Positions 1 through 64,000 of a stretch of DNA of 64,000 bases are shown here, one piece after another. The translations under genes and the position numbers were made by a program. Each line of letters starts with the position of its first letter. Within the stretch, counting starts at the first letter, position 1. The notes below the pieces were generated by a model. That model was not told the DNA's origin, searched no databases, and was given only the letters and a program-made list of their open reading frames with translations. The stretch covers positions 448,001-512,000 of the forward strand of contig OY762069.1 of assembly GCA_963665095.1 (NCBI GenBank), in the 5' to 3' direction. The stretch is from an uncultured Desulfobacter sp. (lineage in GTDB: Bacteria > Desulfobacterota > Desulfobacteria > Desulfobacterales > Desulfobacteraceae).

Positions 1-231
1 GCCTTTGCGGGTAACCAACTGACGGCCATTCCAGTATCCCCTGATTCCGTCCAGTTTTTCACTCATCACCCAGCCCGTCACATCCCGGCTGCGGGAATAA
101 CTTTGGGGCTTTTGCAGACATGGCTGCCCGGCCTGCACCTGCGAGGGGAAAAGTGCCCATATAATTGCAAAGGCAATAATTGTCTGCAGAATGCCATTAG
201 GCCTTATTTCTAAATATTTAAGGTTTTTCAT
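1..231 (-). CDS. ATP-dependent DNA ligase, Lig E-like with N-terminal signal peptide (5' part only; runs off the window start)
   Basis: Manual translation from ATG 231 (AGGAG RBS upstream): MKNLKYLEIRPNGILQTIIAFAIIWALFPSQVQAGQPCLQKPQSYSRSRDVTGWVMSEKLDGIRGYWNGRQLVTRKG. It contains ligase motif I KxDGxR (SEKLDGIRGYW) and a hydrophobic leader ending in VQA. Not in the ORF track. Confidence 0.85.
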   Translation of the reverse strand, partial: MKNLKYLEIRPNGILQTIIAFAIIWALFPSQVQAGQPCLQKPQSYSRSRDVTGWVMSEKLDGIRGYWNGRQLVTRKG

Positions 232-525
232 ACAAAGTTGCTCCTTTATCATGATGGTTCTGACAGGAAATACACACAGGTAAAGACGCTTCTGCCTGGA
301 ATTTTGCATGCGTGGGAAAAGTGACCGAACTTTGAAATTTTATCATCGCGAAACTGTGGACAGTATATATGTCAATTGACAGGAAATACAATCTTCAATA
401 TGGTCATCAGGCATAAATTTGCAGAACTTTTGTGATATGACGTCGATTTTGACCGGGGCACAGGACAGCCGCACAGTTGAACTAAGCAGGGATAATACAT
501 TGGAAAGAGGGTCGCCCTGCCACCC

Positions 526-2769
526 ATGTCTTGGAACAAAGGTATGATCAAACTGATTCAATTTGTCAATAATTTAAGAATCCGGTCCAAGCTATTGGGT
601 GCCTATACCATTGCGTTCCTGTCCGCACTTCTTATTGGTGGGGGGATTATTATTTTCCAGGTGGAAAAAATCATCCAGACACACATTGAAAGTGAGCTGA
701 CCAATGCGACGCTTGCCATCCGCAACATGGTAGAAACCGCAGCACACACCTCCATTAAAAATCATCTGCGGGCTGTGGCTGATAAGAATCTGGATATTGT
801 GACGGCAATATACAGACAGGTTCTGGCTGGCGAACTTCAGGAGGAGGAGGCCAAAGATCTGTGCCGGAAACTGCTGTTCTCCCAGACCATTGGCAGAACC
901 GGGTATATTTTCTGCGCCAGCACCGACGGCATTGCCATTGAGCACCCCAGATCCGGTGTGGCAGGGAAAAATTTTATGGATAAAGCATTTGTTCGTCAAA
1001 TGATCCAGAAAAAATCCGGGTACCTGGAATATGACTGGAAGAATCCAGAAGAGACATTCAAACGGCCCAAAGCCATGTATATGTCCTACTTTGAGCCCTG
1101 GGACTGGATTATTTCCGCCTCCTCTTACCGGGAGGAATTCAGGGAACTGATTAATGTAGATGATTTCAGGCTAAGCATCTTAAAGCTTAAATTCGGGAAA
1201 AGCGGATATGCATATATCATTGACAGCAAGGGCAACGTGATAGTTCATCCTTTTATTTCAGGTAACTACCTTGATGCCTGGGATCGCCAGGGAAACCTGT
1301 GGGTTCAGGAAATGTGCAGAATGAAAAATGGCCGCATGGTTTATTCCTGGAAAAATCCGGCTGAACTGACAGTGCGCAAAAAACTGGCAATATTTTGTTA
1401 TATCCCTGAGTATGACTGGATTATTGCTTCGGCCAGTCCCCTGGATGAAATATATGCCCCGCTGAATACTGTAAAAACCGTTATTGTGGCCATTGTGGTA
1501 CTGATTTCTCTGTTGGTGTTTATCTTTTCCTTCTGGATCAACGCATCTGTGGTGCGGCCGTTACGGTCACTGATGACCAGGTTTGATCAGGGCGCATCAG
1601 GAGACTTCAGTGTTCGCATGCCCGTGAAATCCACAGATGAGATCGGTCAGCTTGCGGGCTATTTTAACCGTTTCATGGATACCCTGGAAGACTATTCTAA
1701 AGATCTTAAAGCGGAAATTGCACAGAAAAAAAGAAATGAGCAGGCCCTTAAATTAACCGAAGAGATGTTTTCCAAGGCCTTCAGGTCCAGTCCTTCAGGT
1801 ATGTTTATTGCCACACTTGACGGCAATAAAGTTATTAACGTCAACGACAGTTTTCTAAAAATTTCAGGCCACACCCTTCTGGATCTGATCGGAAGTGATC
1901 TGTTAACGTTTCCCTTTTTCCAGAAGCGTGAAGAGGGCAGGGCCTTATTCAGGGATATCCGGGAACGGCGTCCGGTTGTGAACAGGGAAATCAGCTTTTT
2001 TACTGTGTCTGGCCAGGTTCGTGAGGGACTTATCTCCGGTGACGGCGTAACCCTGTGGGAAGAGGCCTGTTTACTGGGATCCATTGCAGATATCACGGAG
2101 TCCAGACGCCTGGAACGTGAAATTATGGATATCAGCCAGAATGAGCGGCAGAAGATCGCCATCTCTTTGCATGATGATCTGTGTCCCCAGCTTATCGGCA
2201 TTGAATTCATGGCCAAAATGCTGGAAAACCGCCTGACACAGCAGGGAGACAGTCTGGAAGAAGAGGCCCTTCGTATCCATAAAATACGGGAGCTGATTCT
2301 TGATGCCATTGAAAAGTCCAGAAATCTTTCCAGGGGCCTATCCCCTGTGAACCTGGAAGACCGTCGGTTTAACGACTCCCTGGAAGAGCTTGCCCGATAT
2401 GTGAGGGATGTGTTCAGAATTAATTGCATTCTGGACTGTCTGCCTGAACAGGAGGCCGGGCAACCCTTCAGGGACAACAATATTGCCACCCATGTCTATT
2501 ACATTGCCCATGAGGCGGTTCATAATGCGGTAAAGTATGCTGAATGCACTGAGATCCGGATCTGCCTTGGCAGAACCAACGGCATGATCCGTATGACCGT
2601 AACAGATAACGGAACAGGCTTTGATCCTGCCATCAGTCACACCGGACTGGGAATCAGGATTATGTCCTATCGGGCCGCACGCATCGGCGGAGACCTGTCC
2701 ATTGACCAGTCTGAAGCGCCGGGTACCCGGGTCTGCCTCGAGCTGCCGGCTTTTGGAGAATTGCCATGA
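526..2769 (+). CDS. Sensor histidine kinase (TM, two Cache domains, TM, HAMP, PAS, HisKA_3, HATPase); start may be 544
   Basis: Two Cache-like repeats (GYIF...YDWKNP; GYAYII...YSWKNP), HAMP (DEIGQLAGYFN), H-box ERQKIAISLHDDLCPQL, EAVHNAVKYA, DNGTGF, GLGIRIM. Confidence 0.9.
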   Translation: MSWNKGMIKLIQFVNNLRIRSKLLGAYTIAFLSALLIGGGIIIFQVEKIIQTHIESELTNATLAIRNMVETAAHTSIKNHLRAVADKNLDIVTAIYRQVLAGELQEEEAKDLCRKLLFSQTIGRTGYIFCASTDGIAIEHPRSGVAGKNFMDKAFVRQMIQKKSGYLEYDWKNPEETFKRPKAMYMSYFEPWDWIISASSYREEFRELINVDDFRLSILKLKFGKSGYAYIIDSKGNVIVHPFISGNYLDAWDRQGNLWVQEMCRMKNGRMVYSWKNPAELTVRKKLAIFCYIPEYDWIIASASPLDEIYAPLNTVKTVIVAIVVLISLLVFIFSFWINASVVRPLRSLMTRFDQGASGDFSVRMPVKSTDEIGQLAGYFNRFMDTLEDYSKDLKAEIAQKKRNEQALKLTEEMFSKAFRSSPSGMFIATLDGNKVINVNDSFLKISGHTLLDLIGSDLLTFPFFQKREEGRALFRDIRERRPVVNREISFFTVSGQVREGLISGDGVTLWEEACLLGSIADITESRRLEREIMDISQNERQKIAISLHDDLCPQLIGIEFMAKMLENRLTQQGDSLEEEALRIHKIRELILDAIEKSRNLSRGLSPVNLEDRRFNDSLEELARYVRDVFRINCILDCLPEQEAGQPFRDNNIATHVYYIAHEAVHNAVKYAECTEIRICLGRTNGMIRMTVTDNGTGFDPAISHTGLGIRIMSYRAARIGGDLSIDQSEAPGTRVCLELPAFGELP

Positions 2770-3446
2770 AACAGGAAGCACATAAAAAAATTCTGATTGT
2801 TGAAGACCACCCCATCTTCAGGATGGGCATGAAAGATATGATCAACAATGAGCCTGACCTGGACGTTTGCGCAGAAGCCGAAGACGTGGCTACAGCCCTG
2901 GCGCTCGTGGAAAAGCTTCATCCGGATCTGGCCATTGTGGATCTGTCTCTTAAAAAAAGTTCCGGCATGGATTTAATTGATAAAATCCATAAAGAATACC
3001 GGTTTTGCCGGACCCTGGTTCTTTCCATGCACGATGAGGCCCTGCATGCGGAACGATGCCTTCTTGCCGGTGCCAGGGGATATATCATGAAGCAGGAGGC
3101 ATCCGAGTCTGTTATCACGGCCATTCGAAGCATCATGGAAGACCAGATTCATGTCAGCCCAAGGATCATGAGCCGCCTTCTCAGTGTCTTTACAAAACAG
3201 CCTGACCCGGCCAATGCATCTCCTTTAGCCGCCATTACAGACCGGGAACTTGAGATTTTCAGAATGATCGGCTGCGGCCTTACCTCCAAAGAGATTGCTG
3301 TACGCCTGAATATCAGTATTAAAACCGTGGGTACTTACCGTGAGCGTATCAAGGAGAAGCTGAATTTGAAAAATGCCAGCGAGCTCATCCGGTATGCGGT
3401 TGTCTGGGTGGAAACCGGGGTTTTTAAAGGTTCGTCTGATTTGTAG
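2766..3446 (+). CDS. NarL/FixJ (LuxR-HTH) family response regulator
   Basis: Receiver domain (IVEDHP...VDLSL...LSMHDE) and C-terminal HTH (TDRELEIF...KEIA...SIKTV). ATGA overlap with the kinase. Confidence 0.93.
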   Translation: MKQEAHKKILIVEDHPIFRMGMKDMINNEPDLDVCAEAEDVATALALVEKLHPDLAIVDLSLKKSSGMDLIDKIHKEYRFCRTLVLSMHDEALHAERCLLAGARGYIMKQEASESVITAIRSIMEDQIHVSPRIMSRLLSVFTKQPDPANASPLAAITDRELEIFRMIGCGLTSKEIAVRLNISIKTVGTYRERIKEKLNLKNASELIRYAVVWVETGVFKGSSDL

Positions 3447-3504
3447 GTGCAAACCCTACAAAAATTTGGGTTTAAATTATACAAGTAATTAGGGGACTTT
3501 CCTA
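3440..3504. promoter_or_regulatory. Two TAGG-N7-CCTA palindromes, putative response-regulator binding sites
   Basis: tttgTAGG-tgcaaac-CCTAcaaa at 3440-3462 and TAGG-ggacttt-CCTA at 3490-3504, both upstream of the CoA ligase. Confidence 0.5.
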
Positions 3505-3611
3505 TTTTTTCTTTTCATTGAATTGGTTAAGTCTGTATCCAAGATTTTCTAATTTTTTTTCGCAGCACCGTAAAAAGAAAAATTTTAACCTGTTTTTTAC
3601 AAGGAGGCCCC

Positions 3612-5270
3612 ATGGCACACATCACAAACACCCGGCTGATTCAACCCTGCAAAGATGCGTATGCTTTTCCACTGCTCATTAAAAATTTGTTGGAAACGCC
3701 TTTGATTTACGCCCCGGACCAGGAGATCATTTATCGGGACCAGATGCGGTATACCTATAAAGACTTTGGCCAGCGTGTAAAAAAACTTGCGTCCATGCTC
3801 ACAAGCTTAGGCGTCAAACCCGGGGATACTGTGGCAGTGATGGACTGGGATTCCCATCGCTATCTTGAGTGCTATTTTGCTGTGCCCATGATGGGGGCTG
3901 TGCTGCACACCATTAACATTCGTCTGACCCCTGAACAGCTGATTTATACCATCAACCATGCCGAAGATGATGTGATCCTGGTTAATGAAGAGTTCCTGCC
4001 GCTTCTCTCTTCTGTAAAAGACCGGTTTGAAACGGTGAAAAATGTGATCCTGCTTACTGACAAAGGTCAGATGCCTGAATCTGACATGACCTTTGCCGGT
4101 GAATATGAAGCACTGATGGCTGATGCACAACCTGAGTATGATTTTCCTGAGTTTGATGAAAACACCATGGCCACCACCTTTTACACCACCGGGACCACCG
4201 GTCTTCCAAAGGGTGTCTTCTTCAGTCACCGGCAGCTGGTGCTCCATACCTATGCGTTGATGTCCGGATTGTCTGCTTATGACGCCCAGGCCAATGTCAA
4301 CTCAGCTGATGTCTATATGCCTTTAACCCCGATGTTTCATGTTCATGCCTGGGGAATTCCATATATGATGACCATGCTTGGCTCCAAACAGGTATATCCG
4401 GGCCGGTATGAACCTGAGATGCTGCTTAAACTGATCATCACCGAAAAGGTGACCTTTTCCCATTGCGTTCCCACCATCATTAACATGCTGGTCACCAGCC
4501 CTGCCATTTCAAAAGTCAATCTGGACGGCTGGAAAGTGGTTATCGGCGGATCTGCAATGCCCCAGGGGTTATGTAAACAGGGCCTGAAGAATAATATCAA
4601 CCTGTATACTGCATACGGCATGTCTGAAACCTGCCCGTTGCTCACCGTGGCCAACATCAAACCCAATCTCAGGGATAAAAGTGAGGATGAACAGGTGGAA
4701 ATCCGGTGTAAAACAGGGCTGCCTGTTCCCAATGTTCAGCTCAAGGTGGTGGATGCCATGGGCAATGCTGTTCCCCATGACGGCGAGACGGCCGGTGAAG
4801 TGGTAGTTCGTACACCCTGGCTTACCCAGGGGTATATCAAGGATGAGGAAAAATCAGCAGAGCTGTGGGAAAATGGCTGGCTTCACACCGGAGACATCGG
4901 GGTGATTGATTCAGATGGGTATCTTAAAATTACGGACCGTCTTAAAGACGTTATCAAAACTGGTGGCGAATGGATTTCATCCCTGGAACTTGAAGATATC
5001 ATCTCCAGGCACGAAGCGGTTTCCGAAGTGGCAGTGGTGGGCGTAGCTGATGAGAAGTGGGGGGAACGCCCCCTTGCCATGGTAGTACTCCGTGACGGAT
5101 TCCAGGGTAAAATCAAGGAGTCCGATATCCAGGATTTCTGTATGAAGTTTGTTGAAAGCGGGCAGATTCCCAAATACGGGGTTCCGTCAAGAATTATTCT
5201 GGATGAGCAGATTCCTAAAACCTCTGTTGGCAAAATTTCCAAAAAGGATATCCGGTCTCAATACAATTAA
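3612..5270 (+). CDS. Fatty-acid/acyl-CoA ligase (AMP-binding, AlkK/DmdB-like)
   Basis: YTTGTTGLPKG, PMFHVHAWG, YGMSET, GWLHTGD, DRLKDVIKTGGEWISS, PKTSVGK. AGGAGG RBS. Confidence 0.92.
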   Translation: MAHITNTRLIQPCKDAYAFPLLIKNLLETPLIYAPDQEIIYRDQMRYTYKDFGQRVKKLASMLTSLGVKPGDTVAVMDWDSHRYLECYFAVPMMGAVLHTINIRLTPEQLIYTINHAEDDVILVNEEFLPLLSSVKDRFETVKNVILLTDKGQMPESDMTFAGEYEALMADAQPEYDFPEFDENTMATTFYTTGTTGLPKGVFFSHRQLVLHTYALMSGLSAYDAQANVNSADVYMPLTPMFHVHAWGIPYMMTMLGSKQVYPGRYEPEMLLKLIITEKVTFSHCVPTIINMLVTSPAISKVNLDGWKVVIGGSAMPQGLCKQGLKNNINLYTAYGMSETCPLLTVANIKPNLRDKSEDEQVEIRCKTGLPVPNVQLKVVDAMGNAVPHDGETAGEVVVRTPWLTQGYIKDEEKSAELWENGWLHTGDIGVIDSDGYLKITDRLKDVIKTGGEWISSLELEDIISRHEAVSEVAVVGVADEKWGERPLAMVVLRDGFQGKIKESDIQDFCMKFVESGQIPKYGVPSRIILDEQIPKTSVGKISKKDIRSQYN

Positions 5271-5364
5271 TATATCACATTAAAAGTGCAAAAATTTCCG
5301 GGAGGTTTCTCAGGGATATGCCTGAACCTTCCGGAATGCGTTTTGCCAGACCATAGGTAATATT

Positions 5365-5402
5365 AAAAAGGGGCGTATATTCGTACGGTATACGCCCCTT
5401 TT
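5365..5402. terminator. Bidirectional intrinsic terminator
   Basis: aaaaaggggcgtata...tatacgcccctttt hairpin between convergent genes. Confidence 0.8.
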
Positions 5403-5451
5403 ATTGTCTCTGGAATCTGGATTTCAGACCTGAAAAATATGGTTGGAAAAA

Positions 5452-6555
5452 TTATAGGATTGTCAGATCCCTGTTTGAGTGATTCAGGGTTTCTCCCCTT
5501 CCGTTTTCATTGACAATATAAATATCTTCAATGCGCATGCCCACCTCACCGGGGATATAAATGCCCGGTTCAATACTGAAGGCCATGCCCGGTTCAAGCA
5601 CTGTATCTGAACCGCCCCGGATAAAAGGTTCTTCATGGACATCCATGCCGATGCCGTGGCCGGTGCGATTTAGAAAATAATCCCCATACCCTGCCTGTTC
5701 AATGACGCTGCGTGCAGCATGATCCACGTCTGCTGCAGTGGCGCCTTGCCTGACACTGGACGCGGCAGATTCAAACGCCTGTTTGACAATCGCATAAATT
5801 TCTTTTTCACGCTCGTTCGGGGCACCCACAAAAAAGGTGCGGGAGGTGTCCGAGCAGAAACCGTTTACCATGCAGCCGAAATCCAGGATAATTACATCTT
5901 TTTCTGTAATGATTCTGTCATATCTGTTGTAGTGAGGCCTGGAATTGTTTGATCCGGATGCTACAATAGGCGTGAAAGAGGGCGGGGCATTTTTTTTGTC
6001 AAAAGCATCCAGAATGAAATTTTTTATGTCAAGTTCGCTGATCCCCGGCCGGATAAAGGATTTGAGATCATCCATGACGATATCAGCGAGCGTGCCGGCT
6101 TTCCGCATGAAATCCAGTTCCTGGCTGGTTTTAATAATCCGGCAGGAAGACAGAATTTGTCTTGCATCAAAAAAACGGCACTTGGGAAACAACGCCTCAA
6201 CGGCCATCAGATCCACAGCCCGCACAGCATCACTGACGGCAATGGATGCCTTTGACAGGCCATGGGTTTTAAATGCCCTGGCCACTGCATCTTCAAATAT
6301 TTCTGCATCATCCCATACATACATGGGCGTATTTTCCGGCAGGGCGTTTGCCATGTCTTCCAGGTATATACGGTTGGTGACGCAAAAAATAGTTTTGTCC
6401 GGCAGGGCAAAGACTGCCTGGAACCGTTCACAGCCGCCGGGGTTGAATCCGAAAAAAAAGTGCATATCCCCGGATGGTGGGATGATTACGGCATCCATGC
6501 CGGCATCACCCATTGCCCGGGCAAGTTGTTCCTGCCTGTGTAATAAACTGTTCAT
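5452..6555 (-). CDS. Xaa-Pro dipeptidase/aminopeptidase (M24B, prolidase-like)
   Basis: Creatinase-like N-terminal domain plus M24 metal motifs DFGC...SDTSRT, GHGIGMDVHE, SIEPGIY, RIED. Confidence 0.9.
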   Translation of the reverse strand: MNSLLHRQEQLARAMGDAGMDAVIIPPSGDMHFFFGFNPGGCERFQAVFALPDKTIFCVTNRIYLEDMANALPENTPMYVWDDAEIFEDAVARAFKTHGLSKASIAVSDAVRAVDLMAVEALFPKCRFFDARQILSSCRIIKTSQELDFMRKAGTLADIVMDDLKSFIRPGISELDIKNFILDAFDKKNAPPSFTPIVASGSNNSRPHYNRYDRIITEKDVIILDFGCMVNGFCSDTSRTFFVGAPNEREKEIYAIVKQAFESAASSVRQGATAADVDHAARSVIEQAGYGDYFLNRTGHGIGMDVHEEPFIRGGSDTVLEPGMAFSIEPGIYIPGEVGMRIEDIYIVNENGRGETLNHSNRDLTIL

Positions 6556-6652
6556 TTTTGGGTTCCCATAAAAAAGCCGAAGGCATAAATCCCCCGGCAG
6601 TGATTGTTTTTTTAACGGGTAACGGGTTGTGTCCGTATTCCGGTGAAAGTTC

Positions 6653-7636
6653 CTACATCAGCCGCTCTGCATGGTGACAGGCAATCTGCCGGTTCTCAAG
6701 CATTCGCAATTTGGGGCGCTCCATGCGGCACTGCTCTGTCATATACCGGCAGCGCTGATGAAAAGGGCACCCCGGAGGCGGGTCAAGGGGCGAAGGCAGC
6801 TCTCCGGACAGGCGAATTCTGCCGATGCGCCGTTCCTTGTCCACATGGGGGGTGGCCGCCATGAGTGCAACCGTATACGGATGAAGGGGTTTGTCGAAGA
6901 TCTGGTTTTTATCTCCCTGCTCCACCGGACGGCCGAGATACATGACCAGCACCTCGTCACTGATCAGGCGAACCACGGACAGGTCATGGGAGATAAACAG
7001 GTAGGCCAGGTTCATCTCCTCCTGAAGATCCATAAAAAGGTTCAAAGCCTGGGCCTGGACAGAGACATCCAGGGCTGATACCGGCTCGTCTGCCACCACA
7101 ATATCGGGATTAAGCATCAGCGATCGTGCAATGGCAATGCGCTGGCGCTGGCCTCCTGAAAACATGTGGGGATACCGGGCGTACTGCTCGGCACTTAATC
7201 CCACCTTATCCATAATTTCAAGGGCCTTTTCCTTTTTTTCTGCAGCACTGAATTCTGTGTTAATATCCAGGGGCTCGGTGAGGATGCTGCCCACTTTTTT
7301 TCTTGGATTCAAAGAACCGTAGGGATCCTGGAATACGATCTGCACACGGGAGCGCAGCTGTTTGCGATGCGCCTTATCCGTGGTGTTGACATGGATGCCA
7401 CCGATAAAAAGATCGCCTGCTGTGGGCGGTTCAATCATGGTTACGACTCTTGCAAGGGTGGACTTACCGCAGCCGGACTCTCCCACCACTGCCAGGGTCT
7501 TGCCCTTTTCAAGGGTAAAGGAGACCCCGTCAAGGGCCTTCAGGTTCACCTTTTTTTTGATAAAAGTCCCCTGTTTTACCGTGTAGTACCGGGTCAGCTC
7601 TTTTGAAACAAGAATGGGGTTGTTTTCCATATTCAC
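6653..7636 (-). CDS. dppF: Dipeptide ABC transporter ATP-binding subunit
   Basis: GESGCGKST, FQDPYGSLNPR, FSGGQRQR, DEPVSALD, C-terminal oligopeptide HPY/Cys domain. Confidence 0.92.
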   Translation of the reverse strand: MNMENNPILVSKELTRYYTVKQGTFIKKKVNLKALDGVSFTLEKGKTLAVVGESGCGKSTLARVVTMIEPPTAGDLFIGGIHVNTTDKAHRKQLRSRVQIVFQDPYGSLNPRKKVGSILTEPLDINTEFSAAEKKEKALEIMDKVGLSAEQYARYPHMFSGGQRQRIAIARSLMLNPDIVVADEPVSALDVSVQAQALNLFMDLQEEMNLAYLFISHDLSVVRLISDEVLVMYLGRPVEQGDKNQIFDKPLHPYTVALMAATPHVDKERRIGRIRLSGELPSPLDPPPGCPFHQRCRYMTEQCRMERPKLRMLENRQIACHHAERLM

Positions 7637-7640
7637 GTCC

Positions 7641-8594
7641 TTAATTCAGGGGATAGTGGCAGCGGACAGCCCCGCTGTCTTGGCAAAGGGTTAGTTGCGG
7701 AGACTGTTCTTTGCATAAATTCTTTGCATGGGCGCACCGCGGGTGAAACAGACATCCCTTTGGGCGGTTGTATTTTCCCGGCACAAGGCCAGGGATGACT
7801 GGCAGCCTACGGGCGGCAACATTCCGTTCCGGCAGGGCGGATAAAAGCGCTTCAGTATACGGATGCCGGGGGTTGTTAAAAATATTGTCCGAAGTGTTTT
7901 TTTCAACCACCTGGCCTGCATACATCACCACCACGTTTTCCACGGTTTCCGCAATCACGGCCATGTCGTGGGTGATAAGGATCAATGCCATCTGCCGCTC
8001 TTTCTGCAGGTCCAGAAGAAGGTCCATGATCTGTGCCTGAATGGTGACATCAAGGGCTGTGGTAGGTTCATCTGCAATGAGAAGGCTTGGGTTGCAGGCA
8101 ATGGCCATGGCAATCATCACCCGCTGACACATGCCGCCGGAGAGCTGATGGGGAAAACATTTAAGCCGCTCTGCCGGTGCGGGAATTCCCACCTGACTGA
8201 GCAGTTCCACGGCCCTGTCTTTTCTCTGGGCCTTTGTCCCGCCCTCGTGGACCTTAAGGGCCTCTTTAATCTGAAAGCCCACGGTAAAGCAGGGGTTCAG
8301 GCTGGTCATGGGTTCCTGGAAGATCATGGCCACCTCCTTGCCCGTGATGGCCCGGCGTTTTTTGCGATCCATGGACAACAGATCCCGGCCCCCAAAGCAA
8401 AGGGTGTCGGCCCGGATAATGCCGGGGTAGGGGATCAGCCCCATAAGCGCGAGCTGGGTAACACTTTTCCCTGAACCGGATTCGCCTACAACGCCTAAAA
8501 CTTCACCCTTCCCAAGACAGATACTGACATCGTCAACAGCCTTGAATCCGTCAAAATCTACAGATAGTTTTTCTATATCAAGTAATTGCGTCAT
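7641..8594 (-). CDS. dppD: Dipeptide ABC transporter ATP-binding subunit
   Basis: [34 protein letters not shown]. Confidence 0.92.
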
Positions 8595-8598
8595 GGTT

Positions 8599-9543
8599 TT
8601 ATCTTTTCATTTTGGGATCAAGTGCGTCCCGCAATCCGTCACCGGCAAGGTTGAAGGCCAGCACGGTTAAAAGTATGGCAAGTCCCGGAAAGGTGACCAC
8701 CCACCAGGCTCTCTGGACAAACTGCAGGGCGTTGGCAAGCATGGCCCCCCATTCAGGGGTGGGCGGCTGAGCCCCCATGCCCAGGAAGCCCAAGGCTGCT
8801 GCATCCAGAATCGCCGATGAAAATCCCAGCGTGGCCTGGACAATGAGCGGGGCCATGCAGTTGGGCAGCAGTACAATGAACATCAGCCTGAATTTTCCGG
8901 CGCCGCATACTTTGGATGCCGTGACATAATCCTGACCCTTTTCAGACATGACCGATGCCCTTGTCAGACGTACATAATGGGGCAGCATGATCACTGAAAT
9001 AGCCACAATGGCGTTTTGCAGACTTGGGCCAAGCACTGCCACAATGGCCATGGCCAGCAAGAGGCTTGGCAGGGCCAGCATAATGTCCATCATGCGCATG
9101 ACAATGATCTCAAACGCCCCTTCAAAAAAACCGGCTGTCAGGCCCAGAATAATGCCAAGGCCAAGGGACAGGGTTACGGCAAGTACGCCCACAAAAAGAG
9201 AGAGTCTTGCCCCGTGAATCAGGCGGGAGAGAATGTCTCTGCCCACATCGTCAGTGCCCAGAATAAACTTGGTGGTGCCCCCGTCCTGCCAGAAGGGCGG
9301 GGCTAAAATGGCGTCCCGGAATTGTTCAAAGGGACTGTGGGGGGCCAGAACATCAGCAAAAACCGCCACTAAAATGGCAATAATGATAAAATAGAGTCCT
9401 GCCACAGCACCTTTGTTTTCGCTGAAGTATTTCCAGAACTCCTTAACAGGGTGGTCCGGGCCGCTGGCCGTTGCCGGCAGCACGGCTGTGTTTTCCGTCA
9501 TATTTCCTCCACTTGGGGTCTGATTTGGCTCTGAGGGGCTCAT
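8599..9543 (-). CDS. dppC: Dipeptide ABC transporter permease (start may be 9501)
   Basis: [43 protein letters not shown]. Confidence 0.92.
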
Positions 9544-10550
9544 CAGGTGCGCCGGATACGGGGGTTAATGATCCCGTAAAGAATGTCCACACAAAGATTG
9601 ACCAGAATAATGATTGAGGCAATGATGAGAATCCCGCCCTGGACAGCCGGGTAGTCGCGCCGGGATATGGATTCCACCATCCACTTTCCCACCCCGGGCC
9701 AGGCAAAAATGGTTTCCGTGAGAATAGCCCCTGCCAGAAGCACCCCGGTCTGAAGACCGATGACGGTGATGACCGGGATCATGGCGTTGCGCAGCGCATG
9801 GATCATGGTCACCCGAAAGGGAGAAAGTCCTTTGGCCTTGGCAGTGCGCACATAATCGGTCTGAAGTACTTCAAGCATGGAGGAGCGGGTCATCCGGGCA
9901 ATAACTGCTAAAGGGATGGTGCCCAGAACGATGGAGGGCAGGATCAGGTGACTGACGGCAGAAGTAAACGCGCCCTTTTCATCTGAGCGCAGCGCATCAA
10001 TGAGCATGAACCCTGTGTCCGCATCCACCCAGAAAAGCGCTGAGATCCTGCCAGACACCGGTGTCCAGCCAAGGTTCACCGAGAAAAGCAGGATAAAAAG
10101 GATGCCCAGCCAGAAAATGGGCATGGAATACCCGGTCAAAGAGACGGCCATCACTGAATGGTCAAACACCGATCCCCGCTTGACCCCTGCCAGCATGCCC
10201 ACAGGAAGGCCAATGGAAACCGCAAAGATCATCGCACAGATGGACAGCTCCATGGTGGCGGGGAAAAGGGAGAAAAATTCTTTTAATATCGGCTTTTTGG
10301 TTACAAAGGATTTGCCTAAATCCCCGTGGAGAATGCCGTTTATATATCTGAAGTACTGAACATATAACGGATCATCCAGCCCCATCTCCGCCTTAAGTTT
10401 TGCATGGCGGGCCGCATCAATACCCCGTTCACCGGCCCGCATCTCTACAGGATCACCCGGGATCAGGTGAATCAGGGAAAAGGTTAAAAGGGTGATGCCG
10501 ATAAAGGCAGGGAAAATATGTAGAAATCGCTTAAAAAGAAATTGAATCAT
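9543..10550 (-). CDS. dppB: Dipeptide ABC transporter permease
   Basis: LIPGDPV, GDLGKS, DYVRTAKAKGL, ETIFAWPG, RRDYP. Confidence 0.92.
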   Translation of the reverse strand: MIQFLFKRFLHIFPAFIGITLLTFSLIHLIPGDPVEMRAGERGIDAARHAKLKAEMGLDDPLYVQYFRYINGILHGDLGKSFVTKKPILKEFFSLFPATMELSICAMIFAVSIGLPVGMLAGVKRGSVFDHSVMAVSLTGYSMPIFWLGILFILLFSVNLGWTPVSGRISALFWVDADTGFMLIDALRSDEKGAFTSAVSHLILPSIVLGTIPLAVIARMTRSSMLEVLQTDYVRTAKAKGLSPFRVTMIHALRNAMIPVITVIGLQTGVLLAGAILTETIFAWPGVGKWMVESISRRDYPAVQGGILIIASIIILVNLCVDILYGIINPRIRRT

Positions 10551-10585
10551 GATTTCTTATCGCTTTGGCATGTCATGTCAAGCAG

Positions 10586-10618
10586 CAGGGCCGCATGCTG
10601 TAACAGCTTGCGGCCCTG
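10586..10618. other. Intercistronic stem-loop after dppA (mRNA stabiliser or partial terminator)
   Basis: cagggccgca...tgcggccctg inverted repeat between dppA and dppB. Confidence 0.55.
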
Positions 10619-10635
10619 TCGCCTGGTTGGTTTTT

Positions 10636-12228
10636 TTATTTAAGGTCTACGCCATAAAAAATGTGACCGCCAAAGGGATCAATCTTGTAATCCACCACCT
10701 CTTTTCTGATGGGTTCAAAGACAATTGAATGCGCAATGGTGATCCAGGGAGCCTGTTCTTTAAACAGTTTCTGAGCTTCCCTGTAATATTCGGTTCTCTT
10801 GGCAACATCAGAGGTCAGCTTTGCCTTTTGAAGCAGATTATCAAAGGGTTTGTAACACCATCTGGCGCGGTTGGCTGAACCAATGGCATCGCAACCCAGA
10901 AGAACGCCCATGAAGTTGTCTGGGTCACCGTTGTCGCCGGTCCAGCCCAGAAGTACGGTCATGTGTTCGCCTTCTTTGGAGCGTTTCAGGTATTCGCCCC
11001 ATTCATAGGTCACAATTTTTGCCTTCACACCCAGCTTGGCCCAGTCAGCCTGGATCATCTCTGCCATGCGGCGGGCGTTGGGGTTGTAAGGACGCTGTAC
11101 CGGCATGGCCCACAGATCCGTTTCAAAGCCGTCTTTCAATCCTGCTTCTGCCAGCAGTTTTTTAGCGCCTTCGATATCGTAGGGGTAATCTTTAACGGTT
11201 TCGTTGTATGACCAGATGGTGGGGGGGATGGGGTTGGTGGCGGCTTTGCCGGCACCCTGGTAGATGGCGTCAATAATGGCGGCCTTGTTCACAGCCATGT
11301 TCAACGCTTTTCTCACCCGGACATCATCATAGGGTTTTTTCTCAGTGTTAAACGCCAGGTAGCCGACATTCAATCCCTCTTTTTCCATAAGATTGATATC
11401 GCCGTCCTTTTTCATGGCAGCCAGATCCGCCGGATTGGGGTAAGGCATCACATGGCATTCACCCTTTTTCAGTTTTGCATAGCGAACAGAGGGGTCCGGA
11501 GTGATGGAGAATACCAGTTTGTCAATGTTTGCCTTGCCCTGCCAGTAGGTGGGATGGGCCTTATAGCGGATCAGGGAGTCTTTCTGATAGGAGACAAACA
11601 TGAAAGGTCCTGTGCCAATGGGTTGCTGGTCAAACATTTCAGGGGTGCCGGCCTTCATCATGTTGTCGGCATATTCCTTGGAGTGGATGGAGGCAAAGTC
11701 CATGGCCAGGTTGGCGATAAACGGGGCTTCCGGCTTGTTCAGTTTGAACACGATTGTGTAATCATCTGTTTTGGTCAGGGATTCAATGAGCTCTCCCATA
11801 CCCATGGCTTCGTAGTATTCGTAAGAAGCACCGGATACTTCGTTATAGTATTCACCCTTTCTTGCACGGTTAAAGGTGAATAGAACATCATCCGCATTAA
11901 ACTGGCGGGTGGGCGTAAAAAAAGGCGTGGTATGAAAATCCACGCCTTTTCTCAAGTGAAAGGTATAGGTTTTGCCGTCTTCAGATACATCCCAGGATTC
12001 TGCAAGACCGGGAGTAACCTTGGTGGTGCCTCTTTCAAAAAGAACCAGGCGGTCAAATACATTTTTGGAAGAAGCATCAAAGGTGGTGCCTGCGGTGTAG
12101 TGAATGGGAGTAAACCCTTCAGGGCTGCCCTCAGAGCAGTACACCAGGGTTTTTGCCTGAACAGATGCCGCCATAAATGCAAACATCAGAACAAACAAAA
12201 AAGAAAACACAGCTTTTTTCAATTTCAT
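10636..12228 (-). CDS. dppA: Dipeptide ABC transporter substrate-binding protein
   Basis: Signal peptide, KTLVYCSEGSPEGF, WAMPVQRPYNPNARRMAEMIQADW and GWTGDNGDPDNF, all typical of DppA. Confidence 0.93.
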   Translation of the reverse strand: MKLKKAVFSFLFVLMFAFMAASVQAKTLVYCSEGSPEGFTPIHYTAGTTFDASSKNVFDRLVLFERGTTKVTPGLAESWDVSEDGKTYTFHLRKGVDFHTTPFFTPTRQFNADDVLFTFNRARKGEYYNEVSGASYEYYEAMGMGELIESLTKTDDYTIVFKLNKPEAPFIANLAMDFASIHSKEYADNMMKAGTPEMFDQQPIGTGPFMFVSYQKDSLIRYKAHPTYWQGKANIDKLVFSITPDPSVRYAKLKKGECHVMPYPNPADLAAMKKDGDINLMEKEGLNVGYLAFNTEKKPYDDVRVRKALNMAVNKAAIIDAIYQGAGKAATNPIPPTIWSYNETVKDYPYDIEGAKKLLAEAGLKDGFETDLWAMPVQRPYNPNARRMAEMIQADWAKLGVKAKIVTYEWGEYLKRSKEGEHMTVLLGWTGDNGDPDNFMGVLLGCDAIGSANRARWCYKPFDNLLQKAKLTSDVAKRTEYYREAQKLFKEQAPWITIAHSIVFEPIRKEVVDYKIDPFGGHIFYGVDLK

Positions 12229-12349
12229 CTTCTCTCTCCTTTTTAGGTTTTAGGTTGTGCTTTGTTAGGAACCTGTCAGACCTCTTATCATGATCTGCAG
12301 ATTTTGTCTGCTGAAATCCAATCGTTGGTTTCAGACATATTCATTTTTT

Positions 12350-14710
12350 TTATTGCATTTCTTGTGCTGTACGACTGATGATCTCCTCCTGGTGATCACG
12401 GTCAAGATCCACAAAATAATCACTGTAACCTGCCACCCGCACCAGAAGGTTGCGGTAGTTGTCCGGATTATTCTGGGCGTCACGCAGGGTGTTGGTATCC
12501 ACCACGTTGAACTGGACATGGTGGCCCCCTAACCCGAAATAGGTACGGATCAGGGCGGTCAGTTTTTTTAAGTCCTTGTCCGTTGACAGCACCGACGGCA
12601 GGAATCTTTGGTTGAGCAGGGTGCCGCCGGATTTTGCCTGGTCCATTTTGGACAGGGATTTAATCACTGCGGTGGGTCCGTTTTTGTCCGCCCCGTGGGA
12701 GGGAGATGTGCCGTCGGATTCAGGGGCATGGGCAAACCGTCCGTTGGGGGTTGCCCCCAGCATTTTGCCAAAGTAAACATGACAGGTGGTGGAGAGCATG
12801 TTGAGCCGGTAGACCGTGCCTTTGGTGTTGGGCTTGCCGTCAATGGCGGCAAGCAGGCTTTTATACACCTGCTGCATGATGGTATCGGCCCTGTCGTCAT
12901 CATTGCCGAAAAATGGCGTACGGTTCCACAGTTTGAGACGCAGGGCTTCGGCGTCTTTGAAGTTGGTGGACAGGGCGTTTAAAAGTTCTTTCATGGAGAC
13001 GGATCCTGTTTCATACACATGGGTCCGGATGGCGGACAGGCTGTCAGTTACCGTGCCGATGCCACAGCACTGGATATAGTTGGTGTTGTACTTTGGCCCG
13101 CCATTGTAATAATCTTTCCCCTTGTCAATGCAGCCGTCAATTACGGTGGAGAGCAAAGGCGCCGGGCAGTAGGCCGCATACATACGCTCAATATAGTTGT
13201 TTACCCGGATCTTTAAATTAACAATATACGCCAGCTGGGCTTCAAACCCGGCATAGAGCTTTTCATAGGTATCAAAGGATTCTGGATCACCGGTTTCAAT
13301 ACCTACCATCTGCCCTGACAGTGGATCAATTCCGTTGTTCAGGGTAATTTCAAGAATTTTAGGCACATTGAGATAGCCTGTGAGGATGTAGGCTTCCTTG
13401 CCGAAACAGCCGGTTTCAATGCATCCGCTGGTGCCGCCCTGCCTGGCGTCCTCCACAGTCTTTCCCATGCCCACCTGTTCCATGATCACCGTGTCAGTAT
13501 TAAAAACAGAAGGGTAACCATGGCCTTTTTTAATCACCCGGGCCGCAGCATCCAGGAAGCGTTCCGGGGTTTTTGTGCTGACATGCACCGACGGCTGGGG
13601 CTGGAGAAGCGCCAGTTCGTCTGCCACCTCCAGGGCCATGAAGGAGACCTCACTGGACCCGTCACTGCCGTCGCCCTTAAGACCGCCCAGATTCACCTGG
13701 GTAAAATCGTTGTATGTGCCGCTCTCCCTGGCCGTTACCCCCACCTTGGGCGGAGCAGTATGGTTGTTAATCTTAATCCAGAGACAGGCCAGAAGTTCCT
13801 TGGCTTTATTTCTGTCAATGGTGCCGGTTTCCACCTCTTTTTCGTAAAAAGGGGCCAGGTGCTGGTCCAGATGTCCGGGTGACATGGCGTCCCAGCCGTT
13901 AAGTTCTGTGATGGTGCCCAGATGGACAAACCAGTACATTTGAATAGCCTCGTGAAAGGTTGATGGGGCGTGTTCCGGCACTTTCCGGCACACCCGGGCG
14001 ATTTCCAGAAGTTCTTTTTTGCGTGAGGTGTCTGTTTCTTTCTGTGCCAGCTGTTCTGCCAGGTCTGCATGACGCCGGGCAAAAACGATCAGGGCATCGC
14101 AGGCAATTTTCATGGCGGAAAGCGTCTCAAACCGGTCCGATGCCTCAGGATCATTCATATAGTCCAGTGCATCCATCCGGGCCTGGATCCGGGCTTTAAA
14201 ATCTGCCATCCCCGTCTGGTAGATTTGACCGTCCAGTGCGGTATGTCCTGGTGCCCTTTGTTCCATGAATTCAGTGAAAAGACCGGCCTGATATGCGTTT
14301 TTCCAGTTTTCCGGCACCTGGCTGAAAATTCGGTCCCGGATAGAACGGCCCTGCCAGTAGGGAATCACCTTTTCCTCATAGGTCTGAATATCTTTTTTTT
14401 CCACCCTGTAGCGGGTCATGGGCCGGGTGTTCAGGGTTTCAAGGTCAGCGGTCGTATGGCAGGTGAGCTCAGGGAAAGTTGGCACCACTTTGGGGGCAGG
14501 CCCACGTTCTCCCACGATCAACTCCTTTTCTCCGATGTAAATAGTTTTTTCCCGGCACAGGGTGTCAAAGAACTTAGCCCGGAGCACCGGCAGGGAGTAC
14601 CGACCGGCGTTATTTTGGTAAAATTTTGTTTCAATCAATGCCCGTTCAATGGAAATGGCCGGCGTTGCATTAAAACTTAAATTTCGTAAATATGTGATAC
14701 GTTCGTTCAT
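12350..14710 (-). CDS. hypD: Glycyl radical enzyme, trans-4-hydroxy-L-proline dehydratase
   Basis: Glycyl loop RVAGY and Cys loop GGTSGCIE. HypD-type motifs FMEQRAPGH, WDA, ESGTYNDF, YILTGY and MLSTTCH match the spacing of C. difficile HypD active-site residues as recalled. Confidence 0.88.
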   Translation of the reverse strand: MNERITYLRNLSFNATPAISIERALIETKFYQNNAGRYSLPVLRAKFFDTLCREKTIYIGEKELIVGERGPAPKVVPTFPELTCHTTADLETLNTRPMTRYRVEKKDIQTYEEKVIPYWQGRSIRDRIFSQVPENWKNAYQAGLFTEFMEQRAPGHTALDGQIYQTGMADFKARIQARMDALDYMNDPEASDRFETLSAMKIACDALIVFARRHADLAEQLAQKETDTSRKKELLEIARVCRKVPEHAPSTFHEAIQMYWFVHLGTITELNGWDAMSPGHLDQHLAPFYEKEVETGTIDRNKAKELLACLWIKINNHTAPPKVGVTARESGTYNDFTQVNLGGLKGDGSDGSSEVSFMALEVADELALLQPQPSVHVSTKTPERFLDAAARVIKKGHGYPSVFNTDTVIMEQVGMGKTVEDARQGGTSGCIETGCFGKEAYILTGYLNVPKILEITLNNGIDPLSGQMVGIETGDPESFDTYEKLYAGFEAQLAYIVNLKIRVNNYIERMYAAYCPAPLLSTVIDGCIDKGKDYYNGGPKYNTNYIQCCGIGTVTDSLSAIRTHVYETGSVSMKELLNALSTNFKDAEALRLKLWNRTPFFGNDDDRADTIMQQVYKSLLAAIDGKPNTKGTVYRLNMLSTTCHVYFGKMLGATPNGRFAHAPESDGTSPSHGADKNGPTAVIKSLSKMDQAKSGGTLLNQRFLPSVLSTDKDLKKLTALIRTYFGLGGHHVQFNVVDTNTLRDAQNNPDNYRNLLVRVAGYSDYFVDLDRDHQEEIISRTAQEMQ

Positions 14711-14716
14711 CTTAGA

Positions 14717-15625
14717 TTAACCTCCAATGGTAGTGTAAAGGCCGTGGGCTTGAAGAAGATCTGCACACCGGGCTATTTTTTTATCGGAAGGGCGTTGCAG
14801 GGAAAAATTGGGTATTTCCATGCCCAGCTTTTTATATTTTCCAGCAGCCATGTCATGGAAGGGCAGAAGATCTACCCGGCTTTTAGGCCGGATTCCGGAA
14901 ATGAATCTGCCGGTATTGTTAATATTGTCCGGATCTGTATTCACCCCTTCTATCAGGGGGATTCGAAACCGGATATCCGCGCCGGCAGCTGCCAGAAAAC
15001 GGATATTGTCAAGGATGAGTTCATTGGGTCTGCCAGTGAACTTTTCATGCGCGGCACTGTTCATATGTTTGAGATCGACAAGAAACAGATCTGTCAGGCC
15101 GGCAATTTTTTCGAGCAGGGCTGTCCGGGTATACAGGCAGGTATCCACAGCACAATGAATGTTTATCGCTTTACAGGCCTTAAGCAGTTCCAGTAAGAAT
15201 TGGGGCTGAAACAAGGGGTCGCCTCCGGAAAAGGTCACCCCGCCACCGGACTGGTCATAAAAGGGGATATCCTTTTTAATCTGGGTTATGACGTCATTGA
15301 TATCCACAATGCGCCCCACAGCTTCGTGGGCCAGGGCTGGACAGGTTTCTGCGCAATGGCCGCATCCGGTGCACAGTGATTTGTTCCGGAAAATAGCGCC
15401 TTGATTCAGGGTCAGGGCATTGGCGTCACACGCCTTTATGCACTGGCCGCAGCCGATGCATAATTTTTTTTGCCAGATATGCTCAATGCCCGGGATAATG
15501 CCTTCAGGGTTGTGACACCAGGCGCACCGTAACGGGCACCCTTTGAAAAATACCGTTGTCCGGATATTGGGCCCGTCATGAATGGCATATTTTTTTATGG
15601 CAAAGATCTGCCCCCTTTCTGTCAC
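14717..15625 (-). CDS. Glycyl-radical enzyme activating protein (radical SAM with ferredoxin-like insert)
   Basis: HDGPNIRTTVFFKGCPLRCAWCHNPE, two extra Cys clusters (CIGCGQC...C, CTGCGHC...C), GGVTFSGG. Ends 6 nt before the GRE start. Confidence 0.93.
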   Translation of the reverse strand: MTERGQIFAIKKYAIHDGPNIRTTVFFKGCPLRCAWCHNPEGIIPGIEHIWQKKLCIGCGQCIKACDANALTLNQGAIFRNKSLCTGCGHCAETCPALAHEAVGRIVDINDVITQIKKDIPFYDQSGGGVTFSGGDPLFQPQFLLELLKACKAINIHCAVDTCLYTRTALLEKIAGLTDLFLVDLKHMNSAAHEKFTGRPNELILDNIRFLAAAGADIRFRIPLIEGVNTDPDNINNTGRFISGIRPKSRVDLLPFHDMAAGKYKKLGMEIPNFSLQRPSDKKIARCADLLQAHGLYTTIGG

Positions 15626-16344
15626 GCTCTTTGGCCCTCCATCAGCTTGGAGAATTTCAGAACATGCTGCCTGGCAGCCGCTTCAGCTTCCTTCGGTTCT
15701 TTCTGGGTAACAGCCCTGTGAATGGCTTTCAGGTCATTGACATCCTCTGTGAGCAACGTGTTTGAAAAGGGCAGAAAGGTCTGGAAATAGACATGGATAT
15801 TTTCATGAATACAGGTCTGGTTGGCCAGTAGCAGTGGATTGTCCGCCATAAGGGCTATCTGTTGGTGAAAAAGAGCATCCAGCCGGTGAAATTCGTCGAA
15901 GTTGTCCGGGTTGGTGGCGGCATGGGCCTCAATGTCAGCCATAATCGTATCCAGTTCCTTCATTTGATCTGCGGTGACATTGGACGCGGCTTTCCGGGCC
16001 GCATATCCTTCAAGAAAGGCTCTGAACTCCGCTAAATGTTCCAGAGAACACTGCTGGTGGCGAATCATCACGGCAATGCTGTCCTGCATGGCCCGGGTAT
16101 TTGCGGGCTGGACCTCGGCGCCGCCCTTAACACCGGCTCGGATAGCCACAAGCCCTTTGTTTTCAAGTACCAGCAACGCCTCTCGGATGGTACCCCGGCT
16201 GGTATTAAAGGTCTCTTTGAGTTGCATCTCCGGGGGCAGGCGGTCGCCGGCCTTGATGCTGCCGTTAAATATGGCTTCTTCAATCTGTTCCACCACATGT
16301 TCATAGGACTTTTTGGGGGTTGCTTGGGTAAAGTTCAGGGCCAT
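15622..16344 (-). CDS. GntR/FadR-family transcriptional regulator
   Basis: wHTH GDRLPPE...SRGTIREAL and FCD domain (DALFH...NPLL). ATG 16344 has a GGAG RBS (track start is 16359). GTGA overlap with the activase. Confidence 0.9.
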   Translation of the reverse strand: MALNFTQATPKKSYEHVVEQIEEAIFNGSIKAGDRLPPEMQLKETFNTSRGTIREALLVLENKGLVAIRAGVKGGAEVQPANTRAMQDSIAVMIRHQQCSLEHLAEFRAFLEGYAARKAASNVTADQMKELDTIMADIEAHAATNPDNFDEFHRLDALFHQQIALMADNPLLLANQTCIHENIHVYFQTFLPFSNTLLTEDVNDLKAIHRAVTQKEPKEAEAAARQHVLKFSKLMEGQRA

Positions 16345-16382
16345 GACTGCTCCATACATATATACTTTATGTCGAATTGTTT

Positions 16383-16422
16383 AATTGTCTGACAATTTAA
16401 GTGCCTTTGAATTTTTTGTCAA
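16383..16422 (-). promoter_or_regulatory. Sigma70 promoter (TTGACA-17-TAAATT) overlapped by a FadR-type operator AATTGTC-T-GACAATT
   Basis: On the minus strand, -35 lies at 16422-16417 and -10 at 16399-16394. The palindrome at 16383-16397 fits the FadR-subfamily pattern TNGT-N3-ACNA. Confidence 0.65.
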
Positions 16423-16509
16423 GCCGGCAATATCTCTTTTGGTAACCATGCCGGCTATGATAGATTTCCATGCTGAAACAAAGGTAAATGCAGTAAAAAG
16501 GAACCCTAT

Positions 16510-17448
16510 TTGGAAAATCAGTTTCACATACCTGCCCAAACAGCCTTCTGGGATATAAATTGCCTGCCTGTAGCTCCGGTATCACGCATGGCACCAACAC
16601 CATCCGGTTTTTTGCATCTGGGCAATGCCGTTAATTTCCTGATGACCTGGGCCATTGTAAGAAGCCGTAACGGCAAGCTTCATTTGAGAGTAGATGACAT
16701 GGACGGGATCAGATTCCGGCAGGATGTGCTGGAGGACATATTTTACAGTCTGGAGTGGCTGGGTGTGGACTGGGATACCGGGCCATCAGGACCGGAAGAA
16801 TTTTACCATACCTTTTCCCTGCAAAAAAAGAAACCTGATTACTGGGAACGGTTGTGCGGGCTTATGGAGGGGACTGACAAGACCTTTGCCTGCCAGTGCA
16901 GCCGGTCCGCCATTAAACAGGCAAGTTCAGACGGGCTTTATCCCGGTACCTGCCGGGATAAAGGGCTATTGTTTCAACCCGGCCGCCATGCCATCCGGTT
17001 AAAGGTAGACAAAGACACCGTTGTTCGGGTGAATGAAACTAACATTGACTTAAGCGGGGAGTTTGGTGACTTTGTGATCTGGCGCAAGGACGATCAGCCA
17101 AGCTATCACCTGGCAAGCCTGCTTGAGGATGAAGCAGGGGGCGTCAATTTAATTATCAGAGGAGAGGACCTTTTTTCCTCCACGGCTGCCCAGGTCTATC
17201 TGGCCAGCTGTTTCGGATTTGCCGGCTTTCCTTCCTGTCATTTTATTCACCACGGGCTTGTACGTGACTGCGCTGGTGAAAAACTTTCCAAATCCAGGGG
17301 AGCCTTTGCCCTTAAGGACATACGCGAAGCAGGCGGGACGCCCCTTGCTGCTGTAAGAACGGCCGCCCGTTTTTTAGGGGTGATCGAAGATGAAGTTGCA
17401 TCTGCAAATGACTTGTTACGATCAGTGGCAGGTCCTGTTCAATTTTAA
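16510..17448 (+). CDS. gluQ: Glutamyl-Q tRNA(Asp) synthetase-like protein (GluRS catalytic domain only)
   Basis: RMAPTPSGFLHLGN (HIGH-like), LRVDD, CxCSR...YPGTC, GDFVIWRKD, IIRGEDL, KLSKS. About 310 aa with no anticodon-binding domain. Confidence 0.75.
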   Translation: MENQFHIPAQTAFWDINCLPVAPVSRMAPTPSGFLHLGNAVNFLMTWAIVRSRNGKLHLRVDDMDGIRFRQDVLEDIFYSLEWLGVDWDTGPSGPEEFYHTFSLQKKKPDYWERLCGLMEGTDKTFACQCSRSAIKQASSDGLYPGTCRDKGLLFQPGRHAIRLKVDKDTVVRVNETNIDLSGEFGDFVIWRKDDQPSYHLASLLEDEAGGVNLIIRGEDLFSSTAAQVYLASCFGFAGFPSCHFIHHGLVRDCAGEKLSKSRGAFALKDIREAGGTPLAAVRTAARFLGVIEDEVASANDLLRSVAGPVQF

Positions 17449-17750
17449 AGATATATCTCTTGAATTATAAACAGATATTTGCTTTAGTATAGTTATTCAG
17501 CTTCATTGACGCAATTTGGAAAAAACATTCCTGAATTATGCAGTGATTTCTTAATGATTATTACATAATCCGGTAAAAAAAGATTGATAAATAGGCTGAA
17601 TATGCGACAATAACCTACATCTCCAATACGATATGGGATTTTCATTACGGCGGGTATCCAGGTCATGGTATGCCAGGTTCCCCCGAAATATATAACGATT
17701 ACCTTCAGCGCGCTAATTTTGTAATATTTTCCAAAACAAGGAGTTAAGAG

Positions 17751-18173
17751 GTGACAGATCCGTTTTCAAAAGACAAATTTCTCCTGGATGAGATTATGTC
17801 TGAAGCCCGTACCCTGGCCGAGGATCTGCAAAAGGATATCCTGGATTATATCCGAAACATGAGGGAGCCACGATCGTATCCCAGGATTAATAAATCCATA
17901 GAGGTCGATGTCCTGATCGGTGACAAAATAATCCAGTCCAATGCCCGAAATATCAGTGCTTCAGGCATTTTTATCCGATCAGGTGTGAAGCCGGAAATAG
18001 GCACGCCTGCCAAGGTCGTCTTTTCCCTGCCCGGACAGCCCCGGCCCTTTAAACTTGGTGCCACCGTGGTCCGGATCGAAAGCGGCGGTATCGGATTGTG
18101 CTTCTCTGAGATGACCTCCTATGCCCGTGAAAATCTTGATAATCTGTTAAAAGGACTGAATCCGGAAACTTAA
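17751..18173 (+). CDS. PilZ-domain (c-di-GMP-binding) protein
   Basis: RxxxR (RSYPR) and NISASG motifs, ATVVR, GIGLCF. Confidence 0.85.
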   Translation: MTDPFSKDKFLLDEIMSEARTLAEDLQKDILDYIRNMREPRSYPRINKSIEVDVLIGDKIIQSNARNISASGIFIRSGVKPEIGTPAKVVFSLPGQPRPFKLGATVVRIESGGIGLCFSEMTSYARENLDNLLKGLNPET

Positions 18174-18224
18174 ATATGACGTATCTACTCTCTCCCCCGT
18201 TATTGGGTTTCACTGCCTGATATC

Positions 18225-19499
18225 ATGGCACTTGAACCAAGTCCTTCTGATCTGACAAAACAATTGGTTGCCATAGTTGGCCAATCCGAGTCCTGTAGAA
18301 ATATCATTCCTATTTTAGCAAAATCGGAAATCGTAAAGAAAGGATGCTGTTTTGTCCTTGTCGTCTGTGCTGCCTCTGACTCATTGGCACTTGCGGTCTC
18401 TCAATTTACAGGTGTTTCAGTTACTGCCGGCGTCGGGGATCTCTTGAATGAAAGGGATCTTGCCCTGGTGTTTGTTTTGCAGGCGGTCCCAGGGTTTGAT
18501 ACCATATCTGCACAATTGAAACACCGGGGTGTTCCGATTCTGGATTTTAATGTCTGCGGGGGAAAAACGTCTTCCGAATATATAGTTGCTGAATTTGAAA
18601 GATGCATAATCCGGGAAAAAATCGCTGACGGGAATGCGACATCACAGGAAATTTTAACTTTATTTGATCAATATTCCCGGCATGCTCAGGGGCAGACCCG
18701 GGCAGAACACCAGTGTCCTGTATCAGATACCAGTGGTATGGATGGCTGCAATATTGAGGCTGGAAACGGGGAAAAAGAGTGCCAAAAGTTCCATACTGCC
18801 AAACTCGCCCAGATCGGTACCATGACTGCCAGTATCGCCCATGAGATTATCCAGCCCCTGAATGTGATCCAGACCTGTGGGAATCTCATGCTGGCAATGG
18901 CAAAAAAAGGGGTTGAAATCCCTTTGGACGAGCTTTCGGAAATGGCCGGTGATATACTATCCCATGCTGCCAGGGCCACAGGTATTGCCGGACGCATCAG
19001 GGATTTTTCAAAAAAAAGAGTCTCGGTGTATAAACGGCTTAACCTTAATGACCCCGTTCGCGGGGCAGAAAGAATGATGACGCATTACCTTCAACAGCGC
19101 CACATAAGCCTTGACCTGAATCTTGAGGAAAACCTGCCTGTTGTAAACGGGTGCCATAACCAGCTGGAACAAGTGTTTGTCAATCTGATGATCAATGCAG
19201 CTGATGCCATGGAAGAAAAAAGCAGGATCAGTGATGGCCCGGTAGAAAAAATACTCTCCATACGCACCACTGTCCAGGGGACAAAGGTCCTGGCCAGAGT
19301 AAGGGATACCGGCACAGGAATGAGCCTGGCTGTAAAAAAAAGGATGTTTACCCCATTTTATACCACCAAACCCCATGGCACAGGTCTTGGTACCGCTATT
19401 ATCCAGGAAATTATTCAGGAGCACGGCGGTGTTATTGACGTTGAAAGTTCGGAAAGCCGGGGCAGTGAATTCATTCTTTTTTTCCCTGCAATTGTTTAA
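18225..19499 (+). CDS. Cytoplasmic histidine kinase (NtrB-like HisKA-HATPase)
   Basis: SIAHEIIQPL, QLEQVFVNLMINAADA, DTGTGM, FTPFYTTK, GTGLG. Confidence 0.85.
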   Translation: MALEPSPSDLTKQLVAIVGQSESCRNIIPILAKSEIVKKGCCFVLVVCAASDSLALAVSQFTGVSVTAGVGDLLNERDLALVFVLQAVPGFDTISAQLKHRGVPILDFNVCGGKTSSEYIVAEFERCIIREKIADGNATSQEILTLFDQYSRHAQGQTRAEHQCPVSDTSGMDGCNIEAGNGEKECQKFHTAKLAQIGTMTASIAHEIIQPLNVIQTCGNLMLAMAKKGVEIPLDELSEMAGDILSHAARATGIAGRIRDFSKKRVSVYKRLNLNDPVRGAERMMTHYLQQRHISLDLNLEENLPVVNGCHNQLEQVFVNLMINAADAMEEKSRISDGPVEKILSIRTTVQGTKVLARVRDTGTGMSLAVKKRMFTPFYTTKPHGTGLGTAIIQEIIQEHGGVIDVESSESRGSEFILFFPAIV

Positions 19500-19691
19500 A
19501 GGAAAAGTGTAAAAAAAATTTACAGGATGTAAAGTTTTTAATATTTTTTTAACCTCTTGTATTTGTATGGCATTTTTAAACCATGCCCCTGTGTGAAAAG
19601 GGGATGCAAAATGTGAGAATTCCCTTTCTAACAAAGATTTCGCCATTTCTTTGAACGATTGTTCTTCTGAAAAAAGGCCACAACAAACGGC

Positions 19692-19720
19692 TTGACTCCC
19701 ATAAAATTTGATATTAGTCT
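19692..19720 (+). promoter_or_regulatory. Putative sigma70 promoter of the RR-mrp operon
   Basis: TTGACT-17 nt-TAGTCT, about 100 nt upstream of ATG 19821. Confidence 0.45.
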
Positions 19721-19820
19721 GTTTTCAGATTTGAGCGCTGGTAATTTCTGAAACCCATCTAAAAAACAGGTTGTGTGAAAATAGTGAGCGGATAAATAAT
19801 AACAAAAGCAAAAGGGCCAT

Positions 19821-20294
19821 ATGAAACTTCTATTCGTAGACGACGAACAGACCTTTCTGAAGTATCTTGCCAACCGCATGGTGTTGGAGGGATTCACGGT
19901 TAAAGCAACCTTTTCAGGAGAAGAAGCCATCCAGGCCGCCGCAGAAGAGGATTTTGACGTGGCTATTGTGGATCTTCACATGCCCGGCATTGATGGCATT
20001 GAGGTCCTCAAGCGCCTCAGGGAGCTGCAGCCCTTTTTGCCAAGTATCGTACTCACAGCACACGGCAGCGTTGACAATGCTCTGAAAAGTGCGAAATACA
20101 ACGCATTTAAATTTTTATCAAAACCGGTTGACATGGCCCTGCTTTTAAGAACCATTCAGGAAGCCCGTGCCCATCGGCTCGAATTCGAAGGCCGTTCTCA
20201 GGAACTCAATAACAGCCCTGGCGATTCATCAGATTCAGGAGCCATAGTAAAGCTGTTTAATAAACTGCGCGGGCTCTACGGCGTCAATGCCTGA
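19821..20294 (+). CDS. Response regulator (receiver domain with short C-terminal tail)
   Basis: LFVDDE, VDLHMPGIDG, LTAHG, KP. Confidence 0.9.
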   Translation: MKLLFVDDEQTFLKYLANRMVLEGFTVKATFSGEEAIQAAAEEDFDVAIVDLHMPGIDGIEVLKRLRELQPFLPSIVLTAHGSVDNALKSAKYNAFKFLSKPVDMALLLRTIQEARAHRLEFEGRSQELNNSPGDSSDSGAIVKLFNKLRGLYGVNA

Positions 20295-20360
20295 ACGCCT
20301 TTGCACCTGTACGTGATGTTTATCTGAACTTGTAGACTTTAAGTTTTAAGGAGGCCTGGT

Positions 20361-20912
20361 TTGACACAATCGACCCCCGGCGGTTGCGGCGCTGTTCAAC
20401 CGGAAAGGCGCAAAAAAAAGTTTTCAGTTACCTCATTTTTTTTGACCTTTTTGCTCATGTTTTTCACCTGGGTGATCCTGTCCGGAAATTTTTCAGGATT
20501 GCTTATCAGTTTGGGGCTGATATCCAGCTTGCTTGTGGCCTGGTTTTTTCACGATCTGCTTTTTCCCCATGTGACATCCCGGTATCCGGGTCTTTTTTTC
20601 CGTTTTATCGTCTATATTCCCTGGCTGATCTGGGAAATCGTAAAAGCGAATTTTCACCTGATGTTCCTGGTGTTCCATCCAAGGATGAAAGAGTTGATTG
20701 ATCCCCACATAACAGTTTTTCATACCGATCTGACATCAGATATTGCCATTACCACCCTGGCCAACTCCATAACGCTTACCCCGGGCACTATTACGGTGAG
20801 GGCAACAAATGACGGTGAATTCTCGGTTCATGCCATTGACAGGCCGTCTGCCGATGCCCTGCCCGGCACCATGGTGGACAAGGTGGCTGATATCTACGGA
20901 GAAAAATTATGA
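20361..20912 (+). CDS. mnhE: Mrp/Mnh Na+/H+ antiporter subunit E
   Basis: WEIVKAN, LANSITLTPGTIT, VHAI. Confidence 0.9.
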   Translation: MTQSTPGGCGAVQPERRKKKFSVTSFFLTFLLMFFTWVILSGNFSGLLISLGLISSLLVAWFFHDLLFPHVTSRYPGLFFRFIVYIPWLIWEIVKANFHLMFLVFHPRMKELIDPHITVFHTDLTSDIAITTLANSITLTPGTITVRATNDGEFSVHAIDRPSADALPGTMVDKVADIYGEKL

Positions 20913-21202
20913 ATACCTTTTTTTTATGCATTGGTTTAGGTCTTTGCCTGCTCATGTTTGTTTCCTTCTTCCGGTGCCTGGTGGGGCCCACTGTTTTAGA
21001 CCGGCTTATCGGCGTAAATGCCATCGGTACTAAAACCGTTGTCCTGCTTCTGCTGATAGGCCTTTTGTATGGGCGGGTGGATATGTTTGTGGACATTGCC
21101 CTGGCCTATGCATTCTTAAACTTTGTCGCTGTTATTGCTGCATCCCGGTATTTTCATAAAAGAAAAGGCCTGTATGAAGGATCCTTTAAGGAGACGCCAT
21201 GA
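20909..21202 (+). CDS. mnhF: Mrp/Mnh antiporter subunit F
   Basis: GPTVLDRL, DIALAYAFLNF. Confidence 0.9.
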   Translation: MNTFFLCIGLGLCLLMFVSFFRCLVGPTVLDRLIGVNAIGTKTVVLLLLIGLLYGRVDMFVDIALAYAFLNFVAVIAASRYFHKRKGLYEGSFKETP

Positions 21203-21543
21203 ACCTTTTTGTTATCATCTGTCTGTGCATTGGATTTCTATTTTTTCTTGGAGGCACCGTGGGAATCATCCGGATGCCCGATTTTTACTCACGGCTCCAT
21301 CCGGCAGGCAAGCTGGACACCTTGGGACTTTTTGCCATGGTGTCAGGCCTTGCTGCCTACAATCTGCATCATTTCTCCTTTGGAACCCTGCTGTTGTCCA
21401 TTAAGATGATGCTTGTGGTCTTTTTTGTATTCCTGTCAAGTCCCACGGCCACTCACTCCATTGTGGATGCCGGTATGCGGGCCGGCTTAAGTCCCTGGAC
21501 CCGGAAAAAACGTTCCCAATTCAACGGCACAGGAGAGGAATAG
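21199..21543 (+). CDS. mnhG: Mrp/Mnh antiporter subunit G
   Basis: GIIRMPDFYSRLH, SPTATH. Confidence 0.9.
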   Translation: MNLFVIICLCIGFLFFLGGTVGIIRMPDFYSRLHPAGKLDTLGLFAMVSGLAAYNLHHFSFGTLLLSIKMMLVVFFVFLSSPTATHSIVDAGMRAGLSPWTRKKRSQFNGTGEE

Positions 21544-21545
21544 TT

Positions 21546-21791
21546 ATGTACTGGCCCATTGATCTGATTATTTTAACCTTTGTCATTGTCTGTGCCTTAG
21601 CAGCCATCTACGTAAAGGATCTTTTAGGAACGGCAATCCTTTTCGGGGCCTACTCCTTTATGATGTGTCTTTTGTGGGCCGTCATGGGGGCTGTGGATGT
21701 GGCCTTTACCGAAGCAAGCGTTGGCGCAGGCGTCAGCACCGTGTTTTTCGTGGCCGCTGTATTTAGAACCAGCAGGAGGACAAAAGATTGA
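21546..21791 (+). CDS. DUF4040/MbhD-like Mrp subunit (equivalent to part of the MrpA C-terminus)
   Basis: GAVDVAFTEASVGAG motif, three TM segments. Confidence 0.82.
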   Translation: MYWPIDLIILTFVIVCALAAIYVKDLLGTAILFGAYSFMMCLLWAVMGAVDVAFTEASVGAGVSTVFFVAAVFRTSRRTKD

Positions 21792-22606
21792 AACTGTTAA
21801 GTCTGATTGTGGTCTGCCTGACCGGCGGGCTTTTATTGTACGGAACAGCCGATCTGCCGGACTGGGGGGATGCCAATGCACCGGCGTCGCTTCACCTGTC
21901 TGATTATTATATTGAAAATGCCGTAAAGGATACTGAAGTGCCCAATCTGGTGACAGCTGTCCTGGCCGACTATAGAGGGTTTGACACCATGTTTGAAACT
22001 GCAGTGGTGTTTTGTGCCGGCCTGGCCTGTTTTCTTCTGCTTAGAGATTTTACGCCCAAGCAGGATCACTATTATCGGCATGTGCCCACCGGCGTAATTC
22101 TTCATGTGAAAAATCCGGAGCGGAAAGTTGTCACAGGCAATGAATTTGAAGATATGGACAAGGAGTGGGTGCCTTCGGATACCATCATCAAAACGGCGTG
22201 CCGGATTCTGATTCCCTTTATTCAGATTTACGCCTTTTATGTCGTGGCCCACGGGGATTTTTCCCCGGGCGGCGGGTTCCAGGGTGGCGTCATTTTCGGG
22301 TCCAGCCTGATTCTTCTGGCCATCTCATATAATTTGAAATACCTGATCAAACGGGTGGGGGAAAAATTTTTAGGGATACTTTCTGCAGCCGGTGTTCTGG
22401 TTTATGTGGGCATTGGCGCCATTGTCATGGTGCTTGGCGGAAACTTTCTGGATTATGGGAAATATGCCCCGATCTTCGGGGAACACCATATACGGGCCTT
22501 GGGTATGCTCGGGGTTGAAATCGGCGTGGGCATGGCTGTGACTGCTGTCATGGTCATTATCTACATTAATATCGTGTCTGAAGGCAGGCACGATGAAGGA
22601 TTGTAA
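21788..22606 (+). CDS. mnhB: Mrp/Mnh antiporter subunit B (MbhE-like plus MnhB fusion)
   Basis: NLVTAVLADYRGFDTMFE and HGDFSPGGGFQGG. Confidence 0.88.
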   Translation: MKLLSLIVVCLTGGLLLYGTADLPDWGDANAPASLHLSDYYIENAVKDTEVPNLVTAVLADYRGFDTMFETAVVFCAGLACFLLLRDFTPKQDHYYRHVPTGVILHVKNPERKVVTGNEFEDMDKEWVPSDTIIKTACRILIPFIQIYAFYVVAHGDFSPGGGFQGGVIFGSSLILLAISYNLKYLIKRVGEKFLGILSAAGVLVYVGIGAIVMVLGGNFLDYGKYAPIFGEHHIRALGMLGVEIGVGMAVTAVMVIIYINIVSEGRHDEGL

Positions 22607-22615
22607 GGAAGCGCT

Positions 22616-23017
22616 ATGGCTGAATTTTTTACACTGATCGCGGCCAAATACAATTACTGGCTTTATATTATTCTGATGATGATCGGTCTTTATGCCATGA
22701 TTGCCAAAAATAACCTGATGAAAAAGCTGGTGGGCATGAACATTTTCCAGACCGCCATCATCCTGTTCTACGTCTCCATCGGGTTTAAGCACAATGCCAC
22801 GATCCCTATTATCATGGGAGACCATGGTCACGGCGGGCACGGGGCTGCAATCCATGCAGCCGATTACATCAATCCGGTGCCCCATGTGCTCATGCTCACT
22901 GCCATTGTGGTCTCCGTGGCCACATTCGGGGTGGCCATGGCTCTTTGTGTCAGGGTTTACCAGCGGTATCACACCCTGGAAGAAGATGAACTAAGAATGC
23001 GCCTATCGGAAAAATAA
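22616..23017 (+). CDS. mnhC: Mrp/Mnh antiporter subunit C
   Basis: NLMKKLVG, NPVPHVLMLTAIVV. Confidence 0.9.
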   Translation: MAEFFTLIAAKYNYWLYIILMMIGLYAMIAKNNLMKKLVGMNIFQTAIILFYVSIGFKHNATIPIIMGDHGHGGHGAAIHAADYINPVPHVLMLTAIVVSVATFGVAMALCVRVYQRYHTLEEDELRMRLSEK

Positions 23018-23021
23018 GATT

Positions 23022-24530
23022 ATGAATCACTATCCAGCCATTGTTGTCATCGCTCCCCTGTTAGGGGCCTTTATCGCCGGAATTCTTGCATGGGTTCAGG
23101 ATCGGTATACCTATCCTGCCACGCTAGTTGCCGTGGGTATTTCCTGTGCCGCTGCCGTCTATGACCTGATTTTTGTGGCAGCCAACGGCCCCATTGCCTA
23201 CCATATGGCCGGCTGGGCCCCGCCCATGGGCATTGAATATCGCATTGACACCCTGAACGCCATGGTCCTGGTCCTGATCACAGCCATTGCCTTTTTAAAC
23301 CTTGTGGCATCCTGGCCCAATGTGAAAAAGGAGCTGCCGGACCGCAGCCCCTCTTTCTACGTGATGTATCTTCTATTTGTGGTGGGACTGACAGGCGTTG
23401 CATCCACCGGGGACTTGTTTAACTTGTATGTCCTGATCGAAATCACCTCGCTGAGTTCCTACACGATGATCGCCCTGGGCGACAGGGACCGGGGGCCGAT
23501 TTCTGCTTTGAACTATATTTTTGTGGGTGTCATAGGTGCCTCGTTCTATCTTCTCGGGGTAGGTTACATCTATATTAAGACCGGGACGCTGAACATGGCG
23601 GAGTTTGCATCCATGGTGCCGGCCATTCAGGATTCCACCACCCTTCTCACCGCCTTTATCCTGTGCATTGTGGGGGTCTTCATTAAAATGGCCCTGTTTC
23701 CTTTGCATGTCTGGCTGCCCAATGCCTACAGCTTTGCACCAGTGGGCTTTGCCCGGATCGTGGCCCCGCTGATGACCAAGGTGATGGTTTATGCCATGGT
23801 GCGGCTGATGCTCACCGTTTTTGGCCTGGACTATATCTTCATTCATCTGCACCTGGCCGACACTGTGGTGTGGCTGGGCACTATTGCGATTCTGGCCGGT
23901 GGTGTCATGGCCCTGGCCCAGACGAATCTTAAAAAAATGCTCGCATATATCATCGTGTGTGAAATCGGGTACATGGTGGGCGGTGCCTGGCTGGGTAATG
24001 ATGCCGGCCTGACAGGTGCGATCCTTCACACTTTGAACGACGGGATCATGACCTTTGCCCTGTTCCTTGCTGTGGGTAACATGGTCTACAAACTGGACCG
24101 GGTAGAGATACGTGATCTTCAGGGGCTGTTTGCGAAAATGCCCTGGACCATGACCGGATTTGTCCTGGCCGCCTTCAGTATCGTGGGCGTGCCGCCCACC
24201 TGCGGATTCTTTTCCAAATGGTATCTGATTTTAGGGGCGTTTCAGGCCGGGGCCTGGCATTTTGCCGGGGCACTGCTCATTTCATCCCTGATCTGCGCCA
24301 TCCTTTTTTTCAAGGTGTTCGAGGTCTGCTTTTTCGGGTCCACGGACACAGGGGACGGGCATGGCAGCGATGCCCATGGCCACCATGGACATCATGCCCC
24401 TGTGGCGATCCAGGAGGCCCCGGCTATATCCCTTGTGATCCTGGGTCTGGCTGGCATCAGCCTGGTTGTGATGGGGCTGTATTCAAAAACAATCGTTGTC
24501 AGAATGATCTGGCCGTTATTGAATCCGTAA
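23022..24530 (+). CDS. mnhD: Mrp/Mnh antiporter subunit D family, copy 1
   Basis: GWAPPMGIE, TGDLFNLYVLIE, KMALFPLHVWLPNAY, GVPPTCGFFSKW. Confidence 0.88.
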   Translation: MNHYPAIVVIAPLLGAFIAGILAWVQDRYTYPATLVAVGISCAAAVYDLIFVAANGPIAYHMAGWAPPMGIEYRIDTLNAMVLVLITAIAFLNLVASWPNVKKELPDRSPSFYVMYLLFVVGLTGVASTGDLFNLYVLIEITSLSSYTMIALGDRDRGPISALNYIFVGVIGASFYLLGVGYIYIKTGTLNMAEFASMVPAIQDSTTLLTAFILCIVGVFIKMALFPLHVWLPNAYSFAPVGFARIVAPLMTKVMVYAMVRLMLTVFGLDYIFIHLHLADTVVWLGTIAILAGGVMALAQTNLKKMLAYIIVCEIGYMVGGAWLGNDAGLTGAILHTLNDGIMTFALFLAVGNMVYKLDRVEIRDLQGLFAKMPWTMTGFVLAAFSIVGVPPTCGFFSKWYLILGAFQAGAWHFAGALLISSLICAILFFKVFEVCFFGSTDTGDGHGSDAHGHHGHHAPVAIQEAPAISLVILGLAGISLVVMGLYSKTIVVRMIWPLLNP

Positions 24531-24586
24531 ATCATGGCCCCTTGAAATTGTTGAACCCTTAAACCCGTTTATAGGTAAAGGCATAC

Positions 24587-26068
24587 ATGGAATTTATACT
24601 ATCGATCAAACCTGTTTTGGCTGTGTTAGTCCCCTTAGGCGTGATACCGGTGCTGGTCTCTTCCGGGGGGCGTCCCAATGTCCGCGAAGCCTGGACCTTC
24701 ATTGCCGGTATCATCGCATTTGCCCTGGTGGCATCCATGGTACCGGCGGTTCTGGGTGGAAATACGATCGGTCTGACACTGTTTCCCATTGCGCCGGGTG
24801 CTGATATTGCCCTGAGGGTGGATGCTTTAGGCATGTTGTTTGCCCTGGTGGCGTCATCACTTTATATTATTACATCCATGTATTCCATCGGGTATATGCG
24901 CGGGCTTGATGAACACGGCCAGACAAGGTTTGTCGCCTTTTTTGCCCTGGCCATCAGCGCCACCATCGGGGCTGCTTTTTCCGCCAATCTGCTTACGTTG
25001 TATCTCTTTTATGAAATTTTGTCGCTGGCCACCTATCCTCTGGTGACCCATCACCAGGATGAGACCTCCAAGGTGTCGGGCAGAAGATATCTGATTTTTA
25101 TTCTGGGCACCTCCATCGGCCTGGTCCTGCCTGCCATGATCTGGTGTTACCATGCCACCGGTACGTTAGAATTTTCAGGGGCCGGCATTTTTGCCGGTCA
25201 CCTGTCAGCGCCCGCAGCCACCGTCCTTCTTTTAATGTTTGTCTTCGGATTTGCCAAAGCAGGCATCATGCCGGTACACTCCTGGCTGCCGGCTGCCATG
25301 GTGGCACCCACCCCGGTATCTGCGTTGCTGCATGCTGTGGCCGTGGTTAAGGTCGGCGTCTTTTCCATTGTCCGGGTGCTCACCGGCATCTTTGGGGTGG
25401 AGCTTCTCTCCTCTTTGGGCCTGGGCGGTCTTGTGGCATTTATTGCATCGGTAACCATTCTGGTCAGCTCGGCCATTGCCCTGTCCCAGGATGAATTCAA
25501 GCGGCGGCTGGCCTATTCCACCATTGGCCAGCTCTCATATATTGTGCTGGGGGCGGCGCTGTTGTCTCCCAAGGGCATGACCGGCGGACTTTTACACATC
25601 GCCATGCATGCCTTTGGCAAGATCACTTTGTTTTTCTGTGCCGGGGCCATTTTTGTGGCCACAGGAAAAAAATATTTAAGCCAGATGGTGGGGATCGGCT
25701 ATCGCATGCCTGTGACCATGACCGCCTTTCTCATTGGTTCCATGTCCATTATCGGACTGCCGCCCACCGGTGGATTCATCAGTAAATGGTATCTGGTGTT
25801 AGGCACCCTGGAAGGGGATCAGGCTGTCATGCTCTTTGTGCTTTTAACCTCATCTCTGCTCAATGCCGCCTATTTCATGCCCATATTTTACAAGGCCTTT
25901 TTCTGTACCCCGGAAGAGGCCATGTTTGAACGTAAATTGGATGAGGCACCTGTCATGTGCGTGGTGCCTCTGGTCATCACTGCAATGATATCTTTTGTGC
26001 TTTTCTTTGCCCCCCAACCGTTTCTGGATCTGGCATCCCTTGCCGTGACCGGTTTTACAGGAGGATAG
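24587..26068 (+). CDS. MrpD/NuoL-M-N family antiporter-like subunit, copy 2
   Basis: YLFYE, KAGIMPVHSWLPAAMVAPTPVSALLHAVAVVK, KRRLAYST, HAFGKITLF. Confidence 0.88.
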   Translation: MEFILSIKPVLAVLVPLGVIPVLVSSGGRPNVREAWTFIAGIIAFALVASMVPAVLGGNTIGLTLFPIAPGADIALRVDALGMLFALVASSLYIITSMYSIGYMRGLDEHGQTRFVAFFALAISATIGAAFSANLLTLYLFYEILSLATYPLVTHHQDETSKVSGRRYLIFILGTSIGLVLPAMIWCYHATGTLEFSGAGIFAGHLSAPAATVLLLMFVFGFAKAGIMPVHSWLPAAMVAPTPVSALLHAVAVVKVGVFSIVRVLTGIFGVELLSSLGLGGLVAFIASVTILVSSAIALSQDEFKRRLAYSTIGQLSYIVLGAALLSPKGMTGGLLHIAMHAFGKITLFFCAGAIFVATGKKYLSQMVGIGYRMPVTMTAFLIGSMSIIGLPPTGGFISKWYLVLGTLEGDQAVMLFVLLTSSLLNAAYFMPIFYKAFFCTPEEAMFERKLDEAPVMCVVPLVITAMISFVLFFAPQPFLDLASLAVTGFTGG

Positions 26069-26073
26069 AATAA

Positions 26074-26208
26074 ATGAGCGCCCCACATGACAAAGAACTG
26101 ATGGAGTTAAAGCATGACCCGGTACCGGGATATAAGCCGGTGTTCGTGGTGGTTTTCACCATTGCCTGCCTCTACATGGCATTTATTTTATTCCATTCAC
26201 CGTTTTAA
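26074..26208 (+). CDS. Small single-TM protein (44 aa) inside the mrp operon
   Basis: Manual ORF MSAPHDKELMELKHDPVPGYKPVFVVVFTIACLYMAFILFHSPF with an AGGAGG RBS. It fills the gap between operon genes and is below the track length cutoff. Confidence 0.7.
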   Translation: MSAPHDKELMELKHDPVPGYKPVFVVVFTIACLYMAFILFHSPF

Positions 26209-26227
26209 GTTTTAAGGACTATCGCCC

Positions 26228-26503
26228 ATGGAAGAAAAACAACATCTGTTTGACAATCCCAAAAATGTAAAGCGGCTGCTGGCAATATTTTTCACCTGCG
26301 TGGTAGGCCTGCTTGTTCTGGACGGGGTGTATCTTTATTTGGCCAAACACCATGTCATTCACCACCACGCCTCTTATGAGTGGGAAAATTTCTGGGGGTT
26401 TTATTCATTTTACGGATTTGTGGCCTGCGTCATCCTGGTGCTGGTTTCAAAGTATGTGCTGCGTCCCCTTGTAAAGCGGCGGGAGGACTATTATGACCAC
26501 TGA
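26228..26503 (+). CDS. Small 2-TM hypothetical membrane protein associated with the mrp operon
   Basis: Two hydrophobic segments, FYSFYGFVACVILV...KRREDYYD. Overlaps the next gene. Confidence 0.8.
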   Translation: MEEKQHLFDNPKNVKRLLAIFFTCVVGLLVLDGVYLYLAKHHVIHHHASYEWENFWGFYSFYGFVACVILVLVSKYVLRPLVKRREDYYDH

Positions 26504-28319
26504 GACGATTGTAGCTGCCAAGGCGGTTCTGTCAACTGATATAATGCCAGCCCTGATTTTCATGGTGGGCGGCATGCTGGTGCCCTTTTTTAAAGGCCGG
26601 GCCAAGTCAATCTATATGATGCTTATCCCGGTGGTGGGATTTTTAAACCTGATCCATATCCCATTGGGGGATTATCATCAGCTTGCCTTTGGCGGGTTTA
26701 ACCTGGTGCTCCTCCATGTTGACCGGCTAAGCCTGCTGTTTGGCTATATTTTTCATATTATCGCCTTGATCACGGTCATTTATATCTTAGGGTTTAAAAA
26801 CGATGTGGAGTATGTGGCAGGTTTTTTCTATGCCGGTGCCGCCCTGGGAGCCATATTTGCCGGAGATCTTTTCACCTTTTTTGTCTTCTGGGAGGCTTTG
26901 ACCATTGGCTCGGTCATGCTTATCTGGTCCAGGAAAACCCGGAAAGCCCAGTCAGCCGGTTTTCGTTATCTTCTGGTCCATGCCTTTGGCGGGCTGGTGC
27001 TGCTGGCTGGCATTGTATTGCATTATTCAGGCACCAGTTCCCTTGAGATGTCCCTTTTTACCCTGTCCAATACCGCATCCTGGTGCATGTTTTTAGGCAT
27101 CGGCATCAACTGTGCCTGGCCGGTTCTGCATCCCTGGCTCACCGACGCTTATCCTGAAGCCACCATCGGCGGTGCGGTCTTTTTAAGTGCCTTTACCACC
27201 AAAACAGCAGTGTATGCCCTGGCAAGACTTTATCCGGGTACAGATCTTCTGATCTGGATTGGTGTGGGCATGGCAGCCTTCCCCATTTTTTATGCCGTGA
27301 TTGAAAATGACCTTCGACGGGTACTGGCCTACAGCCTGATCAACCAGGTGGGGTTCATGGTTGTGGGCATTGGTATCGGCACCGAGCTTGCCATCAACGG
27401 GGCCTGTGCCCATGCCTTTAATGATATTTTGTTCAAGGGCCTGCTCTTCATGACCATGGGGGCGGTGATGTACCGCACCGGTAAAATCAATGCCACCGAT
27501 CTTGGCGGGCTTTACAAAAGCATGCCCTGGACGTGCCTGTTCTGCATTGTGGGGGCGGCCTCTATTTCAGCGTTCCCGCTTTTTTCAGGTTTTGTCTCCA
27601 AATCCATGGTGATGTCGGCGGTGGCGCACATGTCCCATGAGGCAGGGCAGGGGGCTCTTGTCTTTGTCTGGCTGGTGCTGCTTTTTGCCGCCGCCGGTGT
27701 ATTCCACCATGCCGGCATCAAGATTCCGTTTTTTGCCTTTTTCGGCCATGATGCCGGCCACAGAGTCAAGGAAGCGCCCTTGAACATGCTCATTGCCATG
27801 GGAATCGCGGCTTTTTTATGTGTGTTCATTGGTACCTTTCCAAAGTATCTGTATTCGGTACTGCCGTTTCCGGTGGATTATGAACCTTACAGTATTTCCC
27901 ATGTGCTGACCCAGACAGAACTGCTTTTTTTCTCTGCGCTGGCCTTCTGTCTGCTGCTGCTTTCCGGTATTTATCCTGCAGAACAGCGGGCAGTGAATCT
28001 GGATGCAGACTGGATTTACCGCAAGGGCGGAAAATCCGTGTATACCATTCTGGATAGCATCTTGAATCCTTTGAATACCGGATGTGAAAAAGTGGTCAGG
28101 GCAGTGGCTTCAGCGGCCGCCATTATTTTTAAAGATGCCCCGGCCAGGATTGCCCTGTTTGTATCCGTGAATATCTGGCTTGTCTTCGGTTTACGGGGAA
28201 GATACCTGGCTTTACGGAAATCACGGCTTTATAACGATGCCATGGAGGGAACCATGCCCATTGGCTTAGGGGCGGCCGTGGCGGTTGGATTTGTAATGCT
28301 GGTGTATATTTTGACCTGA
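26493..28319 (+). CDS. MrpD/MrpA-like antiporter subunit, copy 3 (C-terminally extended)
   Basis: FVFWE, LHPWLTDAYPEAT, RRVLAYS, HAFNDILFKGLLFM, FPLFSGFVSKS, plus a long C-terminal extension ending in a TM segment. Confidence 0.88.
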   Translation: MTTETIVAAKAVLSTDIMPALIFMVGGMLVPFFKGRAKSIYMMLIPVVGFLNLIHIPLGDYHQLAFGGFNLVLLHVDRLSLLFGYIFHIIALITVIYILGFKNDVEYVAGFFYAGAALGAIFAGDLFTFFVFWEALTIGSVMLIWSRKTRKAQSAGFRYLLVHAFGGLVLLAGIVLHYSGTSSLEMSLFTLSNTASWCMFLGIGINCAWPVLHPWLTDAYPEATIGGAVFLSAFTTKTAVYALARLYPGTDLLIWIGVGMAAFPIFYAVIENDLRRVLAYSLINQVGFMVVGIGIGTELAINGACAHAFNDILFKGLLFMTMGAVMYRTGKINATDLGGLYKSMPWTCLFCIVGAASISAFPLFSGFVSKSMVMSAVAHMSHEAGQGALVFVWLVLLFAAAGVFHHAGIKIPFFAFFGHDAGHRVKEAPLNMLIAMGIAAFLCVFIGTFPKYLYSVLPFPVDYEPYSISHVLTQTELLFFSALAFCLLLLSGIYPAEQRAVNLDADWIYRKGGKSVYTILDSILNPLNTGCEKVVRAVASAAAIIFKDAPARIALFVSVNIWLVFGLRGRYLALRKSRLYNDAMEGTMPIGLGAAVAVGFVMLVYILT

Positions 28320-28330
28320 GGAAAATAACT

Positions 28331-28837
28331 ATGGTAAGAATCGAAGATCTTAAGCGAATCAACATGCTGGCCCGGGTGCCGGATCATCTGCTGGAAATTC
28401 TCAGTGAAAAAGCCCAGCTTAATATCTACGGCACCGATACCCTGCTTTTTTCAGCAGGGGAAAAGATTGAGATTTTTTATATGATTGTCATGGGCCAGGT
28501 GGAGCTGAAGGTGCCCTTGTCTGAAGATATTGATGTTATCTTGGATATTCTTCAGGCCGGCAGGTCCTTAGGGTCATCCGCTCTGATCCCGAAAGCAAAA
28601 TCCTCTTACACGGCTGTCTGCCAGGAACCGTGTGAAATCATTACCTTGAACGGACCTGAACTGCAGACCCTGTTTAACGAGAATAAAGAGCTTGCCTATT
28701 ATCTGATGGCGGGCGTGGCCGGACAGTATAAACGGACAATGGACCGGAGGGCCCGCATGATTTTAAAAACCCTGGAAGAACATCCCGAATTTAAACACCG
28801 TGTCAGAGATATTGACGAGCTTACGCCGGTATATTAA
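28331..28837 (+). CDS. Cyclic-nucleotide-binding-domain protein without HTH
   Basis: LFSAGE...FYMIVMGQVEL...GRSLGSSAL...YTAVC, a cNMP beta-barrel pattern. Confidence 0.8.
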   Translation: MVRIEDLKRINMLARVPDHLLEILSEKAQLNIYGTDTLLFSAGEKIEIFYMIVMGQVELKVPLSEDIDVILDILQAGRSLGSSALIPKAKSSYTAVCQEPCEIITLNGPELQTLFNENKELAYYLMAGVAGQYKRTMDRRARMILKTLEEHPEFKHRVRDIDELTPVY

Positions 28838-28860
28838 TTTTTCACCCATAGGACAACCAC

Positions 28861-29340
28861 ATGGTAGAGATTGAAAAACTTAAAGAGATCCATTTCCTCA
28901 AAGACCTGTCCGATGACACACTGGATAAAGTCAGCACGGTGGTCCAGATGAATGATTTCAGCGAAGAGACGGTCCTCATTCGCCAGGATAATCCCCAGCG
29001 CACCATTTTCATGCTGCTTAAAGGCACCGTTTTTCTGAACTGCAGGGTGGCCTCGGGCAAAGCTGTGACCCTGGATGAGATTAAAAATGGCCAGACATTC
29101 GGGCTTTCCAGTCTGATGGCGGCCTCGCCTGCCACATATACAGCCATATGTGCCGAAGACAGCAGGATTTTAACCATTGCCGCTGACCAGGCCCTTGAGT
29201 TGTTTGAATCAGACTATGACACAGGATTTGAGGTGATGCGTCATGCTGTTGAAGTATTTAAAGACCGCATGAGCCGGCATACCGTTTTGTTTATGGATGC
29301 CCTGCGCTCCCATCCGGCCGTTGTGTGCGGCGAGATATAA
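28861..29340 (+). CDS. Cyclic-nucleotide-binding-domain protein without HTH (paralog)
   Basis: LIRQD...IFMLLKGTV...GQTFGLSSL...YTAIC. Resembles the upstream gene. Confidence 0.8.
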   Translation: MVEIEKLKEIHFLKDLSDDTLDKVSTVVQMNDFSEETVLIRQDNPQRTIFMLLKGTVFLNCRVASGKAVTLDEIKNGQTFGLSSLMAASPATYTAICAEDSRILTIAADQALELFESDYDTGFEVMRHAVEVFKDRMSRHTVLFMDALRSHPAVVCGEI

Positions 29341-29769
29341 AATGCTACTGTCATCAGGATCGGAAATTAAAAATGGGGCCGCCTATGCTGGAAAGCCAGA
29401 TTGACCTAAATGACAATCGTAAAAAACAACTTGGAAGATTGTTTGAGCTCATGCCGGATCTGTCTAAGCAGGTGGTAGAAGCATATAAAGACCCCATAAT
29501 CTGTAATCCTGGACCCTATTCCAGGGTGGGGTACAACCCCGTTCTTGCCTGATTTATATTCTTGAGTTGACACATTTCATACCGATGATACTTTATTATC
29601 TACGACCTGCGTCCCAGTAAATCTTTCATACTTAATCTCGCCCGTTTAGTTCTGAGGGCGATCAGTGATTATAGGTATGATTTATTGCAGATAAGGATGG
29701 GATAAGGCCGGTGAAAAATTATTGCGTTAAAATGCAGTATGAATCAATCAAATGAACGGGGGAATGACT

Positions 29770-29985
29770 ATGAAATGTTATGTTTGTGCACAAAACAAAG
29801 TTGAAACCGATGCCATTGCCATCTGTATTGTATGCGGTATGGCAGTTTGTCAGGATCATCTCGTTAGGGCGGATATTGACATGTGGGAAGGCGGATATCC
29901 CTTACCACCGAAAAAATTAAAAAAACAACTGCCCAGAATGTTGTGTAAAGAGTGTTATGACGCTGTTATCGGGCAGAAGGGATAG
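29770..29985 (+). CDS. Small Cys-rich putative Zn-binding protein (DUF2180-like)
   Basis: MKCYVC...AICIVCGMAVCQDH...CKEC. The track start is 29752. Confidence 0.7.
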   Translation: MKCYVCAQNKVETDAIAICIVCGMAVCQDHLVRADIDMWEGGYPLPPKKLKKQLPRMLCKECYDAVIGQKG

Positions 29986-30023
29986 GTAAAAACAACTAAG
30001 ATTTCAGCGTTGTGGTAAATTTG

Positions 30024-30061
30024 TGTACCTGACCCCTGTGCGGCAGCAGGCGTCAGGTACA
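30024..30061. terminator. Stem-loop after the DUF2180-like gene
   Basis: tgtacctgac...gtcaggtaca inverted repeat. Confidence 0.5.
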
Positions 30062-30386
30062 TTCAAATGTAAATTTGGATGATTCCTTAAAACGTCTTTC
30101 TGTCTTTTTCGAATTAAAAAAAATTTATCTTCCATGAAGCGTGTTCCGGGATGAGTATCATTTTTTCTGGCACGAACTAAATCAACCATATTCCCGATTA
30201 TTCTTCTTTACTTCGCTTTCTGATTTTTTTATACATTAGGACATTGTTAAGCGGTCTATTAATTTTATTTTAGAAAAAATTATCGGGTATCTCCAAAGAC
30301 TTGCCAGATGAATTTGCCGAAGATATACGACACTTGTCGTAATAGATCATAGATAACATTAAGTTAACATTAATTCAGGAGGAAAC

Positions 30387-31562
30387 ATGAAAAGGATTAC
30401 TTTTTTTCTGGCTGCTGTCATTGCAATTACTATGGTTTTTTCTTCATCGGCATTTTGCAAAAGAGAGACCATTATCAAAATCGGTATTAATGCGCCCCTG
30501 ACCGGTGATATCCCAAAGGTTGGTGAAGGATCCAAATATGCGGCTGAAATGTGGCTTCAGGATATTGAGAAGGCCGGCGGCCTTGAGGTTGGCGGAACCA
30601 AATACAAGGTTGAACTGGTTGTTGAAGATAATGAATCAAAGGCAGAGTCTGCAGTCAAAGCCAATACCAAGATGATCAGCCAGGATGACGTACTTGCCAT
30701 TATCGGGCCTCAGTCTTCCAAACAGGCAGTACCTGCCGGTGAAGTGGCCAATAAATATAAAACGGTTATGATCAGCCCCTGGTCCACCAACCCCGACACC
30801 ACCATGAACCGCCCCTTTGTATTCCGCGGCTGTTTTCTGGATCCTTTCCAGGGGCCTGTTGTGGCAAACTTCATCACTGATGAGTTCGGGTTCACCAAGG
30901 CAGCTGTGCTTTATGACGTGGCTTCCGACTATCCAAAAGGCCTTGCCGAGGTATTCAAAGATGCCTGGGAGAAAAAACATGGTGCCGGCTCCATTGCAGC
31001 CTTTGAGAGCTTTACTACAAAAGACACGGACTTCTCTTCACAGCTGACCAAAATCATTCAGTCTGGTGCCCAGGTGCTTTTCACCCCGCAGTACTACAAT
31101 GAAGTGCCTCTGATTGTAAAACAGGCCAAAGAGCTTGGATGGAAAGGACCTATTGTGGGTTCCGACTCCTGGGGATCTGCAGAGACGGTTGAGCTTTGCG
31201 GGGAAGCCTGCTACGGTCAGTTTTTCTCTTCCCACTACGCGGCTGCCGGTGCCAAAGGCGCAACCAAAGCATTTATTGAACGCTACAACAAAACTTACGG
31301 CTACATCCCTGATGATGTTGCCGCCCTTACCTGGGATGCCCTTCGTCTTGCCCAGCAGGCCATTGAGAATACCGGAAAGCTAACGGGCCGAATTGAGAAA
31401 GACCGCCAGGCAGTCCGGGATGCCCTTGCAAAAATTAAAAATTTTGAAGGTATCACAGGAAATATGACCTTCACGGAAGAGGGCGACCCCATCAAATGTG
31501 CTGTTATCGTTAAAATCAACGATCAGGGCGAGTACGAGTTCTACAAATCCGTATGCCCCTAA
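30387..31562 (+). CDS. livK: Branched-chain amino acid ABC transporter substrate-binding protein
   Basis: Signal peptide, IKIGINAPLTG, VEDNES, STNP, FRGCFLDPFQG, DTDFSSQLTKI. Confidence 0.88.
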   Translation: MKRITFFLAAVIAITMVFSSSAFCKRETIIKIGINAPLTGDIPKVGEGSKYAAEMWLQDIEKAGGLEVGGTKYKVELVVEDNESKAESAVKANTKMISQDDVLAIIGPQSSKQAVPAGEVANKYKTVMISPWSTNPDTTMNRPFVFRGCFLDPFQGPVVANFITDEFGFTKAAVLYDVASDYPKGLAEVFKDAWEKKHGAGSIAAFESFTTKDTDFSSQLTKIIQSGAQVLFTPQYYNEVPLIVKQAKELGWKGPIVGSDSWGSAETVELCGEACYGQFFSSHYAAAGAKGATKAFIERYNKTYGYIPDDVAALTWDALRLAQQAIENTGKLTGRIEKDRQAVRDALAKIKNFEGITGNMTFTEEGDPIKCAVIVKINDQGEYEFYKSVCP

Positions 31563-31597
31563 CGGGCTATGAAACCTGACTTACCAATAAAAATTTT

Positions 31598-31636
31598 AAT
31601 GACTGCCGCAATATCGTTACGCGGCAGTCATTTTTT
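31598..31636 (+). terminator. Stem-loop or terminator after livK
   Basis: aatgactgccgc...gcggcagtcatt followed by a T run. Confidence 0.7.
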
Positions 31637-31732
31637 AAACCATTCATAACAACATATATTAATTGTTGTGAATGAAACCTGGGTGAGACAATCTGTTCAC
31701 CCACGGCTGTTATTTTAACAGGAGTTGCTTAA

Positions 31733-32668
31733 ATGGAATCGTTTACTGATCTGATACAGTTTTTTATTCAGAACTTTATAAATGCACTCCAGCGGGGAAG
31801 CTTTTACGCCGTTATCTCCATCGGGTATTCCATGGTGTATGGCGTACTGATGCTCTTTAACTTTGCCCACGGAGATATCTTCATGCTGGGCACCTATATC
31901 GGTTTTGGAATCGCAACGCTTTTCCTTGCTTTATTTGCAGGCTTATTGCCAGGTCCTGTGATTTTTGTGGCCACCATTGTGGTGACCATGTTTTTAGCGT
32001 CCTGGATCGGGGTGTTTGTGGAAGTGGCAGGCTACAGACCGTTACGACAGGCTCCAAGAGCCTCGGCGGCCATTACGGGCCTTATGATCGGCATTATATT
32101 TGAAACCGGTATTTTAATTCTGTTAGGCGCCAAGCGGTTAAGCTTTCCTCCGCTCATTGAATCGGTCTCCTACAATGTGGGCGGTGTCTATTTTACCAAT
32201 GTCAAGGTGATGATCATTATCATCAGCCTTTTGCTTATGCTGGCGCTGCACACCTTTATCCAGAAGACCAAATGGGGTATGGCCATGCGCGCCATGTCCT
32301 ATGATTTTCTTGCCGTGCCCCTTATGGGTGTCTCCATAAACATCATTGCGCCGCTGACCTTTGCCATTGGTGCGGGCCTTGCCGCTGTATCAGGCATCCT
32401 TTACGGCCAGGCATATCCTATCCTGGACCCGTACATGGGGGTTCTCATTGGCTGGAAGGCCTTTGTTGCGGCCATTCTTGGCGGGCGGGGCTCCATTAAG
32501 GGGGCAGCCCTGGCCGGGTATCTCCTGGGTTTTATTGAAATATTTGTTGCAACCATATTTCCGTCTACCCTGAGGGATCTTATTGCCTATTCCATTATCC
32601 TTTTGATACTGACCTTCAGACCAAGGGGATTTTTCGGGATGGAGTACAGCACCAAACTTCGGCTGTAA
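31733..32668 (+). CDS. livH: Branched-chain amino acid ABC transporter permease
   Basis: GYSMVYGVL..FNFAHGD, KAFVAAILGG, RPRG. Confidence 0.9.
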   Translation: MESFTDLIQFFIQNFINALQRGSFYAVISIGYSMVYGVLMLFNFAHGDIFMLGTYIGFGIATLFLALFAGLLPGPVIFVATIVVTMFLASWIGVFVEVAGYRPLRQAPRASAAITGLMIGIIFETGILILLGAKRLSFPPLIESVSYNVGGVYFTNVKVMIIIISLLLMLALHTFIQKTKWGMAMRAMSYDFLAVPLMGVSINIIAPLTFAIGAGLAAVSGILYGQAYPILDPYMGVLIGWKAFVAAILGGRGSIKGAALAGYLLGFIEIFVATIFPSTLRDLIAYSIILLILTFRPRGFFGMEYSTKLRL

Positions 32669-32707
32669 TTTTTTACCTCTTTACCCGTTTTTAGAAAGAT
32701 TCGTGCT

Positions 32708-33970
32708 ATGAAGATTGTACAATCAATTAAAAAATTCCATTCCAATATACCCATGGCAGGCTGGCTCTTAGGATTTCTGGCTGCTGCTTTAATTGAGTAT
32801 TTCTGGGGATACGATTATATTTCCTACTATCTGGGCCTGCCTAAAATTCCTGTGCTGTTCGGTGCTATTCTGATGTTGAAAGACCCGATGATGATACCCG
32901 GGACCCTGGCCTATGACCTTATTGTATATATCCTTCCCATTTGTATTGTAGGGAAAGCGTCCACGTTTTTCACCAACCCGCTGGCAGGAGCCATGGAAAA
33001 AATGCCGTTATGGCTTTCTGTGCTGATTCACCTGTGCTGTTTTTACGGCATACTCGCGCTTTGGGCCGGGATTAATGACTACCGGGTTCTTGTGGTGAAA
33101 CTGACACTGATTTCCATTATCCTGACCATCAGCATCAACGTGATCAACGGCTACCAGGGTGAGTTCTCATGCTCCCATCCCGGTTTCATGGCCATTGGCG
33201 CCTATGTCTCCTCGGTGATAACCCTGTTTCTATTTGTGAATGACAATATTTTCGGAGCGGCTGTGCTGCCGCCCTTTCTTGCCCCGTGGCTTTTCCCCTT
33301 TGCCCTGATTGTAGGCGGGCTTGCCGCCGCCATTGGGTCGCTTTTAGTGGCCATTCCATCTTTCAGGACCCGGGGGGACTATCTTGCCATCATCTCCCTG
33401 GCCTTTATGTTTATTGTAAAAAGCGCGGTGGAAAATCTTAATATCATCGGCGGCGCCCGGGGGATGGGGGGGCAGCCAGATCTGGCCCCGCTTCATGTGA
33501 TTTTTATCTGGACCATGCTGTGCATTTGGGTGGTTCACAATTTTGTCACCTCCATCATGGGTAAAGCGCTCAATGCTGTGCGGGATGATGAGGCTGCTTC
33601 GGAATCCATGACGGTGAAGACCCGTAAAACAAAGATGACGGCATTCATGTTCGGCGCATTCTGGGCGGGTGTGGCCGGCGGGCTTTTTGCCCATGTGCTG
33701 GCCTATATAAACCCGGGTATGTTCAGCATTAACCGGCTGGCAGAGATCCTTGCCATGGTCTATTTCGGAGGACTTAACTCCATCGTGGGTTCCATTGTAG
33801 GGGCTGTTTCCATTAACATCTTAGGGGAGGCATTGCGGCCCCTTGAACTGTTTAAGTGGATCATTATTCCGCTGATATTGATTTTTGTCATGATCTTCCG
33901 GCCCTACGGCCTGATCTCCTTCCGGGAGCTCAACGCGAAAAAACTGCTTGCGGCCAGAAAGAATAAATAA
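32708..33970 (+). CDS. livM: Branched-chain amino acid ABC transporter permease
   Basis: GYQGEFSCSH, RTRGDYLAI, AVRDDEAA, FRPYGL. Confidence 0.88.
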   Translation: MKIVQSIKKFHSNIPMAGWLLGFLAAALIEYFWGYDYISYYLGLPKIPVLFGAILMLKDPMMIPGTLAYDLIVYILPICIVGKASTFFTNPLAGAMEKMPLWLSVLIHLCCFYGILALWAGINDYRVLVVKLTLISIILTISINVINGYQGEFSCSHPGFMAIGAYVSSVITLFLFVNDNIFGAAVLPPFLAPWLFPFALIVGGLAAAIGSLLVAIPSFRTRGDYLAIISLAFMFIVKSAVENLNIIGGARGMGGQPDLAPLHVIFIWTMLCIWVVHNFVTSIMGKALNAVRDDEAASESMTVKTRKTKMTAFMFGAFWAGVAGGLFAHVLAYINPGMFSINRLAEILAMVYFGGLNSIVGSIVGAVSINILGEALRPLELFKWIIIPLILIFVMIFRPYGLISFRELNAKKLLAARKNK

Positions 33971-33981
33971 GGAGCAATACC

Positions 33982-34755
33982 ATGACGCCTTTGCTTCATG
34001 TAAATAAAATGACCCACTATTTCGGGGGATTACGTGCGGTTTACAACTATAATTTAATGGTTGCACCACACCAGATTGTGGGCCTGATCGGCCCCAACGG
34101 TGCGGGGAAAACAACCGTTTTTAACCTGATTACAGGGGTCTATACCCCCACAGAAGGCAGTATTACACTTGAAAATGAAAATATCGTGGGCCTGGAAACC
34201 AATGAAATAGCAGCCAAAGGGCTTGGCAGAACATTTCAGAATCTTGCTTTGTGGCGACATATGAATGTCCTGGATCATATCAAGATGGCGCACTATTCCC
34301 AGCTCACCTACGGTCTGCTTGACGCATTTTTCAATACAGGCAAATGCCGGAAAGAGGAAGCCAGAGCTGAAGAGAACGCCTACCGCCTTCTGGAGCTTTT
34401 TGATATCAAACAGCATGCGGACCAGCTGGTTACAAGTCTTCCCTATGGAGCCCAGCGGCGGGTGGAGATGGCCCGGGCCATGGCCACCAACCCCAAGGTG
34501 CTGTTCCTGGATGAACCCACCGCTGGCATGACCCCTGATGAACTGATCCAGATGATTAAAATTATCAGACAGGTACACCAGGATTTCGGAGTGGCTATTT
34601 TTCTGATTGAACATCGCATGAAATTTGTAATGGAGCTTTGCCAGCATATCCAGACCCTGGTGTTTGGCGAAGTGATTGCCGAAGGACCTCCTGAAGAGAT
34701 CCAGAACAACCCACAGGTGATTGAAGCCTATCTCGGCAAGGAGGATTTGACCTGA
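33982..34755 (+). CDS. livG: Branched-chain amino acid ABC transporter ATPase
   Basis: FGGLRAV, GPNGAGKTT, LPYGAQRRVE, DEPTAG, VIEAYLG. Confidence 0.92.
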   Translation: MTPLLHVNKMTHYFGGLRAVYNYNLMVAPHQIVGLIGPNGAGKTTVFNLITGVYTPTEGSITLENENIVGLETNEIAAKGLGRTFQNLALWRHMNVLDHIKMAHYSQLTYGLLDAFFNTGKCRKEEARAEENAYRLLELFDIKQHADQLVTSLPYGAQRRVEMARAMATNPKVLFLDEPTAGMTPDELIQMIKIIRQVHQDFGVAIFLIEHRMKFVMELCQHIQTLVFGEVIAEGPPEEIQNNPQVIEAYLGKEDLT

Positions 34756-35468
34756 TGCAGCTTAATGTAAAAAATTTAAAGGTTTCCTACGGCAACATCA
34801 AGGCCCTGCACGGGCTTGACTTCAGCATTGATGCCGGTGAAATTGTCACCATTATCGGGGCCAATGGTGCGGGAAAAAGCACAACACTTCGAGCCATTTC
34901 CAGAATGGTGCCCAGCGAACCGGGTTCCACCATTGAATTTGAAGGTCAGGATGTGCTTTCCTATGCTACGGACAAAGTGGTCAATAAACTTGGGATTTCC
35001 CATGTCCCTGAGGGCCGCAGAATTTTTGGCAATCTTACGGTGACGGAAAATTTAACCCTTGCCTGTTTTGCCAGAAAAGATACTTTTCAGATTGAAAAGG
35101 ATAAAAAGTGGGTGTTTGATCTTTTCCCCCGTCTTGAAGAGCGGAAGAATCAGGTGGCCGGCACCCTGTCCGGCGGGGAGCAGCAGATGCTGGCCGTGGG
35201 ACGGGGATACATGAGCGGCAGAAAACTTATGATCCTGGACGAGCCCTCCATGGGCCTTGCCCCCTTACTCATGCTGGAGATGTTTGATGCCCTTAAGGAG
35301 ATCAACAAATACGGCACTACAATACTGCTGGTGGAACAGAATGCCCGGCTTGCCCTTAAATTTGCCCAGAGAGGCTATGTGATTGAACACGGTTCTCTGG
35401 TGCTTGAAGGTCCTGCAGATAAACTGCTTGATGATCCCGAGGTGAAAAAGGCCTATCTGGGCGCGTAA
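34755..35468 (+). CDS. livF: Branched-chain amino acid ABC transporter ATPase
   Basis: GANGAGKST, VPEGRRIF, LSGGEQQM, DEPSMGLAP, VEQNA. Confidence 0.92.
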   Translation: MQLNVKNLKVSYGNIKALHGLDFSIDAGEIVTIIGANGAGKSTTLRAISRMVPSEPGSTIEFEGQDVLSYATDKVVNKLGISHVPEGRRIFGNLTVTENLTLACFARKDTFQIEKDKKWVFDLFPRLEERKNQVAGTLSGGEQQMLAVGRGYMSGRKLMILDEPSMGLAPLLMLEMFDALKEINKYGTTILLVEQNARLALKFAQRGYVIEHGSLVLEGPADKLLDDPEVKKAYLGA

Positions 35469-35503
35469 TTTTTAGCCTGAGAGACCTGTTGCCGCTTGGT
35501 TAC

Positions 35504-36955
35504 TTACTGCTTCCAGAATTCCGGCACCAGAAGAATAATCACTGTATAAATTTCCAGGCGTCCTGCCAGCATACACCAGGACAAAAGCCATTTGCCGGCC
35601 TGGGGAAGGTGCGCAAAGTTCTCAGCAGGCCCTACCGTGCCAAATCCCGGACCAATGTTTCCGATGCACGAGGCCGTGGCACCCAGGGAGGTCAGCAGGT
35701 CCACCCCCATGGCGGCAAGAAGAATGGTGGCCACCACAAAGATAAGAATATAAAGGGCGATAAACCCCATGATGGAACGAAGAAGTTCTTCCGGGATCAG
35801 GGTATTGTTCAGCTTAACATGGCTGACGCTTCTGGGGTGAATCAGTTTGAACAGCTCCCGGTAGCAGTATTTGATACACACAATGATCCGGGCACACTTC
35901 ATGCCGCCGCCGGTGGACCCGGCACTGGCCCCCATGAACATGCCAAAAAACAAAATGGCCTGGGAAAACCCCGGAAACAGTTCGTAGTCTGCGGTGGCAT
36001 AGCCGGTGGTGGTGACAATGGAGACCACCTGAAATACTGCGAACCTGAATGATTTGGAAAAGCTGTCATAGAGTGGGCCCCAGATGTTCAGGGTAATGGC
36101 CATGGTACAGACAAAAACAACGCCTAAAAAGAACCTGCATTCAGAATCTTTCCAGAACGCCAGGCCATTTCCCAGAAGGATCTGGTAATGCAGGGAAAAG
36201 TTAATTCCGGCCAGCAGCATAAAGATGGTAATTGTATAGTCAAAATACGCTGAATCATAATGGGCAATGGACAGATTCTTAGGCGAAAATCCACCCGTAG
36301 GAAGGGTGGTCAGCGCATGACAGATTGATTCAAACAGATTCATGCCCCCAAGGTAAAGAAACAGGCCAAGGGCCAGGGTCATGCCGGCATAAACAATCCA
36401 CAGAATTTTGGCTGAATCGGAGAGCCGCGGCGTCAGTTTATCCGGTACCGGGCTTGGCACTTCGGCTTTATATAACTGTATGCCACCCACCCCTAAAAAG
36501 GGAAGAATGGCCAGGGAGAGAACAATGATGCCCATACCACCCAGCCACTGGATCAGGCTTCGCCAGAACAAAAGGCTTGGGGCGGCCCCTTCAATATTGG
36601 TCATCACAGAAGAGCCTGTGGTGGTGAATCCGGAGACTGATTCAAAAAACGCATCTGTATACGTTGAGAAATCAGGGGCCAGAAAAAAGGGCAGAGCCCC
36701 GAAAAGCCCGATACACAACCAGCCCAGGGCAACAACCGCAATGCCTTCCCGCTGGTTGATATAATCATATTCGCCGGCTTTCTTGGACACCATGACCATG
36801 CATGCGCCCATGACCATGGTGGTTGCCATGGCTGCCAGGTGGCCCTGATGTGCCCCGTCCCTGAGTATCAGACTGCAGATCAGCGGCAGGGCCATGGAAA
36901 GACCAAGTACAAAGAGCAGAAAACCAATGATCCTGGAAATAAACGGCCAGCGCAT
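35504..36955 (-). CDS. trkH: Trk K+ uptake membrane protein
   Basis: FESVSGFTTTG, QWLGGMG, TTTGY, GSTGGG, GNIGPG, GRLE. Confidence 0.93.
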   Translation of the reverse strand: MRWPFISRIIGFLLFVLGLSMALPLICSLILRDGAHQGHLAAMATTMVMGACMVMVSKKAGEYDYINQREGIAVVALGWLCIGLFGALPFFLAPDFSTYTDAFFESVSGFTTTGSSVMTNIEGAAPSLLFWRSLIQWLGGMGIIVLSLAILPFLGVGGIQLYKAEVPSPVPDKLTPRLSDSAKILWIVYAGMTLALGLFLYLGGMNLFESICHALTTLPTGGFSPKNLSIAHYDSAYFDYTITIFMLLAGINFSLHYQILLGNGLAFWKDSECRFFLGVVFVCTMAITLNIWGPLYDSFSKSFRFAVFQVVSIVTTTGYATADYELFPGFSQAILFFGMFMGASAGSTGGGMKCARIIVCIKYCYRELFKLIHPRSVSHVKLNNTLIPEELLRSIMGFIALYILIFVVATILLAAMGVDLLTSLGATASCIGNIGPGFGTVGPAENFAHLPQAGKWLLSWCMLAGRLEIYTVIILLVPEFWKQ

Positions 36956-38319
36956 CAGAAGAAACCCAGCTTCACAGTGAGCATTTTTTCAAGCTTTTTA
37001 ACTGCCGCCTGAACCGCAAAAAGAATGATTCTGTCCCCGGGCTGCACCGTACTTTGGCCGGAGGGGATGATGATTTCCTCCTGCCGGGTGATACAGACCA
37101 GAAGAGTACCCTTGGGAAAGGATATATCTTTGAGCGGCCCCTTGGTGATGGTGGAGGATGCCAGGGCTACCGCTTCAATAAATTCGCCCTGTTCACCAAA
37201 TATGGAGATGTCCGAGATAACATTGCCCTGTCGGATATCCTGGAGAATGGAGGATACCGCAGACACCCGGGGGCTGACCACCTTTTCAATGCCGATGGTT
37301 GACAGAAGCGGGTAATAACCGGCTTTGCTTATGCGGGTAATGGTATTGTTCACGCCCATGTTTTTAGCCAGAAGGGAAACCAGAATATTGGTTTCATCGT
37401 CATTGGTGACTGAAACCACCGCATCCATATGGCTGATATTCTCTTCTATGAACAGTTTCTGGTCTCCACCGTCTCCGTGGAGCACTACGGCTTTTTCCAT
37501 TTGCATGGAAAGGGTATCGCATCGCTCCAGGTTCGATTCTATAATTTTAACCTGGATATTATCCTTTTCCAGCGAACAGGCAAGCTTGGCCCCGATGCGG
37601 CCGCCGCCGACAATTAGCACTTTTTTGACCGGATTAATGGTCACCCCTAAAAGATTAAGGGTTTTTTCAAGGTTGGTGGTATCGCAGACAAAGTAGATCA
37701 AATCTCCGGCAAGGGGCTTGTCCTTCCCCCTGGGAACAATCACGTTGCTGCCACGGACAATGGCGGCAATTAAAGGGCGGTCCTGACCGAAAACGTGGTA
37801 AAACTGTGATAATTCCATGCCGGCGATGGGGGAGTCCGGTGACAGCCGCATACCCACATATCTAACCTTGCCGTCTACAAATTCTCCCTTATCAATGGCC
37901 CCGGGAATGGTCATCAGCTTTCGGATGGTTTTTACCACCTCTGCTTCCGGGTTGATAATGTTATCAATGTGAGGGGCTTCGTTTTTCAGGCTGGTGTGAA
38001 AGGGGACAAACTCTTCGTTGCGCAGGCGGACAAGTTTACGTGTCATGGGCGAAATCTGGTTGGCAATCAAACAGGATACAATATTGATTTCATCACTGTC
38101 CGTTACTGCCAGAAGTATATCTGCACCAATAATTCCAGCCTGCCGCAGTGTCTCCGGATTACTGCCCGATCCTGTTACAACCTTGACATCCAGGTCTTCC
38201 GCAATCTTTCTGGTGGCAAGAGCGTCTGTGTCAACCACCACAACGTTCTTGCTTTCAAGGGCCAGTCGGCTGGCAATGTTGTATCCCACGCCACCGGCAC
38301 CGATAATCACAATTTTCAA
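36955..38319 (-). CDS. trkA: Trk K+ uptake NAD-binding regulatory subunit
   Basis: Two RCK/Rossmann domains (IIGAGGVG; IVGGGRIG), VTDSDEIN, DDETN. Confidence 0.93.
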   Translation of the reverse strand: MKIVIIGAGGVGYNIASRLALESKNVVVVDTDALATRKIAEDLDVKVVTGSGSNPETLRQAGIIGADILLAVTDSDEINIVSCLIANQISPMTRKLVRLRNEEFVPFHTSLKNEAPHIDNIINPEAEVVKTIRKLMTIPGAIDKGEFVDGKVRYVGMRLSPDSPIAGMELSQFYHVFGQDRPLIAAIVRGSNVIVPRGKDKPLAGDLIYFVCDTTNLEKTLNLLGVTINPVKKVLIVGGGRIGAKLACSLEKDNIQVKIIESNLERCDTLSMQMEKAVVLHGDGGDQKLFIEENISHMDAVVSVTNDDETNILVSLLAKNMGVNNTITRISKAGYYPLLSTIGIEKVVSPRVSAVSSILQDIRQGNVISDISIFGEQGEFIEAVALASSTITKGPLKDISFPKGTLLVCITRQEEIIIPSGQSTVQPGDRIILFAVQAAVKKLEKMLTVKLGFF

Positions 38320-38552
38320 GGGGAAACTCCTTGTTCTATGTCAAGAATCAGGATTGGCTTACCATTTGGCCGATTTTTACTATATTTGGCAAGGCGCTGT
38401 CAACTCGGCAGAATCAGGGAAAGAGGGGTGAATATTTGAGTTTGTATTTGGTTGTAAAGGTGTGTGTGGTTTAAAAGCGTAAAAATTCAATTGGTTATAT
38501 GTCTAATTGCGGGCTTTTGATTAACGGTGTTCACCGTATCATGTTCTTGAAA

Positions 38553-38584
38553 ATACCGGCCTATCCCGAAAGATAGGCCGGTAT
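38553..38584 (-). terminator. Intrinsic terminator after the SLC13 gene
   Basis: ataccggcctatc...gataggccggtat hairpin. Confidence 0.7.
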
Positions 38585-38623
38585 ATTTCAATGTGGTCTG
38601 TTAAAATTTATTTGGACTGGTTT

Positions 38624-40102
38624 TTACATGGTTGTAATGGGCATACCCATGAGCTTCCATAAAAATACAGACAACCCCACAACCACCATGAGAATGATGC
38701 TGGCCGGAATACCGTACATGAAAAATTCGCCTGTGGTAAACTGTTTGGAATCGTAGGCAATGGCGTTGGGTGCAGCGCCAACCAGCAGAAGGAAGGGCAT
38801 ACCTGCCGTGACAAGGGATGCAAACAGGATGACTTCAGGGGCCACATGCAGGTAAGGTGCGATAACCAGTGCCACGGGCAGGGAGATGGCTATGGCTGCC
38901 ACGTTCATGATAAAGTTGGTCATGATCATGACAAAGAAAGCAATGCTTAAAATAAACACAAAGTAATTGGCTTTCTGGAACATGGTCAGCCAGTTGATGG
39001 CCAGCCATTCGGCAGCCCCTGTTTCCCACAGGCAGAAACCGATACTCATGGCACCGCCAAAAAGCAGGATGATATTCCAGGGAATAGTTTCAAGGTCTTT
39101 TATGTCTAATATATTGAAGATGAAAAACAGAACAGTTGCCACAAGCATGATTGCATTTTTGTCCAGGTTGGCTATGGCGGGGATAAACTGTTTTATGGAC
39201 ATAATAGCGATGGCTGTAAAGATGATGCTGGCTGCCAGGATCTCCTGTTTTGTAATGCCGCCCATGGCTTTTCCAAGAGCCTTGGCCTTTTCTCTGATGC
39301 CGGGAATGGTCTTTTTTTCAGGCTTGCAGAAAATCATGAAAAAGCCCCAGAGGATAAATGTCATGGCCCAGCCCACCGGTGCCATATAAAAGCTCAGTTC
39401 AAAAAAGGAGACATCCCGACCGACAATGTCCTTAAAAAAGCCAATGGCCACAGCACCCCGGGCAGCACCTAACAAGGTGATAATTGAGCCGGCACCTGCC
39501 ACGAATGCCATACCAATGAACAGTCCTTTGCCAAATTTAGTGGGACCGGGTTCATCTGTATACATTCCGTAAATGGTCATCAAAAGTGGAAACATGGTCG
39601 CAGCCACTGCGGTGTGGGCCATGATATGGGTCAACGCTGCAGTTACTACAAAGCAGCCCAAATATATCATGCTGGTTTTTTCTCCTACAATGGCGAGCAT
39701 TTTGTAAGCCAGTCGTTTGGTCAGACCTGTTTTGGTAAATACCATGCCGATTACCAGGGAACCGAAGATAAACAGAACGGACGGGGTCATGAAGTCTTTC
39801 AAAGCCTCTTTGGCTGTCCGAACCATAAAAAGAACCTGCAAAGCACCTAAGGCCAGACTGGTTACACCAATAGGTACCACCTCAAACACCCACCAGGTGC
39901 CGGCCAGCAGAAAAATGGCAAGTGCCCCTTTTCCCTGCTGGCTTAATACAAAATGTTTTCCGGTGGGATCCACAGCATCGGGCCAGGCCGGAGAGAAATT
40001 GACAATGGCGAACAGGGTGACGCCGATTAAAATAAACAGAATTCTTTTCCAATCCAGCTGTGTTTTGGGTGCATCTGCGTTTTGGGTTGTCATTTGCCTC
40101 AT
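38624..40102 (-). CDS. SLC13/DASS family Na+:anion (sulfate or dicarboxylate) symporter
   Basis: WWVFEVVPIGVT, TGLTKRLA, PWNIILLFGG, TNFIMNVAA, GAAPNAIAY. Confidence 0.88.
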   Translation of the reverse strand: MRQMTTQNADAPKTQLDWKRILFILIGVTLFAIVNFSPAWPDAVDPTGKHFVLSQQGKGALAIFLLAGTWWVFEVVPIGVTSLALGALQVLFMVRTAKEALKDFMTPSVLFIFGSLVIGMVFTKTGLTKRLAYKMLAIVGEKTSMIYLGCFVVTAALTHIMAHTAVAATMFPLLMTIYGMYTDEPGPTKFGKGLFIGMAFVAGAGSIITLLGAARGAVAIGFFKDIVGRDVSFFELSFYMAPVGWAMTFILWGFFMIFCKPEKKTIPGIREKAKALGKAMGGITKQEILAASIIFTAIAIMSIKQFIPAIANLDKNAIMLVATVLFFIFNILDIKDLETIPWNIILLFGGAMSIGFCLWETGAAEWLAINWLTMFQKANYFVFILSIAFFVMIMTNFIMNVAAIAISLPVALVIAPYLHVAPEVILFASLVTAGMPFLLLVGAAPNAIAYDSKQFTTGEFFMYGIPASIILMVVVGLSVFLWKLMGMPITTM

Positions 40103-40158
40103 AACTCCTTTTGTTAAAAGATAATTGGGTTTTATTCATAATCGTATTTTCAGATCGT

Positions 40159-41079
40159 CTACGGATCTTTGCTTTTACGTCTGAAAGGTGCTCCAAAATC
40201 AAAATTTCTGGTGATACCGCCTTTATAATAATTGGGGCCTATTTTAGTTTTAACTGATTTTACCCCGGGCACTACGCGGGCAAGGTCAGTGATCTCCTGT
40301 TGTGCCTTTGAAAGGTTCATCACCTTCCGGTCCAGGGTAACAAGAATATGACCTGAGTGTGACTCAATGACCAGGCAATGCCCGAGTTCTGCCAAGGCGA
40401 ATTCTACCCTGGCGCTGGTATTTAAATCAAATACTGTTTCTTTATTTTTCGAAGTAAAGATTGATGCGTTCAGATCGGCCTGGATTTTTTCCAGCGTACT
40501 TTTTAACTGACTTTCTGTCAGGTCAAAGCTTTCCTTATCCGCTTTCTGCCAGTCCAGAGCCAGGTTGTGCAGACCCGGCTCATAAAGGGAAGGCAGGCCT
40601 AATAAATCCGCGAACCGCTGGGTGCGGCGGTCGGCTTTGGTTATGGCTGCCATGGCCTCCTGACCTGACAGTTTGTCTTTTTCCCGGGCCTGTTTTACCC
40701 GATATTGCCGGGGGGTATCTGACAGTATTCTGTAAAAAACTGGTTCTGGTGACTGGATCAGATGCGATAAAATACCTGAAAAAATACATGGTCCTTTGCA
40801 TATACAATCAGTTATCTGGACTTTAAGTGCTGCCATGCATTTTTTTCTGTCATGGGTAAAATTATCAAAGGGAATGTGTCTGCCCTGGACAGCTTTGAAA
40901 ATCAGCTCTTTTTTTAAGCCATGACCCCGGGCGGCCGCCTGGATCACTTCCACATCTTCAAATACAGGGCAGTTATATAAAGCAGATGCCGCATCAACAA
41001 GTTTGCAGGGGGAGGCGTACTGTCCGCATGTAATGGCAATTAAAGGCAAAGTCAATGTTTTCTGCTCAGTTTGGTTCAA
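40159..41079 (-). CDS. Cytidylate-kinase-like family protein with C-terminal BON-like region
   Basis: N-terminal IAITCG, R-rich lid (QYRVKQA...ADRR), C-terminal VPGVKSVKT. The P-loop appears degenerate. Confidence 0.55.
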   Translation of the reverse strand: MNQTEQKTLTLPLIAITCGQYASPCKLVDAASALYNCPVFEDVEVIQAAARGHGLKKELIFKAVQGRHIPFDNFTHDRKKCMAALKVQITDCICKGPCIFSGILSHLIQSPEPVFYRILSDTPRQYRVKQAREKDKLSGQEAMAAITKADRRTQRFADLLGLPSLYEPGLHNLALDWQKADKESFDLTESQLKSTLEKIQADLNASIFTSKNKETVFDLNTSARVEFALAELGHCLVIESHSGHILVTLDRKVMNLSKAQQEITDLARVVPGVKSVKTKIGPNYYKGGITRNFDFGAPFRRKSKDP

Positions 41080-41109
41080 AGGTTAACAACATAAATCCGG
41101 ACTATAGAC

Positions 41110-41125
41110 AGCAAGGACTATGCCA
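41110..41125 (-). promoter_or_regulatory. Sigma54 (-24/-12) promoter
   Basis: Minus strand reads TGGCAT-AGTCC-TTGCT, about 30 nt upstream of the 41079 start. Confidence 0.75.
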
Positions 41126-41190
41126 TGAGATATTTATTGTTTTATAACAGTAGATTAACTATTTTGAAGAAGAGGGGAGAGGAAGGGATT

Positions 41191-41239
41191 AAAACAAATT
41201 GAAACAAATTGAGATGCACATTTTGAAACATTTTGTAAC
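41191..41239. promoter_or_regulatory. Putative upstream activator sequence (tandem GAAACA/TTG repeats)
   Basis: aaaacaaattgaaacaaattgagatgcacattttgaaacattttgtaac, about 70-110 nt upstream of the sigma54 site. Confidence 0.5.
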
Positions 41240-41240
41240 T

Positions 41241-41603
41241 TTATATCAAAAGGCCTTCCACCATACGGATAAACAGGATGTCCCCTGACCGTAATGTCCG
41301 GGTCTGCCAGCGCTCAAACGCATAGGGCCAGGGACCGGATACGCCGTCATAAATCGACAGCTTTTTCCATTTCAGGAACTCATAATATTCATCTTCAATG
41401 GCACCGCAGATCAACGTCTTAATATCCTGGGCAAGCAAAATGTGGCATAGTTCATCAGGCGAGGATCTCGGCAGGACTATGATTTTTTTTTCCAGTAACC
41501 CTTTGGATTTGGAGGTTGTCAGAATGATGACTTCGGTACTCAGGTCAAACCGGGGGGCGATTTCCTCTCCGAGAATGGGTATGGCTATTTTATGCTGGGG
41601 CAT
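41241..41603 (-). CDS. NifB/NifX (dinitrogenase FeMo-cofactor-binding) family protein
   Basis: KIAIPI...IAPRFD...LICGAI pattern, 120 aa. Confidence 0.7.
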   Translation of the reverse strand: MPQHKIAIPILGEEIAPRFDLSTEVIILTTSKSKGLLEKKIIVLPRSSPDELCHILLAQDIKTLICGAIEDEYYEFLKWKKLSIYDGVSGPWPYAFERWQTRTLRSGDILFIRMVEGLLI

Positions 41604-41610
41604 GATGCAT

Positions 41611-43032
41611 CTACTCTATCTGGTATTGTCTGATTTTGCGCCACAGGGTGCTCCGGCTCATGCCAAGAATCCTGGCAGCTTGATTCTTTTTGCCTCCGGC
41701 AGTTTTCAAAGCATCCATGATCATTTGTCGCTGCACAGAAGCCCAGGTTTCCTCAGTCTGGTTCGTCTGATTCTCCAGCTGTTCATGTAAAGGATTGGTT
41801 TCCATCTGTTCAAAATGTTCTGATTGCGGTTTCTGCAGATATGGGTTTTCCGGCTTTCGTTCCAGAACATATGCCGGCAGGTTGTTTGCCTCAATGTTTG
41901 TACCCTGGGCCACGTTGACGGCATACTCCATAATATTTTTTAATTCCCGGATGTTGCCTTCATAGGAATAGTTAAGCAAAATTGACAGGGCAGATTCGGA
42001 AAAGCCTTCAATACTTTTACTTTGTTTTCGGGTGTAATGAATCAGGAAATGGTCCAGTAATAATCGGATGTCCCCACCACGTTCACGCAGGGGGGGCAGA
42101 TGAACCCTTGCCACGTTCAGGCGGAAAAGCAGGTCCTTTCGAAATTTCCCCACGGACACCATATGCTTAAGATCCCTGTTGGTGGCGGCAATAATCCGGA
42201 CATTGGCATTAAACCCTTTTGTCCCCCCCAAAGGGTAGATAACCCTGTCATCCAGGAAAGTGAGCAGTTTAACCTGGAGGGGCAGTGGCAGATCCCCAAT
42301 TTCGGTCAGGAAGATAGTGCCGTTGTGGGCAAGCTTAAACCGACCGGGCTTGTTTTCCACCGCACCGGTAAAAGCCCCTTTCATATGTCCGAAAATTTCA
42401 GATTCCAGCAATGTTTCCGGCAAAGCCCCGCAGTTGATCTTAATAAATGGCCCGCCAGCCCGCTGGGATGTCTGATGGACTGCCTCGGCAGCAAGATCTT
42501 TTCCTGTTCCGGTTTCACCGGTAATCAGAATGGAGGCATCACTTTGGGCCAACATGGGAAGGGTTTGAAATATCATCTCCATCTTGGGGCTTCGGCCAAT
42601 GATGTTGGAAAAGCTGTATGCCACATTTTTTTCCGGATCATTGGTATCACTGCTGCGCAGATCTTCAATGGTTTCAATATAGCCTGTTATATGGCCGTCT
42701 GTGTCCAGGATCTGGGCGGTAGTAATCCGAACGGGCAACTTCTGGCGGTCTGTATTGATAATATCACTGGTGCAGGAGACGGACCGGTCCTGCCGGTGAA
42801 TGGCAAGCACCGGACAGTTAATGATGCATGCCGAACTGCGAAGGACATTTTTACAGGGAATGCCTCTGGCCATATCCAGGGAATGCCCTGTCAAGGCCTG
42901 AAAAAAACGGTTAAGGTGCACCACTCGTAACTCCTTATCCATCACTAAAATACCCAGAGGAATTTCATCCAGAATATGGTTGAAATCCAGGGGCGAGCGC
43001 ATAAGTTGATGAATCTGGGCAAAGGCATGCAT
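41611..43032 (-). CDS. PAS-containing sigma54-dependent transcriptional activator (Fis HTH)
   Basis: PAS domain, GETGTGKD, ESEIFGH, GAFTGA, FRKDLLFRL, GNIRELKN, GMSRSTLWRK. Confidence 0.93.
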   Translation of the reverse strand: MHAFAQIHQLMRSPLDFNHILDEIPLGILVMDKELRVVHLNRFFQALTGHSLDMARGIPCKNVLRSSACIINCPVLAIHRQDRSVSCTSDIINTDRQKLPVRITTAQILDTDGHITGYIETIEDLRSSDTNDPEKNVAYSFSNIIGRSPKMEMIFQTLPMLAQSDASILITGETGTGKDLAAEAVHQTSQRAGGPFIKINCGALPETLLESEIFGHMKGAFTGAVENKPGRFKLAHNGTIFLTEIGDLPLPLQVKLLTFLDDRVIYPLGGTKGFNANVRIIAATNRDLKHMVSVGKFRKDLLFRLNVARVHLPPLRERGGDIRLLLDHFLIHYTRKQSKSIEGFSESALSILLNYSYEGNIRELKNIMEYAVNVAQGTNIEANNLPAYVLERKPENPYLQKPQSEHFEQMETNPLHEQLENQTNQTEETWASVQRQMIMDALKTAGGKKNQAARILGMSRSTLWRKIRQYQIE

Positions 43033-43248
43033 ACGTGAACATACGTCCTTATTAAAACATCGGTTACTTTTGTTAAGAATCAGTGAATTTGTTCTATCAT
43101 CAACTTTTCAGCGTTACAAATAAAATCGACGGATTGAACAGTGCCGCAGAGCAGGAAGGGATCTGTCCGCGCTGAAGGCGGGAACTATTTTAAATGGAAT
43201 AGAAAGCAGTTCAGGGTGAAACGCTTATTGACCAAAGAGCGTTAAGTA

Positions 43249-43896
43249 TCATGACCTATCTGGGTTGTACTTATAGGTATAAGGTGTTTCATTCCGACTG
43301 ATACCCCACAATGTTCCCAAGGAGGTTCCAGCTGTTTTAATACTGGAGAATTTCGAGGCAAGGGATAGCAGGTCGCTTTCGCTTGTAGTGCTGTTCATGT
43401 AGTCGGCAAGGCTTGTGGTTCTGTTTTGAAGATATTCCGTGTAGTTCAGAATTTCATTATTTGCTGTCAGTCCGGTAAATGCTTGGGTGAATTCGCTGCT
43501 TTTGTTTAAGGCGGTTTCAAGTTCCTCACTGCCTGAAAAGCTGTTTTCTACTTCTATATAGTTGTCATCGTTTAAAGACAGGGTTACCTGCTGGTCGGAA
43601 TCGATATCCAGTTCTTCCAACGCAGAGGAAAGAAGCGTACTGACAGTCTCTTCCAGAGATTCCGCAGCATTTTCAAAATCTGACAGCGTCAGTGTGCCCT
43701 GAGCAGATAAGCCTAAATAGTCCCGCTGGGCAATGGCCATGGCTTCTGCCGACAGGGTTACCGTGTCGGTCTGTGATGCTGTCCTTGTGGTGCTTTCAGC
43801 GTCGGTAATGGTGTTGGAAGAATCAGACAGTAAACTGGCAAGGCTTGATCCGGAATAGGAGTAAAGGGTTGAATAATCAGTGGTGATAGATGACAT
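43249..43896 (-). CDS. Hypothetical acidic Ser/Thr-rich protein
   Basis: 215-aa ORF with AGGA RBS, a DTVTLSAEA motif and a sigma54 promoter upstream. Confidence 0.75.
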   Translation of the reverse strand: MSSITTDYSTLYSYSGSSLASLLSDSSNTITDAESTTRTASQTDTVTLSAEAMAIAQRDYLGLSAQGTLTLSDFENAAESLEETVSTLLSSALEELDIDSDQQVTLSLNDDNYIEVENSFSGSEELETALNKSSEFTQAFTGLTANNEILNYTEYLQNRTTSLADYMNSTTSESDLLSLASKFSSIKTAGTSLGTLWGISRNETPYTYKYNPDRS

Positions 43897-43951
43897 GATT
43901 CGGTTCCTTTTTTCTGTGGCATATTAATTTTGTGACCAATGCAGACTTAAA

Positions 43952-43967
43952 AGCAACTCCTGTGCCG
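43952..43967 (-). promoter_or_regulatory. Sigma54 (-24/-12) promoter
   Basis: Minus strand reads CGGCAC-AGGAG-TTGCT. Confidence 0.7.
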
Positions 43968-44257
43968 CCAATCCAAATCCAAGTATACCGTTGTTTATTA
44001 AGGTATTCGAAAGGTAGCCATGTGAAAGTGACGGGCAGACAAGCAATATTTACCTAAAGTGCAGGAAATGTTTTCCCTGTACCGGATTTTGTCTAAAGGT
44101 GTATCAGAAATATCTGTAATGCACTGCACCGCCATGAGATCTTATGGGGATAAATATCGTTGTTTTGTCTGTTGGACCTATGTTATGAACATGCAATTCT
44201 GAATAATTGTAAAATAAGGATCATTCAATATCGATTTTACGGATAGGGGACAAAAAC

Positions 44258-45673
44258 ATGGAGAATGTAAAGCTTTTAATTGAAAGAATTACCAATCGGG
44301 TAAATGCCAATTTAAAGGAGTTTCAGTTCGATACCCGCAAATTTGTCGATAACACGATTGAGTTTGATAAACTGGCCAAATTTTATTGTTTTTATGGAAT
44401 CACCAGTCAGCATCCCATTTTTTTTCATTTTAAGAACTCAAGCATGGCAGGGTCCTATTTTCTGGGCAAAGCCAATGTCAAGCAGTCGTGCATCTATAAA
44501 AGTGATGTCAGAGGGGATGAGCTGAAGCGAAAAGGGGACATTCTGGACAAAAACAACCCCCTTCCCCTGGTGGATGATGAAATTTTTGTAATTACCGGCA
44601 GTCTCTTATATAAAACACTGGTACACAGTAAATCGCATAATCCGGAAACCCCTGAGGAGTTTACCATCAGGAATACGATTGCCGCCCATTATGCAAATAT
44701 CCACGGGGCTACCACAGTCGGATCGTTTCTAGGTCCCTTTGCAACGGTGGATATGATGAATCTTCATTCATGCATTCTAGGAGAGTTCTGTTATCTTCAG
44801 GCAGGAGAATTTTTCCATCGTAAAATTGATGCGGGGGTGATCTGGATTGAAAGTGAGGCTTTTAAATTTAAATACAAGCATGATCAGTCTGTTCTGGATA
44901 AATATATTGGTGTGAATGAAAACTACCAGCCCAGGGGACTGATCTATGATTTTGTCAGTGAAAAAGAGGCGGATTACGAGCGGTTATTTGAGGTCGTGGA
45001 CCTTGAGCCCTATAAGGCACCCCAAAGTTCGGCCGTTAATCGATATGCTGTGATGAAGCCTAAAAACGAGGTTGGGGAGAATGTCTTGATTTCGCAGCGG
45101 GCCTATGTGGAAAATTCACGCATGGGCGACGGCTCCAATGCCCAGGAAAATACCTTTATCATCAACTCCCGTCTTGAAGGGATGTGCATTACAGCCCATG
45201 GCGGCAAGATCATCAATGCCACTATTGGTTTAAAAACTTTTGTGGGATTTAATTCATTTCTGAGGGGAACGGATGATGCAAGGCTTGAGGTCGGAAAAGG
45301 CTGTATCGTCATGCCCCATACTATTATTGATATTGCTGAGCCACTGACAATTCCAAGAAACCATCTGATCTGGGGATATATTGCAAACAGTAATGATCTT
45401 GCCAAAAATTCCATTGCCATTGATGAGATCAAAGGCTTCAGGGGAACCGAATCCATTGGCAATATGATCTTCACTGGATCGGGCGAGGCTTTTGTGGAAG
45501 CGTTTACCTCAAGGATTGAACATATTCTTGAAGCCAACGGGGCATATTGCAACTATGATGGAGAATTAAGCGGTCATGCCCAGGATGACCAGCAGATTGC
45601 TTTTAATACCCTGCAGCCCTATCGGACTGGTGAAAATGCAGGGATTTATCCTGCCATTAAAATTTCACCCTAA
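44258..45673 (+). CDS. Left-handed beta-helix protein with two gamma-carbonic-anhydrase-like repeats
   Basis: Hexapeptide-like repeats. First half has DVRGDE, LVHS, AHYANIHG; second half has SNAQEN, AHGGKII, FVGFNS. Confidence 0.65.
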   Translation: MENVKLLIERITNRVNANLKEFQFDTRKFVDNTIEFDKLAKFYCFYGITSQHPIFFHFKNSSMAGSYFLGKANVKQSCIYKSDVRGDELKRKGDILDKNNPLPLVDDEIFVITGSLLYKTLVHSKSHNPETPEEFTIRNTIAAHYANIHGATTVGSFLGPFATVDMMNLHSCILGEFCYLQAGEFFHRKIDAGVIWIESEAFKFKYKHDQSVLDKYIGVNENYQPRGLIYDFVSEKEADYERLFEVVDLEPYKAPQSSAVNRYAVMKPKNEVGENVLISQRAYVENSRMGDGSNAQENTFIINSRLEGMCITAHGGKIINATIGLKTFVGFNSFLRGTDDARLEVGKGCIVMPHTIIDIAEPLTIPRNHLIWGYIANSNDLAKNSIAIDEIKGFRGTESIGNMIFTGSGEAFVEAFTSRIEHILEANGAYCNYDGELSGHAQDDQQIAFNTLQPYRTGENAGIYPAIKISP

Positions 45674-45684
45674 CCGTTATGGTT

Positions 45685-45737
45685 GACAGGCTATGTCCGG
45701 CCCGGGGCAAATTCATCCGGGCCGGGCATAGCCTGTC
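45685..45737. terminator. Bidirectional terminator hairpin
   Basis: gacaggctatgtccggcccgg...ccgggccgggcatagcctgtc between convergent genes. Confidence 0.75.
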
Positions 45738-45816
45738 TTAAAAATTTTTTGGATACCTTTCGATCTGCAGAAATTTTTGGGTATTCTTTTATTTGATACT
45801 GGTCTTTGTATCCCTG

Positions 45817-47823
45817 TCAAAGCAACTTTAAGTTCCAGTTCCAGGTGCCGGGCCTTGGTTTCATCCTGATGTTTTTGGGTATCCGCTCAATCAGGTTGAT
45901 GAATAAAGCAAACCCTGCCTGTTGCAGTTCTTCTCTTTTTTGTGACAGGTCAAGTGTCCAGTTGGGAAAAGTATAATAGGTGTTGTTAAATTTGCTGGTC
46001 CAGGCAGTCTCTCCCATGGGGCTGGCAAAAGCGCTGCCAAGTGTGAGGTTAGGCGGGGCAATTCTCGATATAGCCATGGGCCAGCAGGCTTGCACCACTA
46101 TGCCTAAGGACAGTGCAGATCTGTCCGGAAGGCTGAGTATGGTCTCTTTATCCAGTTCCGGGCTGACCACTGCCCCTGAGAACCCTTGCGTTTTTAAGAT
46201 ATCCGTAGCTGCGGCATTGGTGATGTTGCAATACGGTCCGGCCCAGATGTTCAACCTGGAAGGGTTGTCAAACAGCCCGATCTGCCAGGGGGCATTGAGT
46301 ACAAAATTTTTTGTTCCTTTTTTTAATGCAGTTTTCACATAGTTTCGGCAAACATCCTCTTCTTCCGGAAATATCACCGGATCCAGCCACAGCCAGGTTC
46401 GTGGTGGTGGTTTGACACCGTATCCACTGGCTGAAATCCACATGGCTGCATCATTGTGACCGCAGGAGGGATCAGGCTGTTTTCTGAAAACATCCATATA
46501 ATGAGGTCTGTTTGATTTTGACTTTCGCATGGTTCGAGGTCCGGGTCTGGCCTGGGAGTTGTTCGGATTGCTTTTAACAGCGTCTGTCCTGTATGGACGA
46601 TTAGATGACGGCCGTACCGATGTCTTTGGCAGGGTTTCAAGTTCGGCAGCAAGTGCATCTATCTGTTCCTGAAGTTCTGCGCCCCTGCGGTCAATCATAA
46701 AAACCGGTGCGCCTTTATGAATTCCGTTTCCCTTGGCAGATAAAAAAAACTTTCCCTTTTTGGGCACCGCCCGGGGGACTTTCATAACCGAATGAAAGCG
46801 GTCTTCTTCGTAGCCGATGCGCAAAAGATCTCCTGGAAACAATGCTTCCCTGGTGATGAAATAGGGTGCCTGGGGATTTTTTATCCGCCCCAGGAACAGA
46901 CCGGATCCGGTTTCAGATGCGTGGTCCAGGGGATTGGATATTCGGTGGGATAACAGATTGTAATGGTTGCCTTGCCGACCTAACGCATATTCCAGTAAAT
47001 AGAGCGCCTGTTTCTTTTGCCCTGGGTCATCCCGAAGCAGTTTGTACGCCATAGTAGTGTAATAGACGTAATGGGGGCTTTTTTTTCGACCCTCTATTTT
47101 CCAGGTGGTGATATTGGGGATCTCAGTAAGTACCTTGACCAACACATCGGTTGACAGATCCAGACATGAGAAATGACGCTGTTTCTGTCCATTTTGATCA
47201 TACTGTCGCCGGCAGGGCTGGACACACCGGCCGCGCAACGCACTTTTTCCCCCTAACCAGGAACTCCAGTAGCACCTGCCCGAAACAGAATAACAAAGCG
47301 CCCCATGGATAAATACTTCAAGATCCAGGCCTTCCGGGGCACTGGATGCCATGGCCCTGATTTCATCCAGGTTGAATTCCCTGGGCAGCACCACCCTGGA
47401 AAACCCAATATTTTTTGCTGCAGCAAGTCCTTCCGGATGGGTGCAGTTACCAAGGGTGGACAAATGAAGGGAGCCCTGAAAGCCAGCCTGTCTGGCAAGG
47501 TGTACCATGGCAAGATCCTGGATGATCAATGCGTCTGCATCCACGTATCTGGTCAGTTTGTCAAGGAGGCGATATGCCTGGTCTGTTTCAGATTCCTTGA
47601 TGATGGAGTTAAAAGCTATATATACTTCCGTGTTTTTAGAATGCGCCAGCCGGGTCAGCCTTGCCAGTTCATCAATGGAAAAATTACCGGCCTCCATTCT
47701 GGCAGAAAAAATTTTTAATCCGCAGTAGACAGCATCAGCGCCGGCAGCTATGGCGGCCAGAAAAGAGGAAACATCTCCGGCCGGAGCCAGGATAATCGGC
47801 GAGTCAAGGGGCTTAAGGGTCAT
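45817..47823 (-). CDS. Peptidase U32 family protein (RlhA-like Fe-S RNA hydroxylation factor)
   Basis: ILAPAG, AGADAVYCG, EVFIHGALCYSVSGRC, RGRCVQPCRR, KIEGR. Confidence 0.88.
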   Translation of the reverse strand: MTLKPLDSPIILAPAGDVSSFLAAIAAGADAVYCGLKIFSARMEAGNFSIDELARLTRLAHSKNTEVYIAFNSIIKESETDQAYRLLDKLTRYVDADALIIQDLAMVHLARQAGFQGSLHLSTLGNCTHPEGLAAAKNIGFSRVVLPREFNLDEIRAMASSAPEGLDLEVFIHGALCYSVSGRCYWSSWLGGKSALRGRCVQPCRRQYDQNGQKQRHFSCLDLSTDVLVKVLTEIPNITTWKIEGRKKSPHYVYYTTMAYKLLRDDPGQKKQALYLLEYALGRQGNHYNLLSHRISNPLDHASETGSGLFLGRIKNPQAPYFITREALFPGDLLRIGYEEDRFHSVMKVPRAVPKKGKFFLSAKGNGIHKGAPVFMIDRRGAELQEQIDALAAELETLPKTSVRPSSNRPYRTDAVKSNPNNSQARPGPRTMRKSKSNRPHYMDVFRKQPDPSCGHNDAAMWISASGYGVKPPPRTWLWLDPVIFPEEEDVCRNYVKTALKKGTKNFVLNAPWQIGLFDNPSRLNIWAGPYCNITNAAATDILKTQGFSGAVVSPELDKETILSLPDRSALSLGIVVQACWPMAISRIAPPNLTLGSAFASPMGETAWTSKFNNTYYTFPNWTLDLSQKREELQQAGFALFINLIERIPKNIRMKPRPGTWNWNLKLL

Positions 47824-47967
47824 AAATGTTTAATGCCTGCAGGTATGGGTTGGGTTTAAAAAACATTAATATTGCAATTTCAGACAGCTTTGTCAAAATA
47901 GCATTTTGGGAATAACAGCAGATAAATCTGTATATATGTAATGCCTGGCACATTATAAGGAGAGGTC

Positions 47968-48291
47968 ATGTTTACAACTCATGATGAAAACGGGTATGCC
48001 ATGCCCGTTGAAGGGATTGAAATGAAAACCCTGGTTTACGGGGAGAAAACACTTTTGGCACGGTTTAAAATGGCCAAAGGTGCGATGCTCCCATCCCATT
48101 CTCATCCCCACGAACAAACAGGTTATCTGGTTTCCGGCCGCATCAACCTGTATATTGGTGAAAAGTGCTGCCATGCTGGTCCCGGGGACTCCTGGTGTAT
48201 TGAATTTGGGGTGGAACATCGCGCTGAAATCCTGGAAGACAGTGTGGCAATAGAAGTGTTTTCTCCAGTACGTGAAGATTACCTGCCCTGA
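47968..48291 (+). CDS. Cupin domain protein
   Basis: PSHSHPHEQTGY...GDSW...EH...EVFSPVREDY. Confidence 0.88.
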   Translation: MFTTHDENGYAMPVEGIEMKTLVYGEKTLLARFKMAKGAMLPSHSHPHEQTGYLVSGRINLYIGEKCCHAGPGDSWCIEFGVEHRAEILEDSVAIEVFSPVREDYLP

Positions 48292-48337
48292 ATCAGGTTA
48301 ATAAGGTCAAACCGGAATTTATTATAATTGCTTGATT

Positions 48338-48931
48338 TTATAGGGATTGGCAGATTTTACAGGGTTTGTAGCCCTGGGATTCGGCCTCTTCCTTGGTAGC
48401 AAATTCCATACTGCAGTTTTTGCCTGTGGCAAAATTGCACTCTACGCGGTGGTAGACAAGAGTCTCTACATTGCCTTTAAACTGGATTTCACGAGTGCTA
48501 AGGGCGGTATCTTCCTGTTTCTGTGACGGATTCGGATCTGCCGGATTTTTTGACGGTTTTTGAGGTGTCACTGCAACTATGGCTTGTTTTTCAGACTCGG
48601 TCTTAGCAGGTTTTGATTTGGGAGATATCTTGGGGGCGGATTCCGGGGAGTCTGTCTTGTCTATTTGCGGTATGGGGCTGCCGCCGGCTAAAAATTGCGC
48701 TTTAAACGCTTCCGCTGTAGGTGGTTCAGGCAACAGATCCGGCTTGGAATCTGCCTTTTTGTCATTCGGTTGTCTAAGTTCCCCAATTCCAAGGTAGACG
48801 GCAAACAAGCCACCGATGATCAAGCCTGCAGGAATTAAACCGGCCACAAGGTTTACTAAATGAAAGAATTTGAGGGAAAAGCCCGGTACGCCGACAAGAA
48901 GTACCAGGATGCCGATGATTAGTTTTTTCAT
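48338..48931 (-). CDS. Membrane-anchored protein with Pro/Lys-rich linker and C-terminal Ada-type metal-binding domain
   Basis: Two N-terminal hydrophobic segments; C-terminal YHRVEC...FATKEEAESQGYKPCKIC. Confidence 0.75.
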   Translation of the reverse strand: MKKLIIGILVLLVGVPGFSLKFFHLVNLVAGLIPAGLIIGGLFAVYLGIGELRQPNDKKADSKPDLLPEPPTAEAFKAQFLAGGSPIPQIDKTDSPESAPKISPKSKPAKTESEKQAIVAVTPQKPSKNPADPNPSQKQEDTALSTREIQFKGNVETLVYHRVECNFATGKNCSMEFATKEEAESQGYKPCKICQSL

Positions 48932-49176
48932 ACATCTGCTCCATTGGGTGTCTGGTCAGTTTCAAATTGGATCTGAACAGGGCGTTACGCCGCATGCTTA
49001 CCCTTTTAGGGTGAAATTTACGGCATTGTCAAGGCATCTGGCCAAATTTGATGGTAAATTTGTTTTATTTGTGAAAAAAAGGCCGGTTTCATGGAAAATT
49101 AAGTAAATTTGCAACCTGAAACCCGGAATGTTTGAAGCTGCCAGGTCAATAAAATGCCGGACATGTATAGGGATTT

Positions 49177-50469
49177 CTAATACAAGGCAAATACCAGGTA
49201 GAATACAGGCAGAAGATACAAAAGTCCGCGAACGCCAACAGAAAACTGTTTTCTGCCCGTAAACACAATAATGCACAACCCTGCAAAAACAGACGCCCCT
49301 CTAAAGCCCATGGACAGGTAACTCCATTGAAGAATGGCTTTGTCAAAACCTGCCAGCACAATACTGCCTGAAAGCAGCAGCACGGCCATGGTGCAAATCC
49401 TTATGATTGTTAGGCCGTTGGAAAATTTCTGTTTAAACAGATGGCGAATTCCATCCATATATACGTTGGTTGTCACCCCTAGAACTAGACCTGCCCCTGT
49501 GCCAAGTACGGTTAGAAGCAGAACGGCAGAGCAGAACGCAGCCAGTGACGGGGGCAGGGCGGATTTAAAGAAAAACGGCAGGGCCTGGGCGCTGTTTGTC
49601 GCAAGTTCCGGATAACGGCTTCGCAGATAAAGGCCCACAATGATGCCTAAAATTCCGATTGGGGGAATCACAATTGCAGATAAAAATGCTCCGTTTCTGG
49701 CCTGGCGAATGGTTCGGGCTGAAAAAATGGCCTGAAGATATATCTGTGTGGAAAGGACGCCTGTGATCATGGAGGCAATATCCACCATGGTGGTACTTAC
49801 CCCGCAGGAGAAAAAGTTTAAGAAATCAGTTCCCTGGGGCAGATCTGTAATAATATTATTCACCCCGCCGCCCTTGATCAAGGCAATGGCGGCGCAAACA
49901 ATCATGATGGCATAGAGCATAAAGAATTTGATTTCTCCAACCATGCCGGCACCTGAGATCCCTCCTGACATGACAAAAAATCCCATGAGGCCCATGGTGA
50001 TGAACGTGGATATGGGGAGGCTGAGGTGGAAGATCGAATTTAAAATCGCCATGGCAGCCAGATACTGGGCAATGATATGGATAAACATGCCGCAGGAGTT
50101 AAACATGGAGCAGTAATACTGAAACCCTTGGCCAAAGTATCTTCCAAGAAGCTCTGACACTGTTGTGACCTGTTCCTTTCTCAGGGCTGCGGTAAAGAAA
50201 CAGCCTAAAATGAAACAGGAGATCCCGCTGCCAAGAGTAAAAATCCATGCAGAAATTCCATTGTTGTATGCGGACTGGACGGTTCCGATGGTGGAAACCC
50301 CGCCCACAAGTGTGCCTATAATTACCCATGACACCTGGGGGGCTGATAATGACCGTCCGGCCACTGAAAAATCAGATCCACTGCCCATTTTTCTTTGTTT
50401 TTTTTGGATCAGAACACAAAACAGAACAAAGGCTGTAATGAAAACGCCTGTATATTCAAACTGACTCAC
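49177..50469 (-). CDS. Sodium:solute symporter (SSS) family protein
   Basis: DFSVAGRSL, GTLVGGVSTIG, many TM segments. GTG 50469 is preceded by AGGAG (track start is 50550). Confidence 0.85.
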   Translation of the reverse strand: MSQFEYTGVFITAFVLFCVLIQKKQRKMGSGSDFSVAGRSLSAPQVSWVIIGTLVGGVSTIGTVQSAYNNGISAWIFTLGSGISCFILGCFFTAALRKEQVTTVSELLGRYFGQGFQYYCSMFNSCGMFIHIIAQYLAAMAILNSIFHLSLPISTFITMGLMGFFVMSGGISGAGMVGEIKFFMLYAIMIVCAAIALIKGGGVNNIITDLPQGTDFLNFFSCGVSTTMVDIASMITGVLSTQIYLQAIFSARTIRQARNGAFLSAIVIPPIGILGIIVGLYLRSRYPELATNSAQALPFFFKSALPPSLAAFCSAVLLLTVLGTGAGLVLGVTTNVYMDGIRHLFKQKFSNGLTIIRICTMAVLLLSGSIVLAGFDKAILQWSYLSMGFRGASVFAGLCIIVFTGRKQFSVGVRGLLYLLPVFYLVFALY

Positions 50470-50956
50470 GCATATGCTCCTTGTCTTTCTGGAAACGTTT
50501 TCACGTTTTTCAAAGCCTGGTGTTTTACTCCTGATTGAATCATAAGGCAATGATTCAATCCGATTTTTTTTGGAATATTTATATGTTAGATAAGATGTGG
50601 TCTCTTTAATTCAGGGCAGGGACACCGGGGCAATTTCAGGTTTTGTTGCGACAGGGGCTGCCAAAGCCGTACCCAAAATGCGGGTTGATAAACATGTCAG
50701 AGAGCCCCCCCTGCAGGGACGCAGCTTCAGAACCCCGGTGCTGTCAGGATTATCCTGCAGCAGCTATATAGACAATGACCTTGCCGGATCGCAGGGCATC
50801 TCCTGGCGAGCCCCGTACCTGGCGGGAAAAGTGTTGCAGGACCAGATCAATTGAAAGGAACAGGCATCTGTCCATCATGATCTGGATACCTGTTTTGAAC
50901 TTCAAAAAAATCTAAGGGATCATGGCCAGAAGTTAATTCCAAAAAGTGCGTGACCT

Positions 50957-51238
50957 TCAAGTATTCAGGGGCTTATCTGGACTGCGCTGAAGCATGAGCC
51001 ACCACATTCTGAACGTCATCAGGGCCTCGGCATCTTTCTGGTGCTGGCATTTAAAAAGAGTTAAAGAATAGGCTTCTTCAAATTCCGCCATGGAAAATTT
51101 AAAATTTTCTTTGCTTAATACCGCCTCTCTGACCTGTTCTGTGTCTGCCTGTACCAGCCTGTGCCGGAGTTGGGGGTCATTTTGTCCGCTGCGGATAAAG
51201 TCTATGGCATGCTGAATTGTCATGTTGTTCTCCTGCAT
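50957..51238 (-). CDS. Nif11-like small protein
   Basis: MTIQHAIDFI...DPQLRHRL...FKFSMAEFEE resembles the Nif11 leader-domain pattern. Confidence 0.55.
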   Translation of the reverse strand: MQENNMTIQHAIDFIRSGQNDPQLRHRLVQADTEQVREAVLSKENFKFSMAEFEEAYSLTLFKCQHQKDAEALMTFRMWWLMLQRSPDKPLNT

Positions 51239-51262
51239 GATTAATATCTGACATTATAAGAC

Positions 51263-51278
51263 AGCAAATTAAATGCCA
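51263..51278 (-). promoter_or_regulatory. Sigma54 (-24/-12) promoter
   Basis: Minus strand reads TGGCAT-TTAAT-TTGCT, just upstream of the Nif11-like gene. Confidence 0.75.
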
Positions 51279-51542
51279 CAGCTATAATTAAGGATAAGAA
51301 TAGTTTAAGGATACCTTGCGGTATTATGGAATATAGCCCTGAATCGCATGTATTGAATGATTATTTTAAATCAGGGTAAGATTAAAGAAAAGGCTCTGTC
51401 GGCAGATCTCTTAATGTGTATTGGGCGAGTGAAAGATTGACAAACAACAGAAATGAAATATTTGAGAGACAATTTTGTAATGGATTGTTTATAACACCGG
51501 CCCCGGGATTGTTGGGCAATGATTCAGGGCCGGCCGGTTCAT

Positions 51543-52016
51543 TTATGCTTCGCTGTCTGAATCTGTTTCCGTAGTTGTATCAGTATCCGCCTCGGCATCA
51601 TCGGTCTCTTCTGTTTCTGTCTCAAGGGTAGAGATGACCGTACTGGTAGTATTATCAGAATCACCAAATACACTGTTAAATTCATCTATGTCCGATTCTG
51701 CCAGATTCTGGGCCTCCCCCAGGTAGGTAATGATTTCAAGCGTGTCATACCCTTCCTCCTGAAGTGCGGAGGCAAATGCACTTATATTTTCAAGGGCTTC
51801 ATCAGATGCGCCAGCTTCAGCTGCAGCGTTTGCTACTTCCGCAACCTTTTGAGCAATGGAGGAGATGGTGCATGAGTCTGAAGCTGCTGTACATATATTG
51901 TAAGTCATTGAGGCGATGGAGTCCCCCCCTGATAAGAGGGTTGAAACAGTCTGGGTTTTTAATTCCACAAGCTGGGAGTCAAGGCTTGAAAATTGGGAAA
52001 GTACAGAACTGGTCAT
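51543..52016 (-). CDS. Hypothetical acidic Ser/Thr-rich protein
   Basis: 157-aa ORF with AAGGA RBS and an acidic C-terminal tail; co-oriented with the upstream gene. Confidence 0.7.
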   Translation of the reverse strand: MTSSVLSQFSSLDSQLVELKTQTVSTLLSGGDSIASMTYNICTAASDSCTISSIAQKVAEVANAAAEAGASDEALENISAFASALQEEGYDTLEIITYLGEAQNLAESDIDEFNSVFGDSDNTTSTVISTLETETEETDDAEADTDTTTETDSDSEA

Positions 52017-52051
52017 TTGTTCATTCCTTTACTGGCAGTTAACATGACGGA

Positions 52052-52498
52052 TCAGATTGTTTCTGAAAGCAGCGAGGACAATTCTGCCATCATGCTTGTC
52101 AGCTCAGCCTGTTTGGCAGCGAGCAATTGTTGTTTTGCTTCATCCTTCTGTGCTTCCAGCTTCAGTTTGAGAATCTCTTTTTCCAAGGCTTCAATTTTTT
52201 CCTGAAGCTCTTCTATTGCCTCGTCTGAGCTGGAAGATGTGGCCTGGCCACTGGTGGCAGCGTCACCGTCAGCCGTTTGTGTTTCGGTATTGGTTGCTGA
52301 GCTGTTATCATCCGCTTCTTCAACAGTGTCTGTTTCCTGGGCAAGCATCGCATATGCTTCTTCTGAAATCTCAACACTGTCCTGGACTGTTCCGGTCGTA
52401 TCCGTAGTCTGGCTGGTTGGCATAACTGGTGGGGTTGACTGGGTTGATACACTGCTGATAAGGGGTGTTCCCTGATAGGCAGATACCTGGATTGACAT
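52052..52498 (-). CDS. FlxA-like acidic coiled-coil protein
   Basis: MSIQVS start with AGGAG RBS (track start 52525), DSVEISEEA motif, C-terminal coiled coil IEELQEKIEALEKEI. Confidence 0.6.
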   Translation of the reverse strand: MSIQVSAYQGTPLISSVSTQSTPPVMPTSQTTDTTGTVQDSVEISEEAYAMLAQETDTVEEADDNSSATNTETQTADGDAATSGQATSSSSDEAIEELQEKIEALEKEILKLKLEAQKDEAKQQLLAAKQAELTSMMAELSSLLSETI

Positions 52499-52620
52499 AA
52501 GCAACTCTCCTGATTTATGGATCATTTCAAACCGGGTATTTGCGCTTTTCTGCTAAAATGGTAATACAGTTAAAATAATAAATGAGGGTTTAATACCTAA
52601 AAATATCCGGTTATAAGTAA

Positions 52621-52648
52621 TTATCGGCATTAGTATACCAAAAGATTA
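52621..52648 (-). promoter_or_regulatory. Putative sigma28 (FliA) promoter
   Basis: Minus strand reads TAAT-N16-GCCGATAA: perfect -10 box, imperfect -35. Confidence 0.55.
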
Positions 52649-52785
52649 GAAAAAAAATAATTTTAATTATAGTTTTGCTGGTGTGTTAAAAAAATATATC
52701 ACATTATCATAAATATATGTGGTATATCCGGACTTGTCAGGGCTGCGATAGCTGACCCCACCGAAACCGGAAAAAATGAAATTAA

Positions 52786-53691
52786 TTGGAAAGTATGATC
52801 ATGCCATCTGGTTTTTACAGTCTTAAGCCCGGAGATGTCATTGGTGTTGCCGCGCCTTCAGCCAGGTTCAACGAACAGGAAGTTCACACAGGAGTTCAGT
52901 GCCTCAAGGATATGGGGTTTAAGGTCCGCATTCCCCAGGATATTTTTGGCCAGTCACGATACCTTGCCGGTACTGACAGGCAACGTGCAGATGTGTTGAA
53001 TGCTCTGTTTGCAGACCCTGAAGTCAAGGGGGTGATCGCTGCCCGGGGAGGGTTTGGAGCGATGCGGATACTACCGCTTCTTCACTGGAAAGAAATTGCC
53101 CAATGCCGGACACTTTTTATGGGCTTTTCAGATGCCACTGCATTGATCTGCGCGTTGGTGCTCCACGCCGGAACCTGTGCACTGCACGGTCCTAATCTGA
53201 TCTCCCTTGGCAAGAGCAGTCAGGATACCCTGGACCGCTTTTCAAAAGTGGCATCAGGCTGTTTTACAGAGCTTCACCTGCCCCGGGAACAGGTGATCTG
53301 TGCAGGGAAGGGGAAAGGACGGCTGCTTGGTGGAAACCTTGCCACTCTGGTTCATCTGATTGGTACGCCTTTTCAACCTGATTTTGATAACAGCATCCTT
53401 TTTTTGGAAGACGTTGGGGAGCCAGCTTATAAAATCGACAGAATGCTGTCCCAGATGAAGATGGCTGGTTTGCTCGACAGGATTCAGGGGGTTGTGACTG
53501 GTTCCTTTGAGGCATGTTCGGAATCGGAATATATTCCTCAGATTATTGAAGAGATATTTTCAAGTTTTGGTGTTCCGATCTGTATGGGACTTGAAGCCGG
53601 GCATGGCAGTGTGAACATCTCTTTACCCATGGGGGTTGAGGTTTCCCTTGATGCCGGCATTCCTTGTCTTCAATGGCATGTTTCAGCCTGA
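52786..53691 (+). CDS. ldcA: LD-carboxypeptidase (peptidase S66)
   Basis: IGVAAPS, YLAGTD..RA, ARGGFG, GFSDAT, GGNL, LEDVGE, GH. Confidence 0.9.
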   Translation: MESMIMPSGFYSLKPGDVIGVAAPSARFNEQEVHTGVQCLKDMGFKVRIPQDIFGQSRYLAGTDRQRADVLNALFADPEVKGVIAARGGFGAMRILPLLHWKEIAQCRTLFMGFSDATALICALVLHAGTCALHGPNLISLGKSSQDTLDRFSKVASGCFTELHLPREQVICAGKGKGRLLGGNLATLVHLIGTPFQPDFDNSILFLEDVGEPAYKIDRMLSQMKMAGLLDRIQGVVTGSFEACSESEYIPQIIEEIFSSFGVPICMGLEAGHGSVNISLPMGVEVSLDAGIPCLQWHVSA

Positions 53692-54827
53692 TGGAAACAA
53701 TAAGTTTGCACAAACACAACATTGATCAGATCATGACAAATGCACTGAAAGATGGTGTATTCCCCGGTGGTGTGCTGTTGTGGGCTGACAGAAAAGATAT
53801 TAAGTACCATAAGGGATTTGGAGTTACAGATTTACGGTTACGGGTTCCTGTAACGGTGGACACTGTTTTTGATCTGGCATCTTTAACCAAGCCACTGGCT
53901 ACGGCCCTGGCTGTGGCAGACCTGATAACTCAAGGCCTTTTGGCTGTGGACATGCCCCTTGACGCTGTTCTTCCCTCATCCCGTGGAACAGATAAAGCCT
54001 GCATAACCATTGATATGCTGCTGAGGCATACCGCAGGACTTCCGGCACATCGGCCCTATTTCAGTCGGATATATCCACCGGTTCCGGGGAAGGCACCCCG
54101 CAGCAATCTGCGTCGCCTGGTAATGGAAGAACCTTTGGAACATATCCCGGGAACCCGGGAAGTTTACAGCGATCTGGGGTATATTCTGCTGGCCTGGGTG
54201 GTGGAATACCTGTCAGGAATGAGACTTGACCAATTTGTAACCGAAAGGATCTATAGGCCACTGGGAATTGACCGGCTTTTTTTTAATGACCTTTGTTCTG
54301 AACAAAAAGATCGAAAGCGTTCAGAACCGTCAATTCAGTTTGCCTCTACATGGGACTGCCCCTGGCGCAAAAAGGTGGTTCAAGGGGAGGTGGAAGATGA
54401 AAATGCCTGGGCTGCAGGGGGTATAGAAGGGCATGCAGGCCTTTTCGGCACTGCAGTCTGCGTCCATTGCCTGTGCTGTGAGATTATGTCCGCCCTTGAC
54501 GGAAAAAATGCAAAGGTTCTGAGTCCGGCTGTCCTCCAGATGTTTGCAAAAAAAATAACGGGGATGTCACGGGCAGCAGGATTTGATACCCCGAGCATTC
54601 AAGGGTCTTCTGCCGGCTCCTTGTTTTCGCGGAACAGCCTGGGGCATCTTGGATTTACCGGCACTTCTTTCTGGATGGATCCGGACAGCGGTCTGATTGT
54701 GATCCTGTTAAGCAATCGTGTACATCCCAGCAGAGAAAATATAAAAATAAAGAAGTTCAGACCCCTGATTCATGATATGATCGCATCCGGATTCAAGGCA
54801 AATATAAACGGTGTGAAACACTTTTAG
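53691..54827 (+). CDS. Serine hydrolase, beta-lactamase (class C-like) family
   Basis: FDLASLTK (SxxK), LLRHTAG, YSDLG, GHAGLF, GHLGFTGT, NRVHP. The track start is 53664. Confidence 0.88.
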   Translation: METISLHKHNIDQIMTNALKDGVFPGGVLLWADRKDIKYHKGFGVTDLRLRVPVTVDTVFDLASLTKPLATALAVADLITQGLLAVDMPLDAVLPSSRGTDKACITIDMLLRHTAGLPAHRPYFSRIYPPVPGKAPRSNLRRLVMEEPLEHIPGTREVYSDLGYILLAWVVEYLSGMRLDQFVTERIYRPLGIDRLFFNDLCSEQKDRKRSEPSIQFASTWDCPWRKKVVQGEVEDENAWAAGGIEGHAGLFGTAVCVHCLCCEIMSALDGKNAKVLSPAVLQMFAKKITGMSRAAGFDTPSIQGSSAGSLFSRNSLGHLGFTGTSFWMDPDSGLIVILLSNRVHPSRENIKIKKFRPLIHDMIASGFKANINGVKHF

Positions 54828-54889
54828 TCTTGTAAAAACAACATAAGTTTGTTAGCAACTATTTTTTAGCAGTATTATTTCATCTATAG

Positions 54890-55975
<1,086 letters not shown>

Positions 55976-55980
55976 GGAAA

Positions 55981-56793
55981 ATGTTTTCCAGGCGGATGAT
56001 GATGTTTGTCGGTGTGGGCTTCTTTATTGTGGTGGCTCTTACCGTAATTACCATGTCCAGCCGGGAGTCCCTGCCGGCCGGCGGCGTGGAGCGGTTGGCC
56101 ATAACACTTACCTCCCCTTTTCAGTTTGTAGCATCCCGGGTGATCGGTTTCACTGAATCCGTCTGGCATACCTATTTTGCCAGTGTGATTGCTGTGAAGG
56201 AGAACCGGGAACTGCGTAAAGAACTTTCCCTGGTCAGAGAGACGGTCAACCGGTGCAGGGAGTTGGAGTTAGAGAATTCCCGCCTTAAAAAATTTGTCAA
56301 TTTTCAAAACTCAATGCCAGCCACTTACGTGGCAGCACAGGTGATTGCCAGGGATCCATCCCCATGGTTTAAAACCATTATGATTGATAAGGGCGAAAAG
56401 GCCGGTCTGGTCAAGGGACTGCCTGTGCTGGTGTCCGAGGGGATTGTTGGCCAGATAGTTAAAGTGTCCGGTCATTATTCACGGGTGCTGCTGATTACAG
56501 ACCGCAACTCAGCTGTGGACGCGCTGATCCAGGACACACGGGTGCGAGGTATGGTCAAGGGGAACAATGAGGATACCTGCTCTTTTGTTTATACCCTGAG
56601 AAAAGATGAGGTCTGTCCCGGTCAGATGATTGTCTCTTCTGGGCTGGATCAGGTGTTTCCCAAAGGGTTGAGAATCGGCAGGGTGCTTGAGGTAAAAAAA
56701 ATTCATTCCCAGTTGTTTCAAGATATTATCATTGAAACCAGTGTGGATTTTGACAGGCTTGAAGAAGTGCTGGTGTACACCAATGCTGACTGA
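55981..56793 (+). CDS. mreC: Rod shape-determining protein MreC
   Basis: TM segment, coiled coil, IDKG..G, GIVG, SGLDQVFPKG, plus synteny. Confidence 0.95.
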   Translation: MFSRRMMMFVGVGFFIVVALTVITMSSRESLPAGGVERLAITLTSPFQFVASRVIGFTESVWHTYFASVIAVKENRELRKELSLVRETVNRCRELELENSRLKKFVNFQNSMPATYVAAQVIARDPSPWFKTIMIDKGEKAGLVKGLPVLVSEGIVGQIVKVSGHYSRVLLITDRNSAVDALIQDTRVRGMVKGNNEDTCSFVYTLRKDEVCPGQMIVSSGLDQVFPKGLRIGRVLEVKKIHSQLFQDIIIETSVDFDRLEEVLVYTNAD

Positions 56794-56811
56794 GGGACAG
56801 ATAGTGGCTCT

Positions 56812-57345
56812 ATGACAAACCTGGTGTTTTTTTTTATTGCTACTTTGACCTTTATGATTCTGCAGTCTGTTGTTATTCCCGGCTTCTCCTGGTTCCCCCA
56901 CTGCTTTGATTTGATGATTATAAATGTACTGTATCTCAGTCTGTTTTCCATCCGCTACTGGGTGATGATCACTCTTGTGCTTATTGGTGTAATTATGGAC
57001 AGCTTGTCAGGGGGGCCTTTTTTCCTTCATACCACTTCATACCTTTGTATATATCTGATTGTCTTCCTTTTGCGTCAGCTTGTGTTTCAGCACAGCACCG
57101 CATTTGTACTGGTTGTCAGTCTGGCTGCAGCACTTATCCACCAGGGCCTGGTGCTTTTTAGCATTTTTCTGATTCAGGGCTATCAGGGCATTGCAACCGC
57201 AGACTTCAGCCTTGCAGTAGGCCAGATTATATGGGCAGTTGTGGGGATTCCGGCAGGCGTCTGGCTATTGGGCGTGTTTCACCATAACTTTTCCTATGCC
57301 GTGAAAATTTCCCGCCGGCAGCTGGCCGGCAGATACAGGGGGTAG
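56812..57345 (+). CDS. mreD: Rod shape-determining protein MreD
   Basis: Hydrophobic protein with GVIMDSLSG, located between mreC and mrdA. Confidence 0.85.
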   Translation: MTNLVFFFIATLTFMILQSVVIPGFSWFPHCFDLMIINVLYLSLFSIRYWVMITLVLIGVIMDSLSGGPFFLHTTSYLCIYLIVFLLRQLVFQHSTAFVLVVSLAAALIHQGLVLFSIFLIQGYQGIATADFSLAVGQIIWAVVGIPAGVWLLGVFHHNFSYAVKISRRQLAGRYRG

Positions 57346-57346
57346 G

Positions 57347-59212
57347 GTGGCCGGCATTAATAAAAATCCGGAACGGGATTGGATAAAGCAACGGTACATC
57401 GGGGTCGGTCTTTGTATTGTTTTTGTATTTTCCGTTCTTCTTTTACGGCTTGTATATCTTCAGATGATCAGGGGTGAGGAATACCGGCGTATGTCCATGA
57501 CCAATTGTGTCCGGCTTAAAAGTATAAAATCTTCCAGGGGACTGATCTATGATCGTAACCATCAGTTGCTTGTAGACAATCGCCCCGCATTTGACCTGAT
57601 GATTGTTCTGGAAGATGCCAAACCGCTTAAAAAGACCCTTGAACGGTTAGGGAAACTAACGGGTGACTCCAGTGAAGAACTGATGGCCACCATTGAAAAA
57701 GCTGGTAAGTCCGCATTTTATAAACCCCTGGTTCTTAAACGGGACATTACAAGAAACCTGCTTGCCGTTGTGGAGGCACACCAGTTTGATCTGCCCGGAA
57801 TTCATATAGATATTGAACCTACCCGGCATTATATCCACAGGAAAACTGCTGCACATCTTATCGGATATTTAGGTGAGATCAATAAAGATGAGCTGGAAAG
57901 CGCGAAATATCCCAATGTCAGGGCCGGAGACTCCATCGGCCGGTACGGGGTGGAGAAAAGCTTTGAGACCGATCTTCAGGGTAAAAGAGGTGGCCGTCAG
58001 GTTGAAGTGGATGTAAATGGCCGGATCATTAAAGTGCTAAAAACAGTAAATCCTGTGCCTGGTAAGGATTTGATTCTGACATTGGACTTAGCACTACAAA
58101 AAAAAGCCGAAGCGCTTCTTGGTGATAATACTGGTGCGGTGGTGGGCCTTGATCCTTCGAACGGAGATGTCCTGGTAATGGCCTCTACTCCCAGTTTTGA
58201 CCAGAATGATTTCATTGGTGGTATCTCCAGTAAGAAATGGCAGGCTTTGATGGATGATCCTGGCCGTCCTATGAACAATAAGGCAATTCAGGCAGAATAT
58301 CCGCCTGCATCCACTTATAAAATTGTAACAGCTCTGGCAGGGCTCGAGGAAAGGGTTATAGACCGTAACTCTACTTTTTACTGTCCCGGGTTTTATAAAT
58401 TCGGGAACCGGCGTTACCATTGCTGGAATCGTTACGGTCATGGTGATTTAAATGTGGTACAGGCCCTTGAACAATCCTGTGATGTATTTTTTTACCAGAC
58501 CGGTGAGAAACTTGGCGTGGATGCCTTGGCAAAATATGCCCACGGGTCTGGTTTAGGGCGGCCCACCGGCATCCGTCTTGCCCATGAGCGAAGCGGCCTG
58601 ATTCCTACGTCAGCCTGGAAAAAGAAACGTTACAAAGAGCCCTGGCAGGCCGGTGAGACTCTGTCCATCAGTATCGGGCAGGGGTTTAACCAGGTAACGC
58701 CTTTACAAATGGCGGTATTCATTGCCGCTATAGGAAATAACGGCACGCTTTTTCGTCCACGGCTTGTAAAATCCGTTCAGGATGCCAAAGGACAGGTAAT
58801 CCGTGAAATCGAACCGGAAATTACCGGTGGTCTGCCGGCATCCAAGGAGAATCTTGCCATTGTAAGAACCGGTCTTTTAGAAGTGGTTCATGGCAACCGG
58901 GGAACTGCCCGCCGTATCCGGCTGCCCGGGGTTCAAATTGCAGGGAAAACCGGCACTGCTCAGGTATTCAGCCGGAAGACCGGAGAAAAATTTGATAATA
59001 CAAATTTAAAGCGAACCCTGCAGGATCATGCCTGGTTTGTCTGTTATGCACCAGCACAGGAGCCTAAAATTGCCATTGCCGTTATTATTGAACATGGAGA
59101 ACACGGATCCAGTGCGGCGGCCCCTGTGGCACGCGATCTAATTCATGCCTATATTGGGGACCCTGAAACTGAAATGGCTGTTTTGCGCGAAGCGCAGCCG
59201 CATCCGGAGTGA
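57347..59212 (+). CDS. mrdA: Penicillin-binding protein 2
   Basis: RGLIYDRN, PPASTYK (SxxK), SCD, KTGTAQ. Confidence 0.95.
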   Translation: MAGINKNPERDWIKQRYIGVGLCIVFVFSVLLLRLVYLQMIRGEEYRRMSMTNCVRLKSIKSSRGLIYDRNHQLLVDNRPAFDLMIVLEDAKPLKKTLERLGKLTGDSSEELMATIEKAGKSAFYKPLVLKRDITRNLLAVVEAHQFDLPGIHIDIEPTRHYIHRKTAAHLIGYLGEINKDELESAKYPNVRAGDSIGRYGVEKSFETDLQGKRGGRQVEVDVNGRIIKVLKTVNPVPGKDLILTLDLALQKKAEALLGDNTGAVVGLDPSNGDVLVMASTPSFDQNDFIGGISSKKWQALMDDPGRPMNNKAIQAEYPPASTYKIVTALAGLEERVIDRNSTFYCPGFYKFGNRRYHCWNRYGHGDLNVVQALEQSCDVFFYQTGEKLGVDALAKYAHGSGLGRPTGIRLAHERSGLIPTSAWKKKRYKEPWQAGETLSISIGQGFNQVTPLQMAVFIAAIGNNGTLFRPRLVKSVQDAKGQVIREIEPEITGGLPASKENLAIVRTGLLEVVHGNRGTARRIRLPGVQIAGKTGTAQVFSRKTGEKFDNTNLKRTLQDHAWFVCYAPAQEPKIAIAVIIEHGEHGSSAAAPVARDLIHAYIGDPETEMAVLREAQPHPE

Positions 59213-60327
59213 TAAGCATGTTTGACCGTCGTCTTATATCTAATTTTGACTGGGGGTTTCTGATAATTGTTATTTTTATCTGTGGCCTGGGCCTTACGGT
59301 TTTATACTCTGCGGTAACGGCAGGGTTCGGCGGCAATCTCATTCATCCTCTTTTCAAAAGACAGGCTGTGTGGATGGGGGTGGGATTTATCATTATGATG
59401 GGTTGCCTGATCATTGACTTCAAGGAACTGGGTAAGCTGCATCTGTTTATCTATTCTGTCTGTGTGGGTCTTCTGGTGGCCACCTGCCTCGTGGGGCAGA
59501 CCGGCGGCGGATCCCAGCGTTGGCTGGTTTTAGGACCGGTAAGAATGCAGACCTCTGAACTGATGAAGATATCTTTAATTATCAGCCTGACCTCTGTATA
59601 CGCAGACAGTATCAGCACGGAAGGACTGGGCTTCCGACAGTTGATCAAACCGGCGATCTTGTGTCTTATCCCTTTTGGTCTAATTGTCAGTCAGCCTGAC
59701 CTTGGCACTGGCCTTTTGCTTATGCTGATTGCCGGTTGTATTACTTTATTTGTAAAAGTAGAAAAAAAAGTCCTTTTTATCCTTGGGAGTATCGGACTGT
59801 CACTTATACCCTTGGTTTGGTTTTTTGGGCTTAAAGACTATCAAAAAGAGCGGATTCTAACATTCTTAAACCCGGAGCGTGATCCGCTGGGGGCTGGCTA
59901 CCACATCATTCAATCCAAAATTGCCATTGGTTCAGGAATGCTTACAGGTAAAGGCTTTCTTCACGGTACCCAGAACGCATTGAATTTCCTTCCAGAGCAA
60001 CATACCGATTTTATTTTGTCCGTGCTGGCGGAGGAGTGGGGGCTTGCCGGCTGTGCGGTTCTGCTCGGGCTTTATTTTATTCTGCTCTTCTGGGGGCTTA
60101 ATATTTCCTACAACTGTCGCAATATGTTCGGCTCCCTTTTGGCCATGGGGGTCACCACAATGATTTTCTGGCAGATTTTTATCAATGTCGGCATGGTCAT
60201 GGGGCTGATGCCGGTGGTAGGTGTGCCTTTACCCCTGATTTCCTATGGTGGTTCTTCTGTTGTCACAAATATGGTGGGTTTTGGTATTTTGCTTAATATC
60301 AGTATGCGAAAATTTAACACCGCCTGA
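59209..60327 (+). CDS. rodA: Rod shape-determining protein RodA (SEDS)
   Basis: QRWL, SELMK, QPDLGT, GYHIIQS, PEQHTDFI, SYGGSS. Confidence 0.95.
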   Translation: MISMFDRRLISNFDWGFLIIVIFICGLGLTVLYSAVTAGFGGNLIHPLFKRQAVWMGVGFIIMMGCLIIDFKELGKLHLFIYSVCVGLLVATCLVGQTGGGSQRWLVLGPVRMQTSELMKISLIISLTSVYADSISTEGLGFRQLIKPAILCLIPFGLIVSQPDLGTGLLLMLIAGCITLFVKVEKKVLFILGSIGLSLIPLVWFFGLKDYQKERILTFLNPERDPLGAGYHIIQSKIAIGSGMLTGKGFLHGTQNALNFLPEQHTDFILSVLAEEWGLAGCAVLLGLYFILLFWGLNISYNCRNMFGSLLAMGVTTMIFWQIFINVGMVMGLMPVVGVPLPLISYGGSSVVTNMVGFGILLNISMRKFNTA

Positions 60328-60624
60328 AATCAAAAAAAAATTTAAAGCAATTTTTGACAGAAAGTTTTTAAATTATTTTTAATTTAAAAATCAAAAATTC
60401 TTAAAAGTTTCACAGGATTTCTGGCAGGTTGATAGCGGCTGAAAGGCTTGGTACAAACAGCGTTCGCTCCCTGAAATAAATTGTTATTCTGTGTTGACAA
60501 ATGACTTGGCGGATGGTACTCAAGTCACGATCATTCAAAGCATTAAGGCTGGATTTGAATCAATCCAGTCAATAGGATATAAGTGGTTGATTTTTTGTAA
60601 TTATTAACTGGCGGAGGGAATTTT

Positions 60625-61056
60625 ATGATAACTGTGATTCCTGATATATCAGCGGTATATCAGATGGTCAATTTCCTTGTCCTCCTGTTCTTCCTCAACC
60701 TTGTTCTGTACAAACCCATTCGAAATGTCATTCTGGAAAGAAAGGCCAAAGTCGACTCCTTAAGTTCTGGGGTTGAAAAAGCATCGGCTGATCTTGAAAT
60801 TCAGAAAGATGAGTATAAGGATGGATTGAAGCAGGCAAGGGGTGAAGGCCTCAAGAAAAAAGAGGTTTTCATCAATGAGGCATCTGCAGAGGAAAAGGAA
60901 ATCATTGCCCGGATCAACAAACAGGCGCAGGCTAATTTTGCCCAGATCAAAGCGCAGGTTGCCGAAGAGAGCCGGCAAGCTCAAAAAGCGCTTGAAGCCG
61001 AGGTTGGCGAGTTTGCAAAAGCCATCGGTGAAAAGATACTCGGGAGGGCATGTTAA
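60625..61056 (+). CDS. atpF: F0F1 ATP synthase subunit b'
   Basis: N-terminal TM segment (QMVNFLVLLFFLNLVLYKPI) followed by a coiled coil; first gene of the atp operon. Confidence 0.88.
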   Translation: MITVIPDISAVYQMVNFLVLLFFLNLVLYKPIRNVILERKAKVDSLSSGVEKASADLEIQKDEYKDGLKQARGEGLKKKEVFINEASAEEKEIIARINKQAQANFAQIKAQVAEESRQAQKALEAEVGEFAKAIGEKILGRAC

Positions 61057-61649
61057 TGGAAAAAATCAATTGGAAGAAACACCTTAAGGTTTCCGCTACT
61101 GTGGCAGTGCTTTTGACTGGTGCGACAGTGGTCTGGGCTTCCGGTGGCGGTCATGGCGAAGCAGCGCACCATAACGCCTGGCACGATGTTGATACCTGGA
61201 AGGTACTCAATTTTGTGATTTTGGCTCTGGGTTGCTTTTTCATTGCCAAAAAGCCGGTTGCCAATTTCTTTTCGTCCCGTGCCAAAGGGATCGAAGAGGA
61301 GTTAACAGAACTGGAAGAGAAAAAAGCCGAAGCACAGAAAAAACTGGCTGAGTACGAAACCCGGTTCAGAAATCTTGAACAGGAATCTGCCCAGATTGTT
61401 GAGGATTACATCAAACAGGGTGAAGAAGCCAAAAAACGGATTCTTGAAGAGGCACAGGCTCAGGCTGACAAACTCGAAGATATGGCCAAGCGCAATATCG
61501 AGCAGGAGTTCAAGGCTGCCAAAGCGGCGCTGAAACAGGATGTCGTGGAACAGGCAATGGCGCAGGCTGAAGCGCTCATTAAAAAGTCCATCACGACCCA
61601 GGATCAGAACCGACTGGTTGATGAATACTTGAAAAAGGTGGAGGCATAA
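61056..61649 (+). CDS. atpF: F0F1 ATP synthase subunit b
   Basis: WKVLNFVIL TM segment plus coiled coil. TAATG overlap with b' (track start is 61050). Confidence 0.9.
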   Translation: MEKINWKKHLKVSATVAVLLTGATVVWASGGGHGEAAHHNAWHDVDTWKVLNFVILALGCFFIAKKPVANFFSSRAKGIEEELTELEEKKAEAQKKLAEYETRFRNLEQESAQIVEDYIKQGEEAKKRILEEAQAQADKLEDMAKRNIEQEFKAAKAALKQDVVEQAMAQAEALIKKSITTQDQNRLVDEYLKKVEA

Positions 61650-62200
61650 TGAAGAATCTTGCAGTTTCAAGGCGTTATGCCAAGGCGTTGATTTTGATAG
61701 GCCAGGAAGACGGTCAGGCAGAAGGGTACAACGATGAGCTTTTTGCCATGGTTGGGCTTTTGGATAGCCAGGAAGGATTCGAACAGGCGCTTACGAATCC
61801 GCTCATAAGAAAAGGTGACCGTAAAAAGCTTCTTGAGGCGGTTATTGCTGCAGCAGGCTTCTCTAAGGTGATGAAATCATTTTTGTCTCTGCTTTTTGAC
61901 AAAGGCAGGATCGGTTTTCTAAGGGACATATCAACCTACTACAATACAATGGCTGATGAACTAAAAGGAGTTGTCAGGGCAAGCGTTGTGTCTGCTACGA
62001 ACCTGTCCAAGGCAAACATTACAAAAATTCAGAAGTCCTTGTCTCAGAAAACTGGTAAAACCGTTGTGCTTGACGTGAAGCAGGATTCAAGCCTTATCGG
62101 CGGAATTATCACAAAAATCGGCGATCTTGTTCTTGACGGCAGCGTAAAAACCCAGCTGATCAATATGAGGGAAACTTTAAAAAAAGGTGAGAGTGCATAA
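61649..62200 (+). CDS. atpH: F0F1 ATP synthase subunit delta
   Basis: RRYAKAL, LIGGII.KIGD...DGSV. Confidence 0.95.
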
Positions 62201-63717
62201 TGGAAATTAAAGCAGAAGAAATAAGCCAGATTATAAAAGATCAAATTAAGGGATTTGATGCGGACGTAGATCTGAGCGAAACAGGTGTCGTTCTCTCCGC
62301 GGGTGACGGTATTGCCCGCGTCTACGGTTTGGAAAAAGTAAAGGCCATGGAGCTTGTTGAGTTCCCCGGCGGTATCCTGGGCCTGGCCCTCAACCTTGAA
62401 GCTGACAACGTCGGTGTCGCCATCCTTGGCGATGACAAGGTTATCAAGGAAGGTGATGTGGTTAAAAGAACCGACCGTATCGCTTCTGTACCGGTTGGTG
62501 AAGAACTTCTGGGGCGTGTTGTCACCACCACGGGTGAGCCGGTTGACGGAAAAGGTCCCATCAACTCCAAAACTTATATGAACATGGAGCTGGTTGCCCC
62601 GGGTGTTATCGCCAGAAAAGGCGTTCACGAACCCTGCTACACAGGTTCAAAGGCTGTTGACGGCATGACCCCTGTTGGCCGCGGCCAGCGTGAGCTGATC
62701 ATTGGTGACCGTCAGATCGGTAAAACAGCGGTTGCTGTTGACGCCATCATCGCCCAGAAAGAAAGCGGCATCAAATGTATCTATGTTGCCTGCGGCCAGA
62801 AAAAGTCAACGGTTGCACAGGTTGTTGCTGCTCTTGAAGAACACGGCGCCATGGAATACACCACCGTTGTTGTGGCATCTGCTTCTGAGTCTGCTGCCAT
62901 GCAGTACCTGGCTCCTTATGCCGGATGTGCCATGGGCGAATACTTCCGTGACAAAGGCGAGCATGCCCTGATCATCTATGATGACCTTTCAAAACAGGCT
63001 GCTGCTTATCGTCAGGTATCCCTGCTGCTCAGGCGCCCACCAGGACGTGAGGCTTTCCCTGGTGACATTTTCTACAACCACAGCCGTCTGCTGGAACGTT
63101 CCGCCAAGATGAGCGATGAGCTCGGTGCTGGATCTCTCACAGCCCTTCCCATCATTGAAACCCAGGAAGGTGACGTATCTGCATTTATCCCCACCAACGT
63201 TATTTCCATCACCGACGGTCAGATCTTCCTTGATAAGGACCTCTTCTTTGCCGGTATCCGTCCGGCCATTGACGTTGGATTGTCTGTATCCCGCGTAGGT
63301 GGCGCAGCCCAGGTAAAAGCCATGAAACAGGTGGCAGGCACCTTGCGTCTGGATCTGGCTCAGTTTAGAGAGCTCGAAGCCTTTGCCGCTTTCGGTTCTG
63401 ATCTTGATGCGGCCACCCAGAAACAGCTGACCCGTGGTGAAAGACTGGTTGAGCTGCTCAAACAGCCTCAGTATCAGCCGCTTCCCATGTACAAGCAGGT
63501 AACCGTTCTTTATGCCGGTACCAAAGGTTACCTGGATGCATATCCCAAAGAAGCAGTTGCCGCCTATGAAGCAGGACTGTATCCCTTTGTTGAAAGCCGT
63601 TTCCCTGAAGTCTTCACTGGCTTGAAGGAAAAAGAAAAAATTGATGATGAACTCGAGGCCAAGCTCAAAGAATGCCTTACAGCCTATGGCGAAGAATTCA
63701 AGGAGACCTTAAGCTAA
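62200..63717 (+). CDS. atpA: F0F1 ATP synthase subunit alpha
   Basis: [35 protein letters not shown]. Confidence 0.98.
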
Positions 63718-63785
63718 GGCTTTTTGGTTGATTTGGATTGATTTGTGAAAACAAACACTAACATATAGGCGCAAAGGTAGATCAT

Positions 63786-64000
63786 ATGGCAACGTTAAAA
63801 GAAGTAAAATCGAAAATAGTCAGTGTTAAAAAGACTAGACAGATTACCTCTGCCATGAAAATGGTCGCCACTTCAAAACTGCGCGGCTCTCAGAATGCCA
63901 TGGAAGCATTCAAACCCTACGCTTCCAAATTTGCTGAAGTTCTGGGATCCATTGCCGGGAAATCAGGAGAGGATGCATCACCTCTTTTGGTACCCAAGGA
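63786..64000 (+). CDS. atpG: F0F1 ATP synthase subunit gamma (5' part; runs off the window end)
   Basis: Manual translation MATLKEVKSKIVSVKKTRQITSAMKMVATSKLR... Confidence 0.95.
   Translation, partial: MATLKEVKSKIVSVKKTRQITSAMKMVATSKLRGSQNAMEAFKPYASKFAEVLGSIAGKSGEDASPLLVPK

Follow-up and report, generated by a model that had tools for sequence, protein, structure and literature searches.

Nine genes on the minus strand of the window that we analyzed, a 64,000-nucleotide stretch of contig OY762069.1 from an uncultured Desulfobacter sp., probably encode a route for using hydroxyproline (Hyp) bound in dipeptides: Xaa-Hyp would be imported, cleaved, and dehydrated to P5C, which is likely oxidized to glutamate by an unlinked P5C dehydrogenase. 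A His-to-Asn change in the HypD-linked M24B peptidase appears, from its sequence, to be the new element of the locus. Our literature search, which was mostly open-access and covered main texts without supplements (which may list hypD neighbors), returned neither a description of a His350-to-Asn prolidase nor one of a hypD-dpp-M24 locus. A sequence-only reading had earlier proposed a pathway of this kind for a probable sulfate reducer. That reading is supported overall, with substrates that we, too, infer, and the host assignment is borne out by a dsrA gene above its cut-off in the genome.

Organization and control of the gene row

The nine minus-strand open reading frames are as co-oriented and tightly packed as had been described, with gaps, from gntR to the peptidase gene, of −4, 6, 121, 85, −1, 4, 4, and 97 bp. 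The row begins with a GntR/FadR-family regulator (positions 15622 to 16359, minus strand; PF00392 and PF07729), whose translation probably begins at its second ATG (16344), which follows a GGAG. The top-scoring promoter site of the region is sigma-70-like (TTGACA-17-TAAATT; 16394 to 16422, minus strand) and scores 10/12, a consensus match only; promoter-like sites as a class were not enriched (20 versus 14.6 ± 3.3 in shuffles). Over its −10 box lies a perfect 15-bp palindrome (16383 to 16397), likely the operator of a FadR-type repressor. No other perfect copy exists in the genome (6.9 Mb); of 21 other gntR-AE-hypD cassettes, 10 carry a version with at most two mismatches shortly upstream of gntR. 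The FadR-type protein is predicted to bind at this conserved site and likely represses the promoter until an inducer is present. We rejected the palindrome as the mark of a wider regulon, as the four other palindrome-like sites inspected were in or near unrelated genes. Two relatives have dpp-M24 far from hypD, and neither stretch carries a copy with at most two mismatches.

The genes had been described as lying behind one promoter/operator and closed by one terminator. A promoter-like site, the palindrome, and an end hairpin were indeed found, the last being bidirectional and terminator-like, between the peptidase gene and a convergent acyl-CoA ligase gene (5366 to 5402; −20.1 kcal/mol, z −5.1), but two extra hairpins lie inside the row. 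One, between dppA and dppB (10579 to 10625, minus strand), is strong (−34.8 kcal/mol, z −6.5), has no T-tail, and possibly stabilizes the dppA message; the other is a weak terminator-like hairpin with a T-tail in the dppF-peptidase gap (6576 to 6598, minus strand; z −1.2, not beyond chance). The closing hairpin falls just beyond the range earlier given to the locus (5452 to 16422). A single transcript for the nine genes seems plausible. No second case of the exact nine-gene order was seen among the loci examined. The row looks like a join of a gntR-AE-hypD unit and a dpp-peptidase unit, which stand apart in a same-genus genome (G099), ~4.9 Mb from each other.

HypD, its activase, and the dipeptide importer

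The GRE of the row (12350 to 14710, minus strand) was proposed to be trans-4-hydroxy-L-proline dehydratase, HypD, and its assignment holds: it scores 1174.1 against NF043068 (cut-off, 1100), its best PDB match is 6VXC, and all seven of the motifs quoted for it are present. In alignment with C. difficile HypD, 16 of 16 catalytic/substrate residues are kept (F152, R156, H160, W277, D278, K326, S334, D339, F340, C434, E436, L447, Y450, L643, T645, and G765 in C. difficile numbers, each 4 higher than in the window's protein). The numbers of the thirteen residues other than L447, L643, and G765 come from PMC7077986. In a FastTree phylogeny of 43 rows, with two other GREs of the genome as outsiders and C. 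difficile HypD absent from the rows, the protein groups with HypDs with a support of 100 against those outsiders. By analogy with the C. difficile enzyme, it is predicted to convert Hyp to P5C. The tree places it in clade A, and the HypDs beside dpp in relatives form clade B, ~52% identical to it. The possibility that this latter group is a different enzyme was rejected, as the 16 residues are all conserved in every one of the 107 full-length GREs; the four clade B proteins tested all pass NF043068. The window GntR is 65 to 74% identical to those of two same-genus hypD clade A cassettes and 49 to 55% identical to those of clade B.

The HypD activating enzyme (AE; 14717 to 15625, minus strand) is a radical SAM protein with a ferredoxin-like insert, one CxxxCxxC motif, and two CxxCxxC motifs; its best match is NF043069 (348.6, under the cut-off of 425), and it passes the general GRE-activase model TIGR02494. 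In enzyme family, in the 16 checked residues, and in its adjacent radical-SAM activase, the locus resembles the C. difficile HypD/HypD-AE/ProC cluster (6VXC and 6VXE; PMC7077986 and PMC6219649). It differs from that cluster in belonging to a sulfate reducer and in the genes joined to hypD, which encode a FadR regulator, a dipeptide importer, and a peptidase. It also differs in proC, which is not adjacent and lies 5.3 Mb away. A search for proline reductase (PF09338) gave no match in this 97%-complete genome, and none in any control genome. A P5C dehydrogenase gene above its cut-off is present, unlinked to the row, and the likely fate of P5C is glutamate, not Stickland proline reduction. M9 collagenase had no match in the genome, nor in any control. 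A U32/DUF3656 gene labeled 'Collagenase' occurs near some hypD loci and was not counted as support; this family hydroxylates RNA.

Five genes in the same order as E. coli dppABCDF (1DPP, 8Z1Y) are, unlike those of E. coli, embedded in a Hyp catabolic row. The DppA-type dipeptide-binding protein (10636 to 12228, minus strand) has a signal peptide, its best PDB matches are the dipeptide-binding proteins 8Z1Y, 5F1Q, and 1DPP, and it scores higher against DppA (782 bits) than against the glutathione-binding protein 3M8U (624 bits). The other four, also on the minus strand, are the permeases DppB (9543 to 10550) and DppC (8599 to 9543; NF008160, 489, above the cut-off of 483) and the ATPases DppD (7641 to 8594) and DppF (6653 to 7636; NF008453, 546, above the cut-off of 408). 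In a further difference from E. coli, DppA (NF043070, 856.6; cut-off, 1005), DppB (best match NF008161, 505.5; cut-off, 590), and DppD (best match NF008246, 489.2; cut-off, 541) fall under the E. coli-type equivalog cut-offs, and several residues near binding motifs differ. DppA R379 and D432 correspond to the two residues by which E. coli DppA binds the termini of the dipeptide, Arg355 and Asp408; the position of the Arg is supported by the 8Z1Z variant. The role of Asp408 in terminus binding is described in PMC3295651.

Of the 37 family genomes with an orthologous dppA, 16 have it next to hypD or at most 10 kb away, in every case with clade B HypD, and in 14 family genomes the Dpp ortholog comes directly after clade B hypD. 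Class-5 peptide ABC genes, from three distinct binding-protein groups, are near hypD in 23 of the 30 clade B loci fetched, a set partly chosen for linkage. In the survey of hypD neighborhoods for dpp plus M24 that had been advised, the link to peptide import and an M24 peptidase recurs in other genomes and phyla; of the 80 closest HypD loci, not one has both. Since dpp is absent from those 80 loci and elsewhere always sits beside clade B, hypD-importer coupling likely arose twice.

The M24B peptidase and its S1′ pocket

The last gene (5452 to 6555, minus strand; PF00557 and PF01321) encodes a cytoplasmic M24B peptidase of a His-less subfamily, a candidate Xaa-Hyp dipeptidase. It has a creatinase/prolidase N-terminal domain, a pita-bread domain, and all five metal ligands (D225, D236, H300, E329, and E343), and it shares these ligands, H208, H307, and R341 with M24B prolidases and aminopeptidase P (P. 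horikoshii 1WN1, T. sibiricus 4RGZ, L. lactis 4ZNG, and E. coli PepP). Its structural model (pLDDT, 95.5) has the two-domain pita-bread fold of the archaeal prolidases 1WN1 and 4RGZ (TM, 0.90 to 0.93). Where the His of the S1′ proline pocket is expected, however, stands Asn296, which aligns with His350 of E. coli PepP, as its spacing to the equivalents of His361 and Glu383 is exact (PepP numbers from PMC4404410); His350 is part of the S1′ pocket that proline-specific peptidases conserve (PMC5723419). The three closest aligned structures all have His, and identity to the nearest solved prolidases is 33 to 36%. The label "M24B prolidase" therefore stands for fold, domains, and metal ligands but not in the sense of an ordinary prolidase, and the named prolidase equivalogs are not reached (at best 181.7 versus a cut-off of 393, and 177.9 versus 630). 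The genome also encodes a separate His-type long aminopeptidase P.

Asn occupies this pocket position in 113 of 120 homologs, and the 20 best 50%-level representatives have His (7), Thr (6), Asn (3), Tyr (2), Ser (1), or Gly (1). Among 121 Synergistota genomes, a HypD-like gene is present in 45 of the 46 with a His-less peptidase versus 10 of the 75 without, and in Desulfobacteraceae HypD is present in 13 of 14 genomes with a His-less peptidase, counts in which kin are not independent and which completeness and shared lifestyle inflate. Six HypD-less His-type genomes count as approximately one event, since they form one clade in the M24 tree (a quick tree of 134 rows, with His-type metagenome rows thinned to ~1 in 4). 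In metagenome loci, the Asn-type gene is beside hypD or the activase gene in 3 of 17 versus 0 of 62 for the His-type; the other 14 Asn-type loci have neither gene within their available DNA. The three are prdA-prdB-opp-M24(Thr)-M24(Asn)-AE-hypD (L208), hypD-M24(Asn)-cupin-M24(Thr) (L182), and Cys/Thr racemase-family gene-M24(Asn)-AE (L189). At L208 and L182, the expectation that the additional M24 gene would be a His-type partner proved wrong, as both have Thr at the pocket position. Because these Thr-type partners sit on a separate branch, the same position likely changed twice at hypD loci. No Asn-type peptidase was found in 50 genomes from the 80 closest HypD loci, and a search of 250 genomes of the class gave no member of the Asn subfamily beyond the family itself; a plasmid search with the peptidase gave 39 matches, all below 60% identity, with those listed at 35 to 37%. 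Altogether, sequence comparison indicates that the altered peptidase accompanies HypD in distant anaerobes.

Competing explanations and the proposed mechanism

We know of no enzymes identified as freeing Hyp from collagen-type dipeptides. With somewhat less than even confidence, we propose that the peptidase belongs to an undescribed subfamily of dedicated Xaa-Hyp dipeptidases, marked by His350-to-Asn (independently Thr), in sulfate reducers, Synergistota, and proteolytic clostridia; that it is the missing enzyme for Hyp release from Pro-Hyp and other resistant collagen dipeptides; and that marine sulfate reducers may thereby respire fragments of collagen and cell-wall glycoproteins directly. 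Loss of the His might instead relax the P1′ pocket and yield a broad dipeptidase for general scavenging of mixed amino acids, Hyp included, with HypD tracking it through shared protein-rich anoxic niches. Variation of the pocket position in the wider subfamily, Asn-type genes adjoining other ABC systems and sugar genes, and the general terminus-binding residues kept by DppA are all consistent with scavenging. Ordinary prolidases are, moreover, reported to cleave C-terminal Pro or Hyp (PMC8438212 and PMC6215446), and therefore Asn is not required for Xaa-Hyp cleavage. We nevertheless think scavenging unlikely, given the near-fixation of Asn in the close group, the Synergistota co-occurrence, the retention of R341 in the imino-acid pocket, and three unrelated loci where Asn-type genes directly adjoin hypD/AE, 3-Hyp, and proline-reductase genes.

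Chance might also have made neighbors of two independent, separately regulated units, one of gntR-AE-hypD for free Hyp and one of dpp-peptidase. The distance between the units in G099, the 121-bp gap between hypD and dppA, and the closest HypD (G076, 87% identical), which occupies the corresponding chromosomal site but lacks gntR, dpp, and a peptidase gene, would all fit such a join, but the same Dpp ortholog repeatedly follows clade B hypD, and the coding strand of the gap showed no promoter-like site; we regard the explanation as improbable. Even less credence is due to import of an N-acyl-Hyp, a cyclic dipeptide, or a glycosylated Hyp peptide, with the M24 protein having amidohydrolase activity of the kind found in the ectoine hydrolase DoeA. 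DoeA has the same fold (TM, 0.91) and one Asn-type gene (L187) adjoins a GH127 arabinofuranosidase gene; against this, the five metal ligands are intact, prolidases outrank DoeA by sequence and fold, and none of the nine genes encodes a lactamase or glycosidase.

In the Xaa-Hyp pathway that we favor, DppA would bind a dipeptide (Gly-Hyp, Ala-Hyp, or Pro-Hyp) by its termini and DppBCDF would import it, a role consistent with their family, with the preference for Hyp being predicted. The two-metal peptidase would then hydrolyze Xaa-Hyp, freeing Hyp for HypD; the smaller, polar Asn296 in place of the pocket His may leave room for, or hydrogen bond to, the 4-hydroxyl. The activase would install the Gly761 radical, and HypD would dehydrate Hyp to P5C, by the chemistry of C. 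difficile HypD. Oxidation of P5C to glutamate by the unlinked dehydrogenase would likely supply carbon, nitrogen, and electrons for sulfate respiration, and ProC, whose gene is present, would give proline from P5C. The peptidase is a small, soluble candidate from a non-pathogen that carries a one-residue hypothesis. If this is true, the pocket residue would serve to recognize Hyp-dipeptide users among anaerobes by sequence, and sediment sulfate reducers would take up peptides themselves, beyond fermentation products alone.

The hydroxyproline gene row and its HypD

Nine minus-strand genes (16359-5452), encoding a GntR/FadR regulator, a radical-SAM activase (AE), a GRE, DppA, B, C, D, and F, and an M24 peptidase, are separated by gaps of -4 to 121 bp, which bears out the co-oriented, closely spaced row described in the sequence-only reading. 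The promoter/operator placed ahead of the row was also recovered, as a consensus-type sigma-70-like promoter (16422-16394, minus strand) that shares bases with a perfect 15-bp palindrome (16383-16397), a candidate operator. This palindrome has a single perfect copy genome-wide (2 sites at one mismatch and 24 at two) and, allowing ≤2 mismatches, is also present ahead of gntR in 10 of the 21 other cassettes of the gntR-AE-hypD type. The idea of one closing terminator held only in part: the row is closed at 5366-5402 by a strong, bidirectional hairpin (z, -5.1), but a second, weak terminator-like hairpin (z, -1.2) lies 5′ of the peptidase gene. A strong hairpin without a T-tail directly follows dppA. 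Divergent from the row is a glutamyl-Q-tRNA synthetase-like gene (16510-17448, plus strand; under the cutoff), which also flanks AE-hypD in G076, the genome with the closest HypD. Farther on, a series of small and large membrane proteins (20361-24530, plus strand) may correspond to Mrp/Mnh antiporter subunits, which it resembles by eye.

On sequence grounds, we assign the row's GRE to HypD, as had been proposed: it scores 1174 against the HypD cutoff of 1100 (NF043068), aligns to 6VXC without gaps, keeps 16/16 checked active-site residues, and contains all seven motifs previously listed. Thirteen of these 16 residues are defined in PMC7077986. Among seven GREs of the window's genome (G000), this one alone passes the HypD cutoff; the six others lie at 340 kb, 601 kb, 2.873 Mb, 3.008 Mb, 5.862 Mb, and 6.325 Mb. 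The HypD-activase model is the nearest to the row's activase, which scores under that model's cutoff. The named HypD relatives nearest to the window's are from Desulfobacteraceae, and the host's predicted sulfate reduction is upheld by dsrA (605 versus a cutoff of 393).

A peptidase with an altered proline pocket

The peptidase structure model (pLDDT, 95.5) matches the prolidases 1WN1 and 4RGZ (TM scores of 0.90 and 0.93), and its metal ligands (D225, D236, H300, E329, and E343) and substrate residues (H208, H307, and R341) are all intact. The earlier M24B prolidase call therefore stands for these features, but the S1′ pocket His is replaced by Asn296. This residue is His in the three nearest structures shown in the alignment, and its spacing to H307 (11) and E329 (33) equals that of Escherichia coli PepP His350 to His361 and Glu383, as numbered in PMC4404410. 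The S1′ proline pocket comprises Arg406, Tyr388, and His350 and is conserved in aminopeptidase P and prolidase, according to PMC5723419. Among 120 close homologs, the position is Asn in 113, Ser in 5, His in 1, and a gap in 1; those named belong to Desulfobacterales and clostridia such as Hathewaya. Across 150 representatives at 50% identity, 13 of the top 20 are non-His and 125 of the next 130 are His. A quick tree placed 85/85 Asn rows inside one 108-row branch (SH-aLRT, 95) that includes 16 His rows. The window's genome also encodes a separate, His-type long aminopeptidase P. The peptidase with its altered pocket is the new part of the locus.

We asked whether this peptidase tracks HypD. 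The type occurs in 14/150 Desulfobacteraceae genomes (Asn seen in 13; one gene cut off), with hypD in 13 of the 14 and the dpp ortholog in 13. In Synergistota, surveyed as the phylum to which a Synergistaceae genome belongs, 52 of 121 genomes had a peptidase match (E ≤ 1e-90) and 55 a HypD-like match, by similarity alone. Where both were present (45 genomes), the best peptidase match was Asn in 42, Thr in 2, and Ser in 1, while the seven genomes with only the peptidase were His in 6, all of one clade, and Asn in 1. Overall, HypD-like genes occur in 45/46 genomes with a His-less gene versus 10/75 others, an overlap among nonindependent kin that draft completeness inflates and whose p-value we therefore disregard; the two genes are not adjacent. 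Both Thr-type Synergistota (L268 and L269, from G167 and G173) are among those whose HypD-like match is only 50% identical.

Of 80 metagenome loci, 17 were Asn-type, 62 His-type, and 1 Thr-type, and hypD or its activase adjoins the peptidase gene in 3/17 Asn-type versus 0/62 His-type loci, the latter being more distant and probably from other lifestyles. These three read prdA, prdB, a nonorthologous peptide ABC system, M24(Thr), M24(Asn), AE, and hypD (L208); hypD, M24(Asn), a cupin regulator, and M24(Thr) (L182); and a Cys/Thr racemase-family gene, M24(Asn), and an activase truncated where the contig stops (L189). The best model for the racemase-family gene is 3-hydroxyproline dehydratase (388 versus 540, under the cutoff). 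Since the Thr-type partners in L208 and L182 branch with housekeeping enzymes (one long branch in the quick tree), hypD loci have likely seen two losses of the pocket His. The converse association is absent: Asn-type peptidases were found in 0/50 genomes with clade A HypD, the window's group, where all nine matches were His; this fits use of free Hyp by HypD in those genomes. Elsewhere, an Asn-type M24 gene lies between a GH31 gene and a GH127 beta-L-arabinofuranosidase gene (L187:5313-11378), neighbors that hint at plant Hyp-arabinoside peptides. In L185:2288-8873 and L198:3152-9351, the genes immediately preceding the Asn-type M24 gene encode an ABC system whose binding protein belongs to DUF3798, and the ATPase and permeases in L194 are similar; Hyp dipeptides are the candidate ligand of this system.

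Importers beside hypD and the origin of the arrangement

A survey of hypD neighborhoods for dpp plus M24, suggested in the sequence-only reading, gave a divided answer. Neither a dpp set nor an M24 gene was present in any of the best 80 HypD loci by closeness to the window's (50 with ≥9 kb downstream), which carry instead TRAP or branched-chain ABC transporters, EamA, P5C dehydrogenase (8 loci), or proline dehydrogenase (5 loci). However, a dppA ortholog lies by hypD in 16 family genomes, all with clade B HypD, a second group ~52% identical to the window's. HypD-like matches in 76/150 family genomes form two groups (64 to 87% and about 50 to 54% identity) that are separate supported clades in a tree. 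Both are HypD, since all 16 residues are kept in 107/107 full-length proteins and 4/4 tested clade B proteins exceed the NF043068 cutoff. The dppA ortholog (69 to 85% identity) occurs in 37/150 family genomes, 32 with a HypD match (33 counting a contig-end fragment); it is immediately 3′ of clade B hypD in 14 and within ≤10 kb in 2 more, with linkage in G138 taken from coordinates only. Two additional peptide-ABC groups (binding proteins 41 to 43% and 26 to 29% identical) also neighbor clade B hypD. Peptide-ABC genes were present in 23/30 clade B loci examined and an oligopeptidase F gene in 5/30. Most of these loci had been chosen for linkage suggested by coordinates; of the 9 chosen otherwise, 3 contain a peptide ABC system.

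The oligopeptidase F (M3) gene and a TrmO-like gene form a pair directed towards clade B hypD in L129, L130, L175, L349, and L351. Clade B activases (e.g., L164:6059-6814 and L169:13128-13922) are ~250 aa versus ~300 aa in clade A and align to the activase model from position 108 onward only, which suggests that they lack the ferredoxin-like insert. TRAP transporters by clade A hypD (L114, L116, L117, L118, L125, and L075) are candidates for free-Hyp uptake. A 441-aa membrane protein without a Pfam match at 1e-6, a candidate Hyp or P5C transporter, immediately follows hypD-AE in 12 loci, mostly of Desulfuromonadales type (e.g., L047:5058-6383), and one or two EamA genes usually come next.

The window's HypD and GntR group with clade A cassettes, and its dpp-peptidase block is matched in G099 and G017, there far from their hypD; the arrangement thus suggests that the same importer was coupled to a HypD a second time, separately. 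Alternatively, an older hypD-dpp-peptidase cluster may have been broken up in relatives. In G076, AE-hypD occupies this chromosomal position too, with gntR, dpp, and the peptidase gene all missing.

Proposed pathway and alternatives

In the window's genome, proC is unlinked to the row, and a profile search (without a positive control) returned no proline reductase. P5C dehydrogenase (791.7 versus a cutoff of 613.6; 60% identical to hypD-linked ones) and proline dehydrogenase are encoded elsewhere. For cases lacking proC, PMC6219649 already suggests that P5C is oxidized to glutamate. A piperideine-6-carboxylate dehydrogenase gene, over the cutoff, precedes the P5C dehydrogenase gene (L299:5744-9017, about 3.936 Mb in G000), and the pair suggests a cyclic imino-acid oxidation unit.

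We consider it reasonably probable that Xaa-Hyp dipeptides would be imported and cleaved by the Asn-pocket peptidase, that HypD would dehydrate the freed Hyp, and that the product would be oxidized to glutamate. The main rival, that the peptidase is a relaxed general dipeptidase, draws on the variable pocket residue in the wider group and on ordinary prolidases being described as cleaving Xaa-Hyp (PMC8438212 and PMC6215446); we think it rather unlikely. A chance join of units is improbable, and import of a substrate other than a dipeptide would surprise us still more.

Our search of main texts in the mainly open-access literature returned no description of a hypD-dpp-M24 locus or a His350 pocket variant, and the word peptidase is absent from the passages seen of a 2026 GRE review (PMC13450708). 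An unlinked Clostridioides difficile M24 gene is reported to be induced in vivo (PMC7815924). Every part of the locus is of a known kind; what is new is their combination and the pocket-altered peptidase.
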